Source: Sodaliphilus sp.
GTDB taxonomy: Bacteria > Bacillota_I > Bacilli_A > RFN20 > CAG-826
Direction of reading: 5' to 3'
Assembly: GCA_963643355.1 (NCBI GenBank)
Contig: CAVIJE010000004.1
Span: 1 to 60,681 of the forward strand
DNA: 60,681 bases
Shown: piece by piece, positions 1-60,681 of the stretch
Layout of the letters: each line of letters starts with the position of its first letter
Position numbering within the stretch: the stretch's first letter is position 1
The notes under the pieces: generated by a model
The model's input: the letters and a program-made list of their open reading frames with translations, nothing else
What the model was told of the DNA's origin: nothing
Database searches by the model: none
Made by a program: the position numbers and the translations under genes

Positions 1-95
1 TCCTATTAGTATCTTCTATTCGGAATATTTTTGAAATCTAACCAAAAATAAGTGGGTTTTAATAGGGATTTTTGAATTTTTAACGAAATTAGACT

Positions 96-563
96 TTAAT
101 TATTGGTTGAATAGAAAGTCGTGATAACATTGCTCGTTTCAATTAGAATAGAACTCTGATTTAAGGCGATTATTGCTTCATCGCAAATTTTATGAACGTT
201 TTCGAGACTGATATCTTCTAATATGCAAGCGATAGTTCTTTCTTTTGTAATTGCATCATTATCATCTTTCCAATAGCCGTTTGCTTCAAAGATAGTGCAC
301 CCATCAGTGTATTTAGTGCATATTTCAGTTACTTTTTTAAGACATTCATTAAATTCCATTACTGGCTGATAAGTGTCTTTATCGTTCGTTCCGATATAAA
401 GAGTGTATTTGGTGTCATATTCATTGTTTTTTGCGCTTATTTCGTTAATTTGATTCGAAAGAGATATTTCTTTCCCAAGTGCTATGCCTGTTGCAACCAT
501 ATTAATTCCAAGCAATGACGCTAATACGATAGTTACAATTTTTCCCTTACTTAATTTTTCCAT
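96..563 (-). CDS. Small membrane-anchored or exported protein of unknown function
   Basis: 155-aa ORF with an N-terminal hydrophobic anchor (IVTIVLASLLGINMVATGIALG). An aaaggat RBS lies upstream of the ATG. The pattern YTLYIG...GCTIFEANGYW recalls DUF3574-type small exported proteins, from memory and unverified. Confidence 0.5.
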   Translation of the reverse strand: MEKLSKGKIVTIVLASLLGINMVATGIALGKEISLSNQINEISAKNNEYDTKYTLYIGTNDKDTYQPVMEFNECLKKVTEICTKYTDGCTIFEANGYWKDDNDAITKERTIACILEDISLENVHKICDEAIIALNQSSILIETSNVITTFYSTNN

Positions 564-584
564 ACTTTTTATCCTTTTTATATT

Positions 585-623
585 AAAAAGCCACCTAATT
601 AAGCTAGGAGCAAATTGGTGGCC
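585..623 (-). terminator. Rho-independent terminator after lemA
   Basis: Read on the minus strand: GGCCACC, a 21-nt loop, GGTGGC, then TTTTT. It lies directly downstream of the LemA stop. Confidence 0.5.
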
Positions 624-638
624 ATTTTTGTTTTGATA

Positions 639-1313
639 TTAGAAGAAAACCGATTCGGCTTTTTCTTTGATTTCTTTAGAAGCAATGAATGGAATACGGG
701 TTGTGTATCCTTCTTTGGCTGCAACATATTTCTTTGCCCATAAGGTAAAGATTTCAGTGTTCCATTTGGCAACTGCGTTATTATAAACCTCTCTTGCAGC
801 AGTAATTTCTTGTTGAAGATAGGTGTTTTGTTGCATAGCTGCTTGAATTTCTTGATGGGCTTTGAGATCTGGATATTTCTCTAAGGCAATGTTGATTGAA
901 TGTTCAATGTTTTCAAGTTTGCCTTGTAATTCATTACGAGCGATATCTCCATCGGCTCCAGTTTGTTGTCCGGAACGGGCTTTAGCAATATCAACAAAGG
1001 TATCTTTGTCTAAAGCGATTGCTTTATCAAGAAGTTTTGCGGTATTTTGAAGAATGCTAACGCGTTGAGCCATATAGTTATCAATGGTTGAAGCGTCATG
1101 TTGAATCTTTTGTTCAAGTTGTTTGAAATAGGTTCTTGCATGATTCTTCTTGAAGGTATAAACGATTCCTCCAATGATAAATATAAACCAAACGCCAATA
1201 TTAACCGCTTTATCGGTGCTGTTTAATTCGACAGGAACTTTCTTATCGATTACGTGAACGGATCTACCAGCGGTATTTTCTAAGCTAACATCTGTTTCGT
1301 CTAATTGTGCCAT
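639..1313 (-). CDS. lemA: LemA family membrane protein
   Basis: 224 aa with one N-proximal TM (VNIGVWFIFIIGGIVYTF). LemA hallmarks are present: EKYPDLKA and AAREVYNNAVAKWNTEI. An AAAGGAAA RBS precedes the start. Confidence 0.85.
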   Translation of the reverse strand: MAQLDETDVSLENTAGRSVHVIDKKVPVELNSTDKAVNIGVWFIFIIGGIVYTFKKNHARTYFKQLEQKIQHDASTIDNYMAQRVSILQNTAKLLDKAIALDKDTFVDIAKARSGQQTGADGDIARNELQGKLENIEHSINIALEKYPDLKAHQEIQAAMQQNTYLQQEITAAREVYNNAVAKWNTEIFTLWAKKYVAAKEGYTTRIPFIASKEIKEKAESVFF

Positions 1314-1359
1314 ATTTTATTTTCCTTTCTAATATGTTTGCATATATTATATGCATTTT

Positions 1360-3216
1360 CTACTTAACTTCATCACTTTTTTCTTCGAATGCTTCTTTAA
1401 TGATATCCTTTATGTCGCTTCTTGTCTCATCATCAAGCATCATTGAGAACATTCCGCGTCCGAAGAATGCCGCTTTTGAGGCGTCAACAAGGCCTGAAAG
1501 TTCCTTGTTTTCCTTAAGTTTGGCATTGAAATCCTTTCTTGAAGCGCCAGTATAAGCAAGGCAGAAAGAATTATCTCCATCGATTCTATCATATTGTGTC
1601 CAATGAACCGGGACATCATGCCATCTTCCATCTCCCCCTAACATTGAAATGTAATCTGTTTTAGGCGTGGTTTTGTAGGAATAGGTATGTACTTTGATTC
1701 GATCGACTTCTCCATCCTTTTTAGCGGAAATGGATTTGATCATAACAGGCAAGGAAGAATCGCATTCATCAGGCATAAAGAGGGATTGATCCATGGAATT
1801 AGCCATTGCTTCATGTTCGCAATATGAATAATTAGAGGCAATATCTTGTTCAAAGATATATTCCTGAGGCATATGCATCTGATAAAGAGGAATCGATAAT
1901 AACGGGGCTAAATCGAAGAATAAATGTTTGATGAATTCATCGCAATAAGAGACGAAAGAATTCTTCGAAATCGTGAAATCATATGAGGTGTATGTGCTTG
2001 GTCCAGCCGAATAATCGAATGATTGAGAATGTTTTGAGCAAATATAGTTAACCATTCCTTCTTTTACCATATAGAAATCATCGCCATATGGGTTAGGGTC
2101 AGAGAGCAAAGACATCATGTTAGTTTGGGCAAGTGGGGTGAAAAGCAAACGGAATTCAACTTCGTTATCTCTATCTAAAGCGCCAAAGAAAACGTCAAAT
2201 TCGTCATTTCCGGTTGGAGTGAATGTTTTGCCACTAGTGATGGCTTTATCGGCAAGCTTGTTAATTTCCTTCATCTTGCTCTTGACGGTTTTTTCTCTTT
2301 CTTTTTCATCAAGCGCGTTAATGGAAGATGGAGCACGAGAGAAATTTAAGTGAGGTGCTGCTTCGTTTCCGTAAACAAGAACCGTATTTCTTGAATAGAA
2401 AGGCGCCTTATGAACGCTTTTTGCGGTAAGAGTTTGGCTATGATGATGAGAAACGCGATTGCCTTTAGAATCGGTCGTATATGTCGTCCAGGTGATGGTT
2501 ATACTTCCAGTGTACGTTTTATCCTTATATTCTTCTTTTAATGTCTTTTTAAGAATAAATGGATTTCCTTGGATGTTTCCGGAAAGAATTCCAAGAATTG
2601 ATTCATTTTCTTTTCCTTCTCCGTCAAAACCGAATTTATTGACGAGATAATTAAGCCTATTCGCAGAAAAATATGGGTCTAAATCAATTATGTTAGTGAC
2701 TTTTTCCATAATTTTTCCAGGTAAAGACCAATCAAATGAGGCATTAAGACTTTCCATATCGGCATAGCATTCTTTGAGTTTAGCCTCAGTTTCCGCTTTT
2801 GCCTTATTTAGGGCATCTTCTCTTTGTTTAATTACTTTGTTAAGGTTCTTTGTGATATGGACAATCAAATAGATTCCAACTCCAGCAAGAGCGACTGCGA
2901 TAATGATTAACCACCACAAGGTTTTGATATTCAAAGCTCCTGCAACCCCAGCGATTAAAGCGCCAAGGAAGCAAAAAACTATCAAAATAATGAAGAAAGT
3001 TTTTAATCCTTTTGATGAGCCAAGTTTCTCTTCTGCTTCTTTTTGCTTGGATAATAAGTTCTTATATTCGCTAACGTGCTCAGCGTTTGCTTTTTCATCA
3101 GTTCCCGCTTCTTTTGCAAGTTTATTGAAATATTCTTCCGCACCTTGATGATATTGTGCTTTCAATTGCCTTTCGTAAAGGTCTTTTGGTTTATAGAGAA
3201 TTTCTTTTGATTCCAT
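1360..3216 (-). CDS. Large two-TM membrane protein of unknown function, partner of LemA
   Basis: 618-aa ORF. It has a charged coiled-coil N-terminus and two adjacent TM helices (FFIILIVFCFLGALIAGVAGAL and LWWLIIIAVALAGVGIYLIV), followed by a ~480-aa domain. I see no catalytic motif. It lies 46 bp upstream of lemA on the same strand. Confidence 0.7.
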   Translation of the reverse strand: MESKEILYKPKDLYERQLKAQYHQGAEEYFNKLAKEAGTDEKANAEHVSEYKNLLSKQKEAEEKLGSSKGLKTFFIILIVFCFLGALIAGVAGALNIKTLWWLIIIAVALAGVGIYLIVHITKNLNKVIKQREDALNKAKAETEAKLKECYADMESLNASFDWSLPGKIMEKVTNIIDLDPYFSANRLNYLVNKFGFDGEGKENESILGILSGNIQGNPFILKKTLKEEYKDKTYTGSITITWTTYTTDSKGNRVSHHHSQTLTAKSVHKAPFYSRNTVLVYGNEAAPHLNFSRAPSSINALDEKEREKTVKSKMKEINKLADKAITSGKTFTPTGNDEFDVFFGALDRDNEVEFRLLFTPLAQTNMMSLLSDPNPYGDDFYMVKEGMVNYICSKHSQSFDYSAGPSTYTSYDFTISKNSFVSYCDEFIKHLFFDLAPLLSIPLYQMHMPQEYIFEQDIASNYSYCEHEAMANSMDQSLFMPDECDSSLPVMIKSISAKKDGEVDRIKVHTYSYKTTPKTDYISMLGGDGRWHDVPVHWTQYDRIDGDNSFCLAYTGASRKDFNAKLKENKELSGLVDASKAAFFGRGMFSMMLDDETRSDIKDIIKEAFEEKSDEVK

Positions 3217-3249
3217 AATTATTTCCCTTAATTTCTCGTGTATTATAGC

Positions 3250-3285
3250 AAAAAGAAAACTGCTTGTTTATTCTTTTCAAGCAGT
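3250..3285 (-). terminator. Rho-independent terminator after the NUDIX gene
   Basis: Minus strand: ACTGCTTG, a 12-nt loop, CAAGCAGT, then TTTCTTTTT. It separates the helicase-NUDIX unit from the 618-aa/LemA unit. Confidence 0.7.
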
Positions 3286-3294
3286 CTTTGTTTC

Positions 3295-3687
3295 TTATTT
3301 AAGGAAAGGCAAGTCGGCTGAGGCGAAATTTAGTTTCCTTAAATCTTCTTTTTTCATCCAAACGTAATCTGTATGCTCGCTTAAATCAAGATTTCCTGAG
3401 ATTAATTTGCATCTATATCCATATAAAGTGATGGAGAATGGTTCATAAGGATAAATGTCTTTGTATTCGTAATTTGATTCTCCAATGTATTCTATCGGTT
3501 TGATGGTTGAATTAAGTTCTTCTTTGATTTCACGGATAATTGTTTCCTCGTGGCTTTCTCCTTCTTCAACTTTTCCTCCAGGAAATTCCCATTTATCCGC
3601 TAAAGGTTTGCCATTCCCTCTTTTGCAAGCAAAAATCTCGCCATTTTCATTTTCGATTAATGCACATACCACTTCGTAATGCTTCAT
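3295..3687 (-). CDS. MutT-type NUDIX (d)NTP pyrophosphohydrolase
   Basis: 130 aa with a complete Nudix box, GGKVEEGESHEETIIREIKEELN. A GGAGG RBS lies inside the last codons of the upstream gene, and the start is 2 nt after that gene's stop. Confidence 0.9.
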   Translation of the reverse strand: MKHYEVVCALIENENGEIFACKRGNGKPLADKWEFPGGKVEEGESHEETIIREIKEELNSTIKPIEYIGESNYEYKDIYPYEPFSITLYGYRCKLISGNLDLSEHTDYVWMKKEDLRKLNFASADLPFLK

Positions 3688-3689
3688 TT

Positions 3690-6449
3690 TTAAGCCTCCA
3701 TTAATTTTTTAGGATGGATATCGAAGTCGTCATAATAGGACTCCGAAACCTCGCTATCTAATATTACATCAAGGAGGAGAGTTGGTTTACCTTGATTTTG
3801 CGAAATTCTCAAATTGTCAAAATGTCCCGTTCCAAGATATGAGTATGGAAGGTTGATTCCGTGGTCATCTTCCATTTTTCTTACAAATAGGTGAACGACC
3901 TTCGTATTTTGAATCTTTTTTCCAATGCTATTTTCAAGGGTTACGTTGTTTTCGCTTTCCCATTGGAAAGTCCATTGATCAATAAACTTATCTTTATAGT
4001 TGAGTTTTTCTTGGGCTTCGGCATCTTTTTTGAGATTTACGAAAATATATGTTTCACCGCTCTTTTCCTCAAATTTGGTTCCTTTCATGTAATTGAGGGA
4101 ATTTTCTTGAAGAATCATCATGATTTGTTCTTTGTAATAATTCCCCATTAATTTGAATTTTCCTTCGTAATCGCCAAAGTCAATATCATAACGGGATATT
4201 CCATAATTAATGGTATCCAAAAGGAAGGTTCTAAATTCTTCGCTAAAAGTAGGCAAAGAGAGTTTCCCATTAACAATTATATTTTTCTTCATTAGCAAAA
4301 AATAAGCGTGATTTAGCGTGTCTTTTGTGATTTTTTTAGAATCTATTAACGTTTCTAGATTAAAAGAATCGTCCAACATTTGTTTGATGATAAGATATTC
4401 ATCTTTTCTTACTAAAGGGAGGTAATCCGAGACATTATTAAGGAATTCAACCTCATTTTCATTAAATAAGGGGATGCTATCTTCGCCGACATTTTTAAGG
4501 AACTGGTAATAAGAACGATTCTTTTTGCCATTGGTTTTAGCTTTGATGAATTTAATTAAATCAGGAGCTATTTCACTATCCAAATAATCTAAATGCGTGG
4601 GATATGTAGGGGTTTTTAAATATTTTTTGAAATTTTTGTAGTCTTGTTCAAGCAATTCTCGCTTATAGAAATTTGTATTATCTAAGTAGTTAATGATTTC
4701 CTGTTTAGAAAGATCGTCGAAGAAAATCGAAAGACCTGCTATTCCTAGAGTAGAAAAGTTGGTTTTAACCATTGTCTTTAATGTATATTGATCGATAAAA
4801 GGGGAATTTGTTAGAGTGCCTAAGGCAAAGGCTATTTGCGTTGAGCGGCGATAATTGTTTCCGATAAAATCAAGTACCACGCAATAGTCTTTATTCGGAG
4901 CCTTTCTTAATCCTCTTCCTAATTGTTGAAGGAAAATGGTTGGTGATTCGGTTGGTCTTAGAAATAGAACCATATTAATTAAAGGAATATCCACTCCTTC
5001 ATTTAGAATGTCAACGCAACAGATTATTTCTAATGGATTTGTTTCGTCTTGCAAATTCTTGAAGGCTCGTATTCTTTCGCCAGTATCGTTGTTACCGGAT
5101 AAGAATATAGCGTTATATCCAACTTCAGAGAGTTTTTCTTTCATGCTTTGAGCGTGTTGCAAAGACGTGCAAAAGGCAATGGCTTTTAATTTTTGACCGT
5201 GAATTCTATATTTTTCTATTTGTTTAGAAATAAAAGAAACATTTTCTTCTTTAGCGATTTCTGAAGCGATAATCGATTTATTTTCGGAAGAATAATCAGC
5301 AAATTCATCGCGGATGGCATAATAATGAAATGGAACTACTAAATTATTGTTTAAAGCGTCTTTTAGTCTCATTTCAAAAGAAACGTTATTGCCGAAAAGC
5401 GAAAAAACATCTTGATTGTCCATTCTTTCTGGGGTTGCAGTTAAGCCAAGAAGGAAAGAAGGTTTGAAATAATTGATGATTTTGCTACCAGTTTCAGCAA
5501 CGATATGATGAACTTCGTCATAAACGATATAATCAAATTCTTTTGGGTCAAATTCATCAAGATGCTTAGCTATCATAGCAGATGAAGCAAAGATGAAATC
5601 AGCGTTGAGATCTTGATTTTTACCATTATATAATCCGTAAGATCTTCTTGCTTTAAAGACGTTGCTAAAAGTTTTAATGGCTTCAGAAAGAATAACGTCA
5701 CGATGAACGACAAATAAAAGCCTTTTTGCATCAAAGTTTTTAGCGTCAAAGGCGGCTAAATAAGTTTTTCCTGATCCGGTTGCGGCAATAACTAAAGATC
5801 TTTCAACGCCTAAGCTTCTATTTCTTATAAGCTCTTTTAAAGCTCTTTTTTGCATGGCATTTGGTTTTATTGAGCCATCTTCCTCGAAATCATAATCCAT
5901 ATCCCACTTAACTAAAGCGTATTCTTGGCTTGTCCTATATTTTTCGATCAAAGATGAAGAAAGTTCCAATGTTTGTTCCCATAACTCATCGAATTCTTTC
6001 TTTGCTTGATTATATGTTTGAATGTTTTTGCTATCGCTTAGCATGATATTCCATTCGACATTTTTTAATAAGGCAAAACGGGTGATGTTGCTAGAGCCGA
6101 TAAAAACGCTAACTCCATCCTTTCTTTCAAAGAGGTATCCCTTCGAATGAAATCCTGATTCACCAAAGCATTCAAAATCTAGATGAACTTGGAAATTTGG
6201 GTATTTATTGGCGAAAGAAAGAAATTCTTTCAAGGAAGGAATATCGGTGAAATTTTGATATGTGGTGGTAATTAGTCTTCCTTCCACTCCTCTTTCAAGG
6301 GCATCGACAAATTCTTTTTCAATAAGTTTGAATCCGGCGATTTTGATAAAACTTACGGAAAAAAAGAATTTCTCACATTCGTTTAATTCGGTTTTTAATT
6401 GTTCGAGAAACTTTGATTGGCAATGGTTGCTTAAAAATAAATCTTTCAT
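3690..6449 (-). CDS. SauUSI-family Type IV (modification-dependent) restriction enzyme: PLD nuclease, SF2 helicase, DUF3427
   Basis: 919 aa. The N-terminal PLD motif is HSKGYLFERKDGVSVFIGSSNIT (HxK..D..GSxN). Helicase motifs are AATGSGKT, DEVHH, GLTATPER and QQLGRGLR. A ~300-aa C-terminal domain sits in the position of DUF3427. Size and domain order match S. aureus SauUSI. Confidence 0.8.
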   Translation of the reverse strand: MKDLFLSNHCQSKFLEQLKTELNECEKFFFSVSFIKIAGFKLIEKEFVDALERGVEGRLITTTYQNFTDIPSLKEFLSFANKYPNFQVHLDFECFGESGFHSKGYLFERKDGVSVFIGSSNITRFALLKNVEWNIMLSDSKNIQTYNQAKKEFDELWEQTLELSSSLIEKYRTSQEYALVKWDMDYDFEEDGSIKPNAMQKRALKELIRNRSLGVERSLVIAATGSGKTYLAAFDAKNFDAKRLLFVVHRDVILSEAIKTFSNVFKARRSYGLYNGKNQDLNADFIFASSAMIAKHLDEFDPKEFDYIVYDEVHHIVAETGSKIINYFKPSFLLGLTATPERMDNQDVFSLFGNNVSFEMRLKDALNNNLVVPFHYYAIRDEFADYSSENKSIIASEIAKEENVSFISKQIEKYRIHGQKLKAIAFCTSLQHAQSMKEKLSEVGYNAIFLSGNNDTGERIRAFKNLQDETNPLEIICCVDILNEGVDIPLINMVLFLRPTESPTIFLQQLGRGLRKAPNKDYCVVLDFIGNNYRRSTQIAFALGTLTNSPFIDQYTLKTMVKTNFSTLGIAGLSIFFDDLSKQEIINYLDNTNFYKRELLEQDYKNFKKYLKTPTYPTHLDYLDSEIAPDLIKFIKAKTNGKKNRSYYQFLKNVGEDSIPLFNENEVEFLNNVSDYLPLVRKDEYLIIKQMLDDSFNLETLIDSKKITKDTLNHAYFLLMKKNIIVNGKLSLPTFSEEFRTFLLDTINYGISRYDIDFGDYEGKFKLMGNYYKEQIMMILQENSLNYMKGTKFEEKSGETYIFVNLKKDAEAQEKLNYKDKFIDQWTFQWESENNVTLENSIGKKIQNTKVVHLFVRKMEDDHGINLPYSYLGTGHFDNLRISQNQGKPTLLLDVILDSEVSESYYDDFDIHPKKLMEA

Positions 6450-6539
6450 GGATCTAGCTTAGCAGAAATAACAATCTATGTGTATTAAAAGTCACATCCT
6501 AATTAATGTTATTTTATTGTTTTTATCATTTGTTTAAAG

Positions 6540-6860
6540 TTGCAAACAATTATAATCCTATTTTTTAACAAAGAGGAGAAATTAGGAACTCTCAGTTCCG
6601 AACAACTAGAAAAATACAATTATGATGAAGTGAACGAAAGCTATATCATAAAAGTCGAAGAAATCGCCAATATCGATAATTGTTATAATTTAAAACTATC
6701 ATCGGGCATACATACATTCGAAGAAATGTTTGAGGAATCTCTAAGAATCGTCGACGAAGAGGAAAGCGATTCATTTTATAGTTCAAATGTCGTTTATGGT
6801 CTTTTGAAGGCGATGCGTCATGCAAGAAAAGGCGATATTATCCTATTTCACATTGATTAG
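6540..6860 (+). CDS. Hypothetical small acidic protein (doubtful ORF)
   Basis: 106-aa ORF with only a TTG start and no convincing RBS at that start. The product is acidic (DEEESD). It converges on the shared terminator at 6878-6903. Confidence 0.3.
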   Translation: MQTIIILFFNKEEKLGTLSSEQLEKYNYDEVNESYIIKVEEIANIDNCYNLKLSSGIHTFEEMFEESLRIVDEEESDSFYSSNVVYGLLKAMRHARKGDIILFHID

Positions 6861-6877
6861 TTTATTTCTTGTCGATT

Positions 6878-6903
6878 AAAAAATGCCGTCAGTGACGGCA
6901 TTT
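6878..6903. terminator. Bidirectional hairpin terminator
   Basis: ATGCCGTC-agt-GACGGCAT flanked by an A-run and a T-run. The T-run is stronger for the minus-strand lipoprotein gene. Confidence 0.7.
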
Positions 6904-6916
6904 CCGGTTTATTTCT

Positions 6917-9172
6917 TTATTTTTGTGGGGCAATATCAATTGTGAAGAAATAATTGTCAGCATTATTATTAGTGAAAGCCCAATATTCATCATTATTCCA
7001 ATACCAATGGCTTTCGGCATAACGAGCCCAGCTTGCAATCTTTTGCGTTCCAAGGTTCATGCCGCTAGCAGCATCGACAAACGTTCCTTCAAACGTTTTT
7101 CCATACCAGCTTGAAGCGCTGTTTTTGCCACGGAAATTATAGTTCTTACCAACTTCGAAATAATCTCCGCCTGGATTACCTTTTGCAACACAATTTAAAA
7201 CCATTCCCGTATCAGAGTTGTTAAGCTCCCTTTCCGTTCTATCATTGGTTAAGATTCGATAGGAAGATGAGCTGGCCTTCTTTAAGGAAACTAAAGTTTC
7301 AGCCGCTTGAATGGAAGATGAGGAAATAACATTGGAATTTGAAAGATAATGGATGTAGTCGTATTTGCTATCAACTGCTCCAGATGAACGTAATAAATTC
7401 CATCTAGTAACAATACGAGAGTGTTGCATCGCGCTTATGCTTGCGTGTTTGGACATATCATCTTTCGTTCTAGACACATTAACGCCATTCATCTCGATTT
7501 TATCGACGTTGAATGCGACGTCTAATTTGCATTTATTTCCTGGGTTTGAATAGGAAGCCGCATATTCGCTTTGATAGAAACCGCCACTTAAAATCGCTGA
7601 AGTCGTAAAGGAATATGTATCAGCGGTATCAGTGATGCTCTTATAAAATTTTTGAATGGCTTCACGAGCACTCTTATAGTTTTTCTCGAGCTCAGATGTG
7701 CTATATCCAGCAAAAAGGCGAGCTTCTGCAGCACGAGCCGTGTTCATATCTAAAATTTGCAATAAGTTGGCGGATAAAGTACGGACTGTCGCTTTTATTT
7801 CTCCGCAGAAATTATACATGCATTGGAGACGGGAAAGATAAGTATTGAGAATGGATATTTTTCCTGATGCACCAGTGATTCTTTCAGCTAATTCAATAAC
7901 GTAATTGCCATAGTTTTGAGCTTTTTCTTTGTTGCTAGAAAAATATTTTTTCATGAATTGCTCATAAATCATGGCCGTAACGAAACTACGAAGATTCTCT
8001 TTGCTTGCACCTTCTGGAAGATCGCTCTTTTTAGCAAGAGCGGCATCAATGTCTTTATCAAGCTCAGCCATGAAGCCATTTTCTACGATGTTGTTGTGTT
8101 TGCTTAAATGTGCTTTAGCATTCGAAAAATCTCCGATGTTCAAAGAGAAATTATAGCTTGGCGCATCCCCTAGATCCGCTAAAGGTGTAGATGTAATTTC
8201 ACCTTTGGCATTCTTGCTTAAAACGAGATTCACAGTTTGGGAGGAATTGACGAAATCGCGATAATAGGTTCCTGCGTGATCAGCAAGGTCACGGTTGAAA
8301 ACATTAATTGGGGAAATGCAATTAGTCGCAAAATCATTGATAGCAAGATTTAAGGTATTGAGATTGGTTTGATCGACAAGCGCTTCAGTGCGAACTATTT
8401 CATCGGCCAATTGCTGAGTGTTTTTCTCGAGCTTTGCGCCTAATTCATCGATTTTCCTATCCATTTCCTTTAATTGGTTCATGACGTCTTGAATAGTTGG
8501 GCTTGAGCTTGTGAAATTCTCCGCTAAAGTGCTAAATATGCCGAAGATTCCAGATACTATCGCTGTTGGATTTTCTGTTCCTACCCCAACGACGATCATG
8601 GCAATATTGCTAAACATTTGCATGATGAACTTGCCACCATCTTCCCAAGAAAGCTGGCTTGAAACGTATTTTTCTTCAAATTCAGCTTGTGGATCTTTGC
8701 TAATGGTATTATTGTCTTGGCGTTTTGTTACCATCACATATTCGTTTGCTGAGGTGACAGAAGAATGCACCAACATTCCGTAATTGCTTGAATCAGCCGA
8801 AGAAAAAGTAACATTAAAGCCATCTTTATCAGCAAGAGTTTCAATGCTATTAACAGGAATAGAGGCCGCTTTTAATGTAGCGTAATCCGCATAGCCTTTT
8901 CCATTCTCTTCTATGAGTTTAACGGCTTTATCGACATCATAAACGATGACATCGTCCTTATCTAATTCATCGGTAAAGATAGTAACGTCAGTATCGGCGT
9001 TAAAGCTGTAAATGTTGTCGCCTTTATTTTCTAGATTCGCTTGAATCGTTATGAAATCAGACATATCTTCTTTTGTATAAGACCATTTGTTAGTTTCTTC
9101 TTTTGAACAAGAAGCTAAAAGAGTAAACGTGAGAGAAGTAATAAGTAATAGACTTGTTTTCTTTCTTTTCAT
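6917..9172 (-). CDS. Large surface lipoprotein with a helical domain and hydrophobic hairpin
   Basis: I trimmed the ORF to MKRKKTSLLLITSLTFTLLASC (lipobox LASC), which has an AGGA RBS. The 751-aa product has a ~180-aa N-domain and a ~360-aa helical region containing FSNIAMIVVGVGTENPTAIVSGIFGIFSTLA followed by coiled coil. The C-terminal ~200 aa are Trp/Tyr-rich and beta-like. Confidence 0.8.
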   Translation of the reverse strand: MKRKKTSLLLITSLTFTLLASCSKEETNKWSYTKEDMSDFITIQANLENKGDNIYSFNADTDVTIFTDELDKDDVIVYDVDKAVKLIEENGKGYADYATLKAASIPVNSIETLADKDGFNVTFSSADSSNYGMLVHSSVTSANEYVMVTKRQDNNTISKDPQAEFEEKYVSSQLSWEDGGKFIMQMFSNIAMIVVGVGTENPTAIVSGIFGIFSTLAENFTSSSPTIQDVMNQLKEMDRKIDELGAKLEKNTQQLADEIVRTEALVDQTNLNTLNLAINDFATNCISPINVFNRDLADHAGTYYRDFVNSSQTVNLVLSKNAKGEITSTPLADLGDAPSYNFSLNIGDFSNAKAHLSKHNNIVENGFMAELDKDIDAALAKKSDLPEGASKENLRSFVTAMIYEQFMKKYFSSNKEKAQNYGNYVIELAERITGASGKISILNTYLSRLQCMYNFCGEIKATVRTLSANLLQILDMNTARAAEARLFAGYSTSELEKNYKSAREAIQKFYKSITDTADTYSFTTSAILSGGFYQSEYAASYSNPGNKCKLDVAFNVDKIEMNGVNVSRTKDDMSKHASISAMQHSRIVTRWNLLRSSGAVDSKYDYIHYLSNSNVISSSSIQAAETLVSLKKASSSSYRILTNDRTERELNNSDTGMVLNCVAKGNPGGDYFEVGKNYNFRGKNSASSWYGKTFEGTFVDAASGMNLGTQKIASWARYAESHWYWNNDEYWAFTNNNADNYFFTIDIAPQK

Positions 9173-9331
9173 AGTTTTTATTCCTTTATTTAAGTTTGCG
9201 ATATTATACACAATTGAAGGCAAAAACAATTAATAAATTCTAAATATTTTAAAAAAATTCCTTGTAATAACACGCAGTATGAAATGAAGAGAGATCAATT
9301 CAAACCATAATATGCTTTTATTTTTGTTTAT

Positions 9332-9607
9332 TTAATCTTTCAAAGAAGTTATCGGAACGATATACACGCCGTTATCGTCCTTATAAGCTAAATTGCCAAC
9401 GCCATAAATAGCACATTTCATAATCGGAGCTTTTCCGCCATTTTTAACGATGCTATCGCATACTCTAACTAAATTATTTGACGCTTCTTCTGCTTTATTG
9501 TTCCAAATTTGATTTGTATCATGACGACTATATTCAGGCAATTTATCATCAAACTGACCAAGATTAACCAATATAACTGACCAACTTTCACCAACTAAAC
9601 TGACCAA
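9332..9607 (-). pseudogene. Probable 3' remnant of a gene; N-terminus runs into a repeat array
   Basis: 91-aa ORF with only a TTG start and no internal Met before residue 63. Its first ~18 codons are encoded by the 23-bp repeats. I could not recognise the family. Confidence 0.3.
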
Positions 9608-9645
9608 GATTTACTAAAATAGCTGACCAATATTTTTATTTGAGT
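9554..9645. repeat. Four tandem 23-bp units with conserved CTGACCAA core (iteron-like)
   Basis: CTGACCAA occurs at 9554, 9577, 9600 and 9623, an exact 23-bp period. Units 1 and 3 share AAACTGACCAAGATT. ACCAA pentamers recur at alternating 10- and 13-bp spacing. Confidence 0.8.
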
Positions 9646-9879
9646 TATTTGAATCGTATCAATGTTCCTAGGAAGGTGGAGAAAAAACAGAAATTAAACC
9701 GCAATGAAATATATAAAAAACTAGATTGGAAGAAAAATATCACAAACAGAATTTGAATCTGTATAGTTTTTAGCAGTGAACACTTATTTATGCAGAAATC
9801 TTCGTCTAGTGGGCGATTAAAGAAATTTTCATTTTTCGATTTCTTTATTTTCATTCGCCAAATCATTGGTCCAAAAATA

Positions 9880-9910
9880 AGAAAAAGGTTTGATAGAATC
9901 CTATCAAACC
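9880..9910 (-). terminator. Terminator of the tRNA-Ala/tRNA-Met unit
   Basis: Perfect 10-bp stem GGTTTGATAG/CTATCAAACC with a 4-nt loop, followed on the minus strand by TTTTTC. Confidence 0.8.
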
Positions 9911-9922
9911 TATGTTTTCTTG

Positions 9923-9999
9923 TGGTGGCTAAGGGGGGACTCGAACCCTCGACATATCGGGTATGAGCCGATTGCTCTAACCAACTGGGCTACTTAGCC
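9923..9999 (-). tRNA. tRNA-Met (CAT); lysidine-modified tRNA-Ile2 not excluded
   Basis: 77-nt cloverleaf GGCTAAG...CTTAGCC-ACCA. The anticodon stem is ATCGG/CCGAT with loop CTCATAC. The T-loop is TTCGAGT and CCA is encoded. Confidence 0.85.
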
Positions 10000-10004
10000 A
10001 TAAA

Positions 10005-10080
10005 TGGTGGAACTTACCAGGCTCGAACTGGCGACCCCCTGCTTGCAAAGCAGGTGCTCTCCCAACTGAGCTAAAGTCCC
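10005..10080 (-). tRNA. tRNA-Ala (TGC)
   Basis: 76 nt, GGGACTTTAGCTCAGTTGGGAGAGC..., with the G3:U70 Ala identity pair. The anticodon loop is TTTGCAA and CCA is encoded. Confidence 0.95.
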
Positions 10081-10107
10081 ATACATCCGCTCTAATGAGC
10101 GGTGTTT

Positions 10108-10135
10108 ATTATACCAAATGATTTGAATACTGCAA
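10108..10135 (-). promoter_or_regulatory. Sigma-70-type promoter for the tRNA pair
   Basis: Minus strand: TTGCAG, 16 nt, TGG-TATAAT (extended -10). It sits between the rnfB stop and tRNA-Ala. Confidence 0.6.
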
Positions 10136-10140
10136 GTAAA

Positions 10141-10467
10141 TTATTCACTTACTTCAGTAATTTTTCCATCTGGGCCAGGAGTTGCTTTCATATAAGCGAC
10201 AATTGGATCGAAATTTTTCTCTTTCTTTCCAACTTTGCAAGCCGTAACCTTCTTAGCATTTCCCGAAACTAAAGCTTCGGCTAAATCATGGCAGCCAGCA
10301 TAACCACAGGCGCCGCAATTAGCGCCAGGAAGCATGTTCTCAACTTCTTTGATGCGCTTATCTTCTTCAACGTGCAAGAATTTAGCAGCTAAAGCAAGAA
10401 GGAAGCCAAGGACTAAACCAAGACCGGCAAGGACTAGAACGCCCCATAATATCGTAATTGGATCCAT
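10141..10467 (-). CDS. rnfB: Truncated-type RnfB: membrane anchor plus N-terminal Fe-S domain only
   Basis: 108 aa with N-terminal TM ILWGVLVLAGLGLVLGFLLALAA and the Cys cluster CGACGYAGC...C typical of the RnfB N-domain. There are no CxxCxxCxxxCP ferredoxin repeats. Confidence 0.75.
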   Translation of the reverse strand: MDPITILWGVLVLAGLGLVLGFLLALAAKFLHVEEDKRIKEVENMLPGANCGACGYAGCHDLAEALVSGNAKKVTACKVGKKEKNFDPIVAYMKATPGPDGKITEVSE

Positions 10468-10472
10468 ACTAA

Positions 10473-10688
10473 TTATTCTCCTTTATCTTCTTTGTGAAAT
10501 TCCTCAAAAAATGGGCAATTTGTTTTTTGACAATTTGGACACATCTCTGGATCAGGCTTGACATCTTCGCATCCCTTAGGAGCGGGCGTTCTTTTATAGG
10601 CTACGAAGCTAATAAAGAAGACCGCTAATAAGAAGATGATAATGGCAATGCTGATAATGATATAGACGTATCTTGGCATATTAAGCAA
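10473..10688 (-). CDS. Small TM protein with Cys-rich tail, embedded in the rnf operon
   Basis: 71 aa with one TM (YIIISIAIIIFLLAVFFISFVAY). The tail is CEDVKPDPEMCPNCQKTNCPFF, four Cys. It overlaps the rnfA stop by 8 nt. Confidence 0.6.
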   Translation of the reverse strand: MLNMPRYVYIIISIAIIIFLLAVFFISFVAYKRTPAPKGCEDVKPDPEMCPNCQKTNCPFFEEFHKEDKGE

Positions 10689-11271
10689 TCATTCCGCTTA
10701 AACCCATTATTGCCATAGCCATGATGGCAGCGGTAATAAGGGCTAAAGGAAGACCTTTCCACGCCTTTGGCGAATCAGATCCTTCTAATCTAACGCGGAT
10801 GGTTGAGAAGAGAACGATCATAATAAGGAAGCCTAAGCTTGTGCCGATAGCATTAGCCATCGAGGAAGCGAAAGAAAGACTATTATTTTCTTGAACAACG
10901 CCAAGAACTGCGCAGTTTGTCGTAATCAAAGGAAGATAGATACCAAGGCTCTTATAGAGTGATGGCGAATATTTTTTGATGACAAGTGCGACTAATTGAA
11001 CCAAAGATGCAATAACAAGGATGTAGACAATGGTATCTAAGAAAGATAAGCCAGCTGGAACAAGGATGTAATTGTAAATTGGATAACAGACTAGTGATGC
11101 AAGCATGATGACAAAGACGACTGCAACACCCATGCCTGCGGATGATTTAACCTTGGTGGAAACGCCAAGATAAGAACAAATGCCATAGAATCTTGAAAGA
11201 ACGACGTTATTAATAAGCATCGATGAGATGATGGCTAGCAAAAATGCCGTGAATAAATTTGTGGCTGTCAT
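10681..11271 (-). CDS. rnfA: Rnf complex subunit A
   Basis: 196 aa, polytopic, with the signature GIYLPLITTNCAVLGV. Confidence 0.9.
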   Translation of the reverse strand: MTATNLFTAFLLAIISSMLINNVVLSRFYGICSYLGVSTKVKSSAGMGVAVVFVIMLASLVCYPIYNYILVPAGLSFLDTIVYILVIASLVQLVALVIKKYSPSLYKSLGIYLPLITTNCAVLGVVQENNSLSFASSMANAIGTSLGFLIMIVLFSTIRVRLEGSDSPKAWKGLPLALITAAIMAMAIMGLSGMIA

Positions 11272-12029
11272 TATTTTGCCTCCTTAGCTACTTGAACGGA
11301 TGCTTTAGCAAGAGCAGCTTTTTTTTCTTCTTGAGCCTTAAGAAGAGCAGCTTTCTTAGCAGCCGCAGCCTTATTGGCCTTAGAAATATTTACACAAGCG
11401 ATTATCGCCTCAATTACGCCATAAACGATAAAGCCACCGGCTGGTTTGCTAAATAAAGGAATCGATAAATCTACATCGCCGAATTTAAGTATTGGAAGTT
11501 CTGTCTTAGGAATAAAGGTGAATACTGCACCAATTGAAATAACGCCTGTGCCTAAAATTTCACGAACAGCAGCGATAATTAAGATGGCGATGATATAGCC
11601 AATACCGTTTCCTAAAGCGTCTAAGAATGAATCATAAACGGTATTTTTCTTAGCAAAAGCTTCCGCTCTTCCTAAAACAATACAGTTAACGACAAGTAAG
11701 GAAATAAAGACGCCAAGCGAAGTATAAAGTTCCGGAAGGAAGGCTTCCGCAACCATCTTAACGATAGTAACGAAGGTTGCGATGATTATGATATAAGCTG
11801 GCGTTTCGATTTCTTCAGGAATCAATTTTCTTAATAAGGAAACCAAAACTGAGGAACCAATAAGAACAAAGGTGAAAAGTAAACCCATGCCAATGGCGTT
11901 TTCGATCGTGGTGGTGACAGCTAATGCTGGACATGTTCCAAGAAGTAAGACAAATAATGGATTTGCTTTCCAAATAGGATTAAGGAAGTTCTCTTTATGT
12001 TGGGAACGTGCAATAGAATTTGTTGACAT
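11271..12029 (-). CDS. rnfE: Rnf complex subunit E, with Ala/Lys-rich C-terminal tail
   Basis: 252 aa with LGTCPALAVTT and LVVNCIVLGRAEAFA. There is an unusual ~40-aa tail, KANKAAAAKKAALLKAQEEKKAALAKA. Confidence 0.9.
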   Translation of the reverse strand: MSTNSIARSQHKENFLNPIWKANPLFVLLLGTCPALAVTTTIENAIGMGLLFTFVLIGSSVLVSLLRKLIPEEIETPAYIIIIATFVTIVKMVAEAFLPELYTSLGVFISLLVVNCIVLGRAEAFAKKNTVYDSFLDALGNGIGYIIAILIIAAVREILGTGVISIGAVFTFIPKTELPILKFGDVDLSIPLFSKPAGGFIVYGVIEAIIACVNISKANKAAAAKKAALLKAQEEKKAALAKASVQVAKEAK

Positions 12030-12040
12030 ATCTCTCCTCC

Positions 12041-13486
12041 TTATTTCTTATAAAGATCCACGGCTTTTTGAATGCCTCTCCATACCGCATTCAAGGTATA
12101 GGTTGCACCAGTTTTAGCGCCTGGTTCTTTTCCGTCGAAGTTATTAAGATAATCATTGATTGTCTTTATTTGACCTGCACCACCAGTTGACCTAAGAGTT
12201 GCAAGTTTGCCTAAGAGCGGATCATCTTTTTCGCCAGATATGGCAAGTAAGAAAGTCGTATGGGATTCGATATCAGCATAAATGCCTTTGGAGGCGTTTT
12301 CTTTCTCGGCCATATCAACGTTAATCTTATAAATCTTTCCTACTTCTTCTGTCTTTTCTTCATCAGAATAAAGTGTCCAGTAACGGAGAACTTTTTCCTT
12401 ATCCGTTGAAGCTTCTAAGACTGTAGCCTCGGAAATAGCTTTATAGGCAGACGAAGAGACAATTGTTGGAATGGCATTAACGCATGTTTGAAGACCGTTG
12501 GCCTTTAAATCATTATAAGCGTCAGTAACCATTGACTTTATCGCTTCGCAATATGTGCCTGAAGCCGTGTTAAGAACTTCTTCGGATGGATTGGCATTAT
12601 ATTTCGTGACGAAATCTTCGACAGTTTTCTTTGTTGTCTCATCTTCGATTGTGTTATTTGTTATTGTCAATTTTCCATAATCGTTAGAATTAAAGCCAAC
12701 AGTGATATAGAGGTTTCCGCCTGCATCTTTGAATTTGCAAGCATATAAACGGCCGATTTCACCAGTCATCGTTTCATCTTCTAAGAAGGTGTAGGTCTTT
12801 TTGATGGTGTCAGATGAGCCAGAATACACAGAGGTTGTGGAATATGAAACGTTATATCCATTATTCTCTCCCCAAATGGCTTTAACATCTTCTTCAAGAT
12901 TTTCGATAAAGCCATCGCCTAAGGTTGAATAATGATCTCTAGCGGCGTTAATCATGCTTTGTAAGGTCGTTGAAGCGTATGTCGCACCACATTTAACATT
13001 ATTTAACGTTGCATCTGATGGATTGGCATTATATGGTTCAACGTATTTAGGTTCAAAAACGTTCTTATAGGAAATCGTGTCTTTGACTAAATAAACCTTT
13101 CCTAAGCTTGGAGTATCGTTACTTCCTGAAATGCCGACCATTGCTTGGATATCGCCATACCCATGAACGTCGGTCACCTTTGAAGTGTAAACGTAGCCCA
13201 ATTCATTATTCGATGAATCGTAAATGATTTCATAGGAATCTAAATAAGCATTTTCTTCGATTGCTACCTTATCGGATTTATGATCGTAGGCAGAGAAGAT
13301 AGATAGATATCCTGCGCCTGCTTTTTTAAGATTGTTCTTTTCAATAATTGGGGAAGTCACTAAATTAAGCGAAGTAAGAATGATCGCTGAGCCACCGGCG
13401 ATGGCGCATAATATTCCACCGACTTTCAACCAATTCAGAACTTCCTTGCTGTTTGTTTTTTCTTTTGCCATATTATTACGCTCCAA
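12041..13486 (-). CDS. rnfG: Rnf subunit G with three tandem FMN-binding-type domains
   Basis: 481 aa against ~200 aa for typical RnfG. One N-terminal TM is followed by three ~140-aa modules. They end in NANPSDATLNNVKCGATYAS, NANPSEEVLNTASGTYCEA and GAKTGATYTL, which are [S/T]GA[T]-like flavinylation motifs. Confidence 0.8.
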   Translation of the reverse strand: MERNNMAKEKTNSKEVLNWLKVGGILCAIAGGSAIILTSLNLVTSPIIEKNNLKKAGAGYLSIFSAYDHKSDKVAIEENAYLDSYEIIYDSSNNELGYVYTSKVTDVHGYGDIQAMVGISGSNDTPSLGKVYLVKDTISYKNVFEPKYVEPYNANPSDATLNNVKCGATYASTTLQSMINAARDHYSTLGDGFIENLEEDVKAIWGENNGYNVSYSTTSVYSGSSDTIKKTYTFLEDETMTGEIGRLYACKFKDAGGNLYITVGFNSNDYGKLTITNNTIEDETTKKTVEDFVTKYNANPSEEVLNTASGTYCEAIKSMVTDAYNDLKANGLQTCVNAIPTIVSSSAYKAISEATVLEASTDKEKVLRYWTLYSDEEKTEEVGKIYKINVDMAEKENASKGIYADIESHTTFLLAISGEKDDPLLGKLATLRSTGGAGQIKTINDYLNNFDGKEPGAKTGATYTLNAVWRGIQKAVDLYKK

Positions 13487-14627
13487 AATTATAGCCAGTC
13501 ATGCACCAGGCAAAGATTCCTAAGGCCAAAACGGCGATAGAGGCGATACTAACCCAGCTCTTCCAAGTGAATTTGACTTGGCTCCATTTGTAATAATCGA
13601 TAAAGCAGCCGATTGCATTGCCCATAAGGATGGCATAAGCCATTCCTTCAGGCGCTGAAGCAAAGGTGCGGATAAACACAACGATAATAGCAATGATCAT
13701 GCCATACATAACTCTTGATGGAGAAGTTAGAGGCATCGTAACTGGCTCGATAATCATATAAGCCATACCGAAAATAACCCCGCCAGATAAAAGTTGATAC
13801 AAGGCATAATATAGAGGATTGACATTCTTACCAAGCATGAACAATCCTGCAATCAAGCTCATCGCTAAGAAGGTTAGCAAGAATGAAAGAACGACTTTCC
13901 AATCAGCATCTCTTCTTATTAATAAATAAACAAGGCCAATAAGTAGAGGAATCTTGCAAGATTCGCCAATTCCGCCATTAATTTGGCCAAAGAATAAAGA
14001 GGAAATGTTTTCTAAACTATAGGCTGACGCATTGAATCCATTAGCTAAAGATGTTGCATCAGAGGTAAAGGAGGCGGCACTTCCTAAGAAAGAAATGTTA
14101 AATGGATTGTAGTGATAAGCACCGCTGAATTTGCCATTGAAGCAAACTAGAAGGAAAACAAAGGAGACAGCCGCAGGATTGAAAATATTCTTTCCTAATC
14201 CGCCAAAGCAAAGTTTTCCAAAAATGATGCCAAAAAGAGAAGAAACGATGAGAATGTAATAAATAAGCCATTCTGGATCGGTATCTCTATTTTGAACCAT
14301 TAAGCCAAAGATGATGCCGGAAATTATTGGCGAAAGAATATCGGTAAGGTTTAAAACTTGCCAGAAATTCTTCTTTGTTTTTTCATCTTTGCTAAATAAG
14401 GCCTTGCGGTTTTTTATAAGCACGAAAACCATCTCTGAGGCAAGCATCGTAAAAACTGGAATCAAAACGTTCCTGATCGCATACACCCCATAGGCTAAAA
14501 ACGTGAAAATTAAGGTAGGAGCTAAGGCAATGATGACATCAATAAGCATCCATTCGACAGATTGCTTATGGACTTTCTTTGGCATTGCTTCTACTTGAGT
14601 TTCTTTTTTAATAACTTCTTCTGCCAT
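13476..14627 (-). CDS. rnfD: Rnf complex subunit D
   Basis: 383 aa, polytopic, NqrB/RnfD-like. A candidate FMN site is SFTSDATSL. It overlaps rnfG by 11 nt. Confidence 0.9.
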   Translation of the reverse strand: MAEEVIKKETQVEAMPKKVHKQSVEWMLIDVIIALAPTLIFTFLAYGVYAIRNVLIPVFTMLASEMVFVLIKNRKALFSKDEKTKKNFWQVLNLTDILSPIISGIIFGLMVQNRDTDPEWLIYYILIVSSLFGIIFGKLCFGGLGKNIFNPAAVSFVFLLVCFNGKFSGAYHYNPFNISFLGSAASFTSDATSLANGFNASAYSLENISSLFFGQINGGIGESCKIPLLIGLVYLLIRRDADWKVVLSFLLTFLAMSLIAGLFMLGKNVNPLYYALYQLLSGGVIFGMAYMIIEPVTMPLTSPSRVMYGMIIAIIVVFIRTFASAPEGMAYAILMGNAIGCFIDYYKWSQVKFTWKSWVSIASIAVLALGIFAWCMTGYNFGA

Positions 14628-14639
14628 AAAATCACCTCA

Positions 14640-14888
14640 TTAAGGAAGCTTTGCAACAACTTTTGCCCTTTTAACTATTGTTGCTAAGTCAATGTTGCTA
14701 GGACATGCTTCATTGCATTTCTTGCATTCATCGCAAATGGTTGGATTAAGCAATTTAACCCTTGCCTTGTCCACTGGCATCGTCTTCATCGTCGTCATAA
14801 TAAGAACGGGATTAAGACCAAGTGGGCATTTTTGAATACAGCGAGCGCAACGAATACAAGCCTGAGCGCTTTTTTTACTCGTTTCCAT
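14640..14888 (-). CDS. 82-aa 2x[4Fe-4S] ferredoxin corresponding to the C-terminal module of RnfC only
   Basis: Contains CIRCARCIQKCP and CDECKKCNEACP. It is the first gene of the rnf operon. No NADH/FMN-binding region precedes it, and only 135 bp separate it from purB. Confidence 0.75.
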   Translation of the reverse strand: METSKKSAQACIRCARCIQKCPLGLNPVLIMTTMKTMPVDKARVKLLNPTICDECKKCNEACPSNIDLATIVKRAKVVAKLP

Positions 14889-14957
14889 ATTGAAAAAATC
14901 CTTTCAGAACACTTTTATTTTACTTCGTAAATTGCTTAATGTTAAACTCAAAAAGTA

Positions 14958-14999
14958 TTAAAAAAGTTAGGTTTCTTCGAAGTTTGAGGAGCCTAACTT
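14958..14999 (-). terminator. purB terminator
   Basis: Minus strand: AAGTTAGG, loop, CCTAACTT, then TTTTAA. Confidence 0.6.
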
Positions 15000-15023
15000 A
15001 AAGTCAATTTATGTATAAAGATG

Positions 15024-16319
15024 CTATTTAATGCCTATTTTTGAATAAATATAATCAATATTTTTAAAGTAATATTCATTCGAAGTTAGTCCATGTATAT
15101 CTTTTTCGCTTAGATAAGATAAAACATCTTTATTTTGTAGCAATTGAGATATGAAATCCTCGCCTTTCGTTACGGAATTCATTGCTAAAGGCTGGACTAA
15201 ATCGTAAGCGTTTTCCCTGCTTAAACCCTTCTCGATTAAGGCATTCATAGCTCTTTGAGAATAGATAGCCCCATTCGTTTTCATGATATTTTCTTCCATC
15301 TTTTTTGGGAAAATGGAAAGATTATCGATCACCTTTTTAGCGCGTAGCAACATATAATCGAATAATTCGATCATATCGATAAGAGAAACTCTTTCAACTA
15401 TCGAATGAGAAATGTCTCTTTCATGGTAAAGGGCGTTGTCTTCAAGAATCGGTAAGAGATATCCCCTCATCATTCTTGCGGCACCAGTAAGGTTTTCTGA
15501 AGAGATAGGGTTTCTTTTTTGTGGCATTGCGCTTGAGCCTTTTTGGCCTTTTTTGAAGCCTTCTTCAAGTTCTCCTATCTCAGTACGCGATAAATTTCTT
15601 ATCTCTACGGCTATTTTTTCAATGAGGGAGGAGGCGATGGTTAAAGCCGAGGCGTATTGCTCATGACGGTCTCTAGAAAGGACTTGCGTGGAGATATTTG
15701 GTTTGCTTAAATCGAATTTATCCGCCACATATTCTTCAATTCTTGGATCGATATTAGCATATGTTCCAACGGCACCTGATAGTTTTACCGCCTCAATTTC
15801 TTTTCTTGCATCTTTAAAAAGAGTCAAAGAACGATTTGCCTCATCATAAAAGGAGGCGAACTTCAAACCAAAAGAATATACTTCCGCATGCATGCCGTGC
15901 GTTCTAGCGATGCAAGGCTGATATTTATATTCAAGAGCTTTCTCCTTTAAGGAATCCATCAGGGACATGTAGTCGTTTTCGATGATTTCGTTAGCCTTTT
16001 TATATAATAAGGAAAGAGAAGTATCTACGACATCAGTCGAGGTAAGACCATAATGTATCCATTTTCTTTCTTCGCCTAAGGTTTCAGAAATTTGGCGAGT
16101 GAAAGCAACGACATCATGACGCGTTATTTCTTCTATTTCTTTGATGCGTTTGACATCTACTTTTGCCTTTTCTTTGATTTTCTTTAAATCTTCAGAAGGA
16201 ACGACGCCAATTTTATTCCACGCCTCACTAACGGCTATTTCGATTTCTAGATACGTTTCAAAACGTGATTCATCGGAGAAAAGATCAACAATCTTTTTCG
16301 GGGCGTAACGCTCAATCAT
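15024..16319 (-). CDS. purB: Adenylosuccinate lyase
   Basis: 431 aa, fumarate-lyase fold, with signature GSSAMPQKRNP. Confidence 0.95.
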   Translation of the reverse strand: MIERYAPKKIVDLFSDESRFETYLEIEIAVSEAWNKIGVVPSEDLKKIKEKAKVDVKRIKEIEEITRHDVVAFTRQISETLGEERKWIHYGLTSTDVVDTSLSLLYKKANEIIENDYMSLMDSLKEKALEYKYQPCIARTHGMHAEVYSFGLKFASFYDEANRSLTLFKDARKEIEAVKLSGAVGTYANIDPRIEEYVADKFDLSKPNISTQVLSRDRHEQYASALTIASSLIEKIAVEIRNLSRTEIGELEEGFKKGQKGSSAMPQKRNPISSENLTGAARMMRGYLLPILEDNALYHERDISHSIVERVSLIDMIELFDYMLLRAKKVIDNLSIFPKKMEENIMKTNGAIYSQRAMNALIEKGLSRENAYDLVQPLAMNSVTKGEDFISQLLQNKDVLSYLSEKDIHGLTSNEYYFKNIDYIYSKIGIK

Positions 16320-17599
16320 TAGAAAAGCTCCTTACGAATGATTGTTTCTTCTCTGTCTGGTCCAACGGAAACTATGGCAAAATAAATTCCGGTAATTTCC
16401 TCGATTTTCTTAATGTAATTTTGGGCGTTAAGAGGAAGTTCTTCAAAACGTCTGCATTTAGAAATGTCTTCTTTCCAGGATGGCATGGAAATATAAATAG
16501 GTTCGATTTTGCCTACTTCTTTAACGGTTGATGGCATACTATCAATCTCTTTGCCGTTGATTTTATAGCCAACGCAAAGTTTTATTTCATCAACTGCAGA
16601 TAAAACATCTAAGAGCATTAAGGCCGAATATTTAACGCCTGTTATACGCATAACGTATTTAAGTTCAGCTAAATCTAGCCAGCCAATTCTTCTTGGACGT
16701 TTAGTAACCGTGCCATATTCATGGCCTTTTTCTCTAATTGCATCTCCTTCTTCATTATCAATTTCAGAAGGGAATGGACCTGCGCCAACACGGGTGCAAT
16801 ATGCTTTTGCGATGCCGCAAATCGTATTAACTGAATCTAGTGGTAAACCGGCATTAAGCGGAATGGCGGTTGCTAAAGGCGAAGATGATGTAACATAAGG
16901 ATAGGTTCCATGAGTAATGCAAAGCATCGCGCCTTGTGCTCCTTCGAATAAAACTTTCTTTCCTTCTTTAATGGCTTTTTCTAAGAACAAAGATGTATCG
17001 GTAATCAAAGAAGAAAGTCTTTCTCTTGCTGGTTCTAAATATTCCAAAAGTTCATCAATGTTATATTCTTTCGCCCCAAAAGCCTTAAGTTCAAGATTCT
17101 TTAAAGGAAGAACTTCTTCTAACCTCTCTTTTAAGTATTCTTTGTCGATTATATCACCCATTCTTAAGCCTAAGCGTGAGGCTTTATCTTCATATGAAGG
17201 GCCAATTCCTCTTCCGGTTGTACCGATTTTAGCGTTTCCTAGGGCCGTTTCTCTAGCTTTATCTAAGGCAATATGATAAGGCATAACAAGAGTTGCACGA
17301 TTAGAGATAAGCAATTTGATATCTTCGATGCCTTGTTCTTTTAAAGAATCAAGTTCCTCAATAAGTCCTATTGGGTTAACGGTTACCCCATCGGCGATAA
17401 CGTTTGTGATTTCCTTATGAAATACGCCAGAAGGCAAAAGCCTTAATGCGTAGCGTTTTCCACCATAAACAATCGAGTGTCCAGCGTTATTTCCGCCTTG
17501 TGAACGAACAACGACATCAGCAAATGAAGAAAAATAGTCTGTGACCTTTCCCTTTCCTTCATCGCCCCATTGCATCCCTTGAATTGCGAGAGTTGACAT
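16319..17599 (-). CDS. purA: Adenylosuccinate synthetase
   Basis: 426 aa with QWGDEGKGK, GTTGRGIGP and GTVTKRPRRIGWLD. Its stop overlaps the purB start by 1 nt. Confidence 0.95.
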   Translation of the reverse strand: MSTLAIQGMQWGDEGKGKVTDYFSSFADVVVRSQGGNNAGHSIVYGGKRYALRLLPSGVFHKEITNVIADGVTVNPIGLIEELDSLKEQGIEDIKLLISNRATLVMPYHIALDKARETALGNAKIGTTGRGIGPSYEDKASRLGLRMGDIIDKEYLKERLEEVLPLKNLELKAFGAKEYNIDELLEYLEPARERLSSLITDTSLFLEKAIKEGKKVLFEGAQGAMLCITHGTYPYVTSSSPLATAIPLNAGLPLDSVNTICGIAKAYCTRVGAGPFPSEIDNEEGDAIREKGHEYGTVTKRPRRIGWLDLAELKYVMRITGVKYSALMLLDVLSAVDEIKLCVGYKINGKEIDSMPSTVKEVGKIEPIYISMPSWKEDISKCRRFEELPLNAQNYIKKIEEITGIYFAIVSVGPDREETIIRKELF

Positions 17600-17704
17600 A
17601 CAAAAATCCTTCTTTCAATAATTACGTAATAAGGATTTCGCTTATTACTTATAAAGTCTATTATCTTTTTTGAAAAAATAAAGAGGCTTTTATTTTCTAA
17701 GAAA

Positions 17705-17727
17705 GAAAAAAGGCCGTTTTACGGGCC
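17705..17727 (-). terminator. Terminator of the DtxR-like regulator gene
   Basis: Minus strand: GGCCCG-taaaa-CGGCC, then TTTTTT. Confidence 0.6.
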
Positions 17728-17751
17728 ATTTTCTATTAATTAAATGATGAA

Positions 17752-18126
17752 TTATTTTTTTGCGATTTGATTCTTAAGTGCCTCATAGGTCTCATCAGAA
17801 ATGAAATGTTCCATGCGGCAGGCGTCTTTTAAAGCAGTTTCCTTGCTAACGCCAATAGACATAAGCCAAGAAGAAATCGTTTGATGCTTATCATATACCT
17901 TTTTAGCAATGTCATAGCCAGCAGGCGTTAGATAAAGTTGGCTCTTAAGTCCTAAAGCAACATAGCCCTTCTCCTCTAATTTATGCAAAGCAATAGATAT
18001 AGAAGCTTTGGAATAGCCAAAAGACGAAGCAAGATCAACGGCGTGAATTTCTTTCATCCCTTGTTCTTGTAACATCAAGATTCTCTCTAAATAATCCTCT
18101 GCGGACTCTAATGCGTCAATAGCCAT
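17752..18126 (-). CDS. DtxR/MntR-family metal-dependent transcriptional regulator (short form)
   Basis: 124 aa with a winged-HTH (AVDLASSFGYSKASISIALHKLEEKGYV) and a dimerisation helix region. It is divergent from feoA. Confidence 0.85.
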   Translation of the reverse strand: MAIDALESAEDYLERILMLQEQGMKEIHAVDLASSFGYSKASISIALHKLEEKGYVALGLKSQLYLTPAGYDIAKKVYDKHQTISSWLMSIGVSKETALKDACRMEHFISDETYEALKNQIAKK

Positions 18127-18171
18127 AAAAATAACCTCACTTTTTTTCGCGGTAATGATATTCTAACTCAA

Positions 18172-18227
18172 ATTTTGGTTAAGTGCTACTAACTTTTTCT
18201 TGATTTAGTTCATTAGAGGACTATAAT
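18172..18227 (+). promoter_or_regulatory. feo promoter with candidate DtxR-type operator
   Basis: TTGATT (18200-18205), 16 nt, TATAAT (18222-18227). An imperfect inverted repeat, TTTGGTTAAGTGCTACTAACTTT, lies just upstream of the -35. Confidence 0.5.
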
Positions 18228-18250
18228 TCTCGTATAAGGAGTAACTAACT

Positions 18251-18469
18251 ATGCCAATAATGATTGCACCAACTAATCAAGACTTGACCATCGTAAGAAT
18301 TGTCGGTAATGATAAAACTTGTAAGCATCTTAGAGAGCTTGGGGTTGTTCAAAATATGAAAATTACTAAACTTTCTCATAACGAAAGTGGAATAATCGTT
18401 CGTATCGGAGAATCACGTCTTGCACTTGATAACAATATTGCTAAGTCCATTATAGTTGAGGCTAACTAA
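18251..18469 (+). CDS. feoA: FeoA domain protein
   Basis: 72 aa, SH3-like FeoA pattern, first gene of the feo operon. Confidence 0.8.
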   Translation: MPIMIAPTNQDLTIVRIVGNDKTCKHLRELGVVQNMKITKLSHNESGIIVRIGESRLALDNNIAKSIIVEAN

Positions 18470-18499
18470 TTTTAACATTTTTGCATAGGAAAAAGTTTT

Positions 18500-18796
18500 A
18501 TGAACGAAAATGAACTTGCACCTACCGAAATCGGTTTAGGTGACGAACTTCCTTTAAGCGCCCTAAAAATCGGGATGAGCGGAAATATCATCAAGGTTGA
18601 AGGCGAAGGAAGAATCAAAAGACGTATCTTCGATATGGGATTAACTCCTGGTGCTGAGGTTTTCTTAAGAAAGAAAGCTCCACTTGGTGATCCACTCGAA
18701 GTTACATTAAGAGGTTATGAATTGACCCTTAGAAAAGATGAGGCCGTTCACGTCATCGTTAAAGTGACTGACCTTTCTGAGAAGGAGGGAGAATAA
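18500..18796 (+). CDS. feoA: FeoA domain protein (second copy)
   Basis: 98 aa with MGLTPGAEV...PLEVTLRGYELTLRKDEA. Confidence 0.85.
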   Translation: MNENELAPTEIGLGDELPLSALKIGMSGNIIKVEGEGRIKRRIFDMGLTPGAEVFLRKKAPLGDPLEVTLRGYELTLRKDEAVHVIVKVTDLSEKEGE

Positions 18797-18797
18797 T

Positions 18798-21119
18798 ATG
18801 GCTGAAAAAACATTAAGATTTGCCTTAGCTGGCAACCCAAACTGCGGTAAGACAACCCTTTTTAATTCCTTAACCGGCAGCACAGCATACGTTGGTAACT
18901 GGCCAGGCGTTACGGTTGAGAAAAGATCAGGCGTTTATAAGAAAAAAGGAAGCAACGAAGGAGTCGAAATCATCGACCTTCCTGGTATTTATTCCCTTTC
19001 ACCTTATACCCCTGAAGAGGTCATTTCAAGAAATTACATTCTCGAAGAAAAACCAGATTTAGTCATCAACGTCCTTGATGCGACAAACCTTGAGCGTAAT
19101 CTTTATATGACGACGCAAATTCTTGAGATGAATGTTCCTGTTGTTGTTGCCTTAAATATGAGCGACGCCCTTAAAGAGAGCAAACAAACAATTGATACCG
19201 TCTCTCTTTCTAAGGCTCTTGGCGTTCCAGTCATCGAGATTTCCGCTTTAAGAAAGAAAAACCTCGACGAATTAATGGAATTGGCAGTCAAAACTGCAAC
19301 TAAATCTCGTGAAGGCGTTTCTCTTTGGGCTTCAAAAGAAGATGAAGAACTCATCGAAAAAGCGATGATTTCCTATAAAGAGGAAGAAATCGCCAATCCT
19401 CGTTTCCACGCCATCAAAGCCCTTGAAGGCGATGAAATCGAAAAAGAAAAGAACGCTCGCGCTTATGAGAAGGTGTCTTCTCTTACGAATGCCGAAGAAT
19501 ATGAAGCTGACAGTGCCGATAAACGTTATAAGTACATCACATCTAAGCTTGCCATCTATCGCAGTGGAGCCGTAACTCAAGAAAAGAAGAAACTTTCCAA
19601 ATCCGATAAAATCGATAAGGTTTTAACCAATAAATGGGCAGCTCTCCCAATCATGATTGTTGTCCTCTTCTTAATCTTCCACCTTGTCTTTGCCTCTGAC
19701 TTATTCTATCTCCATGCATTTGGGGTCGACTTCGGAGATGGCTATCAAGGTTTGATCCATTGGACGATTGATGGAGAAGAATTCTATCCATTCAAAGAAC
19801 TCTTCTACACTGCCGATGGTATTAATTCTCCAGGTACAATCTTGCAAAACCTCCTTGGCGCAGGCAACGATGCCGGTATCCAAGGCATGATCTGTGGCGG
19901 AATCAAGCAATTGCTTATTGTTTGGGAATCACCAGAATGGCTAGTCGGATTCATCTATGATGGTGTCCTTAATGGTATTGCATCTGTCTTAGGATTCGTT
20001 CCACAAATCCTTCTCTTATTCGCCTTCTTCTCCTTCCTTGAAGATAGCGGATATATGGCTCGTATCGCCTTCGTTCTTGATAGAATCTTCCGTAGATTCG
20101 GTGTCTCGGGACGTGCTTTCTTACCAATGATCATGGGCTTTGGATGCGGTGTCCCAGCCATGATTAACACAAGAACCCTTGCTTCCGATAAAGAAAGAAC
20201 AAAAACCATCCGCGTTATTCCTTTCTTCACTTGTGGAGCAAAAGCCGAATTCTTAGTAACGATTGCTGCTGCGGTTGCTGCTGCAACATCTATCGATGCT
20301 GGTTTATTCACATTCTTAATTTATGTCTTTGGCGTCATTGTTGCTATTGCTGCAGTCATCGTCATGAATAAAACAACTCAACGTGAAAAAGTCCCTCCAT
20401 TTATCATGGAGCTTCCTGCCTATCACGCTCCACAATTCCAAGCTCTTGCCTTACACGTTTGGGATCGTGGCAAACACTATATCAAAAAGGCATTTACAAT
20501 CATCTTTGCTTCAGCAGTCTTGATTTGGTTCTTATCAAGCTTCACGCCTGATTGGCAATTCATCGACGCTAACAAAGCATTAGGGGTCTCCGATTCCATT
20601 CTTGCTCACATTGGTATGATTCTCTCTCCATTATTTGTTCCAATGGGCTTCGGAAATGTTCAAGGCGGAAGCTATGGCTGGACATTTGCGGTTGCCTCAA
20701 TCCAAGGTATTGTCGCTAAGGAAAATGTCGTTGCTACTCTTGCTCAATTAGCCACAGCCGTTGGTACTGAAACCGAAGAAGGCTTAGAAGGTCTTAACGC
20801 TATTATCTCTGCTGCTAACGCAAGTGGAGGTAACATCAATACCGCTTCATTGGTCGCCTTCGCCGTCTTCAATATGACAACAATTCCTTGCTTTGCCTCT
20901 ATTGCTACTGCAAAAGGAGAATTAGCAAGCAAACGCGATATCACCTTAACGGTTATCTTCTGGATTGTTACTTCCTATGTCTTAGGATGCCTTACTTATG
21001 TAACATTCAACTATCCAGCTTGGGGATGGAGCATCCCAGTGGCCGTCATTATTCTTGGTGGACTTGGCATCTATTTCTACGATCGCTACGCCAAAAACAA
21101 AGAAGCCGCTAACGCTTAA
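18798..21119 (+). CDS. feoB: Ferrous iron transporter FeoB
   Basis: 773 aa with an N-terminal G-domain (GNPNCGKTTLFN, DLPG) and a polytopic C-terminus. Confidence 0.95.
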   Translation: MAEKTLRFALAGNPNCGKTTLFNSLTGSTAYVGNWPGVTVEKRSGVYKKKGSNEGVEIIDLPGIYSLSPYTPEEVISRNYILEEKPDLVINVLDATNLERNLYMTTQILEMNVPVVVALNMSDALKESKQTIDTVSLSKALGVPVIEISALRKKNLDELMELAVKTATKSREGVSLWASKEDEELIEKAMISYKEEEIANPRFHAIKALEGDEIEKEKNARAYEKVSSLTNAEEYEADSADKRYKYITSKLAIYRSGAVTQEKKKLSKSDKIDKVLTNKWAALPIMIVVLFLIFHLVFASDLFYLHAFGVDFGDGYQGLIHWTIDGEEFYPFKELFYTADGINSPGTILQNLLGAGNDAGIQGMICGGIKQLLIVWESPEWLVGFIYDGVLNGIASVLGFVPQILLLFAFFSFLEDSGYMARIAFVLDRIFRRFGVSGRAFLPMIMGFGCGVPAMINTRTLASDKERTKTIRVIPFFTCGAKAEFLVTIAAAVAAATSIDAGLFTFLIYVFGVIVAIAAVIVMNKTTQREKVPPFIMELPAYHAPQFQALALHVWDRGKHYIKKAFTIIFASAVLIWFLSSFTPDWQFIDANKALGVSDSILAHIGMILSPLFVPMGFGNVQGGSYGWTFAVASIQGIVAKENVVATLAQLATAVGTETEEGLEGLNAIISAANASGGNINTASLVAFAVFNMTTIPCFASIATAKGELASKRDITLTVIFWIVTSYVLGCLTYVTFNYPAWGWSIPVAVIILGGLGIYFYDRYAKNKEAANA

Positions 21120-21152
21120 TATCATTTAACTAAAAAGAAAGGAGGCTTATCT

Positions 21153-21392
21153 ATGGAATGGGCTGCATACACTCTATTCGGTTTAATTATCGCTGCATTT
21201 ATTGGTGTGATAATTTATTGGATCATTGAAAAAAGCAAAGGTCATCCGATTCTATCTGATGAGCCTCATCTTACAAAAAAGCAATTGATCAAATATTACA
21301 AAATTCAGAAAAAAGCAGATGAAAAGAGAAAGGCTAAAGAAGCTAAAAAATCTTGCTGCTGCAATGGATGTTGCTGTAATAGCGAAAAATAA
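21153..21392 (+). CDS. FeoB-associated Cys-rich membrane protein
   Basis: 79 aa with one TM and a C-terminal CCCNGCCC. It lies immediately downstream of feoB. Confidence 0.75.
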   Translation: MEWAAYTLFGLIIAAFIGVIIYWIIEKSKGHPILSDEPHLTKKQLIKYYKIQKKADEKRKAKEAKKSCCCNGCCCNSEK

Positions 21393-21400
21393 GTAAAAGA

Positions 21401-21433
21401 AAACGCCATTTCGTTTGAAGTGGCGTTTTTTTA
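21401..21433. terminator. Bidirectional terminator (feo operon / HMA gene)
   Basis: CGCCA, loop, TGGCG, followed by TTTTTTT. An A-run lies on the other side. Confidence 0.6.
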
Positions 21434-21446
21434 ATACACGTATCCC

Positions 21447-21716
21447 TTATTTTTTGAAAATCGAGAAGATGGTTTTCTTGACGTATGGTTTCTCGTTTTC
21501 CGATAAAATCCTATAACCTTGTTTGGTTATTGCCTCTTTTATTGCGTCCCTTGAAGCGGTTTCTTCAATGACGATGACGCAATTGTTCTTAACGTGAGAG
21601 GAATTAACCTTCTTAACTCCTTCTACTCTTCTAACCACATCATTAACATGCGATTCGCACATCCCGCATTTCATTCCATCAACGCCAAGCGTGTATTCGA
21701 TTAGATTTTCAGCCAT
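21447..21716 (-). CDS. Heavy-metal-associated (HMA) domain protein, CopZ-like
   Basis: 89 aa with the metal-binding motif GMKCGMCESHV. Confidence 0.8.
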   Translation of the reverse strand: MAENLIEYTLGVDGMKCGMCESHVNDVVRRVEGVKKVNSSHVKNNCVIVIEETASRDAIKEAITKQGYRILSENEKPYVKKTIFSIFKK

Positions 21717-21855
21717 ATTTTCCTCCGTTTGATTTAACTAACTAGATTTAGTTTAGTTCATTAAAGGAAAATTGCAATTATTTTGCATTTCTTATTTTGA
21801 TAACTCTATAAAGAAAAAGAGATTATAATTACTTTTGTTCACGAGGTAAGAAAAA

Positions 21856-22185
21856 ATGAAACGTATCTTATATCTCTTCTTGGAGAATTCTCCAATTGCC
21901 GTTGAAGTTCTATCAGCCGTCAAAGAGAAAGGCTATAACGGAACGATGTTAGAAACAATATCAGTCAGGCACGCCATCGATTCTGAATTAGAAGAAACTC
22001 ACTTCTTCTCATTGATGAATTGGGATATGCTCAATAACCGCGAATCAACGGTTACGATGTTTTTGATCGATGAAGACAAGGTTGAGCCACTAAAAGAAGA
22101 AATCCGCTCACACACTAACTATTTCCAAAAAGTCAAAGGCGGGATGTTTACGAAAAAAGTCGAGGATTTTGAAGGTACCATCTAA
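21856..22185 (+). CDS. PII-like (ferredoxin-fold) small protein
   Basis: 109 aa. Its beta-alpha-beta x2 pattern can be aligned by eye to GlnB/PII-like proteins. A TAATG overlap joins it to the antiporter gene. Confidence 0.5.
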   Translation: MKRILYLFLENSPIAVEVLSAVKEKGYNGTMLETISVRHAIDSELEETHFFSLMNWDMLNNRESTVTMFLIDEDKVEPLKEEIRSHTNYFQKVKGGMFTKKVEDFEGTI

Positions 22186-23519
22186 TGAATATTTACATAT
22201 ATCTTTATATTGCGGCTCTTTTTTGCGCCGGTCTTCTTTCAACGCGTTTGATGAAGAAAATTAAGTTGCCTAACGTCACTGGTTATATCATCACTGGTAT
22301 CATAATGGGACCATTTGTATTTGGATTGTTCTTCAATGGATTTGATTTTTCTAAGGCAAACGATCTTTCTTCCCCAATATATTCCTATATTCAGCAATTA
22401 TCGTGGGTCTCTAACGTTGCTTTAGGATTTATTGCTTTCTCCATTGGTTCATCTTTTAAAGCCAATATTCTTAAGCAAGTTGGCAAAAAGGTAATAATTA
22501 TTACGATTTTTGAAGCACTTGGTGGATCTCTCGTTGTCGCTTTGAGTTTAATTCTTTTGCACTTTATATGGCCTAGCGCCGTTTCTTTGCCTCTTGCTTT
22601 GACGCTTGGTGCTATTGCTGCGGCTACGGCACCAGCTGCAACATTAATGGTTGTTAAGCAATATAAGGCTCATGGGCCGGTAACACAAACTCTATTACCT
22701 GTTGTAGCACTTGATGATGCGGCCGCGCTTATTCTTTATGCAATTCTTTATCAGATTGCTAAAGCCTTAGCTCTTGGAAATGGCTTTGATTTATACGAAA
22801 TGCTTGCTAAGCCTTTGCTTGAAATCGTCATTTCTTTAGGTCTTGGCACGGTGATGGGCTTTATAGTAGCAGGCATGTCTCATTTCTTTAAGTCAAGAAC
22901 GAACAGGCTTATTTGGGTTATTGCTGTAGTATTTGCTGCACTTGGCTTATATTATTTATTCCAACAAGACTTTATGGGGTCTTTTGATTTGTCGAGCTTA
23001 CTTATTTGCATGGCTGCTGGTGCTATATTTGCTAATTTTCAAAAGGAAGCGGGCATTACATTCGATTTCATGGATCGTTTTACCTCACCAATATACATGC
23101 TCTTCTTCGTTATTTCGGGCGCTTCGCTTGATTTAAGCGTATTCGCTTCATCAACTGGCTTAATCGTCTTAGCTTTGGCTCTTATTTACGCCACGATGCG
23201 TTTCGTTGGAAAATGGCTTGGAACGTTTAGTGCCGCAAAAATATCTCGAGCCGAACCTGCCGTTCAAAAATATCTTGGTTTCTGCTTAGTTCCTCAAGCT
23301 GGCGTTGCAATAGGCTTAGCGTCTACTGCTTCCGTTTCCTTTGGAGCCTCTAGCAATCCTGAGGTAGCAAAAATCGGTGCTATGATTCTTGCTATAATTC
23401 TCTCTTCCACGCTTATCTACGAAATCGTTGGCCCAATTTCAACAAAAATCGCTCTTTCTAAAGCAGGTGAAATCACTTTAGGGAAGAAAACTGTCACTAA
23501 CCCTGCAAAACCTCAATAA
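22185..23519 (+). CDS. Cation:proton antiporter (CPA2 / Na_H_exchanger family), no RCK domain
   Basis: 444 aa with ~12 TM helices and a Kef/NapA-like sequence pattern. Confidence 0.85.
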   Translation: MNIYIYLYIAALFCAGLLSTRLMKKIKLPNVTGYIITGIIMGPFVFGLFFNGFDFSKANDLSSPIYSYIQQLSWVSNVALGFIAFSIGSSFKANILKQVGKKVIIITIFEALGGSLVVALSLILLHFIWPSAVSLPLALTLGAIAAATAPAATLMVVKQYKAHGPVTQTLLPVVALDDAAALILYAILYQIAKALALGNGFDLYEMLAKPLLEIVISLGLGTVMGFIVAGMSHFFKSRTNRLIWVIAVVFAALGLYYLFQQDFMGSFDLSSLLICMAAGAIFANFQKEAGITFDFMDRFTSPIYMLFFVISGASLDLSVFASSTGLIVLALALIYATMRFVGKWLGTFSAAKISRAEPAVQKYLGFCLVPQAGVAIGLASTASVSFGASSNPEVAKIGAMILAIILSSTLIYEIVGPISTKIALSKAGEITLGKKTVTNPAKPQ

Positions 23520-23528
23520 ATAGGTGAA

Positions 23529-23582
23529 AATCTCCTTTATTTCCTTTATGATTTCTTTATAAAAGAAATAGGAGATTTTTTT
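23529..23582 (+). terminator. Terminator after the antiporter
   Basis: Long stem AATCTCCTTTATTTC / GAAATAGGAGATT, then TTTTTTT. It ends directly before the dipeptidase ATG. Confidence 0.65.
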
Positions 23583-24980
23583 ATGGCATGTACAACAATA
23601 CTCGTTGGTAAAAAGGCATCAAATAATGGCAGCACTTTTGTTGCAAGAAATGATGATTCTCCGTCTGGGAAATTTCACGTTAAGAAATTAGTTAGCGTTG
23701 ATCCTAGCAAACAGCCTCGTCATTATGAAGCAAAAGGATCTTCATTCACGATTGAGTTACCTGATAATCCATTACGTTATTCGATGGTTCCTAATGTCGA
23801 TCCAACTGAGGGTGTTTGGCCTGCTGCTGGCTTTAACTCGGCTAACGTTGGAATGAGCGCGACTGAAACAATCACTTCAAACCCTCGCGTTCTTGGCGCC
23901 GATCCTTATGTTCAAAATGGACTTGGCGAGGAAGATCTCGTATTAATTGTTTTGCCATACATTCGTTCAGCAAAAGAGGGCGTGATTCGTTTAGGGAAAC
24001 TCCTTGAGCAATATGGTACCTCCGAGCCAAATGGCATAGCTTTCTCCGATAAAGATGAAATTTGGTGGTTAGAAACAATTGGTGGACATCATTGGATTGC
24101 AAGAAGAGTCCCTGACGATGGAGTTGTTATCATGCCAAATCAATTCGGTTTAGATAATTTTGATTTTGATGACGCTTTCATATCTCAAAAAGAATGCATG
24201 TGCTCCCTTGATTTGAAATCTTTCATGGAAAAATACCACCTAGATTGCAATAAGGATGGAGATTCTTTCAATCCTCGTTTAGCTTTTGGCTCCGCTAGCG
24301 ATTCTGACCACGTCTACAATACGCCTAGAGCCTGGTATTTAGCCAAACGCCTAGGATACGACAATTATTCTCCTGAAGATGATAATATTCCGTGGTCTTT
24401 AGTCCCTAAGAAAAAAGTTACGGTCGAAGACGTTAAATACCTTCTTTCAAGTCATTATCAAGGGACTCCTTATGACCCATACGGAAAGGGGGAAGAAAAA
24501 GATAAGAGCAAATATCGCCCAATTGGCATCTCTAGAACCTCTTTTATGGCCTGCTTAGAAGTTAGAAATGACGTCCCATCAGAATTAAGCGCGGTGGAAT
24601 GGATTTGTTTTGGTTCGAACCCATTTAACGCTTTCGTGCCACTATATGCCAATGTCAAATCCTTCCCTGAATATTTCAGCAACGTCACAACCGACGTTAG
24701 CACGAATAATCTATATTGGAATTCACGCCTTATCGCTTGCTTAGCTGATTCCCACTTCAATTTGACGGCCATTCACATTGAAAGATATCAAAATGCCGTG
24801 GCAAATGCCTCACATTGTTTGCTTAATAAATTTGATAATTCGGATTCCCCAGTTAATCTTGAATCGGCAAATGAAGAAATTTCTAATATGGTTCAACTTC
24901 AAACGCAAAAAGTGCTTAATGTTCTAACCTATGTCGTCTCTTGTGCAATGAAGAATGGCTTTGCTCGTTCTGACAATTAA
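23583..24980 (+). CDS. C69-family dipeptidase
   Basis: 465 aa. The N-terminus MACTTILVGKKASNNGS has the nucleophilic Cys at position 3, as in PepD/C69 peptidases. Confidence 0.9.
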   Translation: MACTTILVGKKASNNGSTFVARNDDSPSGKFHVKKLVSVDPSKQPRHYEAKGSSFTIELPDNPLRYSMVPNVDPTEGVWPAAGFNSANVGMSATETITSNPRVLGADPYVQNGLGEEDLVLIVLPYIRSAKEGVIRLGKLLEQYGTSEPNGIAFSDKDEIWWLETIGGHHWIARRVPDDGVVIMPNQFGLDNFDFDDAFISQKECMCSLDLKSFMEKYHLDCNKDGDSFNPRLAFGSASDSDHVYNTPRAWYLAKRLGYDNYSPEDDNIPWSLVPKKKVTVEDVKYLLSSHYQGTPYDPYGKGEEKDKSKYRPIGISRTSFMACLEVRNDVPSELSAVEWICFGSNPFNAFVPLYANVKSFPEYFSNVTTDVSTNNLYWNSRLIACLADSHFNLTAIHIERYQNAVANASHCLLNKFDNSDSPVNLESANEEISNMVQLQTQKVLNVLTYVVSCAMKNGFARSDN

Positions 24981-25025
24981 ATATTTGTTGCCAAAAAAGG
25001 CAAATAATGGTTAAATTGTCTATGC

Positions 25026-25101
25026 GGCCCTGTGGTCAAGCGGTTCAAGACGCAACCCTCTCAAGGTTGAATCCCGGGTTCGATTCCCGGCTGGGTCACC
25101 A
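25026..25101 (+). tRNA. tRNA-Glu (CTC)
   Basis: 76 nt, GGCCCTGTGGTCAAGCGG...GGGTCACCA. The anticodon stem is CAACC/GGTTG with loop CTCTCAA. One T:T mismatch sits in the acceptor stem. Confidence 0.85.
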
Positions 25102-25116
25102 ATTGACTATTATTCG

Positions 25117-25146
25117 AACTCATGTGTGTATGCATATGAGTTTTTT
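25117..25146 (+). terminator. tRNA-Glu terminator
   Basis: AACTCAT, loop, ATGAGTT, then TTTTT. Confidence 0.7.
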
Positions 25147-25418
25147 CTATTAGTCAAACCAACTACGAATAAAGACCCAATAAAAATATTTTTTTAAATT
25201 CAAAATATCCAAAAATCCCCTCTAAAACCCCTATGGATTTTCATAGTCTTATAATCCAATAAAGATTCTTATTTATATATTTGATGTATGTATCTCCTAG
25301 AATGAAAAAGATACATATAAATCGGTAAATAGTGCAATATCTTAATAAAAAGTTTGCAAAAATTTACTATTTTTATTTAATTGTTTGCTATTTTGACTAT
25401 TTCAAATAAAAAGACTAG

Positions 25419-25432
25419 TTAAGCGCTTTCAA
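25419..25432 (+). promoter_or_regulatory. Candidate operator TTAAGCGCTTTCAA (cre/LacI-like)
   Basis: Near-palindromic 14-mer ~80 nt upstream of the lipoprotein ATG. It is identical to the 14-mer at 40071-40084. Confidence 0.45.
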
Positions 25433-25513
25433 ACAATTAAAATTATCACGAAATTGATTCATTTTATGAATTGATTGTTTCATTGCGAAAGAAAGATTCT
25501 AAGGAGGATTATA

Positions 25514-26554
25514 ATGAAACAAAAAATTAGCGCATTCTTAATGGCAAGCGCATTACTTCTTACCGCAGGCTTAGCTTCATGCGGCGAGACAACACCATCC
25601 AGCTCCGAAGCCGCTTCTTCTACAATTGATACGACAAAGGGCTATATCCAAATTACAAAAGGCAGCAACGTTTCTTCTTATACTGCAAAAGTATTTGATC
25701 TCGTTTCTGGAAAACCAGGAGAAATGACCGATCTTGGCGCCGACAACTATGTTACTCCAGACGCTTCTAGATGGCTCGCTCTTTCTATCACTTGTGCTGA
25801 CGGATACGAAGTTGACAAAGTTACTTCCAACAACGTTGATATGACATCAATGGCTGGATTCTATTGTGTTAACATCAAATCTGCTGGAACCTACAAAATC
25901 AAAATCACCGCTAAAACCAAAGAAGAAGCAGTTACAACTTATGCTGAGGTTGTTAATGAAACAGCAAGCGCCGATGCAGCAAACATCGATAATGTCTCTT
26001 ACTCAATGGCTCTTGATAACCATTATTCCGATATCAAAGAATTAGTTGATGGAAATAAGGTACCAGTTGGAGAAGGTAACTGGTTATATATTGCCGTTAC
26101 CCCAAAAGCTGGCTACGAAGTTGATAAGGTTACGGTTAATGGTGCCGAATGCGGAGTTCAATTCAGCTACTACGTTTTCCAAGCCATTCCTGCTAAGATT
26201 ACCGATGGCAAAATCCACGTTGTCATCACAACAAAAGTTGCTTCTAGCGAAGATACCGATGTCGAATATGCCATTTTCGCCGAAGCCACAAAGGACGAAC
26301 ACGTAAAATCAGTCAAATACAAATATTGCGCCAATAGCAATTTTGGTGGAATCACTGATCTAGAAGAAGGAAATCAATTCCCTGTTACAACAGGTAACTG
26401 GTTCTGCGCTGTTGTCGAATGCGAAGAAGGCTATGTAGTCGATTCCGTCAAAGTTAACGATAACGAAACCCAATTCAATAGCGGCTACTATTGCATCTCT
26501 ATCACCAAAGCTGGCAATTACACCGTCACCGTTACTTCTAAAGCGGCTGCTTAA
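25514..26554 (+). CDS. Surface lipoprotein with three tandem Ig-like (divergent InlB B-repeat-like) modules
   Basis: I trimmed the start to MKQKISAFLMASALLLTAGLASC (lipobox LASC), with an AAGGAGG RBS 7 nt upstream. Three ~100-aa repeats contain ADGYEVDKVTSNN, KAGYEVDKVTVNG and EEGYVVDSVKVND. Confidence 0.8.
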   Translation: MKQKISAFLMASALLLTAGLASCGETTPSSSEAASSTIDTTKGYIQITKGSNVSSYTAKVFDLVSGKPGEMTDLGADNYVTPDASRWLALSITCADGYEVDKVTSNNVDMTSMAGFYCVNIKSAGTYKIKITAKTKEEAVTTYAEVVNETASADAANIDNVSYSMALDNHYSDIKELVDGNKVPVGEGNWLYIAVTPKAGYEVDKVTVNGAECGVQFSYYVFQAIPAKITDGKIHVVITTKVASSEDTDVEYAIFAEATKDEHVKSVKYKYCANSNFGGITDLEEGNQFPVTTGNWFCAVVECEEGYVVDSVKVNDNETQFNSGYYCISITKAGNYTVTVTSKAAA

Positions 26555-26561
26555 TCGATAT

Positions 26562-26597
26562 AAAAATAGAACTGGACATAAATCCAGTTCTTTTTTT
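26562..26597. terminator. Bidirectional terminator
   Basis: AGAACTGGA-cataaa-TCCAGTTCT flanked by an A-run and a T-run. Confidence 0.8.
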
Positions 26598-26612
26598 GTT
26601 ACCTTTTATGAT

Positions 26613-28025
26613 TTAATCAATCGTTTTACTTACCGAATTCTTTTCGTAACTCTTCAATTCTTTGAACATTTTTATTGTAAAGAATATAGCGATTAAGAAG
26701 GCGATTGAATCCGCGATTATTGGAGCGTATAAAAGGGCTACAACCCCACTTCCTGGTTCATTGCTTTCCGCTATTAGAGGCAAGATTATAACCGCAGGAA
26801 TGAAGAATAGTACGTCTCTTAAGAGAGAGGAAATCGTCGCTTTGATTGGTTCACCGCAAGATTGGAAGAAAATCGAAGACATCTTAATGAAACATGTAAG
26901 GGTCGTTGTTGCTAGGAACAAGCGGAAAACCAGTTTTGCATATTCCATATATAAAGGTTCATTCGATCCGCCAAAAATCATTATGATTCCTTCAGGATAG
27001 AGTTCAAATAACAAAGTCGATAAGATACCTATCCCTAATGACCAAAGAAGAATGATCTTATACGTTTTTCTTATTCTATCGATATTGCCTGCGCCTTTGT
27101 TATAGCCAATTATTGGCTGGGCTCCAAGAACTATCCCAACAACGACATTCAAAACAAGCGTAGACACCTTAGATTCAATTGAAGTCGCAGAAATTGGAAT
27201 ATCTTGCCCATATATTGATAAATTGCCATACTTCACCACAACGGCATTTCCTACAAGATTGATTATTGCAACCGATATTTGAGTTATAAAAGAGGAAATC
27301 CCTAGTAAGCAAGGCTCTTTGAATAAGGCTAAATCAGGAATCAAATCTTCTTTGTATAATTTGAAAGTCTTTAGCTTTATAAAATAAATAAGCGAGAGAA
27401 CAATCGAGAGCAATTGACCAATAACTGTAGCCCATGCCGCTCCTTCCATCCCCCAATTAAATACATATATAAACAAAGGATCGAGAATAATATTAGCGAT
27501 AGCGCCAACGCCTGTTGCAATCATCGCGTATATTGGCGACCCATCAACTCTGATAATTCCATTCAAATAGGCGATTAGCATATAAGTTGGGAAAAAGGAG
27601 CCAACGATAAAAAGATATGTTTTAGCGTATTCGATGGTGTTATCCGAAGCACCACAAAATCTTAAAATCGGTTCATTGAAAATGAAGGAAATAAGAATGA
27701 TCGCTATTCCAGCCAATATTGTTAAAAGAGAGCCGGTGAAGATTGCCTTTGAGGCTTTTGAGGAATCATTCTTCCCTTGACAAATACTTAAAAAAGAGGC
27801 GACTCCATCGCCAAATCCCCAAGCAAAGGCGTTAGCAATAACTATGATAGGGAAAACAACCCCCGTTGCCGCATTCCCGTAATATCCAAGAGATGAATTT
27901 CCAATGAAAATTTGATCGATTATGTTATAAAGGGAGGAGATCAGTTGGGATATGACACACGGAAAAGAAAATGTGAAAAGGAGTTTCCCAATTCTATCCT
28001 TTCCTAAATCTATACTTTTTTGCAT
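26613..28025 (-). CDS. MATE-family efflux transporter
   Basis: 470 aa with 12 TM helices and a MatE-like N-terminus (LLFTFSFPCVISQLISSLYNIIDQIFIG). Confidence 0.9.
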   Translation of the reverse strand: MQKSIDLGKDRIGKLLFTFSFPCVISQLISSLYNIIDQIFIGNSSLGYYGNAATGVVFPIIVIANAFAWGFGDGVASFLSICQGKNDSSKASKAIFTGSLLTILAGIAIILISFIFNEPILRFCGASDNTIEYAKTYLFIVGSFFPTYMLIAYLNGIIRVDGSPIYAMIATGVGAIANIILDPLFIYVFNWGMEGAAWATVIGQLLSIVLSLIYFIKLKTFKLYKEDLIPDLALFKEPCLLGISSFITQISVAIINLVGNAVVVKYGNLSIYGQDIPISATSIESKVSTLVLNVVVGIVLGAQPIIGYNKGAGNIDRIRKTYKIILLWSLGIGILSTLLFELYPEGIIMIFGGSNEPLYMEYAKLVFRLFLATTTLTCFIKMSSIFFQSCGEPIKATISSLLRDVLFFIPAVIILPLIAESNEPGSGVVALLYAPIIADSIAFLIAIFFTIKMFKELKSYEKNSVSKTID

Positions 28026-28026
28026 C

Positions 28027-29184
28027 TTATTTGCCTAATCTATCCATCGAATATCCAACAAGATATGCGACATTAAGAACGATTCCAAATACGGAAGAGA
28101 GGAATGCGCCAATATAAGTCGATTGTAAAAGGTCTCTTTTAACTGAAGCAATAATGAAGATTACCATATAAAAGACCAACATTCCTATAGCATAAGGTCC
28201 GACGAATTTTTGAAGCTTTCCTTTGCCAGTGAAGCGAGATACTGCTGCAGCTCCTCCAAGAACGCGAATTCCCAAAATTAAGAATTCAAACAGTAACATT
28301 ATGATTATTGCAACAATCAATGATTGATTGCTTACTGTCGTATCTCCAACAACCGTCGTACCATTTATTCCACCCGTAAAAAGCGATTCAAAAATTGGTT
28401 TCATTCCGCTTAAAAAAAGGAAAACAGTCGCAATGCCTGAGGCAATCATTAAAAATCCTGAAAGCAAAAGAAGATATTTGCCAGTTTTTTTAATTTTTAC
28501 GCGATCGAAACGGTGTTCGCTAAGAAGGTATGACGCATCCTCCTCAAAAGAAGATTCGCTTTCATTTTTAGGCGTTGAAATGGCAAGAGAATGCAATTTA
28601 ATCCTTAAGGAATTCTCAACAAGAGATTCTTCCGTTGAAGAAATAAAGAGAATTGAAACGGCCTCCCAAATGAAAACCCAGGCGGCAATATCCAATATTT
28701 CTTTGACGATATTTCCATTTGTCGTATTTGACCATTCCGCGGCAAAAGAGGTAATAAACGCGCTAACTAAAAGAATAATCAAGCCAATTAAGGTGAACAT
28801 TGAAGCAAGAACCCAGTTTTTCTTAACTTTTTTCTCAGAACGGAAACGAGAAAATTCAATGGAGTCTTTGATTGCTTCCATCAACAATTCGCTTTTGTAG
28901 CCCTCTAAGTTTTTTATATCTAGTGTTACATCAGCGCGATAAGTTTCAGGAAGAGAACGAATCATCGAGGATATATCGCTTAATACTTCATATTTTATAA
29001 TTGGTTTTTCTTTGCTTTGCGTAAGTTTGCTTTCGATTAATTCAGAAGCACTTTCGTAATGCAAAACAAAACGGATGAGTTTATTTTCTTCATCCACTTC
29101 ATAATATTTTTTGTATAGGTCTAATTCTTTTTCGAGTAATGTATCGGCAAATTTCTTCATAAACAAAAAAATTGTAACATACAA
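28027..29184 (-). CDS. Hypothetical membrane protein
   Basis: 385-aa ORF, or 377 aa if it starts at MKKFADTLL (29160). A soluble ~120-aa N-domain is followed by about 6 TM helices. Neither start has a clear RBS. Confidence 0.6.
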   Translation of the reverse strand: MYVTIFLFMKKFADTLLEKELDLYKKYYEVDEENKLIRFVLHYESASELIESKLTQSKEKPIIKYEVLSDISSMIRSLPETYRADVTLDIKNLEGYKSELLMEAIKDSIEFSRFRSEKKVKKNWVLASMFTLIGLIILLVSAFITSFAAEWSNTTNGNIVKEILDIAAWVFIWEAVSILFISSTEESLVENSLRIKLHSLAISTPKNESESSFEEDASYLLSEHRFDRVKIKKTGKYLLLLSGFLMIASGIATVFLFLSGMKPIFESLFTGGINGTTVVGDTTVSNQSLIVAIIIMLLFEFLILGIRVLGGAAAVSRFTGKGKLQKFVGPYAIGMLVFYMVIFIIASVKRDLLQSTYIGAFLSSVFGIVLNVAYLVGYSMDRLGK

Positions 29185-29213
29185 TAAATGGTTATTGAAC
29201 GAAAAAAGCCACC

Positions 29214-29579
29214 TTATTTAGATGGCTTTGCTTCTTCAACTTGTATAGATTGAATTTTGATTTCGTTTCCTTCAATTAAATACGTGTGATTACCGCCACA
29301 TTTAGGGCATTTTTTGCCTGTTTTCACGGTTGGATAAGTCTCATGGCAATCTTCACAATATGATATTGCCTTGAGTTCAATAATATTTAATTTTGATTTC
29401 TTTTGGTGAAGGGAACGATGTTCAACCGCCCATGGCCAAACATCATAAAGATATTGAGGCACAACCCCTGAAACCTCTCCGATTTCAAGGGTTACGCCAA
29501 GAATCTCATCGATATTGTTGCTAGAAGCGAATTCATCTACTTCTTTAACAACGTTGAAGGCGATTCCTAATTCATGCAT
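29214..29579 (-). CDS. hypA: Hydrogenase/urease-type nickel insertion protein HypA
   Basis: 121 aa with the N-terminal MHE Ni motif and the Zn site CEDC...CPKCGG. Confidence 0.9.
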   Translation of the reverse strand: MHELGIAFNVVKEVDEFASSNNIDEILGVTLEIGEVSGVVPQYLYDVWPWAVEHRSLHQKKSKLNIIELKAISYCEDCHETYPTVKTGKKCPKCGGNHTYLIEGNEIKIQSIQVEEAKPSK

Positions 29580-32506
29580 TAGCGTTCAATTGGTGGAACG
29601 GCGTTGCCGGTATTCTTATTAGGATCGTTCTTGTGGGCTTTCTTAAAGGCCTTGCGTTTCTTTCTCATCTCACGAGCTTCTTTAGAGCCAGAGTGAGCGA
29701 TGATCTTGATACCGCGTTTTAAGGCATATGGCATTAAACCGGCAATCTTATCATCGGCGTTACGCATTGTGGTGCACTTTGGATGATCTCTTAAGAGATG
29801 GATGGCATCGAATTCGCAACGTGTCGTGCAAATACCGCAACCAATACACTTATTTGGGTCAACAACTGAAGCACCGCATTGTAAGCAACGGGAAGTTTCA
29901 ATCTTGACTTGCTCTTCGGTAAGAGACTTGCTGAAATCGCGGAATGAATTCTTATAATCACTTCCTTCTTCCATTTCGGCATGTTGTCTTCCTGCATGGT
30001 CATAATCATCAATAACGAGATTGTCTTTATTGAGTTCAATGAAATATCTGCGATCACGGCCAATAGTGAGGGAGGCGTTATATGGTGAAGCAAATCTTGC
30101 TAAGGATTCAGCTGCTTCGTGTCCTTGAGCGATTGCGTCAATGACAAACTTAGGTCCGGTATAGACGTCACCGCCAACAAAGATTGATTCATCGGCTGTT
30201 TGATATGTGAATTTATCGGCGATTGGGTAATTTCCGTGCCAGAATGTGACCTTTGTGTTTTTAAGGAGGTCGCCCCATTCGATGGCTTGACCAATGGCGA
30301 AGACGATCTTATTGGCTTTGACTTCGATTGTTTGATTCTCGTCATATTTTGGTGAGAAACGTTTTGTTTCTGGGTCAATTGTTGATAAGCATTTCTTGAG
30401 GATGATTCCGCGGACATGTCCTTTTTCGTCAATAAGGATTTCTTTTGGACCCCATCCTGGATTGATGGAAACGTCTTCTTCTTCGGCTTCAACGATTTCT
30501 TCTTTGGTTGCTGGCATCGTTTCTTTGGATTCTAAGCAATACATTGAAACGGATTTAGCATGGAAACGGTGAGCTGTTCTTGCACAGTCGATAGCAACGT
30601 TTCCGCCACCGATGACAACGCAATCTCCATCGATAGTTTGATTTTGATTTTCGTAGGCACTCTTGAGGAATTCAACGGCGATTTCTGTTCCAATGGCATC
30701 ATCATTAGGAACGCCTGGACGTCTTCCGCCTTGGCAACCGATTGCAATATAGAATGCTTTGTAGCCTTGTTTCTTTAATTCGTCGATTGTGATATCTTTG
30801 CCAACTTCAACTCCGCATTTGATTTCAACGCCGAGTTCTTTGATGATTTCGACTTCAGCGTCGATGACATTCTTTTCGAGTTTGAAAGATGGGATGCCAT
30901 ACATCATCATACCGCCAGCTTTTTGATTCTTTTCGAAAACTGTTGGGTGATAGCCCATTAAAGCGAGGTAATATGCAGCACTTAAGCCTGCTGGGCCTGC
31001 GCCAATGATGGCAATCTTCTCATCGAAGTCGCCATGGACTTTAGCGATTGTCTTTTCTGGAAGAACTCTTGTTTTTGGATCAAGGTCTCTTTCCGCTAAG
31101 AATCTCTTAACGTCATCGATAGCGACTGCTTCATCGATTTTTGCACGGGTACATGCTTTTTCGCAACGTTTGTTGCAGATACGTCCGCAAACAGCTGGGA
31201 ATGGGTTTTCGCGTTTAATTAAGGCAAGAGCTTCATCGTATCTGCCTTGGTTGGCCATCTTTAAATAGCCTTCGACTGCAACGTGGGCAGGGCATGCCGT
31301 TTTACATGGGGCAGTGCCTGTAGGATATGTGTTATATCTTGCAGTATCGCGGTAATTTTCATCCCAAGCATATCTTCCCCAGTGGAGTTTGTCTGGAAGT
31401 GGGGCTTGTGGGTATTTGATTGGTCCTTCTTTTGTGCAAAGCTTTTGACCAAGTTTAACAGCACCGGCTGGGCAGGATTCAACGCAACGTCCGCAAGCGA
31501 CGCAGTTCTTTGGATCAACTTTAGCAGTATAGGCACTTCTAGAAAGGTTTGGAGTATTGAATAAGAGGGAAGTTCTAAGAGCATTACAAATCTTGACATC
31601 GCAGTTACAGATATCAAAGATATGATCTTCGCCATCGATATTTGTGATTTGGTGGACAAAGCCATTGTCTTCAGCCTTCTTTAAAATCTCGAGGGCTTCT
31701 TCCTTTGTGACATAGCGAGCACGTCCAGTTTCAACGGCATAGTCAGCCATATCGCCAAGTTGGATACACCATTCAAATGGATCATCAGCGCATCCTTCGC
31801 CGATTTTTGCTCTAGAATAACGGCAAGAGCAGATACCAGCTGCCATGTGGCCGTTATATTTTTGAAGCCAATAGGAAATCTTTTCGAGTTTTACCGATTC
31901 GTTATTTGCTGAAATGGCTTTTTCAACTGGGATGACGTGCATACCAATGCCATCTCCTCCAGGTGGGACCATGGAAGTGATTTTAGCAAGTGGCAAGAAA
32001 GTCATTCTTTCGAAACCATTAGCGACAGGAGGGTTTTTATCGGTTGCTTCTTTTGTGGAATTGAACAATTCGGCAGCACCAGGGACAAAATAGGAAAGAC
32101 GATAGCGTTTTTCATGTTTTGTTGGAGCGTTAGCAATTGGTCCATCATCGTTGTATTCATCGGAATAATCGTATTCGATGATACCGTGTCCAACTAATTT
32201 CTCAAGGGTGTCTTTGAAAACGATTGGGTCCATTTTCTTGTTGCGGGCATACATCGTTTCGAAGGTGTACCATTTTCTTTGCTTTATGCTAAGAAGAACA
32301 TCGACTTCGTTCTCATCTAAAAGTTCGCGAAGAGTCCAAAATTCCGCGCAAGCAGTTGTTGGATGAAGTTTTGTTTCAACATTATCCGTAATCTTAGCGG
32401 CTAATTTGAGGAATTTCTTTGTTAATTTCTTTTCCTCTTCTGTCTTTGGCTCATAATTCTCCCATTTGGAGATAGTTTCAGGTTTTTGCCTATATTGCTC
32501 TGGCAT
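29579..32506 (-). CDS. 975-aa multidomain Fe-S flavoprotein: uncharacterised Cys-rich N-module, 4Fe-4S, GltD-like NAD(P)H/FAD oxidoreductase, C-terminal ferredoxin
   Basis: The N-module has CSCRYS...GCADDPFEWC...ICNCDVKIC. Then come CVACGRCVESCP and the GltD N-terminal Fe-S region (CPAHV...CGRICNKRCEKAC). FAD and NAD(P) motifs are IAIIGAGPAGLSAAYYL and VVIGGGNVAIDCAR. The C-terminus has CLQCG...CIGCGICTTRC. Confidence 0.8.
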   Translation of the reverse strand: MPEQYRQKPETISKWENYEPKTEEEKKLTKKFLKLAAKITDNVETKLHPTTACAEFWTLRELLDENEVDVLLSIKQRKWYTFETMYARNKKMDPIVFKDTLEKLVGHGIIEYDYSDEYNDDGPIANAPTKHEKRYRLSYFVPGAAELFNSTKEATDKNPPVANGFERMTFLPLAKITSMVPPGGDGIGMHVIPVEKAISANNESVKLEKISYWLQKYNGHMAAGICSCRYSRAKIGEGCADDPFEWCIQLGDMADYAVETGRARYVTKEEALEILKKAEDNGFVHQITNIDGEDHIFDICNCDVKICNALRTSLLFNTPNLSRSAYTAKVDPKNCVACGRCVESCPAGAVKLGQKLCTKEGPIKYPQAPLPDKLHWGRYAWDENYRDTARYNTYPTGTAPCKTACPAHVAVEGYLKMANQGRYDEALALIKRENPFPAVCGRICNKRCEKACTRAKIDEAVAIDDVKRFLAERDLDPKTRVLPEKTIAKVHGDFDEKIAIIGAGPAGLSAAYYLALMGYHPTVFEKNQKAGGMMMYGIPSFKLEKNVIDAEVEIIKELGVEIKCGVEVGKDITIDELKKQGYKAFYIAIGCQGGRRPGVPNDDAIGTEIAVEFLKSAYENQNQTIDGDCVVIGGGNVAIDCARTAHRFHAKSVSMYCLESKETMPATKEEIVEAEEEDVSINPGWGPKEILIDEKGHVRGIILKKCLSTIDPETKRFSPKYDENQTIEVKANKIVFAIGQAIEWGDLLKNTKVTFWHGNYPIADKFTYQTADESIFVGGDVYTGPKFVIDAIAQGHEAAESLARFASPYNASLTIGRDRRYFIELNKDNLVIDDYDHAGRQHAEMEEGSDYKNSFRDFSKSLTEEQVKIETSRCLQCGASVVDPNKCIGCGICTTRCEFDAIHLLRDHPKCTTMRNADDKIAGLMPYALKRGIKIIAHSGSKEAREMRKKRKAFKKAHKNDPNKNTGNAVPPIER

Positions 32507-32507
32507 A

Positions 32508-33179
32508 TTATTTCCTCCATTCCTGAACAGTATTTTCTAAATACTTAACAATTTTTTCGATTCCATCGCCATTTTTGGCTGAGTAAGGAATCATGGTGGC
32601 ATGTTTGTTGATCCCTTGAATGAATCCTTCGACTTTCTTTGTGTCAAAAGGGAAGAAATCAATCGTGTCGATCTTGTTTAGTAAGACGAGATCGCATCCT
32701 TCAAACATGCTTGGATAATTCAACGGCTTTGCGTCTCCTTCAGGGACGGAGAGAATGCAAACGTTTAAGCAAGCTCCCGTATCAAATGTTGAAGGGCATA
32801 CCATATTTCCGATATTTTCAAGGAAGATGATGTCTAGGTTCATCTGATCAAAATGGCTTAGACCATCTCGCGTCATATCCGTATCAATGTAGCAAAGGGA
32901 ATCGGTATGAATCTGCAACGATTCTACGCCAGTTTCCTTTGAGACTTTGATAGCGTCAACATCGGAATCGATATCCGCTTCCATTACACCAATCGTGAAT
33001 TTATCCTTTAAGCGATTGATGAGGGATATCAATGTCGTGGTTTTTCCAGCTCCAGGAGAGGACATCACATTTATTAAGAAAGTTCCTTTTTTCTTGAGTT
33101 CCTTCCTTAATTCGTCACCGTCTTTTTTAACGGCCTGGAAAATATTAGTTCCAAGAATGATTGTCTTCTTTTCCGGCAT
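32508..33179 (-). CDS. hypB: Nickel-binding GTPase HypB
   Basis: 223 aa with P-loop SSPGAGKTT, plus ENIGNMVCP and NKID. The usual CH(L)D metal motif reads CYID here. Confidence 0.9.
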   Translation of the reverse strand: MPEKKTIILGTNIFQAVKKDGDELRKELKKKGTFLINVMSSPGAGKTTTLISLINRLKDKFTIGVMEADIDSDVDAIKVSKETGVESLQIHTDSLCYIDTDMTRDGLSHFDQMNLDIIFLENIGNMVCPSTFDTGACLNVCILSVPEGDAKPLNYPSMFEGCDLVLLNKIDTIDFFPFDTKKVEGFIQGINKHATMIPYSAKNGDGIEKIVKYLENTVQEWRK

Positions 33180-33365
33180 CTTTTAAACCACTTCACCCAA
33201 TAATATGGCTTTAATATTATACGTGTGCGTATGTATATACGCTAACGTTTTTCGTTCATTTTGGTTAGTGTCGTTTAACTAAAATGTTTAGATATTATCA
33301 AAACTTTAGCTTCTATCGCTTCTAATTTACTGATAGTCAACTAACGGAAAATGGTATTTTTTTAC

Positions 33366-33391
33366 TAAAAAAGCCTCCGTATTTGGAGGCT
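33366..33391 (-). terminator. gltX terminator
   Basis: Minus strand: AGCCTCC-aaatac-GGAGGCT, then TTTTTT. Confidence 0.8.
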
Positions 33392-33409
33392 GTTAAATTC
33401 TATTTATCT

Positions 33410-35062
33410 TTAAAAGAGATTATTTAAGCGTTCCTTGACTCTATTTTCACCAAGAATATCAATGACTTCGTGGAGATTTGGGGAATCTTTGGAACAGGTT
33501 AGGGTTATACGGATGATTTCAGCTGCATCGGAAACAGATCCCTTATAGGCCTCTGGATTGGCTTTATAGTCTTTGTTTGCGATTGCAAAGCCATTACTTG
33601 CCGCCACTTCTTTAATTGAGTTCCACCAAGTTGATTCATCGACGTTATAAAGCATTTTTTCTGCCGCGTCTTTCATGAAGGAAGAGAGGAATTCTTTATC
33701 GAATTTAGGGTTGAATGGAAGAGGGGATGCAATTAACTCTTTATAGTCTTCATCGTAGAAGAAACGTGTTGCAGGCTCAATATCCGAATATTTCGCATAG
33801 TCTTTTCTTGGGTTCGCTCTTTCTCTTTCAATGCCAAGGACCTTAGAGAAATAGACTGGGTCTTTTTCGATTTTAGCATTGAGAATAGGATCGTTGTCTT
33901 TTGCCCAGGAGGTGACGTCTTTCACTAATTCTGCCGTAGGGATTGTTGCAATGGTCTCTTTAGCAAAGAAGTTAAGTTTTCCTTGATCGAAGAGTGCGCC
34001 ATCAAGTGACATCTTAGCGAATGTAAATTTGAAAGCCTTATAATCGTAAGACTTATTTGAAAGAGTCCATTCTTCGAAGTTGGAATTAGCAATGCTCATT
34101 AAGTAGACAAGCAAGGCCTTTGGTGGGTAACCTGCTTTTAAGAAGAAGGAAACGGCAGCTTCAGGGTCTTTGCGTTTTGAGAGTTTGCGCTTGTTGCCAT
34201 GATCGAGTTTCATGATAACTGGAAGATGGGCATATTTAGGGGCTTTCCAATTTAGGGTTTTGAAAAGTTGGATGTGAATTGGCGTAGATGGAATCCATTC
34301 TTCACCACGAGTAACGGCTGTCGTTCTCATAAAATGATCATCGACGACGTGGGCGAAGTGATAGGTTGGAAGACCATCTGATTTAAGAATGACGATATCA
34401 ACATCGTTATCAGCAAGCTCGATGGTTCCGCGGATTCTATCCGTGAATTTGATTTTTTTGTTATGATCGCCTTCTGATCTATATCTAATAACCCATGGCG
34501 TTCCTGCTTTGATTTTTTCGATCGCTTCATCAACACTAAGTTTGCGGTCTCTTGCATATGGGCCATAATAGCCAGGAAGAATTTTGTTGTCTTCTTGGAA
34601 TTTTCTTAAAGCGGCAAGCTCATCCGCGGTCATAAAATCAGGATAGGCTTTTCCTTGGCGGACTAATTCTTTGATAACAATTTTATATATATTTGCTCTC
34701 TTGGATTGTTGATATGGGCCATAAGCGCCTTTATCTTCGCCAGGGAAATATCCTTCGTCAGCAACAATGCCAAATTGAGAAAGCTGATCGATTAATTCAT
34801 CGGCTGAACCAGCGATTGTGCGTTTTGTGTCAGTATCTTCTAGACGGAAGAAATAAACTCCGTTTGATTGCTTCGCTAAAGTGTATGCGATAAATGCCGT
34901 AAAAAGTGAGCCAGTATGAAGGAAACCTGTTGGGGAAGGGGCAAAACGCGTAACTTGTGCTCCTTCAGGAAGGTTGCGTTCTGGGTAGCGTTTTTCTAAG
35001 TCATCAATTGTTTCGGTGATATCTGGGAATAAAAGGTTTGCTAAATCTTCGTATGTTGCCAT
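33410..35062 (-). CDS. gltX: Glutamate--tRNA ligase (long form)
   Basis: 550 aa with FAPSPTGFLHTGS (HIGH region) and KLSKRK (KMSKS). Confidence 0.85.
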   Translation of the reverse strand: MATYEDLANLLFPDITETIDDLEKRYPERNLPEGAQVTRFAPSPTGFLHTGSLFTAFIAYTLAKQSNGVYFFRLEDTDTKRTIAGSADELIDQLSQFGIVADEGYFPGEDKGAYGPYQQSKRANIYKIVIKELVRQGKAYPDFMTADELAALRKFQEDNKILPGYYGPYARDRKLSVDEAIEKIKAGTPWVIRYRSEGDHNKKIKFTDRIRGTIELADNDVDIVILKSDGLPTYHFAHVVDDHFMRTTAVTRGEEWIPSTPIHIQLFKTLNWKAPKYAHLPVIMKLDHGNKRKLSKRKDPEAAVSFFLKAGYPPKALLVYLMSIANSNFEEWTLSNKSYDYKAFKFTFAKMSLDGALFDQGKLNFFAKETIATIPTAELVKDVTSWAKDNDPILNAKIEKDPVYFSKVLGIERERANPRKDYAKYSDIEPATRFFYDEDYKELIASPLPFNPKFDKEFLSSFMKDAAEKMLYNVDESTWWNSIKEVAASNGFAIANKDYKANPEAYKGSVSDAAEIIRITLTCSKDSPNLHEVIDILGENRVKERLNNLF

Positions 35063-35183
35063 GTATTCGCTCCTTAAATAAGTAACGTGAAAGATTATAA
35101 AACAAATATTTGAAATTTGCTATTGCACATTCATTTTAAGATAGATATAATAATCCACGCGTCAAACGAATGACGTGTTGATT

Positions 35184-35257
35184 GCAGGCGTAGTTCAATG
35201 GTAGAACACCACCTTGCCAAGGTGGATACGCGGGTCCGATTCCCGTCGCCTGCTCCA
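35184..35257 (+). tRNA. tRNA-Gly (GCC)
   Basis: 74 nt, GCAGGCG...CGCCTGC-TCCA, with anticodon loop TTGCCAA. Confidence 0.95.
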
Positions 35258-35267
35258 GTTAAAATCC

Positions 35268-35293
35268 AGTCTGATTGTCGTCAGACTTTTTTT
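35268..35293 (+). terminator. tRNA-Gly terminator
   Basis: AGTCTGA-ttgtcg-TCAGACT, then TTTTTTT. Confidence 0.8.
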
Positions 35294-35323
35294 GTACCTA
35301 AAATCATTTTAAAAAAGATCCGA

Positions 35324-36469
35324 TTAATCTTTCGGATCTTCTTTTTTATCTTTGTCTTCTTCCGTTTTAGGGGAAGCATTCAAATCATTTTCTACTGGTT
35401 TGTTTTCTTTTTCTTCTTCAAATTTTTGCAATTGCTCAATTGCTTGCTGAATTTGTTTTCTTTCTTCCGGAGGATATTTATCAAGATGCTTGATGGCTTT
35501 TTGGAGTTCATCCTTTGTCGCTTCGATATAGCCTTCTTGGAATTTCGTGAAATACTTATTCATTAAAAGATATATGCAATCAAAATAATATGGCATCAAT
35601 AAAACGATTATTATCGCCATGAATAAAATACCAGTTAAAGCAATAAATGATGGTGCATAAAAATATGACGAATTTTCAAAAAACGTCGCTAAAACTTCTA
35701 TATTTGTTAATTTATACCCAACAAATATGCCAAGCCCTAAGCCAATGAGTGCTAAGGCGATAATAGGCAACATAGAAAGGATATAGTCTTTGTTATAGCC
35801 TTTCGCTTTCTTTGATCGAACCGATACGCGGTAATAGAACAAAATGAATTTAGGATCATTCCCAATCATTGAAGAACGAAGGTAGGTCAAAGTTGAATAA
35901 CGCATTAAGTGCATCCAGAAAGAAAAAGCAAATAAGCAAGATTCAAATACTGATGTCCAAGCGATATAAGAAACGATTGGTTCGGCGCATAAAGCAGAAT
36001 TCAACGCGCTAAGATCGTTAGTGACATAAGCTTGATATATATTATTGAAAGCCGTATTGAAATCCAAGCCATTTGCCACTCCTATTCCAAAATACATTCC
36101 ACCAAAAATCGCCGTTCCCACTATTGCGATTAGTAAAGAGATAAGAGCTGATCTAAGCAAACGATATGAGCCAAAAAAGGCTGGGGTAAAATATAGTTTG
36201 AAGTATCTTTTGAAAGTCGAATTATCGAAAGCCCCTTTTAAACGCAAAGTGTTTCCGACTTGTTGAATCGCGAAAAAGAAAGGTGCCAATATAAGAGGAA
36301 TGGTAATAAAAAAGGTGTAAGTGCTTAAGAAGCCTAAAGCACAGCTGATTATTATAAGAAGCAAGAAATTTATTAGCCAAATAGACATTCCGGAGAATGC
36401 TTTCGGATAATTAGATATCGCTTCTTTAATGATTGATTGATTATTTTGCGTTTTTTCTTGTTTGAACAT
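35324..36469 (-). CDS. Hypothetical polytopic membrane protein with charged C-terminal tail
   Basis: 381 aa with about 7 TM helices and a C-terminal coiled, acidic/basic tail. It overlaps the upstream gene by 29 nt. Confidence 0.65.
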   Translation of the reverse strand: MFKQEKTQNNQSIIKEAISNYPKAFSGMSIWLINFLLLIIISCALGFLSTYTFFITIPLILAPFFFAIQQVGNTLRLKGAFDNSTFKRYFKLYFTPAFFGSYRLLRSALISLLIAIVGTAIFGGMYFGIGVANGLDFNTAFNNIYQAYVTNDLSALNSALCAEPIVSYIAWTSVFESCLFAFSFWMHLMRYSTLTYLRSSMIGNDPKFILFYYRVSVRSKKAKGYNKDYILSMLPIIALALIGLGLGIFVGYKLTNIEVLATFFENSSYFYAPSFIALTGILFMAIIIVLLMPYYFDCIYLLMNKYFTKFQEGYIEATKDELQKAIKHLDKYPPEERKQIQQAIEQLQKFEEEKENKPVENDLNASPKTEEDKDKKEDPKD

Positions 36470-37082
36470 TTTCTTTTATTCTATGAAGGTCCTGAATTGT
36501 TTGCCAAAGTTGTTTCTTAGCTAATGGTTTAACGTTGCTTTTTTCTTTATTGAGGATGAATTTATCTAATTTTGATAAGGGGAGAATAGTGACATTTGAT
36601 TGATATTTGTCGTTTCCAACTAACTCGCAATCATCGTTAATTAAGGCTATCCCCACAAGGAAGTCTTTTGAGATGCCAGTCGAGGCGGATAGAGATTTAA
36701 CCGTATGTTCTACTACTTCATATGGGTTCGCTATATTCATTTGAACATTATCTTTTTTATAGATTTTTGATAGGGGCTGGCCTTGAGTTATCTCCCACCC
36801 TCCATCAATATAATAATCAATGATAACGTAGATGAATTTATCTCCTCCGATAAGATGGTCAATCATGAAAATCTGCGATCCATCAATATCCATTGAAAAA
36901 GAATTGATAAGATAGTAATCGTTTATTTTGACCACATGATCGACGTGATGAAAATAAATCTCTTTGTATCTCTTAGAAAGCAAGAATTTACGTATTGGGC
37001 GATAAAGTATCCATGCGATAAGAGAGCCAAAAACGATAATTACTGCAATAATGTATATAGTAAGTCTTACTTCGTATGGCAT
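36441..37082 (-). CDS. Membrane-anchored NERD-like domain protein
   Basis: 213 aa with an N-terminal TM. It has a NERD-like core (IDHLIGGDKFIYVIIDYYIDGGW...NPYEVVEH), but the usual E.K catalytic pair is not evident. Confidence 0.5.
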   Translation of the reverse strand: MPYEVRLTIYIIAVIIVFGSLIAWILYRPIRKFLLSKRYKEIYFHHVDHVVKINDYYLINSFSMDIDGSQIFMIDHLIGGDKFIYVIIDYYIDGGWEITQGQPLSKIYKKDNVQMNIANPYEVVEHTVKSLSASTGISKDFLVGIALINDDCELVGNDKYQSNVTILPLSKLDKFILNKEKSNVKPLAKKQLWQTIQDLHRIKENVQTRKNAK

Positions 37083-37801
37083 GCATTAAATTTCATTGCG
37101 ACATCAAGAGCGACTTTAACCATGTTATCTAATCCTTCTTGACGTTCTTGGGAGGTAAGGATTTGTTTGAAACAGAAGGAATCGGAAACGGTGCAAATAG
37201 CTAAAGCTTTCTTATTGAGTTTAGCGGCGGTAGCATAAAGCGCATAAGCCTCCATTTCAACCCCTAAAACGCCAAGAGCTTGCCACTTCTTCCAAGTTTC
37301 AGGGTTTGAGCCATAGAATACGTCGGAAGAAAGAATATTGCCAACATGCATAGGGAATGAATTCTTTCTTGCTGAATCAACGGCCCAAGAAAGCATCTCA
37401 TAATCGGAAATAGCGGAGAATGTTCCACCTTTTAGGTCATATTCGCCCATCCAATTGCTATTAGTGCAAGCACCTTGTCCAATAAGGATGTCCTTTAATT
37501 TGATGTTTTCTTGATAAGCGCCAATCGTGCCAATACGGATAATCGCCTCAACTCCATAGTTAGCGAAAAGCTCATGGGAATAAATTCCAATAGATGGCAT
37601 ACCCATGCCTGAAGCCATAACGGAAATCAAAGAGCCATCTGGTGCTTTGCCAGTAAAGCCTAAAATTCCCCTAACGGCATTTACGAGTTTAACGTCTTTA
37701 AGAAATGTATTAGCAATCCATTCTGCTCTTTTTGGATCGCCTGGCATTAATACTATTTTGGCGAAATCGCCTTCTTTTGCTTCAATATGTGGTGTGGCCA
37801 T
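37067..37801 (-). CDS. deoD: Purine nucleoside phosphorylase DeoD-type
   Basis: 244 aa with MATPHI...GDPKRAEWIA and EMEAYALY. Confidence 0.95.
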   Translation of the reverse strand: MATPHIEAKEGDFAKIVLMPGDPKRAEWIANTFLKDVKLVNAVRGILGFTGKAPDGSLISVMASGMGMPSIGIYSHELFANYGVEAIIRIGTIGAYQENIKLKDILIGQGACTNSNWMGEYDLKGGTFSAISDYEMLSWAVDSARKNSFPMHVGNILSSDVFYGSNPETWKKWQALGVLGVEMEAYALYATAAKLNKKALAICTVSDSFCFKQILTSQERQEGLDNMVKVALDVAMKFNACHTK

Positions 37802-37880
37802 AATAAAAATCTCCTTTGCAATTTATTTACTAAAGTAATTTTAAATGCAAAAGGAGAAAATGTTAATAAAGGAATGGAGA

Positions 37881-38747
37881 TTATTTGTTTTCTTCGTTTT
37901 CGGCGGCTTGGGAATCGATAGTTAAGGTCATCGCCTCGGTAAATGTCCTAAGAAGTGTATCAGGATTGACGGGGGTGAATTCTCCTTGAATGGCAAGAGC
38001 GATACGACCGGTTTCTTCGGAAACGACGATCGTTACTGCGTCAGAGTTTTCAGAGATACCTAAAGCGGCTTGGTGACGGGCGCCATATTTGCCAGTTAAG
38101 GCCTGTCTAGTTGATTGAAAGAAGACGGAGGCACGAGCAATCTTGTCATCTTTAATAACAACAGCTCCATCATGAAGGCGTGTTCCTTCGTAGAATATCG
38201 TTTCTAAAAGTTCGGCCTTTATTGGAGAATTAAGTTCAACTCCCATTTGTTTGATGACCGATCCCATTTTTGAAGAATCTAAGATATCATCGTTTTTCAT
38301 AACGGTAATCAAAGCCCCACATTTGACTTTAGACATATCAATGACGGCTTTGCAAATTTCAGAATACGCTTCTTCACGATCAAATATCGTTTCTGGCTTA
38401 ACGGTTTTCACTCTTTTTTTGAAAAACTTAGAAAAATCGAGTTTCAAATTGAAATTATCAACAAGCCCGCGAAGCTCAAGTTGGTAAATGACAAAATAAC
38501 AAATAATAAAGACAATAAGAGCAATTGAGCTAGCTAAAACCATGATCCACATGCCAAAAGCGGCTGGTACCATTATGCATATTTCTAAAATTAGAACGAT
38601 AGTCCAAAGCCAATATTTCTTTTTCGTAAGTTTAAAAACAACGAGGTCAAGAAAGAGGAATAAAAGAACGCCGAACACAAACGAGCAGATTCCTGCCGCT
38701 GATTCAAAATCATAACCTGCCAATGGATATGAAGAACTTAAGAACAT
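37881..38747 (-). CDS. cdaA: Diadenylate cyclase CdaA
   Basis: 288 aa with three N-terminal TM helices. The DAC domain has HDGAVVI, GARHQAALGISE and VVSEETGRI. Confidence 0.9.
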   Translation of the reverse strand: MFLSSSYPLAGYDFESAAGICSFVFGVLLFLFLDLVVFKLTKKKYWLWTIVLILEICIMVPAAFGMWIMVLASSIALIVFIICYFVIYQLELRGLVDNFNLKLDFSKFFKKRVKTVKPETIFDREEAYSEICKAVIDMSKVKCGALITVMKNDDILDSSKMGSVIKQMGVELNSPIKAELLETIFYEGTRLHDGAVVIKDDKIARASVFFQSTRQALTGKYGARHQAALGISENSDAVTIVVSEETGRIALAIQGEFTPVNPDTLLRTFTEAMTLTIDSQAAENEENK

Positions 38748-38919
38748 CTTTTTTCACCTCTACGACTATATGCGACTCTCTATTAGTCATTAATAATATA
38801 ACAACAAATTTTACATTTAAAAGAAAAAACGCAAAAAAACTTGCTTTTTTAGATGTTTTTATCGTTTTTAAAATTTTAAATTGACACACGTCCCCCGTCT
38901 TTTTAATCATCCTTATTTT

Positions 38920-39033
38920 TTCAAAAATCCATTGTGAAAACCCCTTCTTTTTGATTTTCGCGGCTATTTGTCGTCGTAAATGGTTTTTCTTTGTTATTTT
39001 TCCGAATTTCAAAAAATCATTGCTAAAACCCAC
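38920..39033 (-). repeat. Two copies of a dispersed ~25-nt intergenic motif (GGGTTTT-N5-6-GGATTTTTGAA)
   Basis: Minus-strand reads are GGGGTTTTCACAATGGATTTTTGAA (38944-38920) and GTGGGTTTTAGCAATGATTTTTTGAA (39033-39008). Related copies lie at 52-76(+), 25208-25231(-) and 48910-48935(+), with a weak one at 60548-60580(-). Confidence 0.6.
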
Positions 39034-39162
39034 GTTAATTTTATTCTTTGATCTTTTTTAAGGGCTTTTACACATCTGTGCGTTAAGTTGATTTTCGTCC
39101 AAAAGACTTATGGTGCACTTCTACAGCGTTATTTATTATTCGAATTGGCTTTCAATCGTGTT

Positions 39163-39864
39163 CTATTTTGCATTACGTATCTTCTTTACGTTGGCATTCA
39201 TTAGATGACGTCCGATATTACGATAGATAAACGCTTTGAACCGCGACATTTCTTGACCATGCTCCAGTAATAATTCATCTGGACTGTCATATACGCCAAA
39301 ATCTTGATTGATTCCTTCGCTTTGAATATAAGTGTTGTTACGATTAAAATCTATTACAGGATGAGAAAAATCTTTCACTGCTACGCCATATCCGCAAAAT
39401 GCACCGACACAATCTTTGTTTGCATTTTGAAGTTTTTCTAAATAAAGCTTATCTAAAATAAACGCTTCAAGCTCATACCAAGTCCCATCTAAATAAACTT
39501 CCACCCAACTATGAAATACGTTTTTTGGAGCTAGTTTATATACAATTCCCGTCATCGCTCCTTTTTGCAATTTCTTATCGATTGTGAAGCCGTGAATTCG
39601 GCAAGGTATTCCGCAACCACGTAACAAAGCCATAAATAACGTTCCTTTGGTGTTGCATTGTCCATATCCGTCTTTAAGAACCTTCGAGGCAGAAATGCCA
39701 TCGTCAGTGTTATAGCCAAAAAGTATTTCATCGCGAACATAGTTATAAATCGACTGGATACGTTCGAATTCATTAAGAGAAAGCCAACCGCGTTTAGTGA
39801 TCAAGTCTTGTATAGACGGAACGGAGAAATTTAACATCGGCGTTTCTTTTAAGTATCTTTCCAT
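39163..39864 (-). CDS. Transglutaminase-like cysteine protease-fold protein
   Basis: 233 aa with GYGQCNTKGTLFMALLRGCGIPCR...HSWVEVYLDGTWYELE, a Cys-His-Asp/Glu core. Confidence 0.85.
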   Translation of the reverse strand: MERYLKETPMLNFSVPSIQDLITKRGWLSLNEFERIQSIYNYVRDEILFGYNTDDGISASKVLKDGYGQCNTKGTLFMALLRGCGIPCRIHGFTIDKKLQKGAMTGIVYKLAPKNVFHSWVEVYLDGTWYELEAFILDKLYLEKLQNANKDCVGAFCGYGVAVKDFSHPVIDFNRNNTYIQSEGINQDFGVYDSPDELLLEHGQEMSRFKAFIYRNIGRHLMNANVKKIRNAK

Positions 39865-40061
39865 ATTCTAATGTCTTCCTTTAGAAATATTATTTATGAA
39901 CAAATTCGATTAGACAATATATTTAGGCTTTCAAATATAAGGTTGTTTTTAAATTATATGGATTATTTACAACCGTTTTCCGGCCATAGAAATGTAAACG
40001 CTTTCGGTAAATAGGTCAAAAAATATCGATTTGTTTAAAAATGCAATGTTTCTGTAAAATT

Positions 40062-40090
40062 TTTGCAATTTTTAAGCGCTTTCAATATGT
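40062..40090 (+). promoter_or_regulatory. GH3 operon promoter with embedded TTAAGCGCTTTCAA operator
   Basis: TTGCAA (40062-40067), 17 nt, TATGTA (40085-40090). The spacer contains the 14-mer at 40071-40084. A second cre-like site, ATGTAAACGCTTTCG, lies at 39992-40006. Confidence 0.45.
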
Positions 40091-40123
40091 AATAATAAAC
40101 ACTGTCTTTTAGGAGAATAAATA

Positions 40124-43100
40124 ATGAACGAGAAGAAACAAAAGAAAACGCGCATTGTTCTTTGGGTGCTAACTGGCACTTTTGCGACTTTAGCCGCCAC
40201 ATTTGGCGTTGCTTTAGGCGTAACGGATAACTTTGCAAACGTCATCAACAAGGCTTTAGGTTGCGAAGACGCAGCTAACAAGCAAATTGAAATCGGAGAT
40301 TCGAGCAAATACGATTCCACTTATTTCAAAAGCGATTATAAGAGCGCCGAAGAACTTCAAGAGGCCGATAAGAAAATCGCTGAAGAGCTCACAGAAGAGG
40401 GAAGCGTTCTTCTTAAAAACGAAAATAACGCACTCCCTATTGCAAAAACAGCCAAGGTCACATTACTTGGACACTCTAGCTGCAACACTTTAGTTTGCGG
40501 TACAGGTTCTGCCGATATCAACGCGGATGGTGCCCCTACTCTTAAAGAAACATTAACTAAAAGAGGGGTTTCCGTTAATGAAACGGTTTGGAACTATTAC
40601 GTTGGCGAAATCAACAATTACCAAACGAATCCTAAAAAAGGCGACAACTCTATCCGTGGAGGCGATGGAGGAGTTAAAGGATCTTATACAGTTAATGAGA
40701 TTCCTTATGCCACCCTTACTGCTGCTAGCGGCGTTGAAGCATCTTTTGATGAATATAACGATGCGGCAATCATCGTCGTTTCCCGTTTAGGTGGCGAAAT
40801 GTATGATTTACCTGCTGATGTTGAACATCAAGGAAACGCTTCCGAAACAGAAAACGGCAGCGGAAACTCCCTTGAATTAACAATCAATGAAAAAGAATTG
40901 ATTGAAAAGGCAAAAACGAGATTTAACAAAGTTATCGTTTTAATTAACTCTGCCAACCCTCTTGAATGCGATTTCCTTACCGCCGGAAATTCTAAAGTCG
41001 ATGCGGCTCTTTGGATTGGCTATACTGGCTTACAAGGTCTTGAAGGAGTCGCTGACCTTCTTGTTGGAAATGTCTCCCCATCAGGAAGATTGGTTGATAC
41101 CTATTGCAACGACAATACCACCGCTCCAAGCATGCAAAACTTCTATTCAGCCGAATGGAGCAACTCTGGCGATGATAAATATAAAAACGACATGGTTTTC
41201 AACTCTCTTGACGGAAACAAATACTATAACGCCTATCAAGAAGGCATCTATGTCGGATATAGATATTACGAAACAAGATATGAAGATGTTGTCTTTGGAA
41301 AAGACGGTGTTGGATCATATGATTATTTATCCGATGTCGCCTATCCATTCGGTTATGGCTTAAGCTACACCGAATTTGAATATGGCACTCCTACATATAA
41401 ATTTGATAGCAAGAAAGACGAAATCATTGTAACCGTTGACGTTAAAAACGTTGGTGAAGCAAAAGGCAAAGAGGTCGTTGAAGTCTATTTCCAAAGCGAA
41501 TATACCGATTATGACAAGCAAAACGGCATCGAAAAGTCCGCAGTAGAGCTTTGTGGTTTTGCTAAAACAAAAGAATTGGCAAAAAATGAGAGCGAGAAAG
41601 TGACAATCAGCGTTCCTAGAAGCGAATTTGTAACTTACGACGCAAAAGGCAAGGGAACATATATCCTTGATGCCGGAAACTATTACCTTTCCGTTGGAAG
41701 AAATTCGCACGACGCCTTAAATAACATCATTGCTAAAAAAGGCAGTGGCAATAAATCCTTAATGAAAGGAATCAATGGCGAAAATGCCGAGGGCGATTCC
41801 TCCTACGTCTACACCTTCAATCAAGAAACGATTGATGATGAAACATATTCAATCGGAAAAGATGGCGAAAAGATCACCAATCAATTCGATGAAGGAAGTC
41901 TTTCTTACTATGGCAAAGAAGATATGACCTATCTTTCTAGAAGCAATTGGGTTTCAACATGGCCAAGCAAAGTCGAAATTGCCTTAAACGATAAACTCCA
42001 CGATGAGATGACTGGCATCAAAGAATACGTGAAAACCACCGTTGAAGGAGAAACTCTCCCAACAATGGGCGCACAAAACGGAAAAACATTGATCAATCTC
42101 AAAGGCAAATCATACGATGATCCTGAATGGGATGAATTACTTGATCAACTCACATACGATGAAATGTGCAATATGATTGGCTTAGGATACCATGGCATCC
42201 AATCTGTTGCTTCAGTTAGCATGCCAAAAACCAAAGATGAGAATGGTCCTCAAGGCTTCTCTGGAAAACTTACTGATATCTCTGGCAATTCCAAGACCAT
42301 GTGCGCTTACACCGATGAAAACATCATGGGCGCGACATGGAACGTCGAGCTCATGGAAGAGGTTGGCAAGCACATTGGCGAAGACGGCCTTGCCTTAGGA
42401 TATTCTGGCTTATATGGCCCAGCCATGAATACGCATAGAAGCGCCTATAGTGGAAGAAACTTCGAATATTATTCTGAAGATGGCTTCTTAGCTGGTAAAA
42501 TCGCTGCCGCAGAGACAAAAGGCATCCAATCTAAAGGTGTCTATGTCTTTGTTAAACACTTCGCCTTAAACGACGAAGAAACGAATTGCCGTTCCATTTC
42601 CACATTCGCAAACGAGCAATCAATCAGAGAAATCTATCTCAAGCCATTCCAAATCGCTATAACCGAGGGCGGAGCTCATAACGTTATGACGGCCTTCTCA
42701 AGAGTTGGCGTTGTTTGGTCTAGTGCTCATAAAGGCTTAATGACGAATGTCCTTCGTAACGAATGGGGATTAGATGGATTTGCTGTTTCCGATTATACGA
42801 CAAGTGGCGCGGCAACAAGTGTCCACGATAGAAGCACCTATGATCCATATTTAGCAGTCATCGCCGGGACCGACACATTCGATTCCTCAGCCAAGACTTC
42901 TCAATACAAGTTCCTCGTAGCTCTTGATTATCAAAATGACCCTCATTTCGTCTTAGCGATGAGAGAATCTTGCAAACGTATCTTATACACGGTTGGCAAT
43001 TCCAACGCCATGAACGGAGTCACTCCTACAACAATCATGATTCGCGTTATGACTTGGTGGCAAATGGCCCTTGTTGATGGAATCATCTATAGCGGAATCA

Positions 43101-43192
43101 TCGCCCTCACCTTAGGAACGATAGTTACCGTAAAGCAAATCAAAAACGCCAAAAGAAAAAAAGCTTCTTCAAATGAAAGCGAGGATAAATAA
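40124..43192 (+). CDS. GH3 beta-glucosidase/xylosidase-like enzyme, circularly permuted domain order, TM at both ends
   Basis: 1022 aa. GH3 C-domain motifs come first (LLKNENNALPI, PSGRLVDTY, FGYGLSYTEF), then an Fn3-like segment. The catalytic TIM-domain motifs come last (KHFALNDEETNCR, GFAVSDY). Hydrophobic helices sit at the N- and C-termini. Confidence 0.85.
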   Translation: MNEKKQKKTRIVLWVLTGTFATLAATFGVALGVTDNFANVINKALGCEDAANKQIEIGDSSKYDSTYFKSDYKSAEELQEADKKIAEELTEEGSVLLKNENNALPIAKTAKVTLLGHSSCNTLVCGTGSADINADGAPTLKETLTKRGVSVNETVWNYYVGEINNYQTNPKKGDNSIRGGDGGVKGSYTVNEIPYATLTAASGVEASFDEYNDAAIIVVSRLGGEMYDLPADVEHQGNASETENGSGNSLELTINEKELIEKAKTRFNKVIVLINSANPLECDFLTAGNSKVDAALWIGYTGLQGLEGVADLLVGNVSPSGRLVDTYCNDNTTAPSMQNFYSAEWSNSGDDKYKNDMVFNSLDGNKYYNAYQEGIYVGYRYYETRYEDVVFGKDGVGSYDYLSDVAYPFGYGLSYTEFEYGTPTYKFDSKKDEIIVTVDVKNVGEAKGKEVVEVYFQSEYTDYDKQNGIEKSAVELCGFAKTKELAKNESEKVTISVPRSEFVTYDAKGKGTYILDAGNYYLSVGRNSHDALNNIIAKKGSGNKSLMKGINGENAEGDSSYVYTFNQETIDDETYSIGKDGEKITNQFDEGSLSYYGKEDMTYLSRSNWVSTWPSKVEIALNDKLHDEMTGIKEYVKTTVEGETLPTMGAQNGKTLINLKGKSYDDPEWDELLDQLTYDEMCNMIGLGYHGIQSVASVSMPKTKDENGPQGFSGKLTDISGNSKTMCAYTDENIMGATWNVELMEEVGKHIGEDGLALGYSGLYGPAMNTHRSAYSGRNFEYYSEDGFLAGKIAAAETKGIQSKGVYVFVKHFALNDEETNCRSISTFANEQSIREIYLKPFQIAITEGGAHNVMTAFSRVGVVWSSAHKGLMTNVLRNEWGLDGFAVSDYTTSGAATSVHDRSTYDPYLAVIAGTDTFDSSAKTSQYKFLVALDYQNDPHFVLAMRESCKRILYTVGNSNAMNGVTPTTIMIRVMTWWQMALVDGIIYSGIIALTLGTIVTVKQIKNAKRKKASSNESEDK

Positions 43193-43194
43193 AC

Positions 43195-45714
43195 ATGAAT
43201 AAGAAAAGATTATTAGTTATTGGAACTAGCACCCTTCTTAGCTTAGGCTTGCTTACTTCTTGCGATTATTCAGATTTCTCTTTGTTTGGCTTCTTCTATA
43301 AAATGTATGTTGATGGCCAAACGAAGAAGACAGATGGTGGGGCAAATTCTTCTTCAAGCGAAAATTCCTCTCAAGATGACAGCGAAGTTTTCATTCCTCA
43401 AACATATCTTGTTACCTCATCTAAGAATGCAGAGAATGGCAAAATTGATAGATATGAACTTCTTTGTATCCTTTCTGAAAGCAAGGTCGCGTTAAATGTC
43501 TATGAGAAATTCACTCCAACGACGGGTGATTCTTACACCAACACATCCTTTGCATCCTTGACCGGATATACACGTAATGAAAACGTCATAACCCTTGATT
43601 TTGGGCCTATGGCTTATACAGATCGAACAGATACGGCAAACGTAACTTATTATCGTGGAGATGACGAAACAACATCCAAAGAGGCCTTTAACAAAGCCTT
43701 TAACACGGAAACTCCTTCTTTCTCCTTAAACGAAAACGGCACGTTTGCTCTTGGTACTCAATCAAGTGGCAATTTAGCTAAAGGCTTAAGCAACGCCACA
43801 ACATATTGGTATAGCGAATTTAGTTCTCGTCCTTCCTATTACATGCTCACCCTTTTAGATGATAGTTCTTATTATCTAAATACCTTCTGCATGGATTCAA
43901 AGAACGATAAGATGCCTGTTTCCGCTTTCGTTACTTCCGGAACATATAAATCCTATAACGAATATAGTACCGATGAATATGATGCCGTAAGAATCAACAG
44001 AGGCAGAGGCCATATGTTTGCTAATAACAACGGCTCTAACATGGAATTTGACATCAACAACGATGACAATTTCAATCAATGGCTTGGAATGTCTATTGGC
44101 AATGTTCGTGCCTATAAAGTCAGCAAAGTTGGCTTTAAAGGGCTTTTAGGCCAAGTCAATCCATATGGTTTTGAGGCATTCGAAAAAGATTTCATTAATG
44201 ATGACGACCCAAAAGATGTTGACCCAACAGAAGGCGCAATGCTCATTCTTGATGGTGAGAAAAACGCCTCGATAAAATTAGCCTTCTTCAATGACGGAAC
44301 ATATCATTTCGTTTGGAAAGAAAATAACATTGATGAGAAGGGCAATTGGACATACGATGCCGAATCAGATGTTTTAACCCTTAGTGCAACAAAATCAGAC
44401 GAAACAATTCGTCAAAACGTCTCTGTTTCAGAAGAAGATGGCAGCTATAGCATCTCCTATATCTCGGCCATTAGCGAGCAATTGACTCAAAATTTCGTTA
44501 TCTCAAACGCTGATTTCACAAATTGCTTCAAAGTTACCACCGTTGCTTCCTTCAAGGGCGATAAGAACGCCGAAATCGGCTTAGCTCTTTATTCTGATGG
44601 CTCTTACCATTTCACATGGGACAAGTATTCAGTTGATGATAAAGGCGATTGGAGCTATGACTCTAATAAAGACGAGCTCACTCTCAAAGTCGGTGACGTC
44701 GAAACTTGCAAATCAGTTTACGATAATGGTAATTATGTGCTTAACGTCATTCTTGGAAACAAGGGTGGATTAACTCAAACCTATACCATCAATAAGGAAG
44801 TTTGGGGTAAGACCTTTGTCCACGCCACAAAGACCTTAAAAGGCGAAAAGATGGGAGAAAATTGCACTCTCACATTCAATTCTAACGGAACTTTCAACTT
44901 CTTCTTCCAAGTTTCCTATAATGGAAATACCTCCACAGTCAAAGAAGATGGAGAATTCGAAAGAAACGATGATGGATTGATCACTTTGAACGTTGGCGAG
45001 CAAACAGTTGCCACCGCTTCAAAAGAAGATGATGGCCGCTATAAATTCGCTTATGTCTATTCAAAGAGCAGCCAATGCAGCCAAGACTTCATAATGGACG
45101 AGCATACCTATAAGGAAACCTTCTCCATTGAAGATGTCACCATCAAAGGAGAAAAGGCCCCAGAAAAAGTTAATCTCAAGCTTAACCGCGACCACACTTA
45201 CTCCTTCAATTACAATTTCACCGGTTCTTGGCAAAGTGAAGTTGGCGGATGGAAATACGATGCTGAAAACGATGAGATCATTCTTACATATTCTTCTGAA
45301 CACACAAACGTCTTCTCTAAGCAAGAAGATGGTTCATATAAGATGAATTACATCGCTGGAATTTCTTCTCAATTAACACAAGAATTTGTTCTTAGCGCCG
45401 ATGATACTTCCTTCTTAGGTACCACTCTTCTAAGTGTCGAGAAGAATAATGCTTCAGGAACTCAATTTGGCTTCATCTTCTACTCTAACCACTCCTACTC
45501 ATTCCATTTCTATAACTATGGCGTGTCTGAATATGGAAGCTGGTCTTATGATTCAAGCTCTGCCAAATTCACGTTTGCTTGCCTTAATACAATCAATGAA
45601 GCAAGCAAAGCGGAAGATGGAAGCTACACCTTCAACTATATCTCGAATAGATCGTCTCAAATGACTCAAGAGTTCACGATCAGTGCCGCTGATATAGCCA
45701 AAGTAATCGCCTAA
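43195..45714 (+). CDS. Repeat-rich surface lipoprotein, candidate glycan-binding partner of GH3
   Basis: 839 aa with lipobox LTSC. It starts 2 nt after the GH3 stop. The C-terminal 60% consists of five ~98-aa repeats. Confidence 0.8.
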   Translation: MNKKRLLVIGTSTLLSLGLLTSCDYSDFSLFGFFYKMYVDGQTKKTDGGANSSSSENSSQDDSEVFIPQTYLVTSSKNAENGKIDRYELLCILSESKVALNVYEKFTPTTGDSYTNTSFASLTGYTRNENVITLDFGPMAYTDRTDTANVTYYRGDDETTSKEAFNKAFNTETPSFSLNENGTFALGTQSSGNLAKGLSNATTYWYSEFSSRPSYYMLTLLDDSSYYLNTFCMDSKNDKMPVSAFVTSGTYKSYNEYSTDEYDAVRINRGRGHMFANNNGSNMEFDINNDDNFNQWLGMSIGNVRAYKVSKVGFKGLLGQVNPYGFEAFEKDFINDDDPKDVDPTEGAMLILDGEKNASIKLAFFNDGTYHFVWKENNIDEKGNWTYDAESDVLTLSATKSDETIRQNVSVSEEDGSYSISYISAISEQLTQNFVISNADFTNCFKVTTVASFKGDKNAEIGLALYSDGSYHFTWDKYSVDDKGDWSYDSNKDELTLKVGDVETCKSVYDNGNYVLNVILGNKGGLTQTYTINKEVWGKTFVHATKTLKGEKMGENCTLTFNSNGTFNFFFQVSYNGNTSTVKEDGEFERNDDGLITLNVGEQTVATASKEDDGRYKFAYVYSKSSQCSQDFIMDEHTYKETFSIEDVTIKGEKAPEKVNLKLNRDHTYSFNYNFTGSWQSEVGGWKYDAENDEIILTYSSEHTNVFSKQEDGSYKMNYIAGISSQLTQEFVLSADDTSFLGTTLLSVEKNNASGTQFGFIFYSNHSYSFHFYNYGVSEYGSWSYDSSSAKFTFACLNTINEASKAEDGSYTFNYISNRSSQMTQEFTISAADIAKVIA
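44230..45711 (+). repeat. Five tandem ~294-nt coding repeats within the lipoprotein gene
   Basis: Each module has DG[ST]YHF.W....GxWxYD....LTL, then EDGSY...YI...S.QLTQ.F. Confidence 0.75.
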
Positions 45715-45730
45715 GCAACCGATAAAATTA

Positions 45731-45762
45731 GTTAGCACGTTAAACGCGTGCTAACTTTTTTA
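45731..45762 (+). terminator. Terminator of the GH3-lipoprotein operon
   Basis: GTTAGCACG-ttaaacg-CGTGCTAAC, then TTTTTTT. Confidence 0.85.
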
Positions 45763-45879
45763 TTTTGCCACTACCGATTATTTGTATCCCATCATCGTAA
45801 CAGATAATTTTAGGTCATTCTTTTGGCCAAAATAATAAAAAACCTCCTAAGTTTAGAACTCAAGAGGGAAGAATCAAAA

Positions 45880-45953
45880 TGGAGCACCTGGCGGGAATCG
45901 AACCCGTATAGCTAGCTTGGGAAGCTAGTGTTCTACCACTGAACTACAGATGC
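45880..45953 (-). tRNA. tRNA-Gly (CCC)
   Basis: 74 nt, GCATCTG...CAGGTGC-TCCA. The anticodon stem is CTAGC/GCTAG with loop TTCCCAA. Confidence 0.9.
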
Positions 45954-46012
45954 AAGTCAAAAGACTCTAATAATTATAACTAGAGTCTTTATTTTGTTGA
46001 ATAGTTTTTTCT

Positions 46013-46351
46013 TTATTTCTTGCCTTTGACGATGGCTTTAGAGATTTTGCCTTTGTTAACGCCTTTGGATTTATGGACTTGTAATGTCGCACCTTGGTTT
46101 TTGGCCATCTTTGTGCAATATTCTTCCGCTTCGACTTTGGTGTTAAAAAGTTTGATTACTTTGTCACTTCCACGGATGAAGACTTGCCACTTATTGTCGG
46201 AAGCACGCTTTGAAACGTGGTAAACCTTAACGCCACCTTCTTTTTTAGCTTCAGCCTTTTTTGGCTCTGCTACTGCTTTGGTTTCAGCCTTTTTTGGTTC
46301 AGCTGCTTTTTTAGCGACCACTTTCTTTGTTTCTTCTTTTTTTACTGCCAT
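46013..46351 (-). CDS. DUF2188-like protein with Lys/Ala/Pro-rich N-terminal tail
   Basis: 112 aa. The N-terminal ~40 aa is an AKKAAEPKKAE-type repeat. The core VYHVSKRASDNKWQVFIRGSDKVIKLFNTKVEAEEY fits the DUF2188 pattern, from memory. Confidence 0.6.
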   Translation of the reverse strand: MAVKKEETKKVVAKKAAEPKKAETKAVAEPKKAEAKKEGGVKVYHVSKRASDNKWQVFIRGSDKVIKLFNTKVEAEEYCTKMAKNQGATLQVHKSKGVNKGKISKAIVKGKK

Positions 46352-46383
46352 ATTTGTACCTCTTTTATTTTCTTATTTTAGGC

Positions 46384-47037
46384 TTATTCAATAATATTTT
46401 CTAGTTCTTTTAAAGTATCGACTATTAATGCGTTAGAAGCAGCTTGGAGTCTTTCTTTGCTTTGATGGCCTCTAGCAACAAGAATTGAGTGTCCCTTAAG
46501 CCTTTCTGCGACCTCATTATCATGAAGAGTATCGCCAATGAATACAACATCATTCATATCGATATTCTTCGAAGAAAAGAACGCTATCGCTTCTTCAACT
46601 TTCGAGCGACCATAAATATCTTTGATTCCAATTACCACATCAAAGAAATCATAAATGCCTTTCTGCTTTAATTCTTCATCGAGAGAAGATTGTTTAGTCG
46701 CGGAAAGAACGATTAGTTTTTTATTTTTCTTTTTGAAGAAATCCAAAACTTCAACAACATCATCGAAAAGCTTAAGATCATTGAATCCATTTCGATAATC
46801 TAGGTCGAATTCCTTCGCTAATTGAGGAAAATCATCTTCCGGGAACTTAAATCCGGCAGATTCATAATAATCAATTATTGGGAATGTAAATATAGAAAGA
46901 TAGCGATCTTTTTCTATATTTCCATCATGACCTTTTTCCTTAAGCATTTTATTCAAAAGAAAAAGACAAATATCAATATCATCAATTAACGTTCCATTGA
47001 AGTCAAAGACGATATACTCAGCATTAATTTTATTCAT
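46384..47037 (-). CDS. HAD-superfamily hydrolase (Gph/PpaX-like)
   Basis: 217 aa. Motif I is FDFNGTL, a DxN variant of DxD. Motifs II and III are LSAT and GDTLHD. Confidence 0.75.
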   Translation of the reverse strand: MNKINAEYIVFDFNGTLIDDIDICLFLLNKMLKEKGHDGNIEKDRYLSIFTFPIIDYYESAGFKFPEDDFPQLAKEFDLDYRNGFNDLKLFDDVVEVLDFFKKKNKKLIVLSATKQSSLDEELKQKGIYDFFDVVIGIKDIYGRSKVEEAIAFFSSKNIDMNDVVFIGDTLHDNEVAERLKGHSILVARGHQSKERLQAASNALIVDTLKELENIIE

Positions 47038-47062
47038 GGGATATATGTTACCCTAAAATAAG

Positions 47063-47086
47063 AAAAAAACTCAAGAAATCTTGAGT
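47063..47086 (-). terminator. tRNA-Val terminator
   Basis: Minus strand: ACTCAAG-atttc-TTGAGT, then TTTTTTT. Confidence 0.75.
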
Positions 47087-47097
47087 CAATTTAGGAT

Positions 47098-47173
47098 TGG
47101 TGGGTAGTAAGAGGCTCGAACTCCTGACCTTCTGTACGTCAAACAGATGCTCTCCCAGCTGAGCTAACTACCC
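47098..47173 (-). tRNA. tRNA-Val (GAC)
   Basis: 76 nt, GGGTAGT...ACTACCC-ACCA. The anticodon stem is TCTGT/ACAGA with loop TTGACGT. Confidence 0.9.
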
Positions 47174-47211
47174 AGTCCGTATATTTAGCGGCTTTTACAA
47201 GTCGCTTAAGT

Positions 47212-47240
47212 ATTATAGGTATTTCGTAATTTCTAAGCAA
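47212..47240 (-). promoter_or_regulatory. Promoter for tRNA-Val
   Basis: Minus strand: TTGCTT, 17 nt, TATAAT, about 35 nt upstream of the mature 5' end. Confidence 0.6.
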
Positions 47241-47260
47241 GAGAATTTTTGCATTTTTTC

Positions 47261-47293
47261 AAAAAAAGAAAAACGCCCGGTTTTTCCGAGCGT
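47261..47293 (-). terminator. Terminator of the FAD-oxidoreductase gene
   Basis: Minus strand: ACGCTCGG-aaaaa-CCGGGCGT, then TTTTTCTTTTTTT. Confidence 0.75.
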
Positions 47294-47308
47294 TTAGTTG
47301 GTCTTCAA

Positions 47309-48712
47309 TTAGTCTTCGTTAGCAAGTCTTCTTCCTAGGACGACGCCCATAACGGAAGACATCATTAAGCCTCTAGTCCAGCCTGAGGAATCTCCAAGGC
47401 AGAAAAGGTTTTGAATATTTGTCGTCAAGTTTGTGTCCATTTTTATTCTATTTGAATAGAATTTGATCTCTGGAGAATAAAGGAGAGTCTCACTTGAAGC
47501 AAAACCTGGAACAACGTGGTCAACGGCTTTTATAAATTGAATAATATCAGTCATTGTTCGATATGGCATAGCGGCTGTGATATCGCCTGCTATTGCATCA
47601 GGCAAGGTTGGAACGATATTCGCTCTATCAAGTTCTTTTTGCCACGTTCTTTTTCCGTCAAGTATATCGCCAAATCTTTGAACCATGATGTGGCCATTGC
47701 CAAGCATGTTTGTCAATTCGCCTATTTTTTGAGCATAGAGAATTGGCTGATTGAATGGCTCACGGAAGTTATGGGAGCAAAGAATGGAAACGTTTGTATT
47801 TTGCGATTTCTTTTCCTTATAGGAATGTCCATTTACGACAGCAAGATTTCCATCATAATTTTCTTGAGCAACAAATCCACCAGGGTTTTGGCAGAATGTT
47901 CTGACCTTATCTTTGAAAGGGCCACAGTAACCAATAAGCTTAGCTTCGTATAAATTCTTATTAAGAGGTTCCATAACTTCGTTACGGACTTCAACGCGAA
48001 CACCAACATCAACTGGTCCTGGAGCGTGAGCGATGTCGTATTTAGAACAGATTTTCTCTAACCAATCAGCACCTCTTCTTCCGGCTGCTATTACGATGCT
48101 ATTGCCAAATATTTCTTCTTCAGAGGTCGAATGATATTTGTGGGCACGAACGCCAATGCATTTCTTTTCTTCAAGAATTACGTCGTTACATTCATAGCCG
48201 TAACGAATCTCAACGCCATTGCTTTCAAGATATTTCTCAATTGCTAGATAAATATCGTGAGCCTTTTCCGTTCCTAAATGTCTAATTGGGCAATTGACGA
48301 GATGAAGTCCCGCTTCAATTGCACGAAGACGGATTTGTCTAATTTCATCAGTCTCGTTTTCACCTTCAATATGCGTATCAGCACCAAAAGAAAGGTATAT
48401 TGAGTCTGTGTATTTAATTAACTCATCAATTGTATCGTAGCCAAGGAGTTCTGGAAGGGCTCCTCCAACTGATGATGAAAGAGATAATTTTCCATCAGAG
48501 AAAGCGCCTGCGCCAGAAAAGCCTGTCGTGATTGCGCATGGGTCACAATGAGCGCATTTTCCTAATTTTGCTTTAGGGCATGCACGCTTTTCAACGCTCT
48601 GTCCTTTTTCGATCATAAGGATTTTTTTCTTTGATCCTTTTTTGATCATCTCTAACGCGGTAAAAATACCTGCCGGGCCGCAGCCAACAATAATTACATC
48701 ATATTGATTCAT
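47309..48712 (-). CDS. FAD-dependent oxidoreductase (COG2509-like)
   Basis: I trimmed the start to MNQYDVIIVGCGPAGIF (dinucleotide-binding motif) with an AAGGAA RBS, giving 467 aa. The product is Cys-rich (CPKAKLGKCAHCDPC). Confidence 0.8.
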   Translation of the reverse strand: MNQYDVIIVGCGPAGIFTALEMIKKGSKKKILMIEKGQSVEKRACPKAKLGKCAHCDPCAITTGFSGAGAFSDGKLSLSSSVGGALPELLGYDTIDELIKYTDSIYLSFGADTHIEGENETDEIRQIRLRAIEAGLHLVNCPIRHLGTEKAHDIYLAIEKYLESNGVEIRYGYECNDVILEEKKCIGVRAHKYHSTSEEEIFGNSIVIAAGRRGADWLEKICSKYDIAHAPGPVDVGVRVEVRNEVMEPLNKNLYEAKLIGYCGPFKDKVRTFCQNPGGFVAQENYDGNLAVVNGHSYKEKKSQNTNVSILCSHNFREPFNQPILYAQKIGELTNMLGNGHIMVQRFGDILDGKRTWQKELDRANIVPTLPDAIAGDITAAMPYRTMTDIIQFIKAVDHVVPGFASSETLLYSPEIKFYSNRIKMDTNLTTNIQNLFCLGDSSGWTRGLMMSSVMGVVLGRRLANED

Positions 48713-49041
48713 ATCTATGTTCCTTTGGGTTTCCCTTAAGAAAGATACACACATTTTGGCAAAATGTAGAGTAAAATTTTCATTTTTTTCAAAAAAAGCG
48801 TTTTCTTTTTAGAAGAAGGCAAAAAGATTTTTGGATTATTTTGATGGATTTTAGAATCAGAATTTTCTCTAAATATTTAATTTCAATTTTTGTTTTTTTA
48901 TAAATTGAAGGGCCTTTTGCATGGGATTTTTTGATTTTTACTCCGTTTCATTTAATAAATATGCAAATGGTTTTTTCTTATAATCGAACGAAGTTTCATC
49001 AATTTAGGTTGATTAGCCTTTATGAAACGCCTCGTTATCTT

Positions 49042-49070
49042 TTGACCGCTCGCCGATCATGTCTTATAAT
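49042..49070 (+). promoter_or_regulatory. Near-consensus sigma-70 promoter in a gene-free region
   Basis: TTGACC (49042-49047), exactly 17 nt, TATAAT (49065-49070). Confidence 0.55.
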
Positions 49071-49167
49071 CCGGATAGTAGGTGGGAAGCCCCGGCCCCT
49101 TTGCATCAGACTATCCGACCAATGCAAGAGCCAAAGCCATTATAAGTAGCATTATGACGGCTTTTTT
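49071..49167 (+). ncRNA. Candidate small structured RNA or orphan riboswitch-like element (family not identified)
   Basis: A locally GC-rich segment in AT-rich intergenic DNA. An 8-bp helix, CGGATAGT (49072-79) / ACTATCCG (49110-17), encloses GGTGGGAAGCCCCGGCCCC. TTGCAT (49101-06) / ATGCAA (49122-27) offers an alternative pairing. The hairpin GCCATTATAA...TTATGACGGC (49136-61) is followed by TTTTTT. Confidence 0.4.
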
Positions 49168-49212
49168 CTATAATAGCGAAGAACGGTTAAGTTCTATTTA
49201 ATTAATCAAGAA

Positions 49213-49240
49213 AGAAAAAAGTTTGGCGAATAAGCCAAAC
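49213..49240 (-). terminator. tRNA-Thr terminator
   Basis: Minus strand: GTTTGGC-ttattc-GCCAAAC, then TTTTTTC. Confidence 0.8.
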
Positions 49241-49254
49241 ATTTTAATTATTAG

Positions 49255-49330
49255 TGGTGCCGTCTATAGGGATCGAACCTACGACCTACGCGTTACGAGT
49301 GCGTTGCTCTACCAACTGAGCTAAGACGGC
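49255..49330 (-). tRNA. tRNA-Thr (CGT)
   Basis: 76 nt, GCCGTCT...AGACGGC-ACCA. The anticodon loop is CTCGTAA, with one A:C mismatch at the base of the anticodon stem. Confidence 0.9.
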
Positions 49331-49381
49331 GCGAATAAAAGAATAAAACAAATTATTCTTTTTATCAAGATAGCAAAGTTA

Positions 49382-50059
49382 TTAATAATTAGATTTTAAA
49401 CGGCAAATAGTAAAGAAGACAGCCAAGGCTTCAAAAATAATGGCGAAATAATATAGTAAAGATAAGAACATATCTAATGTAGGCGAATATGCAATAAAGA
49501 GAATTGGGACAGTAATGTTAAATAAAATAACCAATATTGAAAATACTAAGGCCAAATTTCTAAGACCTGTATATGAGGCATATCTACCCGTAAGGAATTG
49601 TCTTAAACGTATATAGAGGAAAATTCCCACAATTAGAGCTAGCAAATCACCGCCAAAGGACATCAATGTCGCAGCAATAATCAAAGGATCACCGCTAAAG
49701 AGATTCAAAAATGAACCACTAAGCCAATTGATGACAAATGATGAGCCAAAATCCCATAGCAAAAAGAAAACGAACATCAAAATGCCATTATAGGCAATTG
49801 CCGTTCCTTGGATTGAACCATAAAGGATGAATATAAAACAAACCAAAAGGATAAGATAGTTCCATAATGACCCCATCATCGTATAAGAATTTGTTCTATT
49901 AGTTATTGAAAAATAAGTTAACGCACCAACAAGTAAAGCAAGGCCTATTGAGGCGAAAGTTATTGATAAGTAACGTTTGTAATGATATTTAAGTTTTTGA
50001 AGTAAAATGCCTTTATTCATATGCACTATTGTATACATTTTTTGTATACTTGAAAACAT
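49382..50059 (-). CDS. Hypothetical polytopic membrane protein
   Basis: 225-aa ORF with about 6 TM helices. The true start may be an internal Met (50038 or 50020), because the annotated start abuts the divergent GNAT gene. Confidence 0.6.
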   Translation of the reverse strand: MFSSIQKMYTIVHMNKGILLQKLKYHYKRYLSITFASIGLALLVGALTYFSITNRTNSYTMMGSLWNYLILLVCFIFILYGSIQGTAIAYNGILMFVFFLLWDFGSSFVINWLSGSFLNLFSGDPLIIAATLMSFGGDLLALIVGIFLYIRLRQFLTGRYASYTGLRNLALVFSILVILFNITVPILFIAYSPTLDMFLSLLYYFAIIFEALAVFFTICRLKSNY

Positions 50060-50504
50060 GATAGATTTTAAATTTCATCACGAAAAAAACAAAGAAGTCT
50101 TAGAGGCGATAAAAAGAGTTAATTACCAAGATAGAGACCCTTTCTTACCAAGCGAAAGATCGCCATGGTATTTGATTATCTATTATCAGAATATTCCTAT
50201 AGGCGTTGGCTCTTTTGTTGAATCTGACCCTGAAACTTGGGAAGTAACTTCGATTTATGTTCACGAGAAATTAAGAGGTCAAAAAATCGGTTCATATATA
50301 TTGAAATTCATGCAAACTAAGATAAGAGATTTAGGAGGGAGATGGTGTATCGTTTTTATACCTCTAGCTCTAAAAAACTTTCTTTTGAAAAACGGATATC
50401 ATGAATCGAATAATGGCGAAATTGTTGAAAAGAACGGGGACATGTATTTAAAAATGGCAAAGTTCCTTCCGGGAAAAACATATCGTCCTAGAACTAGATA
50501 TTGA
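50058..50504 (+). CDS. GNAT-family N-acetyltransferase
   Basis: I trimmed the start to MIDFKFHHEK. The acetyl-CoA motif is VHEKLRGQKIGSYIL (R/Q-x-x-G-x-G/A). Confidence 0.75.
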   Translation: MIDFKFHHEKNKEVLEAIKRVNYQDRDPFLPSERSPWYLIIYYQNIPIGVGSFVESDPETWEVTSIYVHEKLRGQKIGSYILKFMQTKIRDLGGRWCIVFIPLALKNFLLKNGYHESNNGEIVEKNGDMYLKMAKFLPGKTYRPRTRY

Positions 50505-50505
50505 T

Positions 50506-51891
50506 TTATTTATGATGCTCAACGTTAAAACGATATAAATCGACATCCTCATTTTGCGGAATGCCTGCTTTTCTTTTACAAATTTCAATTTGTCTTTCTG
50601 GGGTTAGGACTCCAGGTAATTTAGGTAAAACGACGGCGTGCTTATCATCCGCTTCAACCATAACGCCATAAATATTGGCATTAAGGTCATCAATCGACAA
50701 AACAGGTATTAAATCAACCACAACATCAACGGTTATGATTATTTTGTCCAAATCGTCTTCAGTCAATGGCTCAAATCTAGCATCATTGAAAGCGGCACCA
50801 ACGGCATTGGCGATAATTTCTTCCGCCAACGTCTTCTTCTTTGGCTTTATCGTTCCAATGCATCCCCTAAGCTCACCTTCATAATAGATAGTCACGAAAA
50901 CGCCTTCTTTTCTATTTCCTATCTTATTGTTCATCAAAGGCGTTGCCTTTAATAGTTTTTTGTTTTTCGAATAATATTCAATCGCTTCTCTTGCTAAGGA
51001 AACGTAATTGTCCGCAAGTTCCCTTTTTTCTTTGGCGATTATCTTTTCTCTTTCTAAATATAAATTCAAAAAAGCTCTCGATTGATTATCTGTTTTTGGA
51101 GTATAGCAACAAAATCCATATCCAGTTCCATATGGAGCTTCATGGGAAAGGCGAAGGCAATCTAAATCATAACGATCAAGGCAACCAGCAAGAATTGTGA
51201 AAGCGCGGTGACCGCACTGAATTGCTTCACCCATTAAAGTCCTATCAAATGAAAGCAGTTCCCCAAAATTCATTTTCGACATGATTTTCATTATCAAATC
51301 GTCATATATGGCACCTTCAGGGCGATAACCGTATGCACTTTCTTTTGATTGGCAATGTGCTAAGTCTCCTGAAGCAATAATCACGGCTCTTCTTCCTAGT
51401 TTATCAATGGAAGATCTAATTATTTGGCCAAAACGATAATGTTCAGCAAGGGAGAGGCCAGAAACCCCAACACGAACGCTCAAGAAATCTCTAAATTCAC
51501 GATTGATGAAATATAGAGGGACCATCGTTCCATGATCAAGTGAATCTTCCGAACTGTTTTCCATACCACCACGGAAATTGCATATTCTGCATTCTTGCGA
51601 TATTTCTTTAGCAAGAATCTTGTCGTAAAGCATACGAAACGATATTTCGGGAACGCCATATTTCTTAAAAGAACCAGTGGCCACTTCTCCATCAGCTACT
51701 TGGAAAAAATCAGCATAACTTTCGGCATGTGGGGAAATCCAAACGATTGTATCAGGGTGTAATTGCGCGACTTTTTTAGCGATAAGATTAAACGAAGACG
51801 TAGTTGCGGATAATTCGCTTTCCTTACCTTTTCCTATTTCAGGTATTGCGGAAAGTGGATGAGGAACCATGAAAGCGCCGATGATTGGCAT
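50506..51891 (-). CDS. Fusion of a class-III extradiol dioxygenase/Memo-like domain with an AMMECR1 domain
   Basis: 461 aa. The N-half is LigB/Memo-like (MVPHP..., ISPHAESY, IIASGDLAHC). The C-half is AMMECR1 (GVFVTIYYEGELRGCIGTI). Confidence 0.75.
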   Translation of the reverse strand: MPIIGAFMVPHPLSAIPEIGKGKESELSATTSSFNLIAKKVAQLHPDTIVWISPHAESYADFFQVADGEVATGSFKKYGVPEISFRMLYDKILAKEISQECRICNFRGGMENSSEDSLDHGTMVPLYFINREFRDFLSVRVGVSGLSLAEHYRFGQIIRSSIDKLGRRAVIIASGDLAHCQSKESAYGYRPEGAIYDDLIMKIMSKMNFGELLSFDRTLMGEAIQCGHRAFTILAGCLDRYDLDCLRLSHEAPYGTGYGFCCYTPKTDNQSRAFLNLYLEREKIIAKEKRELADNYVSLAREAIEYYSKNKKLLKATPLMNNKIGNRKEGVFVTIYYEGELRGCIGTIKPKKKTLAEEIIANAVGAAFNDARFEPLTEDDLDKIIITVDVVVDLIPVLSIDDLNANIYGVMVEADDKHAVVLPKLPGVLTPERQIEICKRKAGIPQNEDVDLYRFNVEHHK

Positions 51892-51892
51892 A

Positions 51893-52507
51893 TTAAAATA
51901 AACCTTTCTTTAAATAAATCGAATCAGCTTCGGTTATCTTGCGGATTGGTTTTGCAGGAATTCCATATGCTAAATATCCATCAGGAATCTCTCCGGTTAC
52001 TACAGAACCAGCACCAATAACGCAACCATCGCCGATTTTTGCCCCGCCAATGATAGTAACGTTAGCGGCTATCCAGCAATTAGAACCAATGGTGATAGGT
52101 TTTCCGTATTCGCGATCAGTCATCCCACTAGGTCCAAGGTACATAGCTCTTTCGGATGCAACTAGTGGGTGCAAAGGAGTATTAATTGAAACATTAGGAC
52201 CAACAAGAACGTTATCGCCAATTGTCACTTTGCAAGTATCTAATACCGAAAAATTGAAATTGCAGTAAAAATTCTTTCCGCAGTAAAAATTGCAACCATA
52301 ATCAAAAAAGGCTGGGCCAGTGACATAAATTCCTTCGCTAGCGTTAGGCAAAAGCTTTTTGATTATCTCATTTCTTTCTTCAGCCTGACTCTCATCTAAT
52401 CTATTCAAACGAGAGCAAAGAGCATGAGCCATTTGTCTCTTTTTCAATAATTCAGGGTCGTTGCAATCATATATCATGCCCTTAAGCATTTTCTCTTCTT
52501 CGGTCAT
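51893..52507 (-). CDS. Sugar O-acetyltransferase (Maa/LacA, hexapeptide repeat)
   Basis: 204 aa with an N-terminal Mac domain pattern (MLKGMIYDCNDPEL) and LbH repeats (IGDNVLVGPNVSI, IGSNCWIAANVTI, IGDGCVIGAGSVV). Confidence 0.9.
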   Translation of the reverse strand: MTEEEKMLKGMIYDCNDPELLKKRQMAHALCSRLNRLDESQAEERNEIIKKLLPNASEGIYVTGPAFFDYGCNFYCGKNFYCNFNFSVLDTCKVTIGDNVLVGPNVSINTPLHPLVASERAMYLGPSGMTDREYGKPITIGSNCWIAANVTIIGGAKIGDGCVIGAGSVVTGEIPDGYLAYGIPAKPIRKITEADSIYLKKGLF

Positions 52508-52628
52508 ATAAAGTCTCTTTCTTGGTTTTCACTAAATTGTATTCCTATTGTTTTATTGTAAACACTTCACTTTTCTTTAAAAAGAAATATTTTCTATTTA
52601 CAATATTAATACTCATTGGGAGGTTACT

Positions 52629-53996
52629 ATGAAATATACGTGTCATCATACCGATAAATGGATTTACGCAAACATGGATTTAGCCGAAGAAACACTTGAA
52701 GAGAGAAACAAGGTTTTGATTGTTATTGCCGGTGCTTCTTCTTCGGGAAAGAGTTTTCTTTCTTCTTCCTTGACCCAAGCCTTTAAAAAGAATGGCAAAC
52801 GTTGCCTCACATTTTCTCTTGATCAATATAACTATGGGCTTTCAGGAATCATCCCAAACAAAGTGAACCTCAATTATTTCAACTCATCGATTTCTAACAT
52901 TGAAGAAATATCCAAAAGAATAAAAGAAATCATAATCGATATCCCATTTGAGAAGAAATACGATGACGCGTCAATTGCTAAAATAAGGGAGGCGTTAGTT
53001 GATCTTTTATCAAAAGACGACCTAGAAAAATTCTTAAATGGTTTATCTGAAGAATGGAAAAAACTTAACTTTGATGAACCAACCGTCTATAACCTCAAAG
53101 AAGCGACAGAAGACATTGAAAAATTATTCAAAAATCAAAAAATCGACGCTAAAAACTACTCGAAATTCTATTCCGAGAGGTTACCTAGCGAAAAAACTTT
53201 CGATGGAAATGATTACGATGTTGTAATTGTTGAAGGGATTTACGCCTTAAATAATGAATTCGTTAGCAGAGTCGCCCCATTAAAGCCAATCACAAACTTT
53301 ATCGAAGGAAACCCTAAAACTTTATTCCTCCGCAGAATCATCCGCGATAAGAAAAACACATCAGCTAGCACTCCTTTTACGATTAGCCTTTATTTCAAAT
53401 ACATCATTGATTCATATAACAAAACGATTCTTCCTAACAAACAATATGCCGATATCGTTCTTGAGAATGATTTCTCTTTTGCTGAATTAAGAACTGGTGA
53501 TTTATATACAACTAGAGACACTTTCCCAATTGAAAATGAAAATGCGATAACATTCTTAAAAGATAATTCCACCATTGAAGATGTCTCTTATCAAAAAGAC
53601 TTCTATTTCAGCGTCCACGGAGAGAAACAAGAAAACCAAAACCTTTTGCGTTTCCGCGAACGTTCCTTTGATGGAGGAAAAACCTATGTTCCTGGTTCTT
53701 TAGTTCATAAAGGGGCGCCAAAATTCCGCATGGACTCAAAAATAATTAGGCCAATAAATGTCTTATTAGACGAGAACGAAATTACAAAAGTGTGGTCAAA
53801 TAACGACGATGCTTTATTTGCATTCTTAAACAATGGTTTCCAACTAGCTAATGCCGAGGAAAAGATCAAAACGAAAATCATTTATAAAAACCAATCCTTC
53901 TCCATCTATGAAGTCAGAGGCAAGCAAGCCTATATAGAGATAGGTCAGCAAGCAAATTTAAATGTAATCGAAGAGGTAAAAAATCTCGTAAAATAA
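52629..53996 (+). CDS. Uridine-kinase/PRK-family P-loop kinase fused to a CYTH-like C-terminal domain
   Basis: 455 aa with Walker A IAGASSSGKSF and the udk-like VVIVEGIYALN. The C-terminal ~170 aa follow a CYTH-like strand pattern (QKDFYFS..LLRFRE..VHKGAPK..YIEIG), but no clear ExExK motif is present. Confidence 0.6.
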   Translation: MKYTCHHTDKWIYANMDLAEETLEERNKVLIVIAGASSSGKSFLSSSLTQAFKKNGKRCLTFSLDQYNYGLSGIIPNKVNLNYFNSSISNIEEISKRIKEIIIDIPFEKKYDDASIAKIREALVDLLSKDDLEKFLNGLSEEWKKLNFDEPTVYNLKEATEDIEKLFKNQKIDAKNYSKFYSERLPSEKTFDGNDYDVVIVEGIYALNNEFVSRVAPLKPITNFIEGNPKTLFLRRIIRDKKNTSASTPFTISLYFKYIIDSYNKTILPNKQYADIVLENDFSFAELRTGDLYTTRDTFPIENENAITFLKDNSTIEDVSYQKDFYFSVHGEKQENQNLLRFRERSFDGGKTYVPGSLVHKGAPKFRMDSKIIRPINVLLDENEITKVWSNNDDALFAFLNNGFQLANAEEKIKTKIIYKNQSFSIYEVRGKQAYIEIGQQANLNVIEEVKNLVK

Positions 53997-54059
53997 CGGA
54001 TTTTTCTTGCATTTTCACCATAATAATTTTGCATATTCTAAAAAAGTTATTTTTACTAA

Positions 54060-54087
54060 TTGACTTTTTTAAAATTAAGTCTATATT
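54060..54087 (+). promoter_or_regulatory. Promoter of the ABC exporter operon
   Basis: TTGACT, 16 nt, TATATT. A GGAGGAAG RBS lies before the ATG at 54121. Confidence 0.55.
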
Positions 54088-54120
54088 AGTTCGAGTACGA
54101 ACCATTTTGGAGGAAGAATT

Positions 54121-55863
54121 ATGTTCAAATTATTAAAGAAATTCCGCCCATTAGATTGGCTATTCGTTGCATTGATTGTTGGCCTTACCGTATTACAGGT
54201 TTGGTGCACGATGAAAATAACGGATTACATAGCCGAATTAATAAGGGACATCAGCTATATCTCTGTTGGCCAAACTGACGCTAATGCAATTTGGATTAGC
54301 GCATGTTATTTGTTGCTTTTTGTTGTTTCTTACACTCTAACTGCGATGCTTATCTCTATTATCGCCTCGGCAATAACCGCTCACTTTGCAACCACAGTAA
54401 GATCTGAAATAAACGCAAAAGTTTCATCTTTTTCCCTTGCTGAAATCAATAAATTTTCAACCGCTTCATTAATAACAAGAGCCACGAATGATATTGAACA
54501 AGTTCAAATGTGCATTCTCCTAATGCTTAGAATGGTTTTCGCCGCTCCTATAACGGCCATTTGGGCAATAGCAAAAATTCAAGCCACTTCCACTGAGTTA
54601 ACAATCACTACTGGCATTGCAATCTTTTTCCTTGTTGCCGTTTTAGCCGTTGCAATGGTTTTAGTTCTTCCTAAATTCAAAATATCTCAACGTTATATCG
54701 ATAGATTAAACGGGGTTACTAGAGAACACATCACAGGCATAAGAGTCGTCCATGCTTATAACGCTGAACAATATCAAGAAAATAAATTCAACAAAGCAAA
54801 TGATGACCTCACCAAATTAAACCTCTTTACATCTAGAGCCATGGGCATTCTTTCGCCAGTCATGACGATTGTGATGGATGGAGTTACGATTGCAATTCTT
54901 GGCGTTGGAGCCGTTGTTATTAACAATGGCAAAACCGATTATGCGACAATATCCGCTTTCTCCACCTTAGCTACACAAATCATCATGTCTTTCATGATGT
55001 TGCTGATGATGTTTGTCATGTGGCCAAGAGCTTCAGTTTCCGCCAATCGTATTAATGAAGTCCTCTCAACAAAAGAATCCATAAAAGATCCAGAAAATGA
55101 AAAAGAGCTAACTTCTGCGGGGGAAATTGAATTTAAGAATGTTAGTTTCACATATCCTGATGGTGAGACTCCTATCATTTCTAACGTTTCTTTTAAAGCT
55201 AAAGCTGGCGAAACAGTTGCGATAATTGGCGCGACGGGATGTGGCAAATCCACATTAGTTAACCTTATTTCTCGTTTATATGATGTAAGTGAGGGTGAAA
55301 TACTAATTGACGGAGTGAACGTTAAAGACATCAAGCAAAAAACTTTGCGTTCAAAAATCGGATTTATACCGCAAAAAGGCCTTCTTTTTTCAGGAACCAT
55401 TGCTTCTAACATCGCTTTTGGAAATCCATCATTAAGCGAAGATGAGATGAAACGCGTTGCAAAAATAGCATGCGCGGACTCCTTCATCGAAGAGATGGGC
55501 GATAAATATGATTCTTCTATCGCTCAAAGTGGAACTAACGTTTCAGGCGGTCAAAAACAACGTCTTTGCATCGCTAGAGCTTTAGCCATCAATCCTGAAA
55601 TTGCTGTTTTTGATGATTCTTTCTCCGCTCTTGATTTCAAAACCGATTTGCAAGTTCGCGAAAATATCAAAAATGAATTGCCAAACATGACCAAAGTCAT
55701 CGTTGCTCAAAGAATTGGCACCATTATGGACGCAGATCAAATTCTCGTTCTCGAAAATGGCAAAGTCGTCGGCCAAGGCAAACACAAAGATTTACTCGAA
55801 AATTGTCAAACATATAGAGATATCGCTTTATCTCAACTTTCAAAGGAGGAATTAGGTTTATGA
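54121..55863 (+). CDS. ABC exporter half-transporter (TMD-NBD), heterodimer subunit 1
   Basis: 580 aa with 6 TM helices and an NBD: Walker A GATGCGKST, signature VSGGQKQR, Walker B AVFDDSFSALD. The residue after Walker B is S, which suggests a degenerate site. Confidence 0.9.
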   Translation: MFKLLKKFRPLDWLFVALIVGLTVLQVWCTMKITDYIAELIRDISYISVGQTDANAIWISACYLLLFVVSYTLTAMLISIIASAITAHFATTVRSEINAKVSSFSLAEINKFSTASLITRATNDIEQVQMCILLMLRMVFAAPITAIWAIAKIQATSTELTITTGIAIFFLVAVLAVAMVLVLPKFKISQRYIDRLNGVTREHITGIRVVHAYNAEQYQENKFNKANDDLTKLNLFTSRAMGILSPVMTIVMDGVTIAILGVGAVVINNGKTDYATISAFSTLATQIIMSFMMLLMMFVMWPRASVSANRINEVLSTKESIKDPENEKELTSAGEIEFKNVSFTYPDGETPIISNVSFKAKAGETVAIIGATGCGKSTLVNLISRLYDVSEGEILIDGVNVKDIKQKTLRSKIGFIPQKGLLFSGTIASNIAFGNPSLSEDEMKRVAKIACADSFIEEMGDKYDSSIAQSGTNVSGGQKQRLCIARALAINPEIAVFDDSFSALDFKTDLQVRENIKNELPNMTKVIVAQRIGTIMDADQILVLENGKVVGQGKHKDLLENCQTYRDIALSQLSKEELGL

Positions 55864-57671
55864 GCCCACGTCCAGGAATGGGTCCTCGTGAAAAGATGAA
55901 AATATCATCGAAAGATGGCACGAAGACCTTATCAAAATTAATGCAATCAACAAAAAAATATTGGATAGCATTTATTTTTGCTGCAATTTTCATTCTTACT
56001 AATGTCATAATTGCCGTAATTGCCCCAAATTATGTCGATTCTTTAACTAACGAAATAGCATATAACGCTTTTACCGCTTCAATTGATTTAGATGTCGTAT
56101 TTAAATACGTGACTCTTTTAGGGGTTATGTATGTGGCCTCGGCTATTTGCTCTTACGTTTCTTCCTTTATCATTGCCACTGTCACCCAAAAATACGCAAA
56201 TTCCCTTAGAAAAAGTATCGTTTCAAAAATAAACGTCCTTCCTCTTTCTTATTTTGATTCGAAGCAAATTGGCGATACGCTTTCACGTGTCACCAATGAC
56301 GTGGATTCGCTTTCACAATCAATCGATACCGCGATATCTTCCTTTTTAAGCGCCATCTTTATGCTTGTTGGCTCATTGATTGGCATGTTTGTTAAATGCT
56401 GGCAATTGGCCCTTATTTCGCTTATTGCCATACCTTTGATGTTATTCTTCGTCATTGGCATTATGAAACTTGCCATGCCGCAATTTGTTAACAGGCAAAA
56501 CCAAATTGGCGTCGTTCAAGGAAACGTTGAAGAGAAATTCTCTGGTCAATTGGTTATTAAGCTATTCAACGCCGAAGATAAGCAAGATGCCATTTTCGAA
56601 GAGAAGAACCAAAAACTTAAAGAATATATGTTTAAGGCACAATTCTTTGGTGGATTGATGATGCCAATGACAACATTTATCTCATATTTATGCTATGGTG
56701 CGGTAATTGTTGGAGGAGGCTTATTAATGATTAATAAAGTTCCTGGGGTAAATATGGGCACAATATCCGCCTTCATGATTTATATCCGTCTTTTCCAACA
56801 GCCGTTCACTCAAATATCCCAAGCGTTAAATCAGATGCAAACAGCCCTAGCTGCTGGAAAACGCGTCTTTGATTTCCTTAGCGAAGAAGAACTTCCAAAC
56901 GAAGATGAAATGCCTTACAAGTTATTAAAAGACGGTAAGGTGGATGGAAAAGTTTCATTTGAGAACGTTTCATTTTCCTATGACGAAACGCGTGAAATTA
57001 TCCACGGCTTCTCCGCTTCAATTAAACCAGGGATGAAGGTTGCTATCGTTGGACCTACTGGCGCTGGCAAAACAACAATGGTTAATCTTTTGATGAGATT
57101 CTATGAAATTAAGGCTGGGCGTATAGCGATAAACGATATTTCAACAAAGGAAATCTCTCGCAAAGAATTGCATGATATTTTTGGCATGGTCTTACAAGAT
57201 ACCTGGATTTTTGAAGGAACAATTAGAGAAAATCTCATATACAATGGGGCTGATATAAGCGACGAAGAAATTTGGAATGTCTTAAAGGAAGTAAAGCTTG
57301 ATCATTTCGTTGAAAGTTTACCTGATGGTCTAGATTACCTCATCAAGGATGGAAATAGCATTTCCGCTGGTCAAAAACAATTGATAACTATTGCAAGAGC
57401 TATGTTACGTGATTCTTCGATGATGATTCTAGACGAAGCCACTTCTAACGTTGATACTCGCACCGAAGAAGTCATTCAAGAGGCAATGGATAAGCTTACA
57501 AAAGGCAAAACATCATTCGTTATCGCTCATCGACTTTCAACCATCCGCAATGCTGATATGATTTTAGTGATGAAAGATGGTAATATTATCGAACAAGGCG
57601 ATCACGAGAGCCTTATGAATAAGAATGGTTTCTATGCCTCCTTATATAACTCGCAATTCGCCTTTGAATGA
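55860..57671 (+). CDS. ABC exporter half-transporter (TMD-NBD), heterodimer subunit 2
   Basis: 603 aa with Walker A GPTGAGKTT, signature ISAGQKQL and Walker B MILDEATSNVD. A 4-nt overlap joins it to subunit 1. Confidence 0.9.
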   Translation: MSPRPGMGPREKMKISSKDGTKTLSKLMQSTKKYWIAFIFAAIFILTNVIIAVIAPNYVDSLTNEIAYNAFTASIDLDVVFKYVTLLGVMYVASAICSYVSSFIIATVTQKYANSLRKSIVSKINVLPLSYFDSKQIGDTLSRVTNDVDSLSQSIDTAISSFLSAIFMLVGSLIGMFVKCWQLALISLIAIPLMLFFVIGIMKLAMPQFVNRQNQIGVVQGNVEEKFSGQLVIKLFNAEDKQDAIFEEKNQKLKEYMFKAQFFGGLMMPMTTFISYLCYGAVIVGGGLLMINKVPGVNMGTISAFMIYIRLFQQPFTQISQALNQMQTALAAGKRVFDFLSEEELPNEDEMPYKLLKDGKVDGKVSFENVSFSYDETREIIHGFSASIKPGMKVAIVGPTGAGKTTMVNLLMRFYEIKAGRIAINDISTKEISRKELHDIFGMVLQDTWIFEGTIRENLIYNGADISDEEIWNVLKEVKLDHFVESLPDGLDYLIKDGNSISAGQKQLITIARAMLRDSSMMILDEATSNVDTRTEEVIQEAMDKLTKGKTSFVIAHRLSTIRNADMILVMKDGNIIEQGDHESLMNKNGFYASLYNSQFAFE

Positions 57672-57675
57672 GAAT

Positions 57676-58581
57676 ATGGAATATAAAGATTATTTAGTTA
57701 CGGCACGTTCCTCTAATGATGAGGTTAAAGCCATTGCCATCACTGGCAAAAATTTAGTGGATCATAAAAGAGAACTCTACAACCTCTCCCCTATATGCGC
57801 TGCTGCATCAGGACGTTTGATGATGGCTGCTTTAATGATGGGGGATTGGCTAAAAAACGATTCGGACACAATTTGTTTGGAAATTGTTGGAGATGGCGAA
57901 CTTTCCCATCTTGACGCAATATCAAACAATCATGGTGAAGTGCGTTCATACATTTCAAAAACCGATGTAATTCTCCCGCCAAATAAGAACGGTCATCTTA
58001 ACGTTGGAGAAGCAATTGGCAAGGGACACCTAGTCGTTATGCGTGATCTTGGCTTAAAAACTCCATATGTTTCCCAAGTCGATCTTCAAAGCGGAGAAAT
58101 TGCCGAAGACTTGGCATATTATTTTGCTAAATCGGAGCAAACTCCTACTGCTATTGGCCTTGGCGTTCATTTCAACAAGGAAACGGTTAAAGTCGATCAT
58201 GCTGGGGGCTATATAATTCAGCTAATGCCAGGAACGTCCGAAGAAACAATAAGAAGGATTGAAGAGAATCTTGCAAATACTCCAGATGTCACAAAGATGC
58301 TAATCGAAAACGGCGATTCTCCTGAAAAGATATTAGAATTCGTTCTAAATGGTCTTTCGCCTAAATTCGAAACGAAGAAAGACGTATTTTGGAAATGTAA
58401 TTGCTCCCACGAAAAGGGGCTTAAAATCATCTCTTCTCTTTCCTTAAAGGAACTCCATCGCATAATCGATGAGAAAGAACCACTTGAAATCAACTGCAAT
58501 TTTTGTGGCAAAACATATGATTATAGCGAAGATGAAATAAAGCAAATAATCAAAGAAAAGGAAGAAAAGAATGCCAAATGA
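57676..58581 (+). CDS. hslO: Redox-regulated chaperone Hsp33
   Basis: I trimmed the start to MEYKDYLV. It has YFAKSEQTPTA and the C-terminal Zn switch CNCSHE...CNFCGKTY. Confidence 0.9.
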   Translation: MEYKDYLVTARSSNDEVKAIAITGKNLVDHKRELYNLSPICAAASGRLMMAALMMGDWLKNDSDTICLEIVGDGELSHLDAISNNHGEVRSYISKTDVILPPNKNGHLNVGEAIGKGHLVVMRDLGLKTPYVSQVDLQSGEIAEDLAYYFAKSEQTPTAIGLGVHFNKETVKVDHAGGYIIQLMPGTSEETIRRIEENLANTPDVTKMLIENGDSPEKILEFVLNGLSPKFETKKDVFWKCNCSHEKGLKIISSLSLKELHRIIDEKEPLEINCNFCGKTYDYSEDEIKQIIKEKEEKNAK

Positions 58582-59206
58582 CTTTTTTGATTGCAATACA
58601 GGACTATTAAAATGGGAATTAAGTAAGGTTGAAAAAGAAACAAATCACCCTTACCTGAACTTCTATATTTTGCATTATAAAGTAAGCGGAAGAGATAAAG
58701 AGCATGTCTATTTCACCGCTTCAAGAAAAGATGCTTCTTCCCTAAGATCCGTCAGCCACGATTATCTTAATCCTGATGGCGTTATTATCGGGATATATCG
58801 TTTTATTGAAGGCAAGCTTGAAATCCTTATGACTAAGCAATTTAGAGAGCCTATTGGCAATTACGTTTTCTCTATTCCCGCAGGCCTTATTGATAAAGGG
58901 GAGAATGCCAAGGAAGCTGCGATAAGAGAAGCCAAGGAAGAGGCAGGTCTTCTTTCGTTGAAAAACATTGAAATATTAACTCCTTTATCTCCTTCTTCAT
59001 CTGGACTATCAGATGAATCTAACGCCTTTGTGATGGCTGAGGCGGGTCCTCAAAGTTCAAATGCTCTTGAAGAATTTGAAGACATTTGCACTAAATTCGT
59101 TTCAATCGATAAATGCTTAGAAATGTTCAAAGATCCAAAATACATTATTCCAATGCAAACAAGACTATGGATCTTATACATGTCCGAGAGATTCAAGACA
59201 AAATAA
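58571..59206 (+). CDS. NUDIX hydrolase, ADP-ribose pyrophosphatase-like
   Basis: 211 aa with Nudix box GLIDKGENAKEAAIREAKEEAGL. Confidence 0.85.
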   Translation: MPNDFFDCNTGLLKWELSKVEKETNHPYLNFYILHYKVSGRDKEHVYFTASRKDASSLRSVSHDYLNPDGVIIGIYRFIEGKLEILMTKQFREPIGNYVFSIPAGLIDKGENAKEAAIREAKEEAGLLSLKNIEILTPLSPSSSGLSDESNAFVMAEAGPQSSNALEEFEDICTKFVSIDKCLEMFKDPKYIIPMQTRLWILYMSERFKTK

Positions 59207-59232
59207 AAATTCCGGGAAAACCGGAATTTTTT
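59204..59232. terminator. Bidirectional terminator (NUDIX / apt)
   Basis: ATTCCGG-gaaaa-CCGGAAT flanked by an A-run and a T-run. Confidence 0.85.
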
Positions 59233-59247
59233 CTTATATTTTTATTC

Positions 59248-59772
59248 TTATTCGTGAACGGCAGAAAGCTCGACTAAGCATTCACAAGGGAAATCAAGTT
59301 TCTTCCAGCCTTCAATTTCCTTAAGGTTAATAAGGGTTAAAGCTGCAACCGGAATTGCGCCTGCGTCTCTTACTAATTTAGCAAGAGCGTTAAGTGAGCC
59401 GCCAGTGGCAAGCAAATCATCAATCAATATCACTCTTTGCCCAGGTTTTAAGGCATAGGCAGGAACTTCGATTTTTGCCGTGCCATATTCAAGAGCATAT
59501 TCCACAGAATATGTTTTTCCTGGGAGTTTACCAGCTTTTCTTGCCATGATAAAACCTTTATGCATCTTATAGCCAAGAGCTGCTCCAAATAAGAATCCTC
59601 TTGCTTCTGGTCCGATGATGACATCAGGTTGATACTTTTCTGCTAATTTAGCAAAATCGTTGATGCAAGATTCGAATACATCAGGATTTGAAAGCACAGG
59701 AGATATGTCTTTGAAAGAGATTCCTTTGGTTGGAAAATCAGGCGTTACAGAAATATATTTTGAATAATCCAT
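59248..59772 (-). CDS. apt: Adenine phosphoribosyltransferase
   Basis: 174 aa with FKDISPVL and the PRPP motif VILIDDLLATGGS. Confidence 0.95.
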   Translation of the reverse strand: MDYSKYISVTPDFPTKGISFKDISPVLSNPDVFESCINDFAKLAEKYQPDVIIGPEARGFLFGAALGYKMHKGFIMARKAGKLPGKTYSVEYALEYGTAKIEVPAYALKPGQRVILIDDLLATGGSLNALAKLVRDAGAIPVAALTLINLKEIEGWKKLDFPCECLVELSAVHE

Positions 59773-59899
59773 TTTTATGACCTCACTGCATAATTATAGC
59801 CATATTATGTAATCTTTAAAGAAATAATTTCTTTTTTATTTTTTATGGAAAAGCCGTCTTGCATTATGCTATGATAAAGAGCTGAAAAGAGGCATTATT

Positions 59900-60547
59900 A
59901 TGGACTTAAAACAGTATCCAAACGTCACATTGCTTGACCATCCTTTGCTTAAGCACAAAATCACCATCCTCCGTGATAAAAACACGGGCACAAACGAATT
60001 CAGAAGAATCGTTAAGGAGATAGCCATTATGGAAGGATATGAAGCACTCAAAGATCTTCCAGTTGAAATGGTTGAAATTGAAACCCCAATTGAAAAATCT
60101 ATGCAGCCAATGGTTTCAGGAAAGAAACTTTGCTTCGTTCCAATCCTTCGTGCAGGACTTGGAATGGTTGATGGCATGACAGAACTCGTCCCTTCAGCAA
60201 AAGTTGGCCATATCGGTTTATACCGCGATGAAGAAACGCATATTCCTCATGAATATTATTGCAAATTGCCATACGATTTAGGTGATCGTGAGGTATATGT
60301 TGTCGATCCAATGTTAGCAACAGGTGGATCCGCTATTGATGCAATAACGCTCTTAAAACAACATGGCGCTAAAAACCTTCACTTCATTTGCATCATCGCT
60401 GCTCCAGAAGGCGTTGAAGCATTTGAAAAAGCCTATCCAGAAATTCCTTTATTCATTGGCGCCTTAGATCGCCAATTAAATGAAAATGCTTATATTTGCC
60501 CAGGTCTTGGCGATGCTGGTGACAGAATATTTGGCACTGTAAAATAA
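59900..60547 (+). CDS. upp: Uracil phosphoribosyltransferase
   Basis: 215 aa with ILRAGLGM, VVDPMLATGGS and GLGDAGDRIFGT. Confidence 0.95.
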   Translation: MDLKQYPNVTLLDHPLLKHKITILRDKNTGTNEFRRIVKEIAIMEGYEALKDLPVEMVEIETPIEKSMQPMVSGKKLCFVPILRAGLGMVDGMTELVPSAKVGHIGLYRDEETHIPHEYYCKLPYDLGDREVYVVDPMLATGGSAIDAITLLKQHGAKNLHFICIIAAPEGVEAFEKAYPEIPLFIGALDRQLNENAYICPGLGDAGDRIFGTVK

Positions 60548-60562
60548 TTCAAAAATCCAAAA

Positions 60563-60587
60563 ATGCCCTGCAAAAGTGGCATTTTTT
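60563..60587 (+). terminator. upp terminator (short stem)
   Basis: ATGCC, 10-nt loop, GGCAT, then TTTTTT. Confidence 0.5.
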
Positions 60588-60681
60588 CTAGTTTAGCAAA
60601 CAATAAAATGACATTAGAATTATTTTTATAATCATTACAAATCAATTAGACTTTTTAAATAATATTATTAGACTTCACTTA

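Follow-up and report, generated by a model that had tools for sequence, protein, structure and literature searches.

A conserved SauUSI–NUDIX gene pair in a gut bacterium and a plausible pool-sanitation role for its NudG-like hydrolase

A gene for a SauUSI-type restriction enzyme and a gene for a NudG-like NUDIX hydrolase form a two-gene operon in the window, by which we mean the whole 60,681-nt stretch of Sodaliphilus sp. DNA analyzed here. The pairing is real and widespread and was already published in 2011; the locus described here is another example. We propose that the two products are co-translated and that the NUDIX protein protects the host by sanitizing its nucleotide pool, a reading to which we give an even chance.

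Both genes lie on the minus strand, and the range 3295–6449 extends from the last codon of the NUDIX gene, its stop, to the start codon of the SauUSI-like gene. The SauUSI-like PLD–SF2 helicase–DUF3427 gene (919 aa; 3690–6449, minus strand), recognized by matches to PDB entry 7CLG and the PADLOC mREase_IV model, ends in TAA at 3692–3690. After a 2-nt gap (3689–3688), the NudG/MutT-like NUDIX hydrolase gene (130 aa; 3295–3687, minus strand), recognized by Pfam, PDB and PADLOC matches, begins with ATG at 3687–3685. Its ribosome-binding site, read directly from the sequence as GGAGG at 3695–3699 (minus strand), is 7 nt 5′ of this ATG and sits within the final codons of the SauUSI-like gene, as the initial annotation had described. 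Translation of the NUDIX gene is thus coupled to that of the SauUSI-like gene.

An intrinsic terminator at 3288–3250 (minus strand) closes the operon, with an 11-bp stem, an 11-nt loop and a following CUUUUU. RNA folding gave this hairpin −13.2 kcal/mol (z = −3.07), and 0 of 200 shuffles folded as well. Our terminator pattern scan overlooked it because the scan allows loops of up to 8 nt. No terminator-like site was found between the SauUSI-like and NUDIX genes, which bears out the earlier claim of a terminator after the NUDIX gene only. A promoter-like site for the next gene (TG-TATAAT; 3270–3242, minus strand) overlaps the 3′ half of the terminator. On the 5′ side of the SauUSI-like gene, a consensus scan placed a promoter-like site, TTTAAA-16-TAAAAT, at 6511–6538 (minus strand), a weak match with 9 of 12 consensus positions; the start codon at 6449 has no evident Shine-Dalgarno sequence ahead of it.

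The 919-aa protein has the SauUSI architecture first ascribed to it. Residues 6–906 align collinearly and at full length with residues 32–948 of SauUSI (PDB 7CLG; E = 1.8e-117), the PADLOC mREase_IV model matches at 2.1e-116, and more than 7,500 homologues were found. [quoted passage not shown] The SF2 motifs I (AATGSGKT), II (DEVHH) and VI (QQLGRGLR) are all present in the translation, as noted earlier. The PLD motif had been given as HxK..D and needs correction: it reads H101-x-K103-x4-E108 and then GSSN121, like H119-x-K121-x4-E126 of SauUSI. In the 7CLG alignment, H101, K103, N121 and E132 pair with H119, K121, N139 and E150, the catalytic residues of SauUSI (as named in PMC3141236), and all four are invariant among 13 homologues (alignment A1).

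The C-terminus is DUF3427 (aa 668–909, Pfam 5.8e-28; 3723–4448, minus strand), as had been proposed from its position, and comprises the coupler and an SRA-like target-recognition domain. Here F793, F803, V804, D820 and W830 align with the 5mC-pocket residues Y831, F841, I842, D858 and W868 of SauUSI (taken from PMC7913695). Four of the five (F803, V804, D820 and W830) are identical or conservative, D820 and W830 do not vary in alignment A1, and Phe793 replaces the methyl-contacting Tyr831; the counterpart of SauUSI Met829, which occupies the space vacated by the flipped base, is ambiguous in the 919-aa protein. Judged by its sequence, the protein truly belongs to the SauUSI family of Type IV enzymes, and it is predicted to cleave 5mC- and 5hmC-containing DNA in an ATP-dependent manner while sparing unmodified DNA.

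The 130-aa protein matches Pfam NUDIX at 9.1e-22 (77.9 bits; cut-off 21.1) and NUDIX_4 at 2.8e-16, so its initial description as a MutT-like NUDIX hydrolase holds, though the family is nearer to NudG than to MutT. The Nudix box in the translation, G38-x5-E44-x7-R52-E53-I54-x-E56-E57-L58-N59-S60 (3508–3576, minus strand), departs from GX5EX7REUXEEXGU only in the trailing G-U, which is N59-S60 here, and E44, R52, E53, E56 and E57 are invariant in the family alignment (A2). Asp125 (codon 3313–3315, minus strand) occupies the position of NudG Asp118 and MutT Asn119; Asp is found there in 137 of 138 family members and likewise in NudG, while E. coli MutT carries Asn119. In MutT, Asn119 is the residue that reads 8-oxoG. 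A NudG-type Glu-His pair is present at 104–105, the family profile scores NudG (2RRK) at 115.8 bits versus 83.5 for MutT (1MUT), and the best PDB matches of the 130-aa protein are 5X1X, the SauUSI-linked S. aureus protein, and 3GWY, a 5-Me-(d)CTPase.

We rejected assignment as a MutT equivalog, given 80.0 bits with TIGR00586 (cut-off 97.9), 71.2 bits with PRK10776 (cut-off 148) and Asp125 in place of Asn; NudG orthology was likewise rejected at 77.3 bits with PRK10546 (NCBIfam cut-off 156). By alignment and profile score, the 130-aa protein is NudG-like and closer to NudG than to MutT, but it is not a NudG orthologue. Databases annotate the NUDIX protein as MutT or 8-oxo-dGTP diphosphatase.

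To place the pair in a wider setting, we sampled 80 SauUSI homologues, each from a different species, covering Mollicutes-like Bacilli, Clostridia, Bacteroidota and Kiritimatiellae. In these other species, 57 of the 80 loci (71%) have a same-strand NUDIX homologue no more than 70 bp from the SauUSI homologue. Against this stand 7 NUDIX matches in the remaining ~517 gene slots of these flanks (~1% per slot), giving an odds ratio of 48 for the adjacent slot versus the rest (Fisher p = 8e-35). This is the enrichment that the initial annotation had proposed as a check on the pairing. The NUDIX gene is downstream in 48 of the linked loci and upstream in 9, and the reading frames of linked pairs often overlap (−1, −4, −8 and so on). 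In the reverse survey, 35 of 80 metagenomic NUDIX relatives adjoin a SauUSI homologue, again more often downstream (22 vs 12). The SauUSI–NUDIX pair is a conserved module that crosses phyla and occurs in both gene orders.

The tie is not an exclusive one. The NUDIX partner is not obligatory, because 13 fully evaluable SauUSI loci have no NUDIX gene nearby. A neighbor-joining tree interleaves SauUSI-linked and unlinked NUDIX copies, and the divergence of the two partners correlates weakly (Spearman 0.16, Mantel p = 0.007). These results, together with the unlinked B. fragilis copy Q5LBB1 described below, count against the pool-sanitation reading proposed above. The locus had been called a dedicated two-gene operon; the two-gene operon stands, but "dedicated" is too strong, as over half of the closest NUDIX relatives do not adjoin SauUSI and linked and unlinked copies interleave.

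The pair had also been presented as a two-component system with no precedent known to the annotator, which the literature contradicts. The original SauUSI paper (Xu et al. 2011, PMC3141236) reported SauUSI–NUDIX linkage in at least 60 genomes. In S. aureus, Monk et al. 2012 (PMC3312211) removed the NUDIX gene and found restriction unaffected; the mutant was viable, and no phenotype was reported for it (their paper does not show the data). Bell 2020 (PMC7641849) noted the pairing again, as did a preprint on S. suis from 2025 (10.1101/2025.08.29.672906), which found PDC-S07, a PADLOC candidate whose model matches our 130-aa protein at 3.3e-42, at the same location as RM type IV in all 23 cases.

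These data bear on whether the NUDIX protein is simply an ordinary MutT-type 8-oxo-dGTP sanitizing or "DNA repair" enzyme that has no functional tie to SauUSI and merely moves with it. Such a role would agree with the database annotation, with the MutT model TIGR00586 as the top NCBIfam match (though below cut-off), with the "DNA repair" label given to the genes by Bell 2020 and with the S. aureus deletion that left restriction intact. However, adjacency that is seen in 71% of loci, crosses phyla, occurs in both orders and usually brings the frames into overlap or near contact is hard to explain without selection. The replacement of MutT Asn119 by Asp and the higher NudG score also argue against it, as does Q5LBB1, for which 8-oxo-dGTP is not among the best substrates. 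A weaker hint comes from three NUDIX relatives whose genes overlap those of ~275-aa proteins bearing a McrA-like HNH domain; the architecture of these proteins is unrelated to SauUSI and the McrA match is limited to the HNH part. McrA itself is a 5mC-specific enzyme. We regard an ordinary MutT-type role as improbable.

The NUDIX protein could instead be a SauUSI cofactor or regulator that clears pyrophosphate or nucleotide by-products of ATP hydrolysis, or destroys a nucleotide that inhibits or activates SauUSI; tight translational coupling does suggest co-production. SF2 motors, however, hydrolyze ATP to ADP and Pi, not pyrophosphate, and 13 loci manage without a NUDIX partner. By-product removal was proposed by Xu et al. 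2011 (PMC3141236), but purified SauUSI is active by itself in vitro (PMC3141236, PMC7913695). Restriction in vivo survives NUDIX deletion (PMC3312211), a result that largely refutes a cofactor role, and we consider such a role very improbable.

Pool sanitation is a plausible role for the NUDIX protein, and the likeliest of those considered here. We hypothesize that the SRA-like C-terminal domain of the nuclease would flip 5-methyl- or 5-hydroxymethyl-cytosine out of foreign DNA, that base flipping would switch on the SF2 ATPase and that the dimeric PLD nuclease would then cut and shred the DNA. The NUDIX protein would convert 5-methyl-dCTP, 5-hydroxymethyl-dCTP and 5-methyl-CTP to monophosphates; we infer both this substrate preference and the self-protection that would follow from it. 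The 5-methyl-dCTP could arise, by way of 5-methyl-dCMP, from degraded restricted methylated DNA or from nucleoside salvage in a DNA-rich gut habitat. Chromosomal DNA polymerized from it would contain SauUSI targets, and the NUDIX protein would prevent this. SauUSI cuts PCR products synthesized with 5m-dCTP or 5hm-dCTP, and it is toxic to Dcm+ E. coli (PMC3141236). Intact restriction after deletion of the S. aureus NUDIX gene fits a protective rather than a catalytic partner, and the viability of that mutant, with no reported phenotype, means that any self-toxicity would be conditional. The overlap of three NUDIX relatives with genes for McrA-like HNH-domain proteins, noted above, also favors the protective role, although these proteins resemble McrA in the HNH part only.

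The idea of a modified-dCTP substrate, raised in the initial annotation along with self-protection and phage precursor depletion as candidate roles, gains support from the NudG-like signature and from a family member that cleaves such nucleotides. The one measured substrate profile in the family is that of the unlinked Q5LBB1 (3GWY), with kcat/Km values of 4.8e6 M−1 s−1 for 5-Me-dCTP, 4.4e6 for 5-hydroxymethyl-dCTP and 6.7e6 for 5-Me-CTP, far lower values for canonical NTPs and hydrolysis of 5-Me-dCTP and 5-hydroxymethyl-dCTP that approaches the diffusion limit (PMC5158307). Q5LBB1 is 55–58% identical to SauUSI-linked Prevotella/Segatella NUDIX proteins and nests beside them in the tree. Two observations count against the same substrate for the 130-aa protein: its scores do not reach the NCBIfam cut-off for NudG or that for MutT, and it is only 36% identical to 3GWY (alignment A2).

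The Q5LBB1 gene has no SauUSI homologue within 6 kb and stands alone beside dprA. This stand-alone B. fragilis copy is located at a phage-integration hotspot. Its position bears on a further explanation, in which the NUDIX protein is a second, independent anti-phage effector that depletes the 5-hydroxymethyl-dCTP or other 5-substituted dCTP of hypermodifying phages while SauUSI attacks the modified DNA that remains; the two genes would then be synergistic against the invader, not host-protecting. The equal activity of 3GWY on 5-hydroxymethyl-dCTP and 5-Me-dCTP suits this explanation, as do the listing of the family as the stand-alone PADLOC defence candidate PDC-S07 and the defence genes that unlinked relatives often adjoin (PDC-S41/DUF2075, a Mokosh-like helicase with DUF2726, a Bpu10I-type REase). 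Many other unlinked relatives, however, have housekeeping neighbors, and no phage phenotype has been reported. The PDC-S07 label alone carries little weight: the model is unspecific, and a match does not mark a defence gene because E. coli MutT (131 bits) and NudG (144 bits) match equally well. Kinases easily reverse hydrolysis to the monophosphate, so precursor depletion would need high flux. We consider an anti-phage effector an unlikely but not negligible explanation.

Pool sanitation may extend beyond this pair. We suggest, tentatively and at somewhat less than even confidence, that pool sanitation is a general "immunity" partner of cytosine-modification-dependent restriction enzymes, with a NudG-like 5-methyl/5-hydroxymethyl-dCTPase recruited repeatedly and in either gene order. 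Were this true, it would serve non-homologous 5mC-dependent nucleases, SauUSI-type PLD-helicases and possibly proteins that carry a McrA-like HNH domain, by keeping modified cytosine recycled from degraded invader DNA or salvaged from the environment out of the host chromosome, so that the nuclease is not turned on its owner. In the literature that we searched, no paper states or tests pool sanitation as a partner role for 5mC-dependent nucleases.

The nearest known system is that of S. aureus, whose SauUSI (SAUSA300_2431; 7CLG) has the same four-part architecture and catalytic residues as the 919-aa protein and, Tyr831 (Phe793 here) excepted, conserved residues at the aligned 5mC-pocket positions. 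Its NUDIX protein (SAUSA300_2432; 5X1X, 99% identical to P0241) is ~130 aa long, is a member of our protein's family and is 36% identical to it (alignment A2); its gene shares a strand with sauUSI. The gene order is reversed: the NUDIX gene is upstream in S. aureus, ending 1 nt before sauUSI, and downstream here, with a gap of 2 nt. The host differs as well, being a Mollicutes-like gut bacterium.

E. coli NudG (Orf135; 2RRK), a CTP/dCTP/5-methyl-dCTP pyrophosphohydrolase, has the size and fold family of the 130-aa protein and shares its C-terminal "P-A-D-I-P" region, the Asp at NudG 118 and the Glu-His pair, but NudG Arg72 and Arg77 are not conserved in the alignment of the family. We know of no link between the E. 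coli NudG gene and a restriction gene. The B. fragilis 5-Me-(d)CTP/5-hydroxymethyl-dCTP pyrophosphohydrolase Q5LBB1 is a member of the same family as our protein, and PDC-S07 is a candidate defence system scored as a single gene. The house-cleaning enzymes human DCTPP1 and phage T4 dCTPase gp56 resemble the 130-aa protein by analogy only, and MazG-type dCTPases have no homology with it. DCTPP1 reportedly removes 5-methyl-dCTP and so stops unscheduled 5mC incorporation (PMC4491611). Classical restriction-modification offers a further analogy, as it likewise joins a nuclease to an enzyme that keeps host DNA outside the target class. There is no methyltransferase here; the NUDIX protein would take the protective part that the methyltransferase plays, and protection would act on the precursor pool rather than on DNA.

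The SauUSI-like nuclease gene occupies positions 3690..6449 of the reverse strand and encodes 919 aa. Pfam placed PLDc_2 at aa 41-157, ResIII at aa 194-342, Helicase_C at aa 417-515, and DUF3427 at aa 668-909, and residues 6-906 align with the SauUSI crystal structure 7CLG (E 1.8e-117). These four domains and the collinear alignment bear out the SauUSI architecture read in the initial annotation, including the DUF3427 domain it proposed at the C-terminus; the PADLOC Type IV methyl-directed REase model also matches the protein (2.1e-116). The PLD motif, first read as ending in Asp (HxK..D), is actually HxK-x4-E, with Glu as in SauUSI. By mutagenesis, the catalytic residues of SauUSI are H119, K121, N139, and E150 (PMC3141236). 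In the alignment to 7CLG, they correspond to H101, K103, N121, and E132 of the window nuclease, which are invariant across 13 homologues. The residues of the modelled SauUSI 5mC pocket, Y831, F841, I842, D858, and W868 (PMC7913695), align with F793, F803, V804, D820, and W830. Because both the catalytic and the pocket positions align with those of SauUSI, we predict from sequence that the window nuclease should be an active enzyme reading 5mC/5hmC.

The NUDIX gene (3295..3687, reverse strand) encodes a 130-aa protein in which Pfam detects NUDIX and NUDIX_4. On the same strand, the nuclease stop codon TAA lies at 3692-3690, two bases before the NUDIX ATG at 3687, and a GGAGG sits within the final nuclease codons (3699-3695). 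A hairpin with an 11-bp stem and a U-run behind it is found 3′ of the NUDIX stop (3288..3250, reverse strand; fold -13.2 kcal/mol, z -3.07). Its 11-nt loop is the sole reason that a pattern scan overlooked it, and its 3′ half coincides in part with a promoter-like site of the gene that follows. The junction and the terminator are thus as originally described, and on this basis the nuclease and NUDIX genes are a two-gene operon.

Downstream, genes for a MAG1210 family protein (618 aa; NCBIfam score 576 bits), a LemA protein, and a DUF3574 protein follow on the reverse strand (96..3216). The SauUSI-NUDIX-MAG1210-LemA block is syntenic in genomes of the same lineage, with SauUSI 83% and 79% identical, and the flank upstream of the block differs between these genomes. 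The order operon, MAG1210, LemA recurs in loci L165 and L167, of which only L165 continues with the DUF3574 gene. Between the operon and an Rnf cluster lie a 770-aa ORF whose N-terminus, LLASCSKE, looks like that of a lipoprotein (6917..9229, reverse strand), and a divergent 106-aa ORF (6540..6860, forward strand), neither with a Pfam, NCBIfam, or PADLOC family match. Both are missing from the syntenic L165, which has the Rnf genes directly beside its SauUSI gene, and we rejected the 106-aa ORF as a system component on these two grounds. The GC content of the pair (0.32-0.35) gives no clear signal of a recent island against its surroundings (0.33-0.40).

The initial annotation took such a two-component arrangement to be undescribed, which the literature contradicts. 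At least 60 SauUSI-like enzymes have been reported as linked to such NUDIX genes, whose function "remains to be examined" (PMC3141236), and MutT homologues beside SauUSI homologues appear in a figure legend of Bell et al. 2020 (PMC7641849). In Streptococcus suis, PDC-S07 and RM type IV were co-located in 23/23 cases according to a 2025 preprint (10.1101/2025.08.29.672906). In the PDB, the window NUDIX matches 5X1X best. Sequence search shows 5X1X to be from S. aureus (99% identity to P0241), and 1 nt separates the end of its gene from the 953-aa sauUSI; a literature search on this PDB code returned nothing relevant. None of the literature found assigns a function to a SauUSI-linked NUDIX. The window locus is therefore a further example of an already documented pair; the observation itself is confirmed, and the interpretation attached to it is partly supported. 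When Monk et al. cleanly deleted the NUDIX gene of S. aureus Newman, restriction stayed intact (PMC3312211). This deletion, together with the ability of SauUSI to work alone in vitro, contradicts a role for the NUDIX as a cofactor of the nuclease, which we consider highly improbable.

How often the two genes adjoin was counted in 80 SauUSI-homologue loci (43-93% identity) from a one-genome-per-species collection, covering Mollicutes-like Bacilli, Clostridia, Bacteroidota, Kiritimatiellae, and two gammaproteobacterial bins. Like the reverse sample described below, this is a non-random set, the best 80 of at most 600 pattern matches. Six-frame ORFs, called mechanically, were searched with the window NUDIX. 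Among these best-matching loci, a same-strand NUDIX lies within 70 bp downstream of the SauUSI homologue in 48/80 and within 70 bp upstream in 9/80, frequently with overlapping stop and start codons. Five of the 80 have a NUDIX 348-2486 bp downstream, one has an adjoining but convergent NUDIX, 13 have none with both flanks evaluable, and four are incompletely evaluable owing to contig ends. Beyond the adjacent slot, only 7 NUDIX matches occur in ~517 gene slots (558 kb of flanks), giving an odds ratio of 48 for the adjacent slot (Fisher p 8e-35), so the enrichment in other genomes on which the initial annotation depended is present. Conversely, a SauUSI homologue adjoins 35 of the 80 best-matching metagenomic relatives of the window NUDIX (32-65% identity), with the NUDIX downstream in 22, upstream in 12, and convergent in 1. 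Only two opposite-strand adjacent arrangements were seen, L135 and L020; in the latter (L020:7762-8301), the 3′ ends of the convergent genes overlap by ~8 nt.

A profile built from the NUDIX matches found nothing further at the NUDIX-less SauUSI loci, and no recurring replacement for the NUDIX emerged in the 13, whose neighbors are a mixture of DUF45-like, HsdR, C5-methyltransferase fragment, HIT-family, and housekeeping genes. At one of them (L054:1921-8270), the SauUSI homologue has a type I HsdR-like gene (1021 aa) on one side and a 157-aa ORF on the other. By eye, this ORF carries a QCGNSVVVP motif and resembles the C-terminus of a C5 cytosine methyltransferase; it could be the remnant of a disrupted methyltransferase beside a 5mC-dependent nuclease. 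In an Anaeroplasmataceae locus (L005:2804-3757), the NUDIX frame runs ~185 residues further, as a 317-aa ORF reaching the contig end; Pfam matches nothing in the extension, which could be a fusion or reflect a lost stop codon. Across 50 pairs, SauUSI and NUDIX divergence correlate weakly (Spearman 0.16, Mantel p 0.007), and we rejected a tightly co-diverging unit. A single clade of SauUSI-linked NUDIX genes was also rejected, as linked and unlinked copies interleave in a neighbor-joining tree that is poorly resolved (~120 aligned columns; MutT as outgroup).

Three unlinked NUDIX relatives overlap genes for ~275-aa proteins by 4-40 nt (L090:2387-3624, L112:1056-2335, and L146:3159-4414). Their C-terminal HNH domain matches both E. 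coli McrA (6GHC, E 2.2e-21) and the PADLOC McrA-type mREase_IV model; the likeness is confined to the HNH part, and the N-terminal ~200 aa have no Pfam family match. McrA is the 5-methylcytosine-specific restriction enzyme A, and the NUDIX family may have a second kind of Type IV partner in the McrA-like-HNH proteins, a pairing that hints independently at modified cytosine. Elsewhere, unlinked NUDIX relatives have neighbors of defense type other than SauUSI: they adjoin a DUF2075/Schlafen-group-3 helicase (PADLOC PDC-S41, 775 bits) at L129:1801-3786 and two other loci of the A3 alignment, and a Mokosh-like AAA_11/AAA_12 helicase fused to DUF2726 at L103:1239-3986. A Bpu10I-type REase is another such neighbor, while still other unlinked copies adjoin plain housekeeping genes, and two further recurrent ~290-aa neighbors have no Pfam family match.

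The window NUDIX matches the PADLOC PDC-S07 model (PDLC04899) at 141 bits. We rejected this match as a weak sign of a defense role, since E. coli MutT (131 bits) and NudG (144 bits) score equally; PDC-S07 calls in genome surveys will thus include ordinary MutT/NudG genes. Its scores reach the curated cut-off of neither the MutT nor the NudG equivalog model, and the window NUDIX should not be classed as either. The profile of SauUSI-linked NUDIX proteins scores 115.8 bits against E. coli NudG (2RRK) versus 83.5 bits against MutT (1MUT), and NudG is a CTP/5-methyl-dCTP enzyme. At the position of MutT Asn119, which we take to be the residue reading 8-oxoguanine, 137/138 NUDIX-family sequences carry Asp, like NudG Asp118, and the Glu-His pair of NudG is common to the family. 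A MutT that is simply carried along with the nuclease gene would agree with database annotations, but it is at odds with this Asp signature and with linkage across phyla in two orientations, and we regard it as unlikely.

The second-best PDB match of the window NUDIX, 3GWY, is Bacteroides fragilis Q5LBB1, for which Nguyen et al. measured kcat/Km values of 6.7e6 M-1 s-1 on 5-Me-CTP, 4.8e6 on 5-Me-dCTP, 4.4e6 on 5-hydroxymethyl-dCTP, and 8.5e4 on 5-OH-dCTP, with much lower values on canonical NTPs (PMC5158307). We rejected Q5LBB1 as a SauUSI-linked NUDIX, as its gene adjoins dprA in three contexts, so the biochemical support is at the level of the family. Q5LBB1 and near-identical relatives (L081:1979-2419, L083:6001-6393, and L084:6001-6381) are divergent to a gene resembling dprA (DNA_processg_A). 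Phage-like genes (P22-type, primase) begin immediately downstream in one context, which suggests an integration hotspot.

In SauUSI, SRA-type flipping of 5mC/5hmC activates the ATPase, and translocating dimers shred the DNA between targets (PMC7913695); by analogy, the window nuclease would act in the same way. DNA synthesised with 5m-dCTP or 5hm-dCTP serves SauUSI as a substrate, and the enzyme is toxic in cells with methylated cytosines (PMC3141236). 5m-dCMP would enter the pool via shredded methylated invader DNA or via nucleoside salvage in the DNA-rich gut. The reading we favor, as an even call, is that the NUDIX hydrolyses 5-substituted dCTPs and thereby protects the host chromosome. Being co-translated with the nuclease and dispensable for restriction, it fits the expected look of a safeguard. 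The main rival keeps the same chemistry and aims it at the invader, with the NUDIX depleting phage hm-dCTP; we view this as possible but doubtful.

In staphylococci, SauUSI is the main obstacle both to genetic manipulation and to horizontal gene transfer, and gut bacteria very commonly carry relatives of it. Descriptions of Type IV enzymes usually present them as lone genes that require no protective partner, since the host lacks the modification. If the NUDIX destroys 5-methyl- and 5-hydroxymethyl-dCTP for chromosome protection, this view would have to be revised, the cost of SauUSI-type enzymes to their host would depend on nucleotide salvage, and a gene linkage unexplained for 15 years (since 2011) would gain a function. 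The main yield here, and the footing of what remains a testable proposal, is the quantified adjacency, its tie to a 5-substituted-dCTPase activity measured within the family, and the McrA-like-HNH pairing. The enzyme with that activity, Q5LBB1, is 55-58% identical to SauUSI-linked Prevotella/Segatella NUDIX proteins and nests beside them in the tree, whereas its identity to the window NUDIX is 36%.

Follow-up and report, generated by a model that had tools for sequence, protein, structure and literature searches.

A conserved Rnf operon of gut Bacilli with RnfC reduced to its di-cluster domain and partners probably other than NAD

The Rnf variant encoded in the window analysed here (the whole stretch of 60,681 nucleotides) probably has partners other than NAD, since its NADH-handling part has been deleted and its RnfG subunit has been tripled. 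The host clade is a lineage of Bacilli that is associated with the gut, has a low GC content and is uncultured (Mollicutes-like MAGs). At a probability of about 0.5, we read the complex as a minimised Rnf core that would accept electrons from ferredoxin and either send them outward via its multi-flavin RnfG or return them to a non-NAD Fe-S partner.

The RnfC remnant and the reality of the short operon

The operon consists of seven open reading frames on the minus strand (14888..10141), which confirmed the coordinates of the earlier note. They are transcribed in the order C82, RnfD, RnfG, RnfE, RnfA, X (a 4-Cys membrane peptide) and RnfB108. The features are as follows:

14959..14999 (-), purB terminator-like hairpin AAGTTAGG ... 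CCTAACTT, then a T-run; read from the sequence
14917..14945 (-), promoter-like site TTAACA-17-TAAAAT upstream of the operon; 10/12 matches, a consensus match only
14640..14888 (-), C82, the RnfC remnant, 82 aa; C-terminal 2x[4Fe-4S] ferredoxin domain only
13476..14627 (-), RnfD, 383 aa; PF03116, 209 bits
12041..13486 (-), expanded RnfG; TM helix and three tandem FMN-binding-type domains
12902..13297 (-), RnfG domain 1, residues 64-195, motif KCGAT; Thr169 codon 12982..12980
12488..12901 (-), RnfG domain 2, residues 196-333; degenerate copy by hhalign
12044..12487 (-), RnfG domain 3, residues 334-481, motif TGATY; Thr462 codon 12103..12101
11271..12029 (-), RnfE, 252 aa, with an Ala/Lys-rich C-terminal tail; PF02508, 206 bits
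10681..11271 (-), RnfA, 196 aa; PF02508, 183 bits
10473..10688 (-), X peptide, 71 aa from TTG or 68 aa from ATG at 10679
10141..10467 (-), RnfB108, 108 aa; TM anchor, FdI [4Fe-4S] domain and conserved 28-aa tail
9923..10080 (-), tRNA-Ala and tRNA-Met, immediately 3' of rnfB
9886..9911 (-), terminator-like hairpin closing the unit; sequence scan

Of the 435 positions in the rnfC model, C82 matches 356-429 alone, at 48.6 bits (the cut-off is 246); it aligns with residues 363-432 of solved RnfC chains and carries two CxxCxxCxxxCP motifs (Cys 11, 14, 17, 21 and 52, 55, 58, 62), as expected from the claim that the RnfC position holds the di-cluster domain alone. In RnfC, the two [4Fe-4S] clusters of this domain normally connect RnfD with the RnfC flavin. 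All eight Cys residues are invariant among the orthologues, and a dN/dS of 0.03-0.08 indicates strong purifying selection. The C82 sequences form a single cluster at 50% identity, and their closest relatives outside the clade are the C-termini of RnfC proteins of 430-440 aa (55% identical). C82 is basic (pI 9.4). In this it resembles the Fd domain that is bound in full-length RnfC and departs from soluble ferredoxins, which are typically acidic.

The full operon was found in about 16 independently assembled gut or rumen contigs (L001-L003, L005-L006, L008-L015, L026-L028), and the partial operons of L004, L017 and L029 are consistent with the same architecture. These assemblies come from different projects and include 11 GTDB species representatives with RnfD proteins 71-90% identical.

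Short genes of this kind could arise where an assembly breaks, where rnfC is frameshifted or where an operon is dying. One split or frameshifted rnfC was indeed seen (L023), and many of the ~100-aa C82 matches in the exhaustive search are contig-end fragments starting at an internal GGPMMG motif. However, the limits of the short genes are identical in the independent assemblies, and chance and assembly error are therefore excluded for this architecture. The dN/dS values of C82, X and RnfB108 (0.02-0.08) speak equally against decay and artefact. Upstream of C82 there are only 135 bp of non-coding DNA, with the hairpin, the T-run and the promoter-like site, and purB lies beyond; the purB terminator had been placed there before, and our terminator scan passed over its hairpin because of the long loop. 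Finally, three RnfC N-terminal domains served as tblastn queries against the window and 11 related loci, and no N-terminal remnant with an E-value below 1 turned up. The artefact explanation is thus effectively refuted, and the earlier view that C82 is not a decayed rnfC holds; the short form is a conserved state. The NADH/FMN module of RnfC, about 355 residues, is deleted in this clade only; with RnfC reduced to the di-cluster domain, the complex itself cannot bind NAD(H) in the manner of RnfC.

A full-length rnfC, perhaps with a long rnfB, might be encoded elsewhere in the genome and join this core, which would make it an ordinary ferredoxin:NAD+ oxidoreductase with C82 as a spare or regulatory paralogue. 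The inspection covered a 60-kb stretch of this genome and, for each related locus, flanks of up to 9-10 kb, which leaves room for such a gene, and a full-length RnfC (P0129) is present in a MAG from the same sequencing project. We nevertheless regard this as very improbable. P0129 belongs to a different assembly, and the RnfD adjoining it shares 54% identity with the L016 type and about 31% with the RnfD of this clade. Every relative having a full-length rnfC carries it at the head of the operon, exactly in the place of C82, which keeps its eight cluster ligands at a dN/dS of about 0.05, so that both proteins would compete for one RnfD site. A genome scan based on RnfD, and tuned to the RnfD of this clade, gave one locus per genome.

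The membrane core and the tripled RnfG

The Pfam scores of RnfD, RnfE and RnfA bear out the description of the membrane core as canonical. RnfD aligns with the solved RnfD and NqrB chains and keeps the FMN-attachment Thr, although in a motif without its Gly (SDAT instead of SGAT) whose context differs among the clade members. RnfE exceeds the NF009070 and TIGR01948 cut-offs. The Cys pairs of RnfE (LGTCPAL, VVNCIVLG) and RnfA (YGICSYLG, TTNCAVLG), which hold the intramembrane Fe-S centre, are conserved in both proteins. Judged from the residues, the membrane and outer core has lost none of its cofactor sites, namely the FdI [4Fe-4S] site of RnfB, the RnfA/RnfE Cys pairs, the flavin-attachment Thr residues of RnfG and RnfD, and the two [4Fe-4S] sites of C82.

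RnfG has 481 aa when counted from a TTG start; its true start is probably the ATG at 13471, giving 476 aa, because the homologues point there. The protein scores far under the curated RnfG cut-offs, and a fold search with the whole RnfG gave no significant match, those of the best probability being FMN-binding domains (E about 0.6). Meanwhile, residues 25-193, including the TM anchor, match an RnfG model (E=3.6e-7). The expansion of the extracytoplasmic subunit proposed earlier was resolved by hhalign into three tandem copies, with probabilities of 98.5-99.6 overall: domain 2 matches domain 1 at 99.1 (E=7e-19) and domain 3 matches it at 99.6 (E=2e-24). In domain 1, C166, G167 and A168 are invariant and T169 is kept in at least 90% of 24 homologues, and T462 of domain 3 is invariant in all 24, whereas the motif column of domain 2 is not conserved in the homologue alignment. 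At the sequence level, RnfG is thus a triplicated FMN-binding domain in which two of the three flavin-attachment Thr residues are conserved. The expanded RnfG also adjoins full-length RnfC in two relatives (L018 and L019), and so its expansion probably preceded the RnfC truncation.

The short RnfB and the X peptide

Residues 6-80 of RnfB108 align with residues 4-77 of the C. tetanomorphum RnfB, that is, with the TM anchor and the FdI domain, whose ligands are C51-x2-C54-x4-C59-x17-C77. The Pfam search of RnfB108 returned PF04060 alone, with no further Fer4 domain or FdII/III polyferredoxin, in agreement with an RnfB reduced to its anchor and first cluster. Its dN/dS of 0.02-0.05 indicates strong purifying selection.

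Short RnfB proteins (101-127 aa) are widespread, forming 248 protein clusters at E<=1e-5. In all six complete operons outside the clade (L016, L018, L019, L020, L030, L031), the short RnfB and the X peptide stand beside a full-length RnfC of 436-444 aa. On the ferredoxin side, the short RnfB is thus a normal, functioning variant and gives no sign of lost ferredoxin coupling; together with the Cys peptide it is an older and wider module than the RnfC truncation. Two claims of the earlier note, that the substrate modules were lost jointly and that the ferredoxin-coupling part is absent, do not survive this comparison: the losses were two separate events. The loss of the polyferredoxin part of RnfB would be ancient and shared by a much broader group, in which RnfB is always paired with X, and that of the NADH/FMN module of RnfC would have occurred at a different time and in this clade alone.

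The X peptide has one predicted TM helix followed by a cytoplasmic G-C-x9-C-x2-C-x4-C motif. Its four Cys residues, P35, P37 and G39 are invariant over 10 lineages, some of them with full-length RnfC, and its dN/dS of 0.04-0.08 again indicates strong purifying selection. No match to X was found in Pfam, NCBIfam or the PDB. By analogy with NqrM of Na+-NQR, X could tentatively be viewed, at somewhat less than even odds, as an assembly factor delivering Fe or Fe-S to the RnfA/E centre and not as a subunit that carries electrons. Kostyrko and colleagues reportedly described NqrM in 2016 as having one TM helix and four conserved Cys residues, the same architecture as that of X. In the nqr operon, the gene beside apbE encodes NqrM, a small, membrane-bound protein of Fe-S maturation (PMC12174285; PMC6209661). 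The gene for X is flanked by rnfA and rnfB, and in L016, L018, L019, L030 and L031 apbE comes after rnfB. On the other hand, X has no detectable similarity to NqrM/DUF539, the sole hint being a match below threshold (E=1.5) to PF12669, the FeoB-associated Cys-rich membrane protein. X was also present in all seven operon types examined, a set of short-RnfB types only, which suggests a tie to the shortening of RnfB rather than to maturation in general.

Electron path and comparison with known systems

In Rnf, FdI and the Fd domain of RnfC take part in electron transfer (Vitt et al. 2022, PMC9588780; 2025 review PMC12174285). In the path that we infer for this variant, from donor to acceptor and including the direction of flow and ion pumping, reduced ferredoxin (or flavodoxin) would pass electrons directly to FdI of RnfB, possibly via a metal or Fe-S site on X. 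RnfA/E would carry them over the membrane to the first covalent FMN of RnfG, driving the export of Na+ or H+, and the second covalent FMN, in RnfG domain 3, would hand them to an extracytosolic acceptor. Some or all electrons could alternatively run through RnfD to the exposed C82 clusters and on to a cytoplasmic Fe-S protein other than RnfC. NAD+ would not be reduced by the complex itself. A multi-flavinylated RnfG has been proposed as a second, outward path and linked with extracytosolic electron transfer (Meheust et al. 2021, PMC8238504). A cell-surface electron conduit is plausible here, because RnfG has three FMN-binding domains, two of them with the conserved flavinylation Thr. Neither an extracytosolic acceptor, apbE nor a conserved partner gene was found within 9 kb of any short-form locus or in the window. 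RnfD and C82 are strongly conserved and not obviously needed for a purely outward RnfB-RnfA/E-RnfG path; a cytoplasmic partner for C82 therefore probably exists and may be the main route, and none was found in the window and the related loci.

It is possible, if rather doubtful, that the classical half-circle path is kept and only the output enzyme has been exchanged, with RnfD-bound C82 as the docking port for a separate soluble redox protein that stands in for the missing RnfC module. In that case the complex would continue to pump ions as a ferredoxin:X oxidoreductase and might even be linked to NAD(P) in trans, with the extra RnfG domains as a mere side branch. The strong selection on C82 and RnfD and the basic character of C82, shared with the bound Fd domain, agree with this. 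A candidate partner is a 975-aa NAD(P)H-binding Fe-S flavoprotein (29579..32506) with a GltD/NfnB-type NAD(P)H/FAD/2x[4Fe-4S] core and extra Fer4 domains on its flanks; in one species (L001, L002, L003, L007), the gene that comes next after rnfB and the tRNA genes encodes a 930-aa homologue. However, all other members of the clade have different downstream genes, the flavoprotein of the window is 15 kb off within a hypB-X-hypA unit, and the two proteins, merely 55% identical, may be paralogues.

The minimised core that we favour shares the order C-D-G-E-A-B with the Na+/H+-translocating ferredoxin:NAD+ oxidoreductase RnfABCDGE (7ZC6 of C. tetanomorphum, 9ERI of A. woodii, 8AHX of A. vinelandii), as well as clear RnfD, RnfE and RnfA homologues with their cofactor ligands, the RnfB TM anchor with a mobile FdI [4Fe-4S] domain, the RnfC Fd domain with two [4Fe-4S] motifs, and a membrane-anchored RnfG with a GAT flavinylation motif. 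It differs in lacking RnfC residues about 1-355 (N-terminal arm, NuoF-like NADH/FMN domains, SLBB) and FdII/III of RnfB, in the extra 4-Cys membrane peptide and in the three RnfG domains instead of one. Known RnfB proteins have 2-7 clusters besides FdI (PMC12174285).

The six short-RnfB/X operons of related gut Bacilli also have an RnfB of 105-118 aa with PF04060 only, a 65-82-aa TM peptide (G-C-x6-9-C-x2-C-x3-4-C) between rnfA and rnfB, an AK-rich RnfE tail and, in L018/L019, an RnfG of ~500 aa. Unlike this clade, they keep full-length RnfC, most of them have apbE directly 3' of rnfB, where the tRNA genes lie here, and four of the six have a normal RnfG of 171-182 aa. The RNF clusters with multi-flavinylated RnfG (Meheust, Light et al. 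2021, eLife, PMC8238504) likewise have more than one FMN-binding domain with the conserved flavinylation Thr; in this clade, however, the middle domain lacks the motif and apbE is not adjacent. A text search of that paper found no report of the loss of the RnfC NADH module, the short RnfB or the X peptide.

An RnfADEG/NqrBCDE core that swaps its cytoplasmic input and output modules has precedents in Na+-NQR and in the two-subunit NQR/RNF-like systems, the latter being thought to move electrons one way, to an outer FMN domain. In this clade NqrF, an NAD_binding_1 fusion on RnfD and a quinone site are all missing. The RnfC homologue NqrA has lost all of its cofactors; the RnfC homologue of this clade is the opposite case, having retained the clusters and lost the rest. 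The Rnf of Methanosarcina acetivorans (a ferredoxin:methanophenazine route with cytochrome c) also has a physiological acceptor other than NAD+ and an extra outward redox partner, but it has all six standard subunits (rnfC_Methano model, 438 positions), and its outward partner is a multihaem cytochrome, whereas that of this clade consists of extra flavin domains.

The RnfC remnant and the spread of the short-form operon

Features of the window around the rnf operon
14888..10141, minus strand: rnf operon of seven tightly packed ORFs, in which the order rnfC-D-G-E-A-B is kept and one extra small gene lies between rnfA and rnfB
17752..21119: feoAB operon with an iron-dependent repressor, just upstream of purA-purB
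9923..10080: tRNA-Ala and tRNA-Met genes downstream of the rnf operon, then a terminator-like hairpin
6917..9229, minus strand: 770-aa predicted lipoprotein (LLASC lipobox) without a family match
3690..6449: 919-aa ORF, considered as an Fe-S flavoprotein and rejected, as it is a helicase
40124..43192, plus strand: 1022-aa glycoside hydrolase family 3 protein with a permuted domain order (C-terminal GH3 domain, residues 95-379; N-terminal GH3 domain, residues 734-918)

The first gene of the rnf operon is preceded by 135 non-coding bases that contain a hairpin and T-run after purB and a promoter-like site. In comparison with the related locus L008, where a DUF3427 helicase gene comes directly next to the tRNA genes, the lipoprotein gene is inserted between the two; the TGAS tetrapeptide present in this lipoprotein may well be due to chance.

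Of the 435 positions of the rnfC model, the 82-aa protein encoded in the RnfC position (C82) covered only 356-429, with a score of 48.6 bits (cut-off 246), and it aligned with RnfC residues 363-432 of the structures 7ZC6, 9ERI, and 8AHX. The C-terminal ferredoxin domain of RnfC comprises residues 359-435 and carries two [4Fe-4S] clusters (Vitt et al. 2022, PMC9588780). The NADH/FMN-binding module of RnfC (RnfC_N, Complex1_51K, and SLBB) was not found in the operon, and RnfC cannot provide the complex with an NAD(H)-binding site. When residues 1-355 of three related RnfC proteins of full length were used as tblastn queries against the window and 11 short-form loci, only chance matches (E≥1) were obtained. 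We consider it unlikely that a full-length rnfC lies at another site of the genome. The AlphaFold2 model of C82, built from a nine-sequence alignment, had a pLDDT of 41 and was discarded as unusable, and the pI of C82 is not shifted in comparison with the same domain of full-length RnfC.

The RnfD scan of one genome per bacterial species gave 13 loci, the look-ups of exact proteins added four more places (L001-L004), one of them on the same contig as L007, and the metagenome scan yielded another four loci. The full architecture was present on approximately 16 independent contigs (L001-L003, L005-L006, L008-L015, and L026-L028) in the order purB, C (82 aa), D, G (481-497 aa), E, A, the extra small gene (71-86 aa), and B (108-110 aa), while the shorter contigs L004, L017, and L029 were partial but consistent with it. 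The identity of RnfD to that of the window was 71-90%. The host genomes are MAGs of uncultured bacteria from gut and rumen; where their labels are informative, they read "uncultured Mollicutes", "Bacillales UBA743", "Erysipelotrichaceae", or "Bacilli". It should be noted that several species-representative MAGs of this Bacilli clade are mislabelled as Hallerella, Bacteroides uniformis, Escherichia coli, Lachnospiraceae, Alistipes communis, and Prevotella (L005, L008, L009, L011, L013, and L014).

All eight Cys residues of C82 are invariant among the orthologues, and its pairwise dN/dS against the window is 0.03-0.08. Given the number of contigs, the invariant Cys residues, the low dN/dS, and the lack of an N-terminal remnant, assembly error, frameshift, and decay are excluded. 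The earlier note had proposed that the RnfC position holds the di-cluster module only, and the match to model positions 356-429 alone agrees with this; its view that C82 is not a decayed rnfC is supported by these dN/dS values, contigs, and the missing remnant, and the spread survey showed that the short forms are not an assembly artefact.

The exhaustive search with C82 returned a single 50%-identity cluster at E<1e-30. Its next-best matches were the C-termini of full-length RnfC proteins of ~437 aa (55% identity) and contig-end fragments; the closest full-length RnfC (P0129) is encoded beside an RnfD of the L016 type in another MAG. As only one C82 cluster was found and the next matches are the C-termini of full-length proteins, we conclude that the truncation of RnfC is a derived event in this one clade. 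The other short RnfC-like proteins were mostly contig-end fragments beginning at GGPMMG; P0173 was rejected as a split rnfC and P0151 as an archaeal Sdh-adjacent ferredoxin. Among them, only the 104-aa ORF at L022:135-449 resembles an independent truncation. This ORF, located directly upstream of rnfD, encodes the RnfC di-cluster domain only and shares 72% identity with the C-terminus of the full-length RnfC of locus L019 but only 43% with C82. It may represent a second, independent truncation of RnfC in an L019-like lineage, although the contig has a length of only 572 bp.

The short RnfB and the four-Cys peptide

The 108-aa RnfB contains only the PF04060 "FeS" domain, and its residues 6-80 align to residues 4-77 of 7ZC6_B. 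This region comprises the TM anchor and FdI, the mobile first [4Fe-4S] domain, which carries electrons to the centre in RnfA/E (Vitt et al. 2022, PMC9588780). While the RnfB proteins listed in a 2025 review have 2-7 clusters beyond FdI (PMC12174285), the protein of the window ends at residue 108 without any Fer4 domain, so that FdI is not followed by even one 2x[4Fe-4S] domain. Its four Cys residues are invariant, and the pairwise dN/dS against the window is 0.02-0.05. The search with this protein found 248 protein clusters at E≤1e-5; the 120 matches listed were all 76-127 aa long (nearly all 96-127) and contained PF04060 only, and the annotation of some of them is RnfB, with "Bacilli bacterium" or "Candidatus Enteromonas" as the source.

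The extra gene between rnfA and rnfB encodes a membrane peptide (X) of 71 aa, or of 68 aa if the alternative ATG start at 10679 is used. Its four Cys residues are invariant as well (pairwise dN/dS against the window 0.04-0.08), and in distant lineages they form the pattern P-x-P-x-G-C-x6-9-C-x2-C-x3-4-C after a single TM helix. No match to X was found in Pfam, NCBIfam, or the PDB profiles. A nearly full-length match to PF12669, "FeoB-associated Cys-rich membrane protein", was below the threshold (E=1.5). Homology to NqrM (PF04400/DUF539) was ruled out, since none of the 10 X peptides matched even at E≤10, and the likeness is confined to the architecture of one TM helix and four Cys residues. 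X could nevertheless assist the assembly of the RnfA/E centre in the manner of NqrM.

The neighbourhoods of five short-RnfB matches and of the outlying RnfD match L016 were then viewed.

Operons with a short RnfB and a full-length RnfC (protein lengths in aa)
L016: RnfC 436, RnfG 171, X 71, RnfB 118; apbE directly after rnfB
L020: RnfC 444, RnfG 174, X 65, RnfB 116; apbE not adjacent, ~4 kb downstream
L030: RnfC 436, RnfG 182, X 72, RnfB 108; apbE directly after rnfB
L031: RnfC 436, RnfG 176, X 70, RnfB 105; apbE directly after rnfB
L018: RnfC 439, RnfG 496, X 80, RnfB 115; apbE directly after rnfB
L019: RnfC 439, RnfG 502, X 82, RnfB 105; apbE directly after rnfB

The module of short RnfB and X is thus old and common and works next to a complete NADH-binding RnfC. 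Since the two coexist in these relatives, the short RnfB with X cannot signal the loss of the ferredoxin side. The earlier note was right that RnfB is reduced to its anchor and first cluster without polyferredoxin repeats (PF04060 only). Its idea that both substrate modules were lost together did not hold: there were two events, as the short RnfB stands beside a full-length RnfC in all six operons. These operons represent a widespread Rnf subtype that seems not to have been described, and the module of short RnfB and four-Cys peptide is likely an unrecognised one comprising hundreds of protein clusters. In annotation pipelines, the short proteins go under RnfB or "(Fe-S)-binding protein", and X receives no name.

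In L018, L030, and L031, apbE is followed by NusG_II and Hpre_diP_synt_I genes. In the clade with the short RnfC, the tRNA-Ala and tRNA-Met genes occupy the place that apbE has in L016, L018, L019, L030, and L031; neither the whole 60-kb window nor the 9 kb inspected around each short-form locus yielded an apbE gene.

The membrane core and the expanded RnfG

RnfD matched PF03116 with 209 bits and TIGR01946 with 165 bits, under the 207-bit cut-off of the latter, and carries PF03116 alone, without a fused NAD_binding_1 domain. The Thr aligned with the flavinylated Thr of the TGAT motif in Azotobacter vinelandii RnfD (8AHX_D) is kept across the clade, but not the Gly preceding it (SDAT in the window), and the surroundings of the motif differ between members of the clade. 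RnfE and RnfA matched PF02508 with 206 and 183 bits, respectively; RnfE passes the curated cut-offs, and RnfA reaches 224.8 bits against a cut-off of 229.3. Both retain the two membrane Cys residues of the shared Fe-S centre, and for all three core proteins the Rnf models gave better scores than the Nqr models. The conserved Thr of RnfD and the Cys pairs of RnfA and RnfE mean that every redox site from FdI of RnfB to the RnfC clusters is present, and that only the outermost adaptor modules are gone.

Two side observations concern these subunits. At its C-terminus, RnfE has a low-complexity tail of ~40 residues rich in Ala, Lys, and Glu (window 11271..11390, minus strand), which was found in all relatives examined, including those with a full-length RnfC, and which the 174-position Pfam Rnf-Nqr model does not contain. 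In the spore-forming relative L020 (L020:5339-6913), the 524-aa RnfD has a C-terminal extracytoplasmic extension with the FMN-binding-type motif ACGATYT and looks like a fusion to an extra flavin domain, while the RnfG of this locus is normal-sized.

In the window, rnfG is a 481-aa ORF, for which the homologues point to an ATG start at 13471 (476 aa). The protein has a TM helix and a conserved KCGAT motif, where the motif expected of RnfG is [S/T]GA[S/T], and its N-terminal part matched the RnfG models weakly (22-30 bits against cut-offs of 102 and 205). The AlphaFold2 model (mean pLDDT 84) and the alignment of 24 homologues showed a long N-terminal helix followed by three units that share a pattern of strands and helices. 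The profile-profile comparison (hhalign) of the three segments gave probabilities of 99.6, 99.1, and 98.5, and RnfG is therefore a triplicated domain, which bears out the earlier claim that the extracytoplasmic subunit is expanded. Domain 1 is the one that matches the RnfG models; in its KCGAT motif, C166, G167, and A168 are invariant and T169 is kept in at least 90% of the 24 homologues. Domain 2 has lost the motif, and domain 3 carries xGATY with T462 invariant in the same homologues. The whole-model Foldseek search against the PDB gave no match at E≤0.001; its matches of notable probability were FMN-binding domains only (8P2A, 8P2B, and NqrC 4XHF; E ~0.6), and phmmer against the PDB sequences found nothing meaningful.

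With at least two FMN-binding domains bearing a flavinylation site, RnfG belongs to the type of Meheust 2021. As multi-flavinylated RnfG proteins in RNF clusters, with a second path proposed to extracytosolic acceptors, were noted by Meheust et al. 2021 (PMC8238504), this part is already known in kind; genomes of the present clade were absent from the supplementary data of that paper that were examined. The RnfG of L018 resembles that of the window in that a motif can be recognised only in its first and its last domain; the RnfG of L019 has three such motifs. As both loci combine an expanded RnfG with a full-length RnfC, the expansion probably preceded the truncation of RnfC.

Possible electron paths and comparison with known systems

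Rnf is a central energy-conserving enzyme of anaerobes. In the complex studied here, the full transmembrane cofactor chain is kept, and one extra conserved flavin site is present outside. We infer the function of this minimised Rnf from uncultured genomes. FdI would be reduced directly by a soluble donor (reduced ferredoxin or flavodoxin) with or without X, which may contribute a metal or Fe-S site between the donor and FdI. The electrons would then pass through RnfA/E to the first FMN of RnfG, coupled to ion export, and might leave from the domain-3 FMN to an external acceptor. Alternatively, they might return via RnfD to C82 and to an Fe-S protein of the cytoplasm that is not RnfC. We give this reading, with entry at FdI, passage through RnfA/E and RnfG, and either external exit or return via C82, a probability of roughly one half. 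No external reductase or conserved partner gene was found in the window or in the locus flanks.

RnfD and C82 are strongly conserved, which speaks for a cytoplasmic port that is in use, so the main rival is that the output enzyme was swapped and that the new one docks on C82, which we consider possible but rather unlikely. A conserved neighbour as the partner of C82 was ruled out, as the downstream genes vary between species. One candidate for such an enzyme is an Fe-S flavoprotein of 975 aa whose NAD(P)H module is of the NfnB/GltD type; a homologue with 55% identity to it is encoded directly after the rnf operon in one species. However, this adjacency is not kept elsewhere, and the protein is therefore only a lead.

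The 975-aa flavoprotein and its neighbours in the window
29214..33179, minus strand: three-gene unit of hypB, the flavoprotein, and hypA, with overlapping or abutting stop and start codons
29579..32506: the flavoprotein, in which residues ~390-810 form an NfnB/GltD-like NAD(P)H/FAD/2x[4Fe-4S] core; further Fer4 motifs and an unassigned Cys-rich stretch of 320 residues at the N-terminus

The position of such a flavoprotein between nickel-insertion genes is unusual.

The most far-reaching reading, which we hold to be possible but rather unlikely, is a new kind of respiratory enzyme in this clade, an Rnf-derived ion-pumping ferredoxin:extracellular-acceptor oxidoreductase, in which the one-cluster RnfB with X would be the entry and the two-flavin RnfG the exit, NAD would be uninvolved, and the orphan RnfC Fe-S domain would serve as a second cytoplasmic port. 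If true, reduced-genome gut Bacilli would carry out extracellular electron transfer that is driven by ferredoxin and involves neither quinones nor cytochromes. Should the tripled flavin subunit be the outlet, these bacteria could discard fermentation electrons outside the cell straight from ferredoxin, which would alter their metabolic models.

To our knowledge, all the described forms of Rnf use a complete RnfC and couple ferredoxin to NAD, or to methanophenazine in methanogens. Text searches of the literature found no report of an Rnf without the NADH module of RnfC or of the type with short RnfB and X, and the searches for truncated or absent RnfC, or for Rnf in these lineages, gave nothing relevant. 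A conserved Rnf without its NADH dehydrogenase part would surprise a bioenergeticist. Such a naturally minimised form, which keeps only the cofactors nearest to the membrane, would separate the ion-pumping parts from the exchangeable adaptors, and this minimal core is a compact and experimentally attractive target for structural and mechanistic work.

The two-subunit NQR/RNF-like system has NqrB/RnfD fused to a cytosolic NAD_binding_1 domain, which is missing here, and neither the NqrF (Fer2/FAD/NAD) nor the cofactor-less NqrA of Na+-NQR is encoded in the operon. Meanwhile, Na+-NQR, the NQR/RNF-like systems, and the Rnf of methanogens are all precedents for the exchange of input and output modules around the core.
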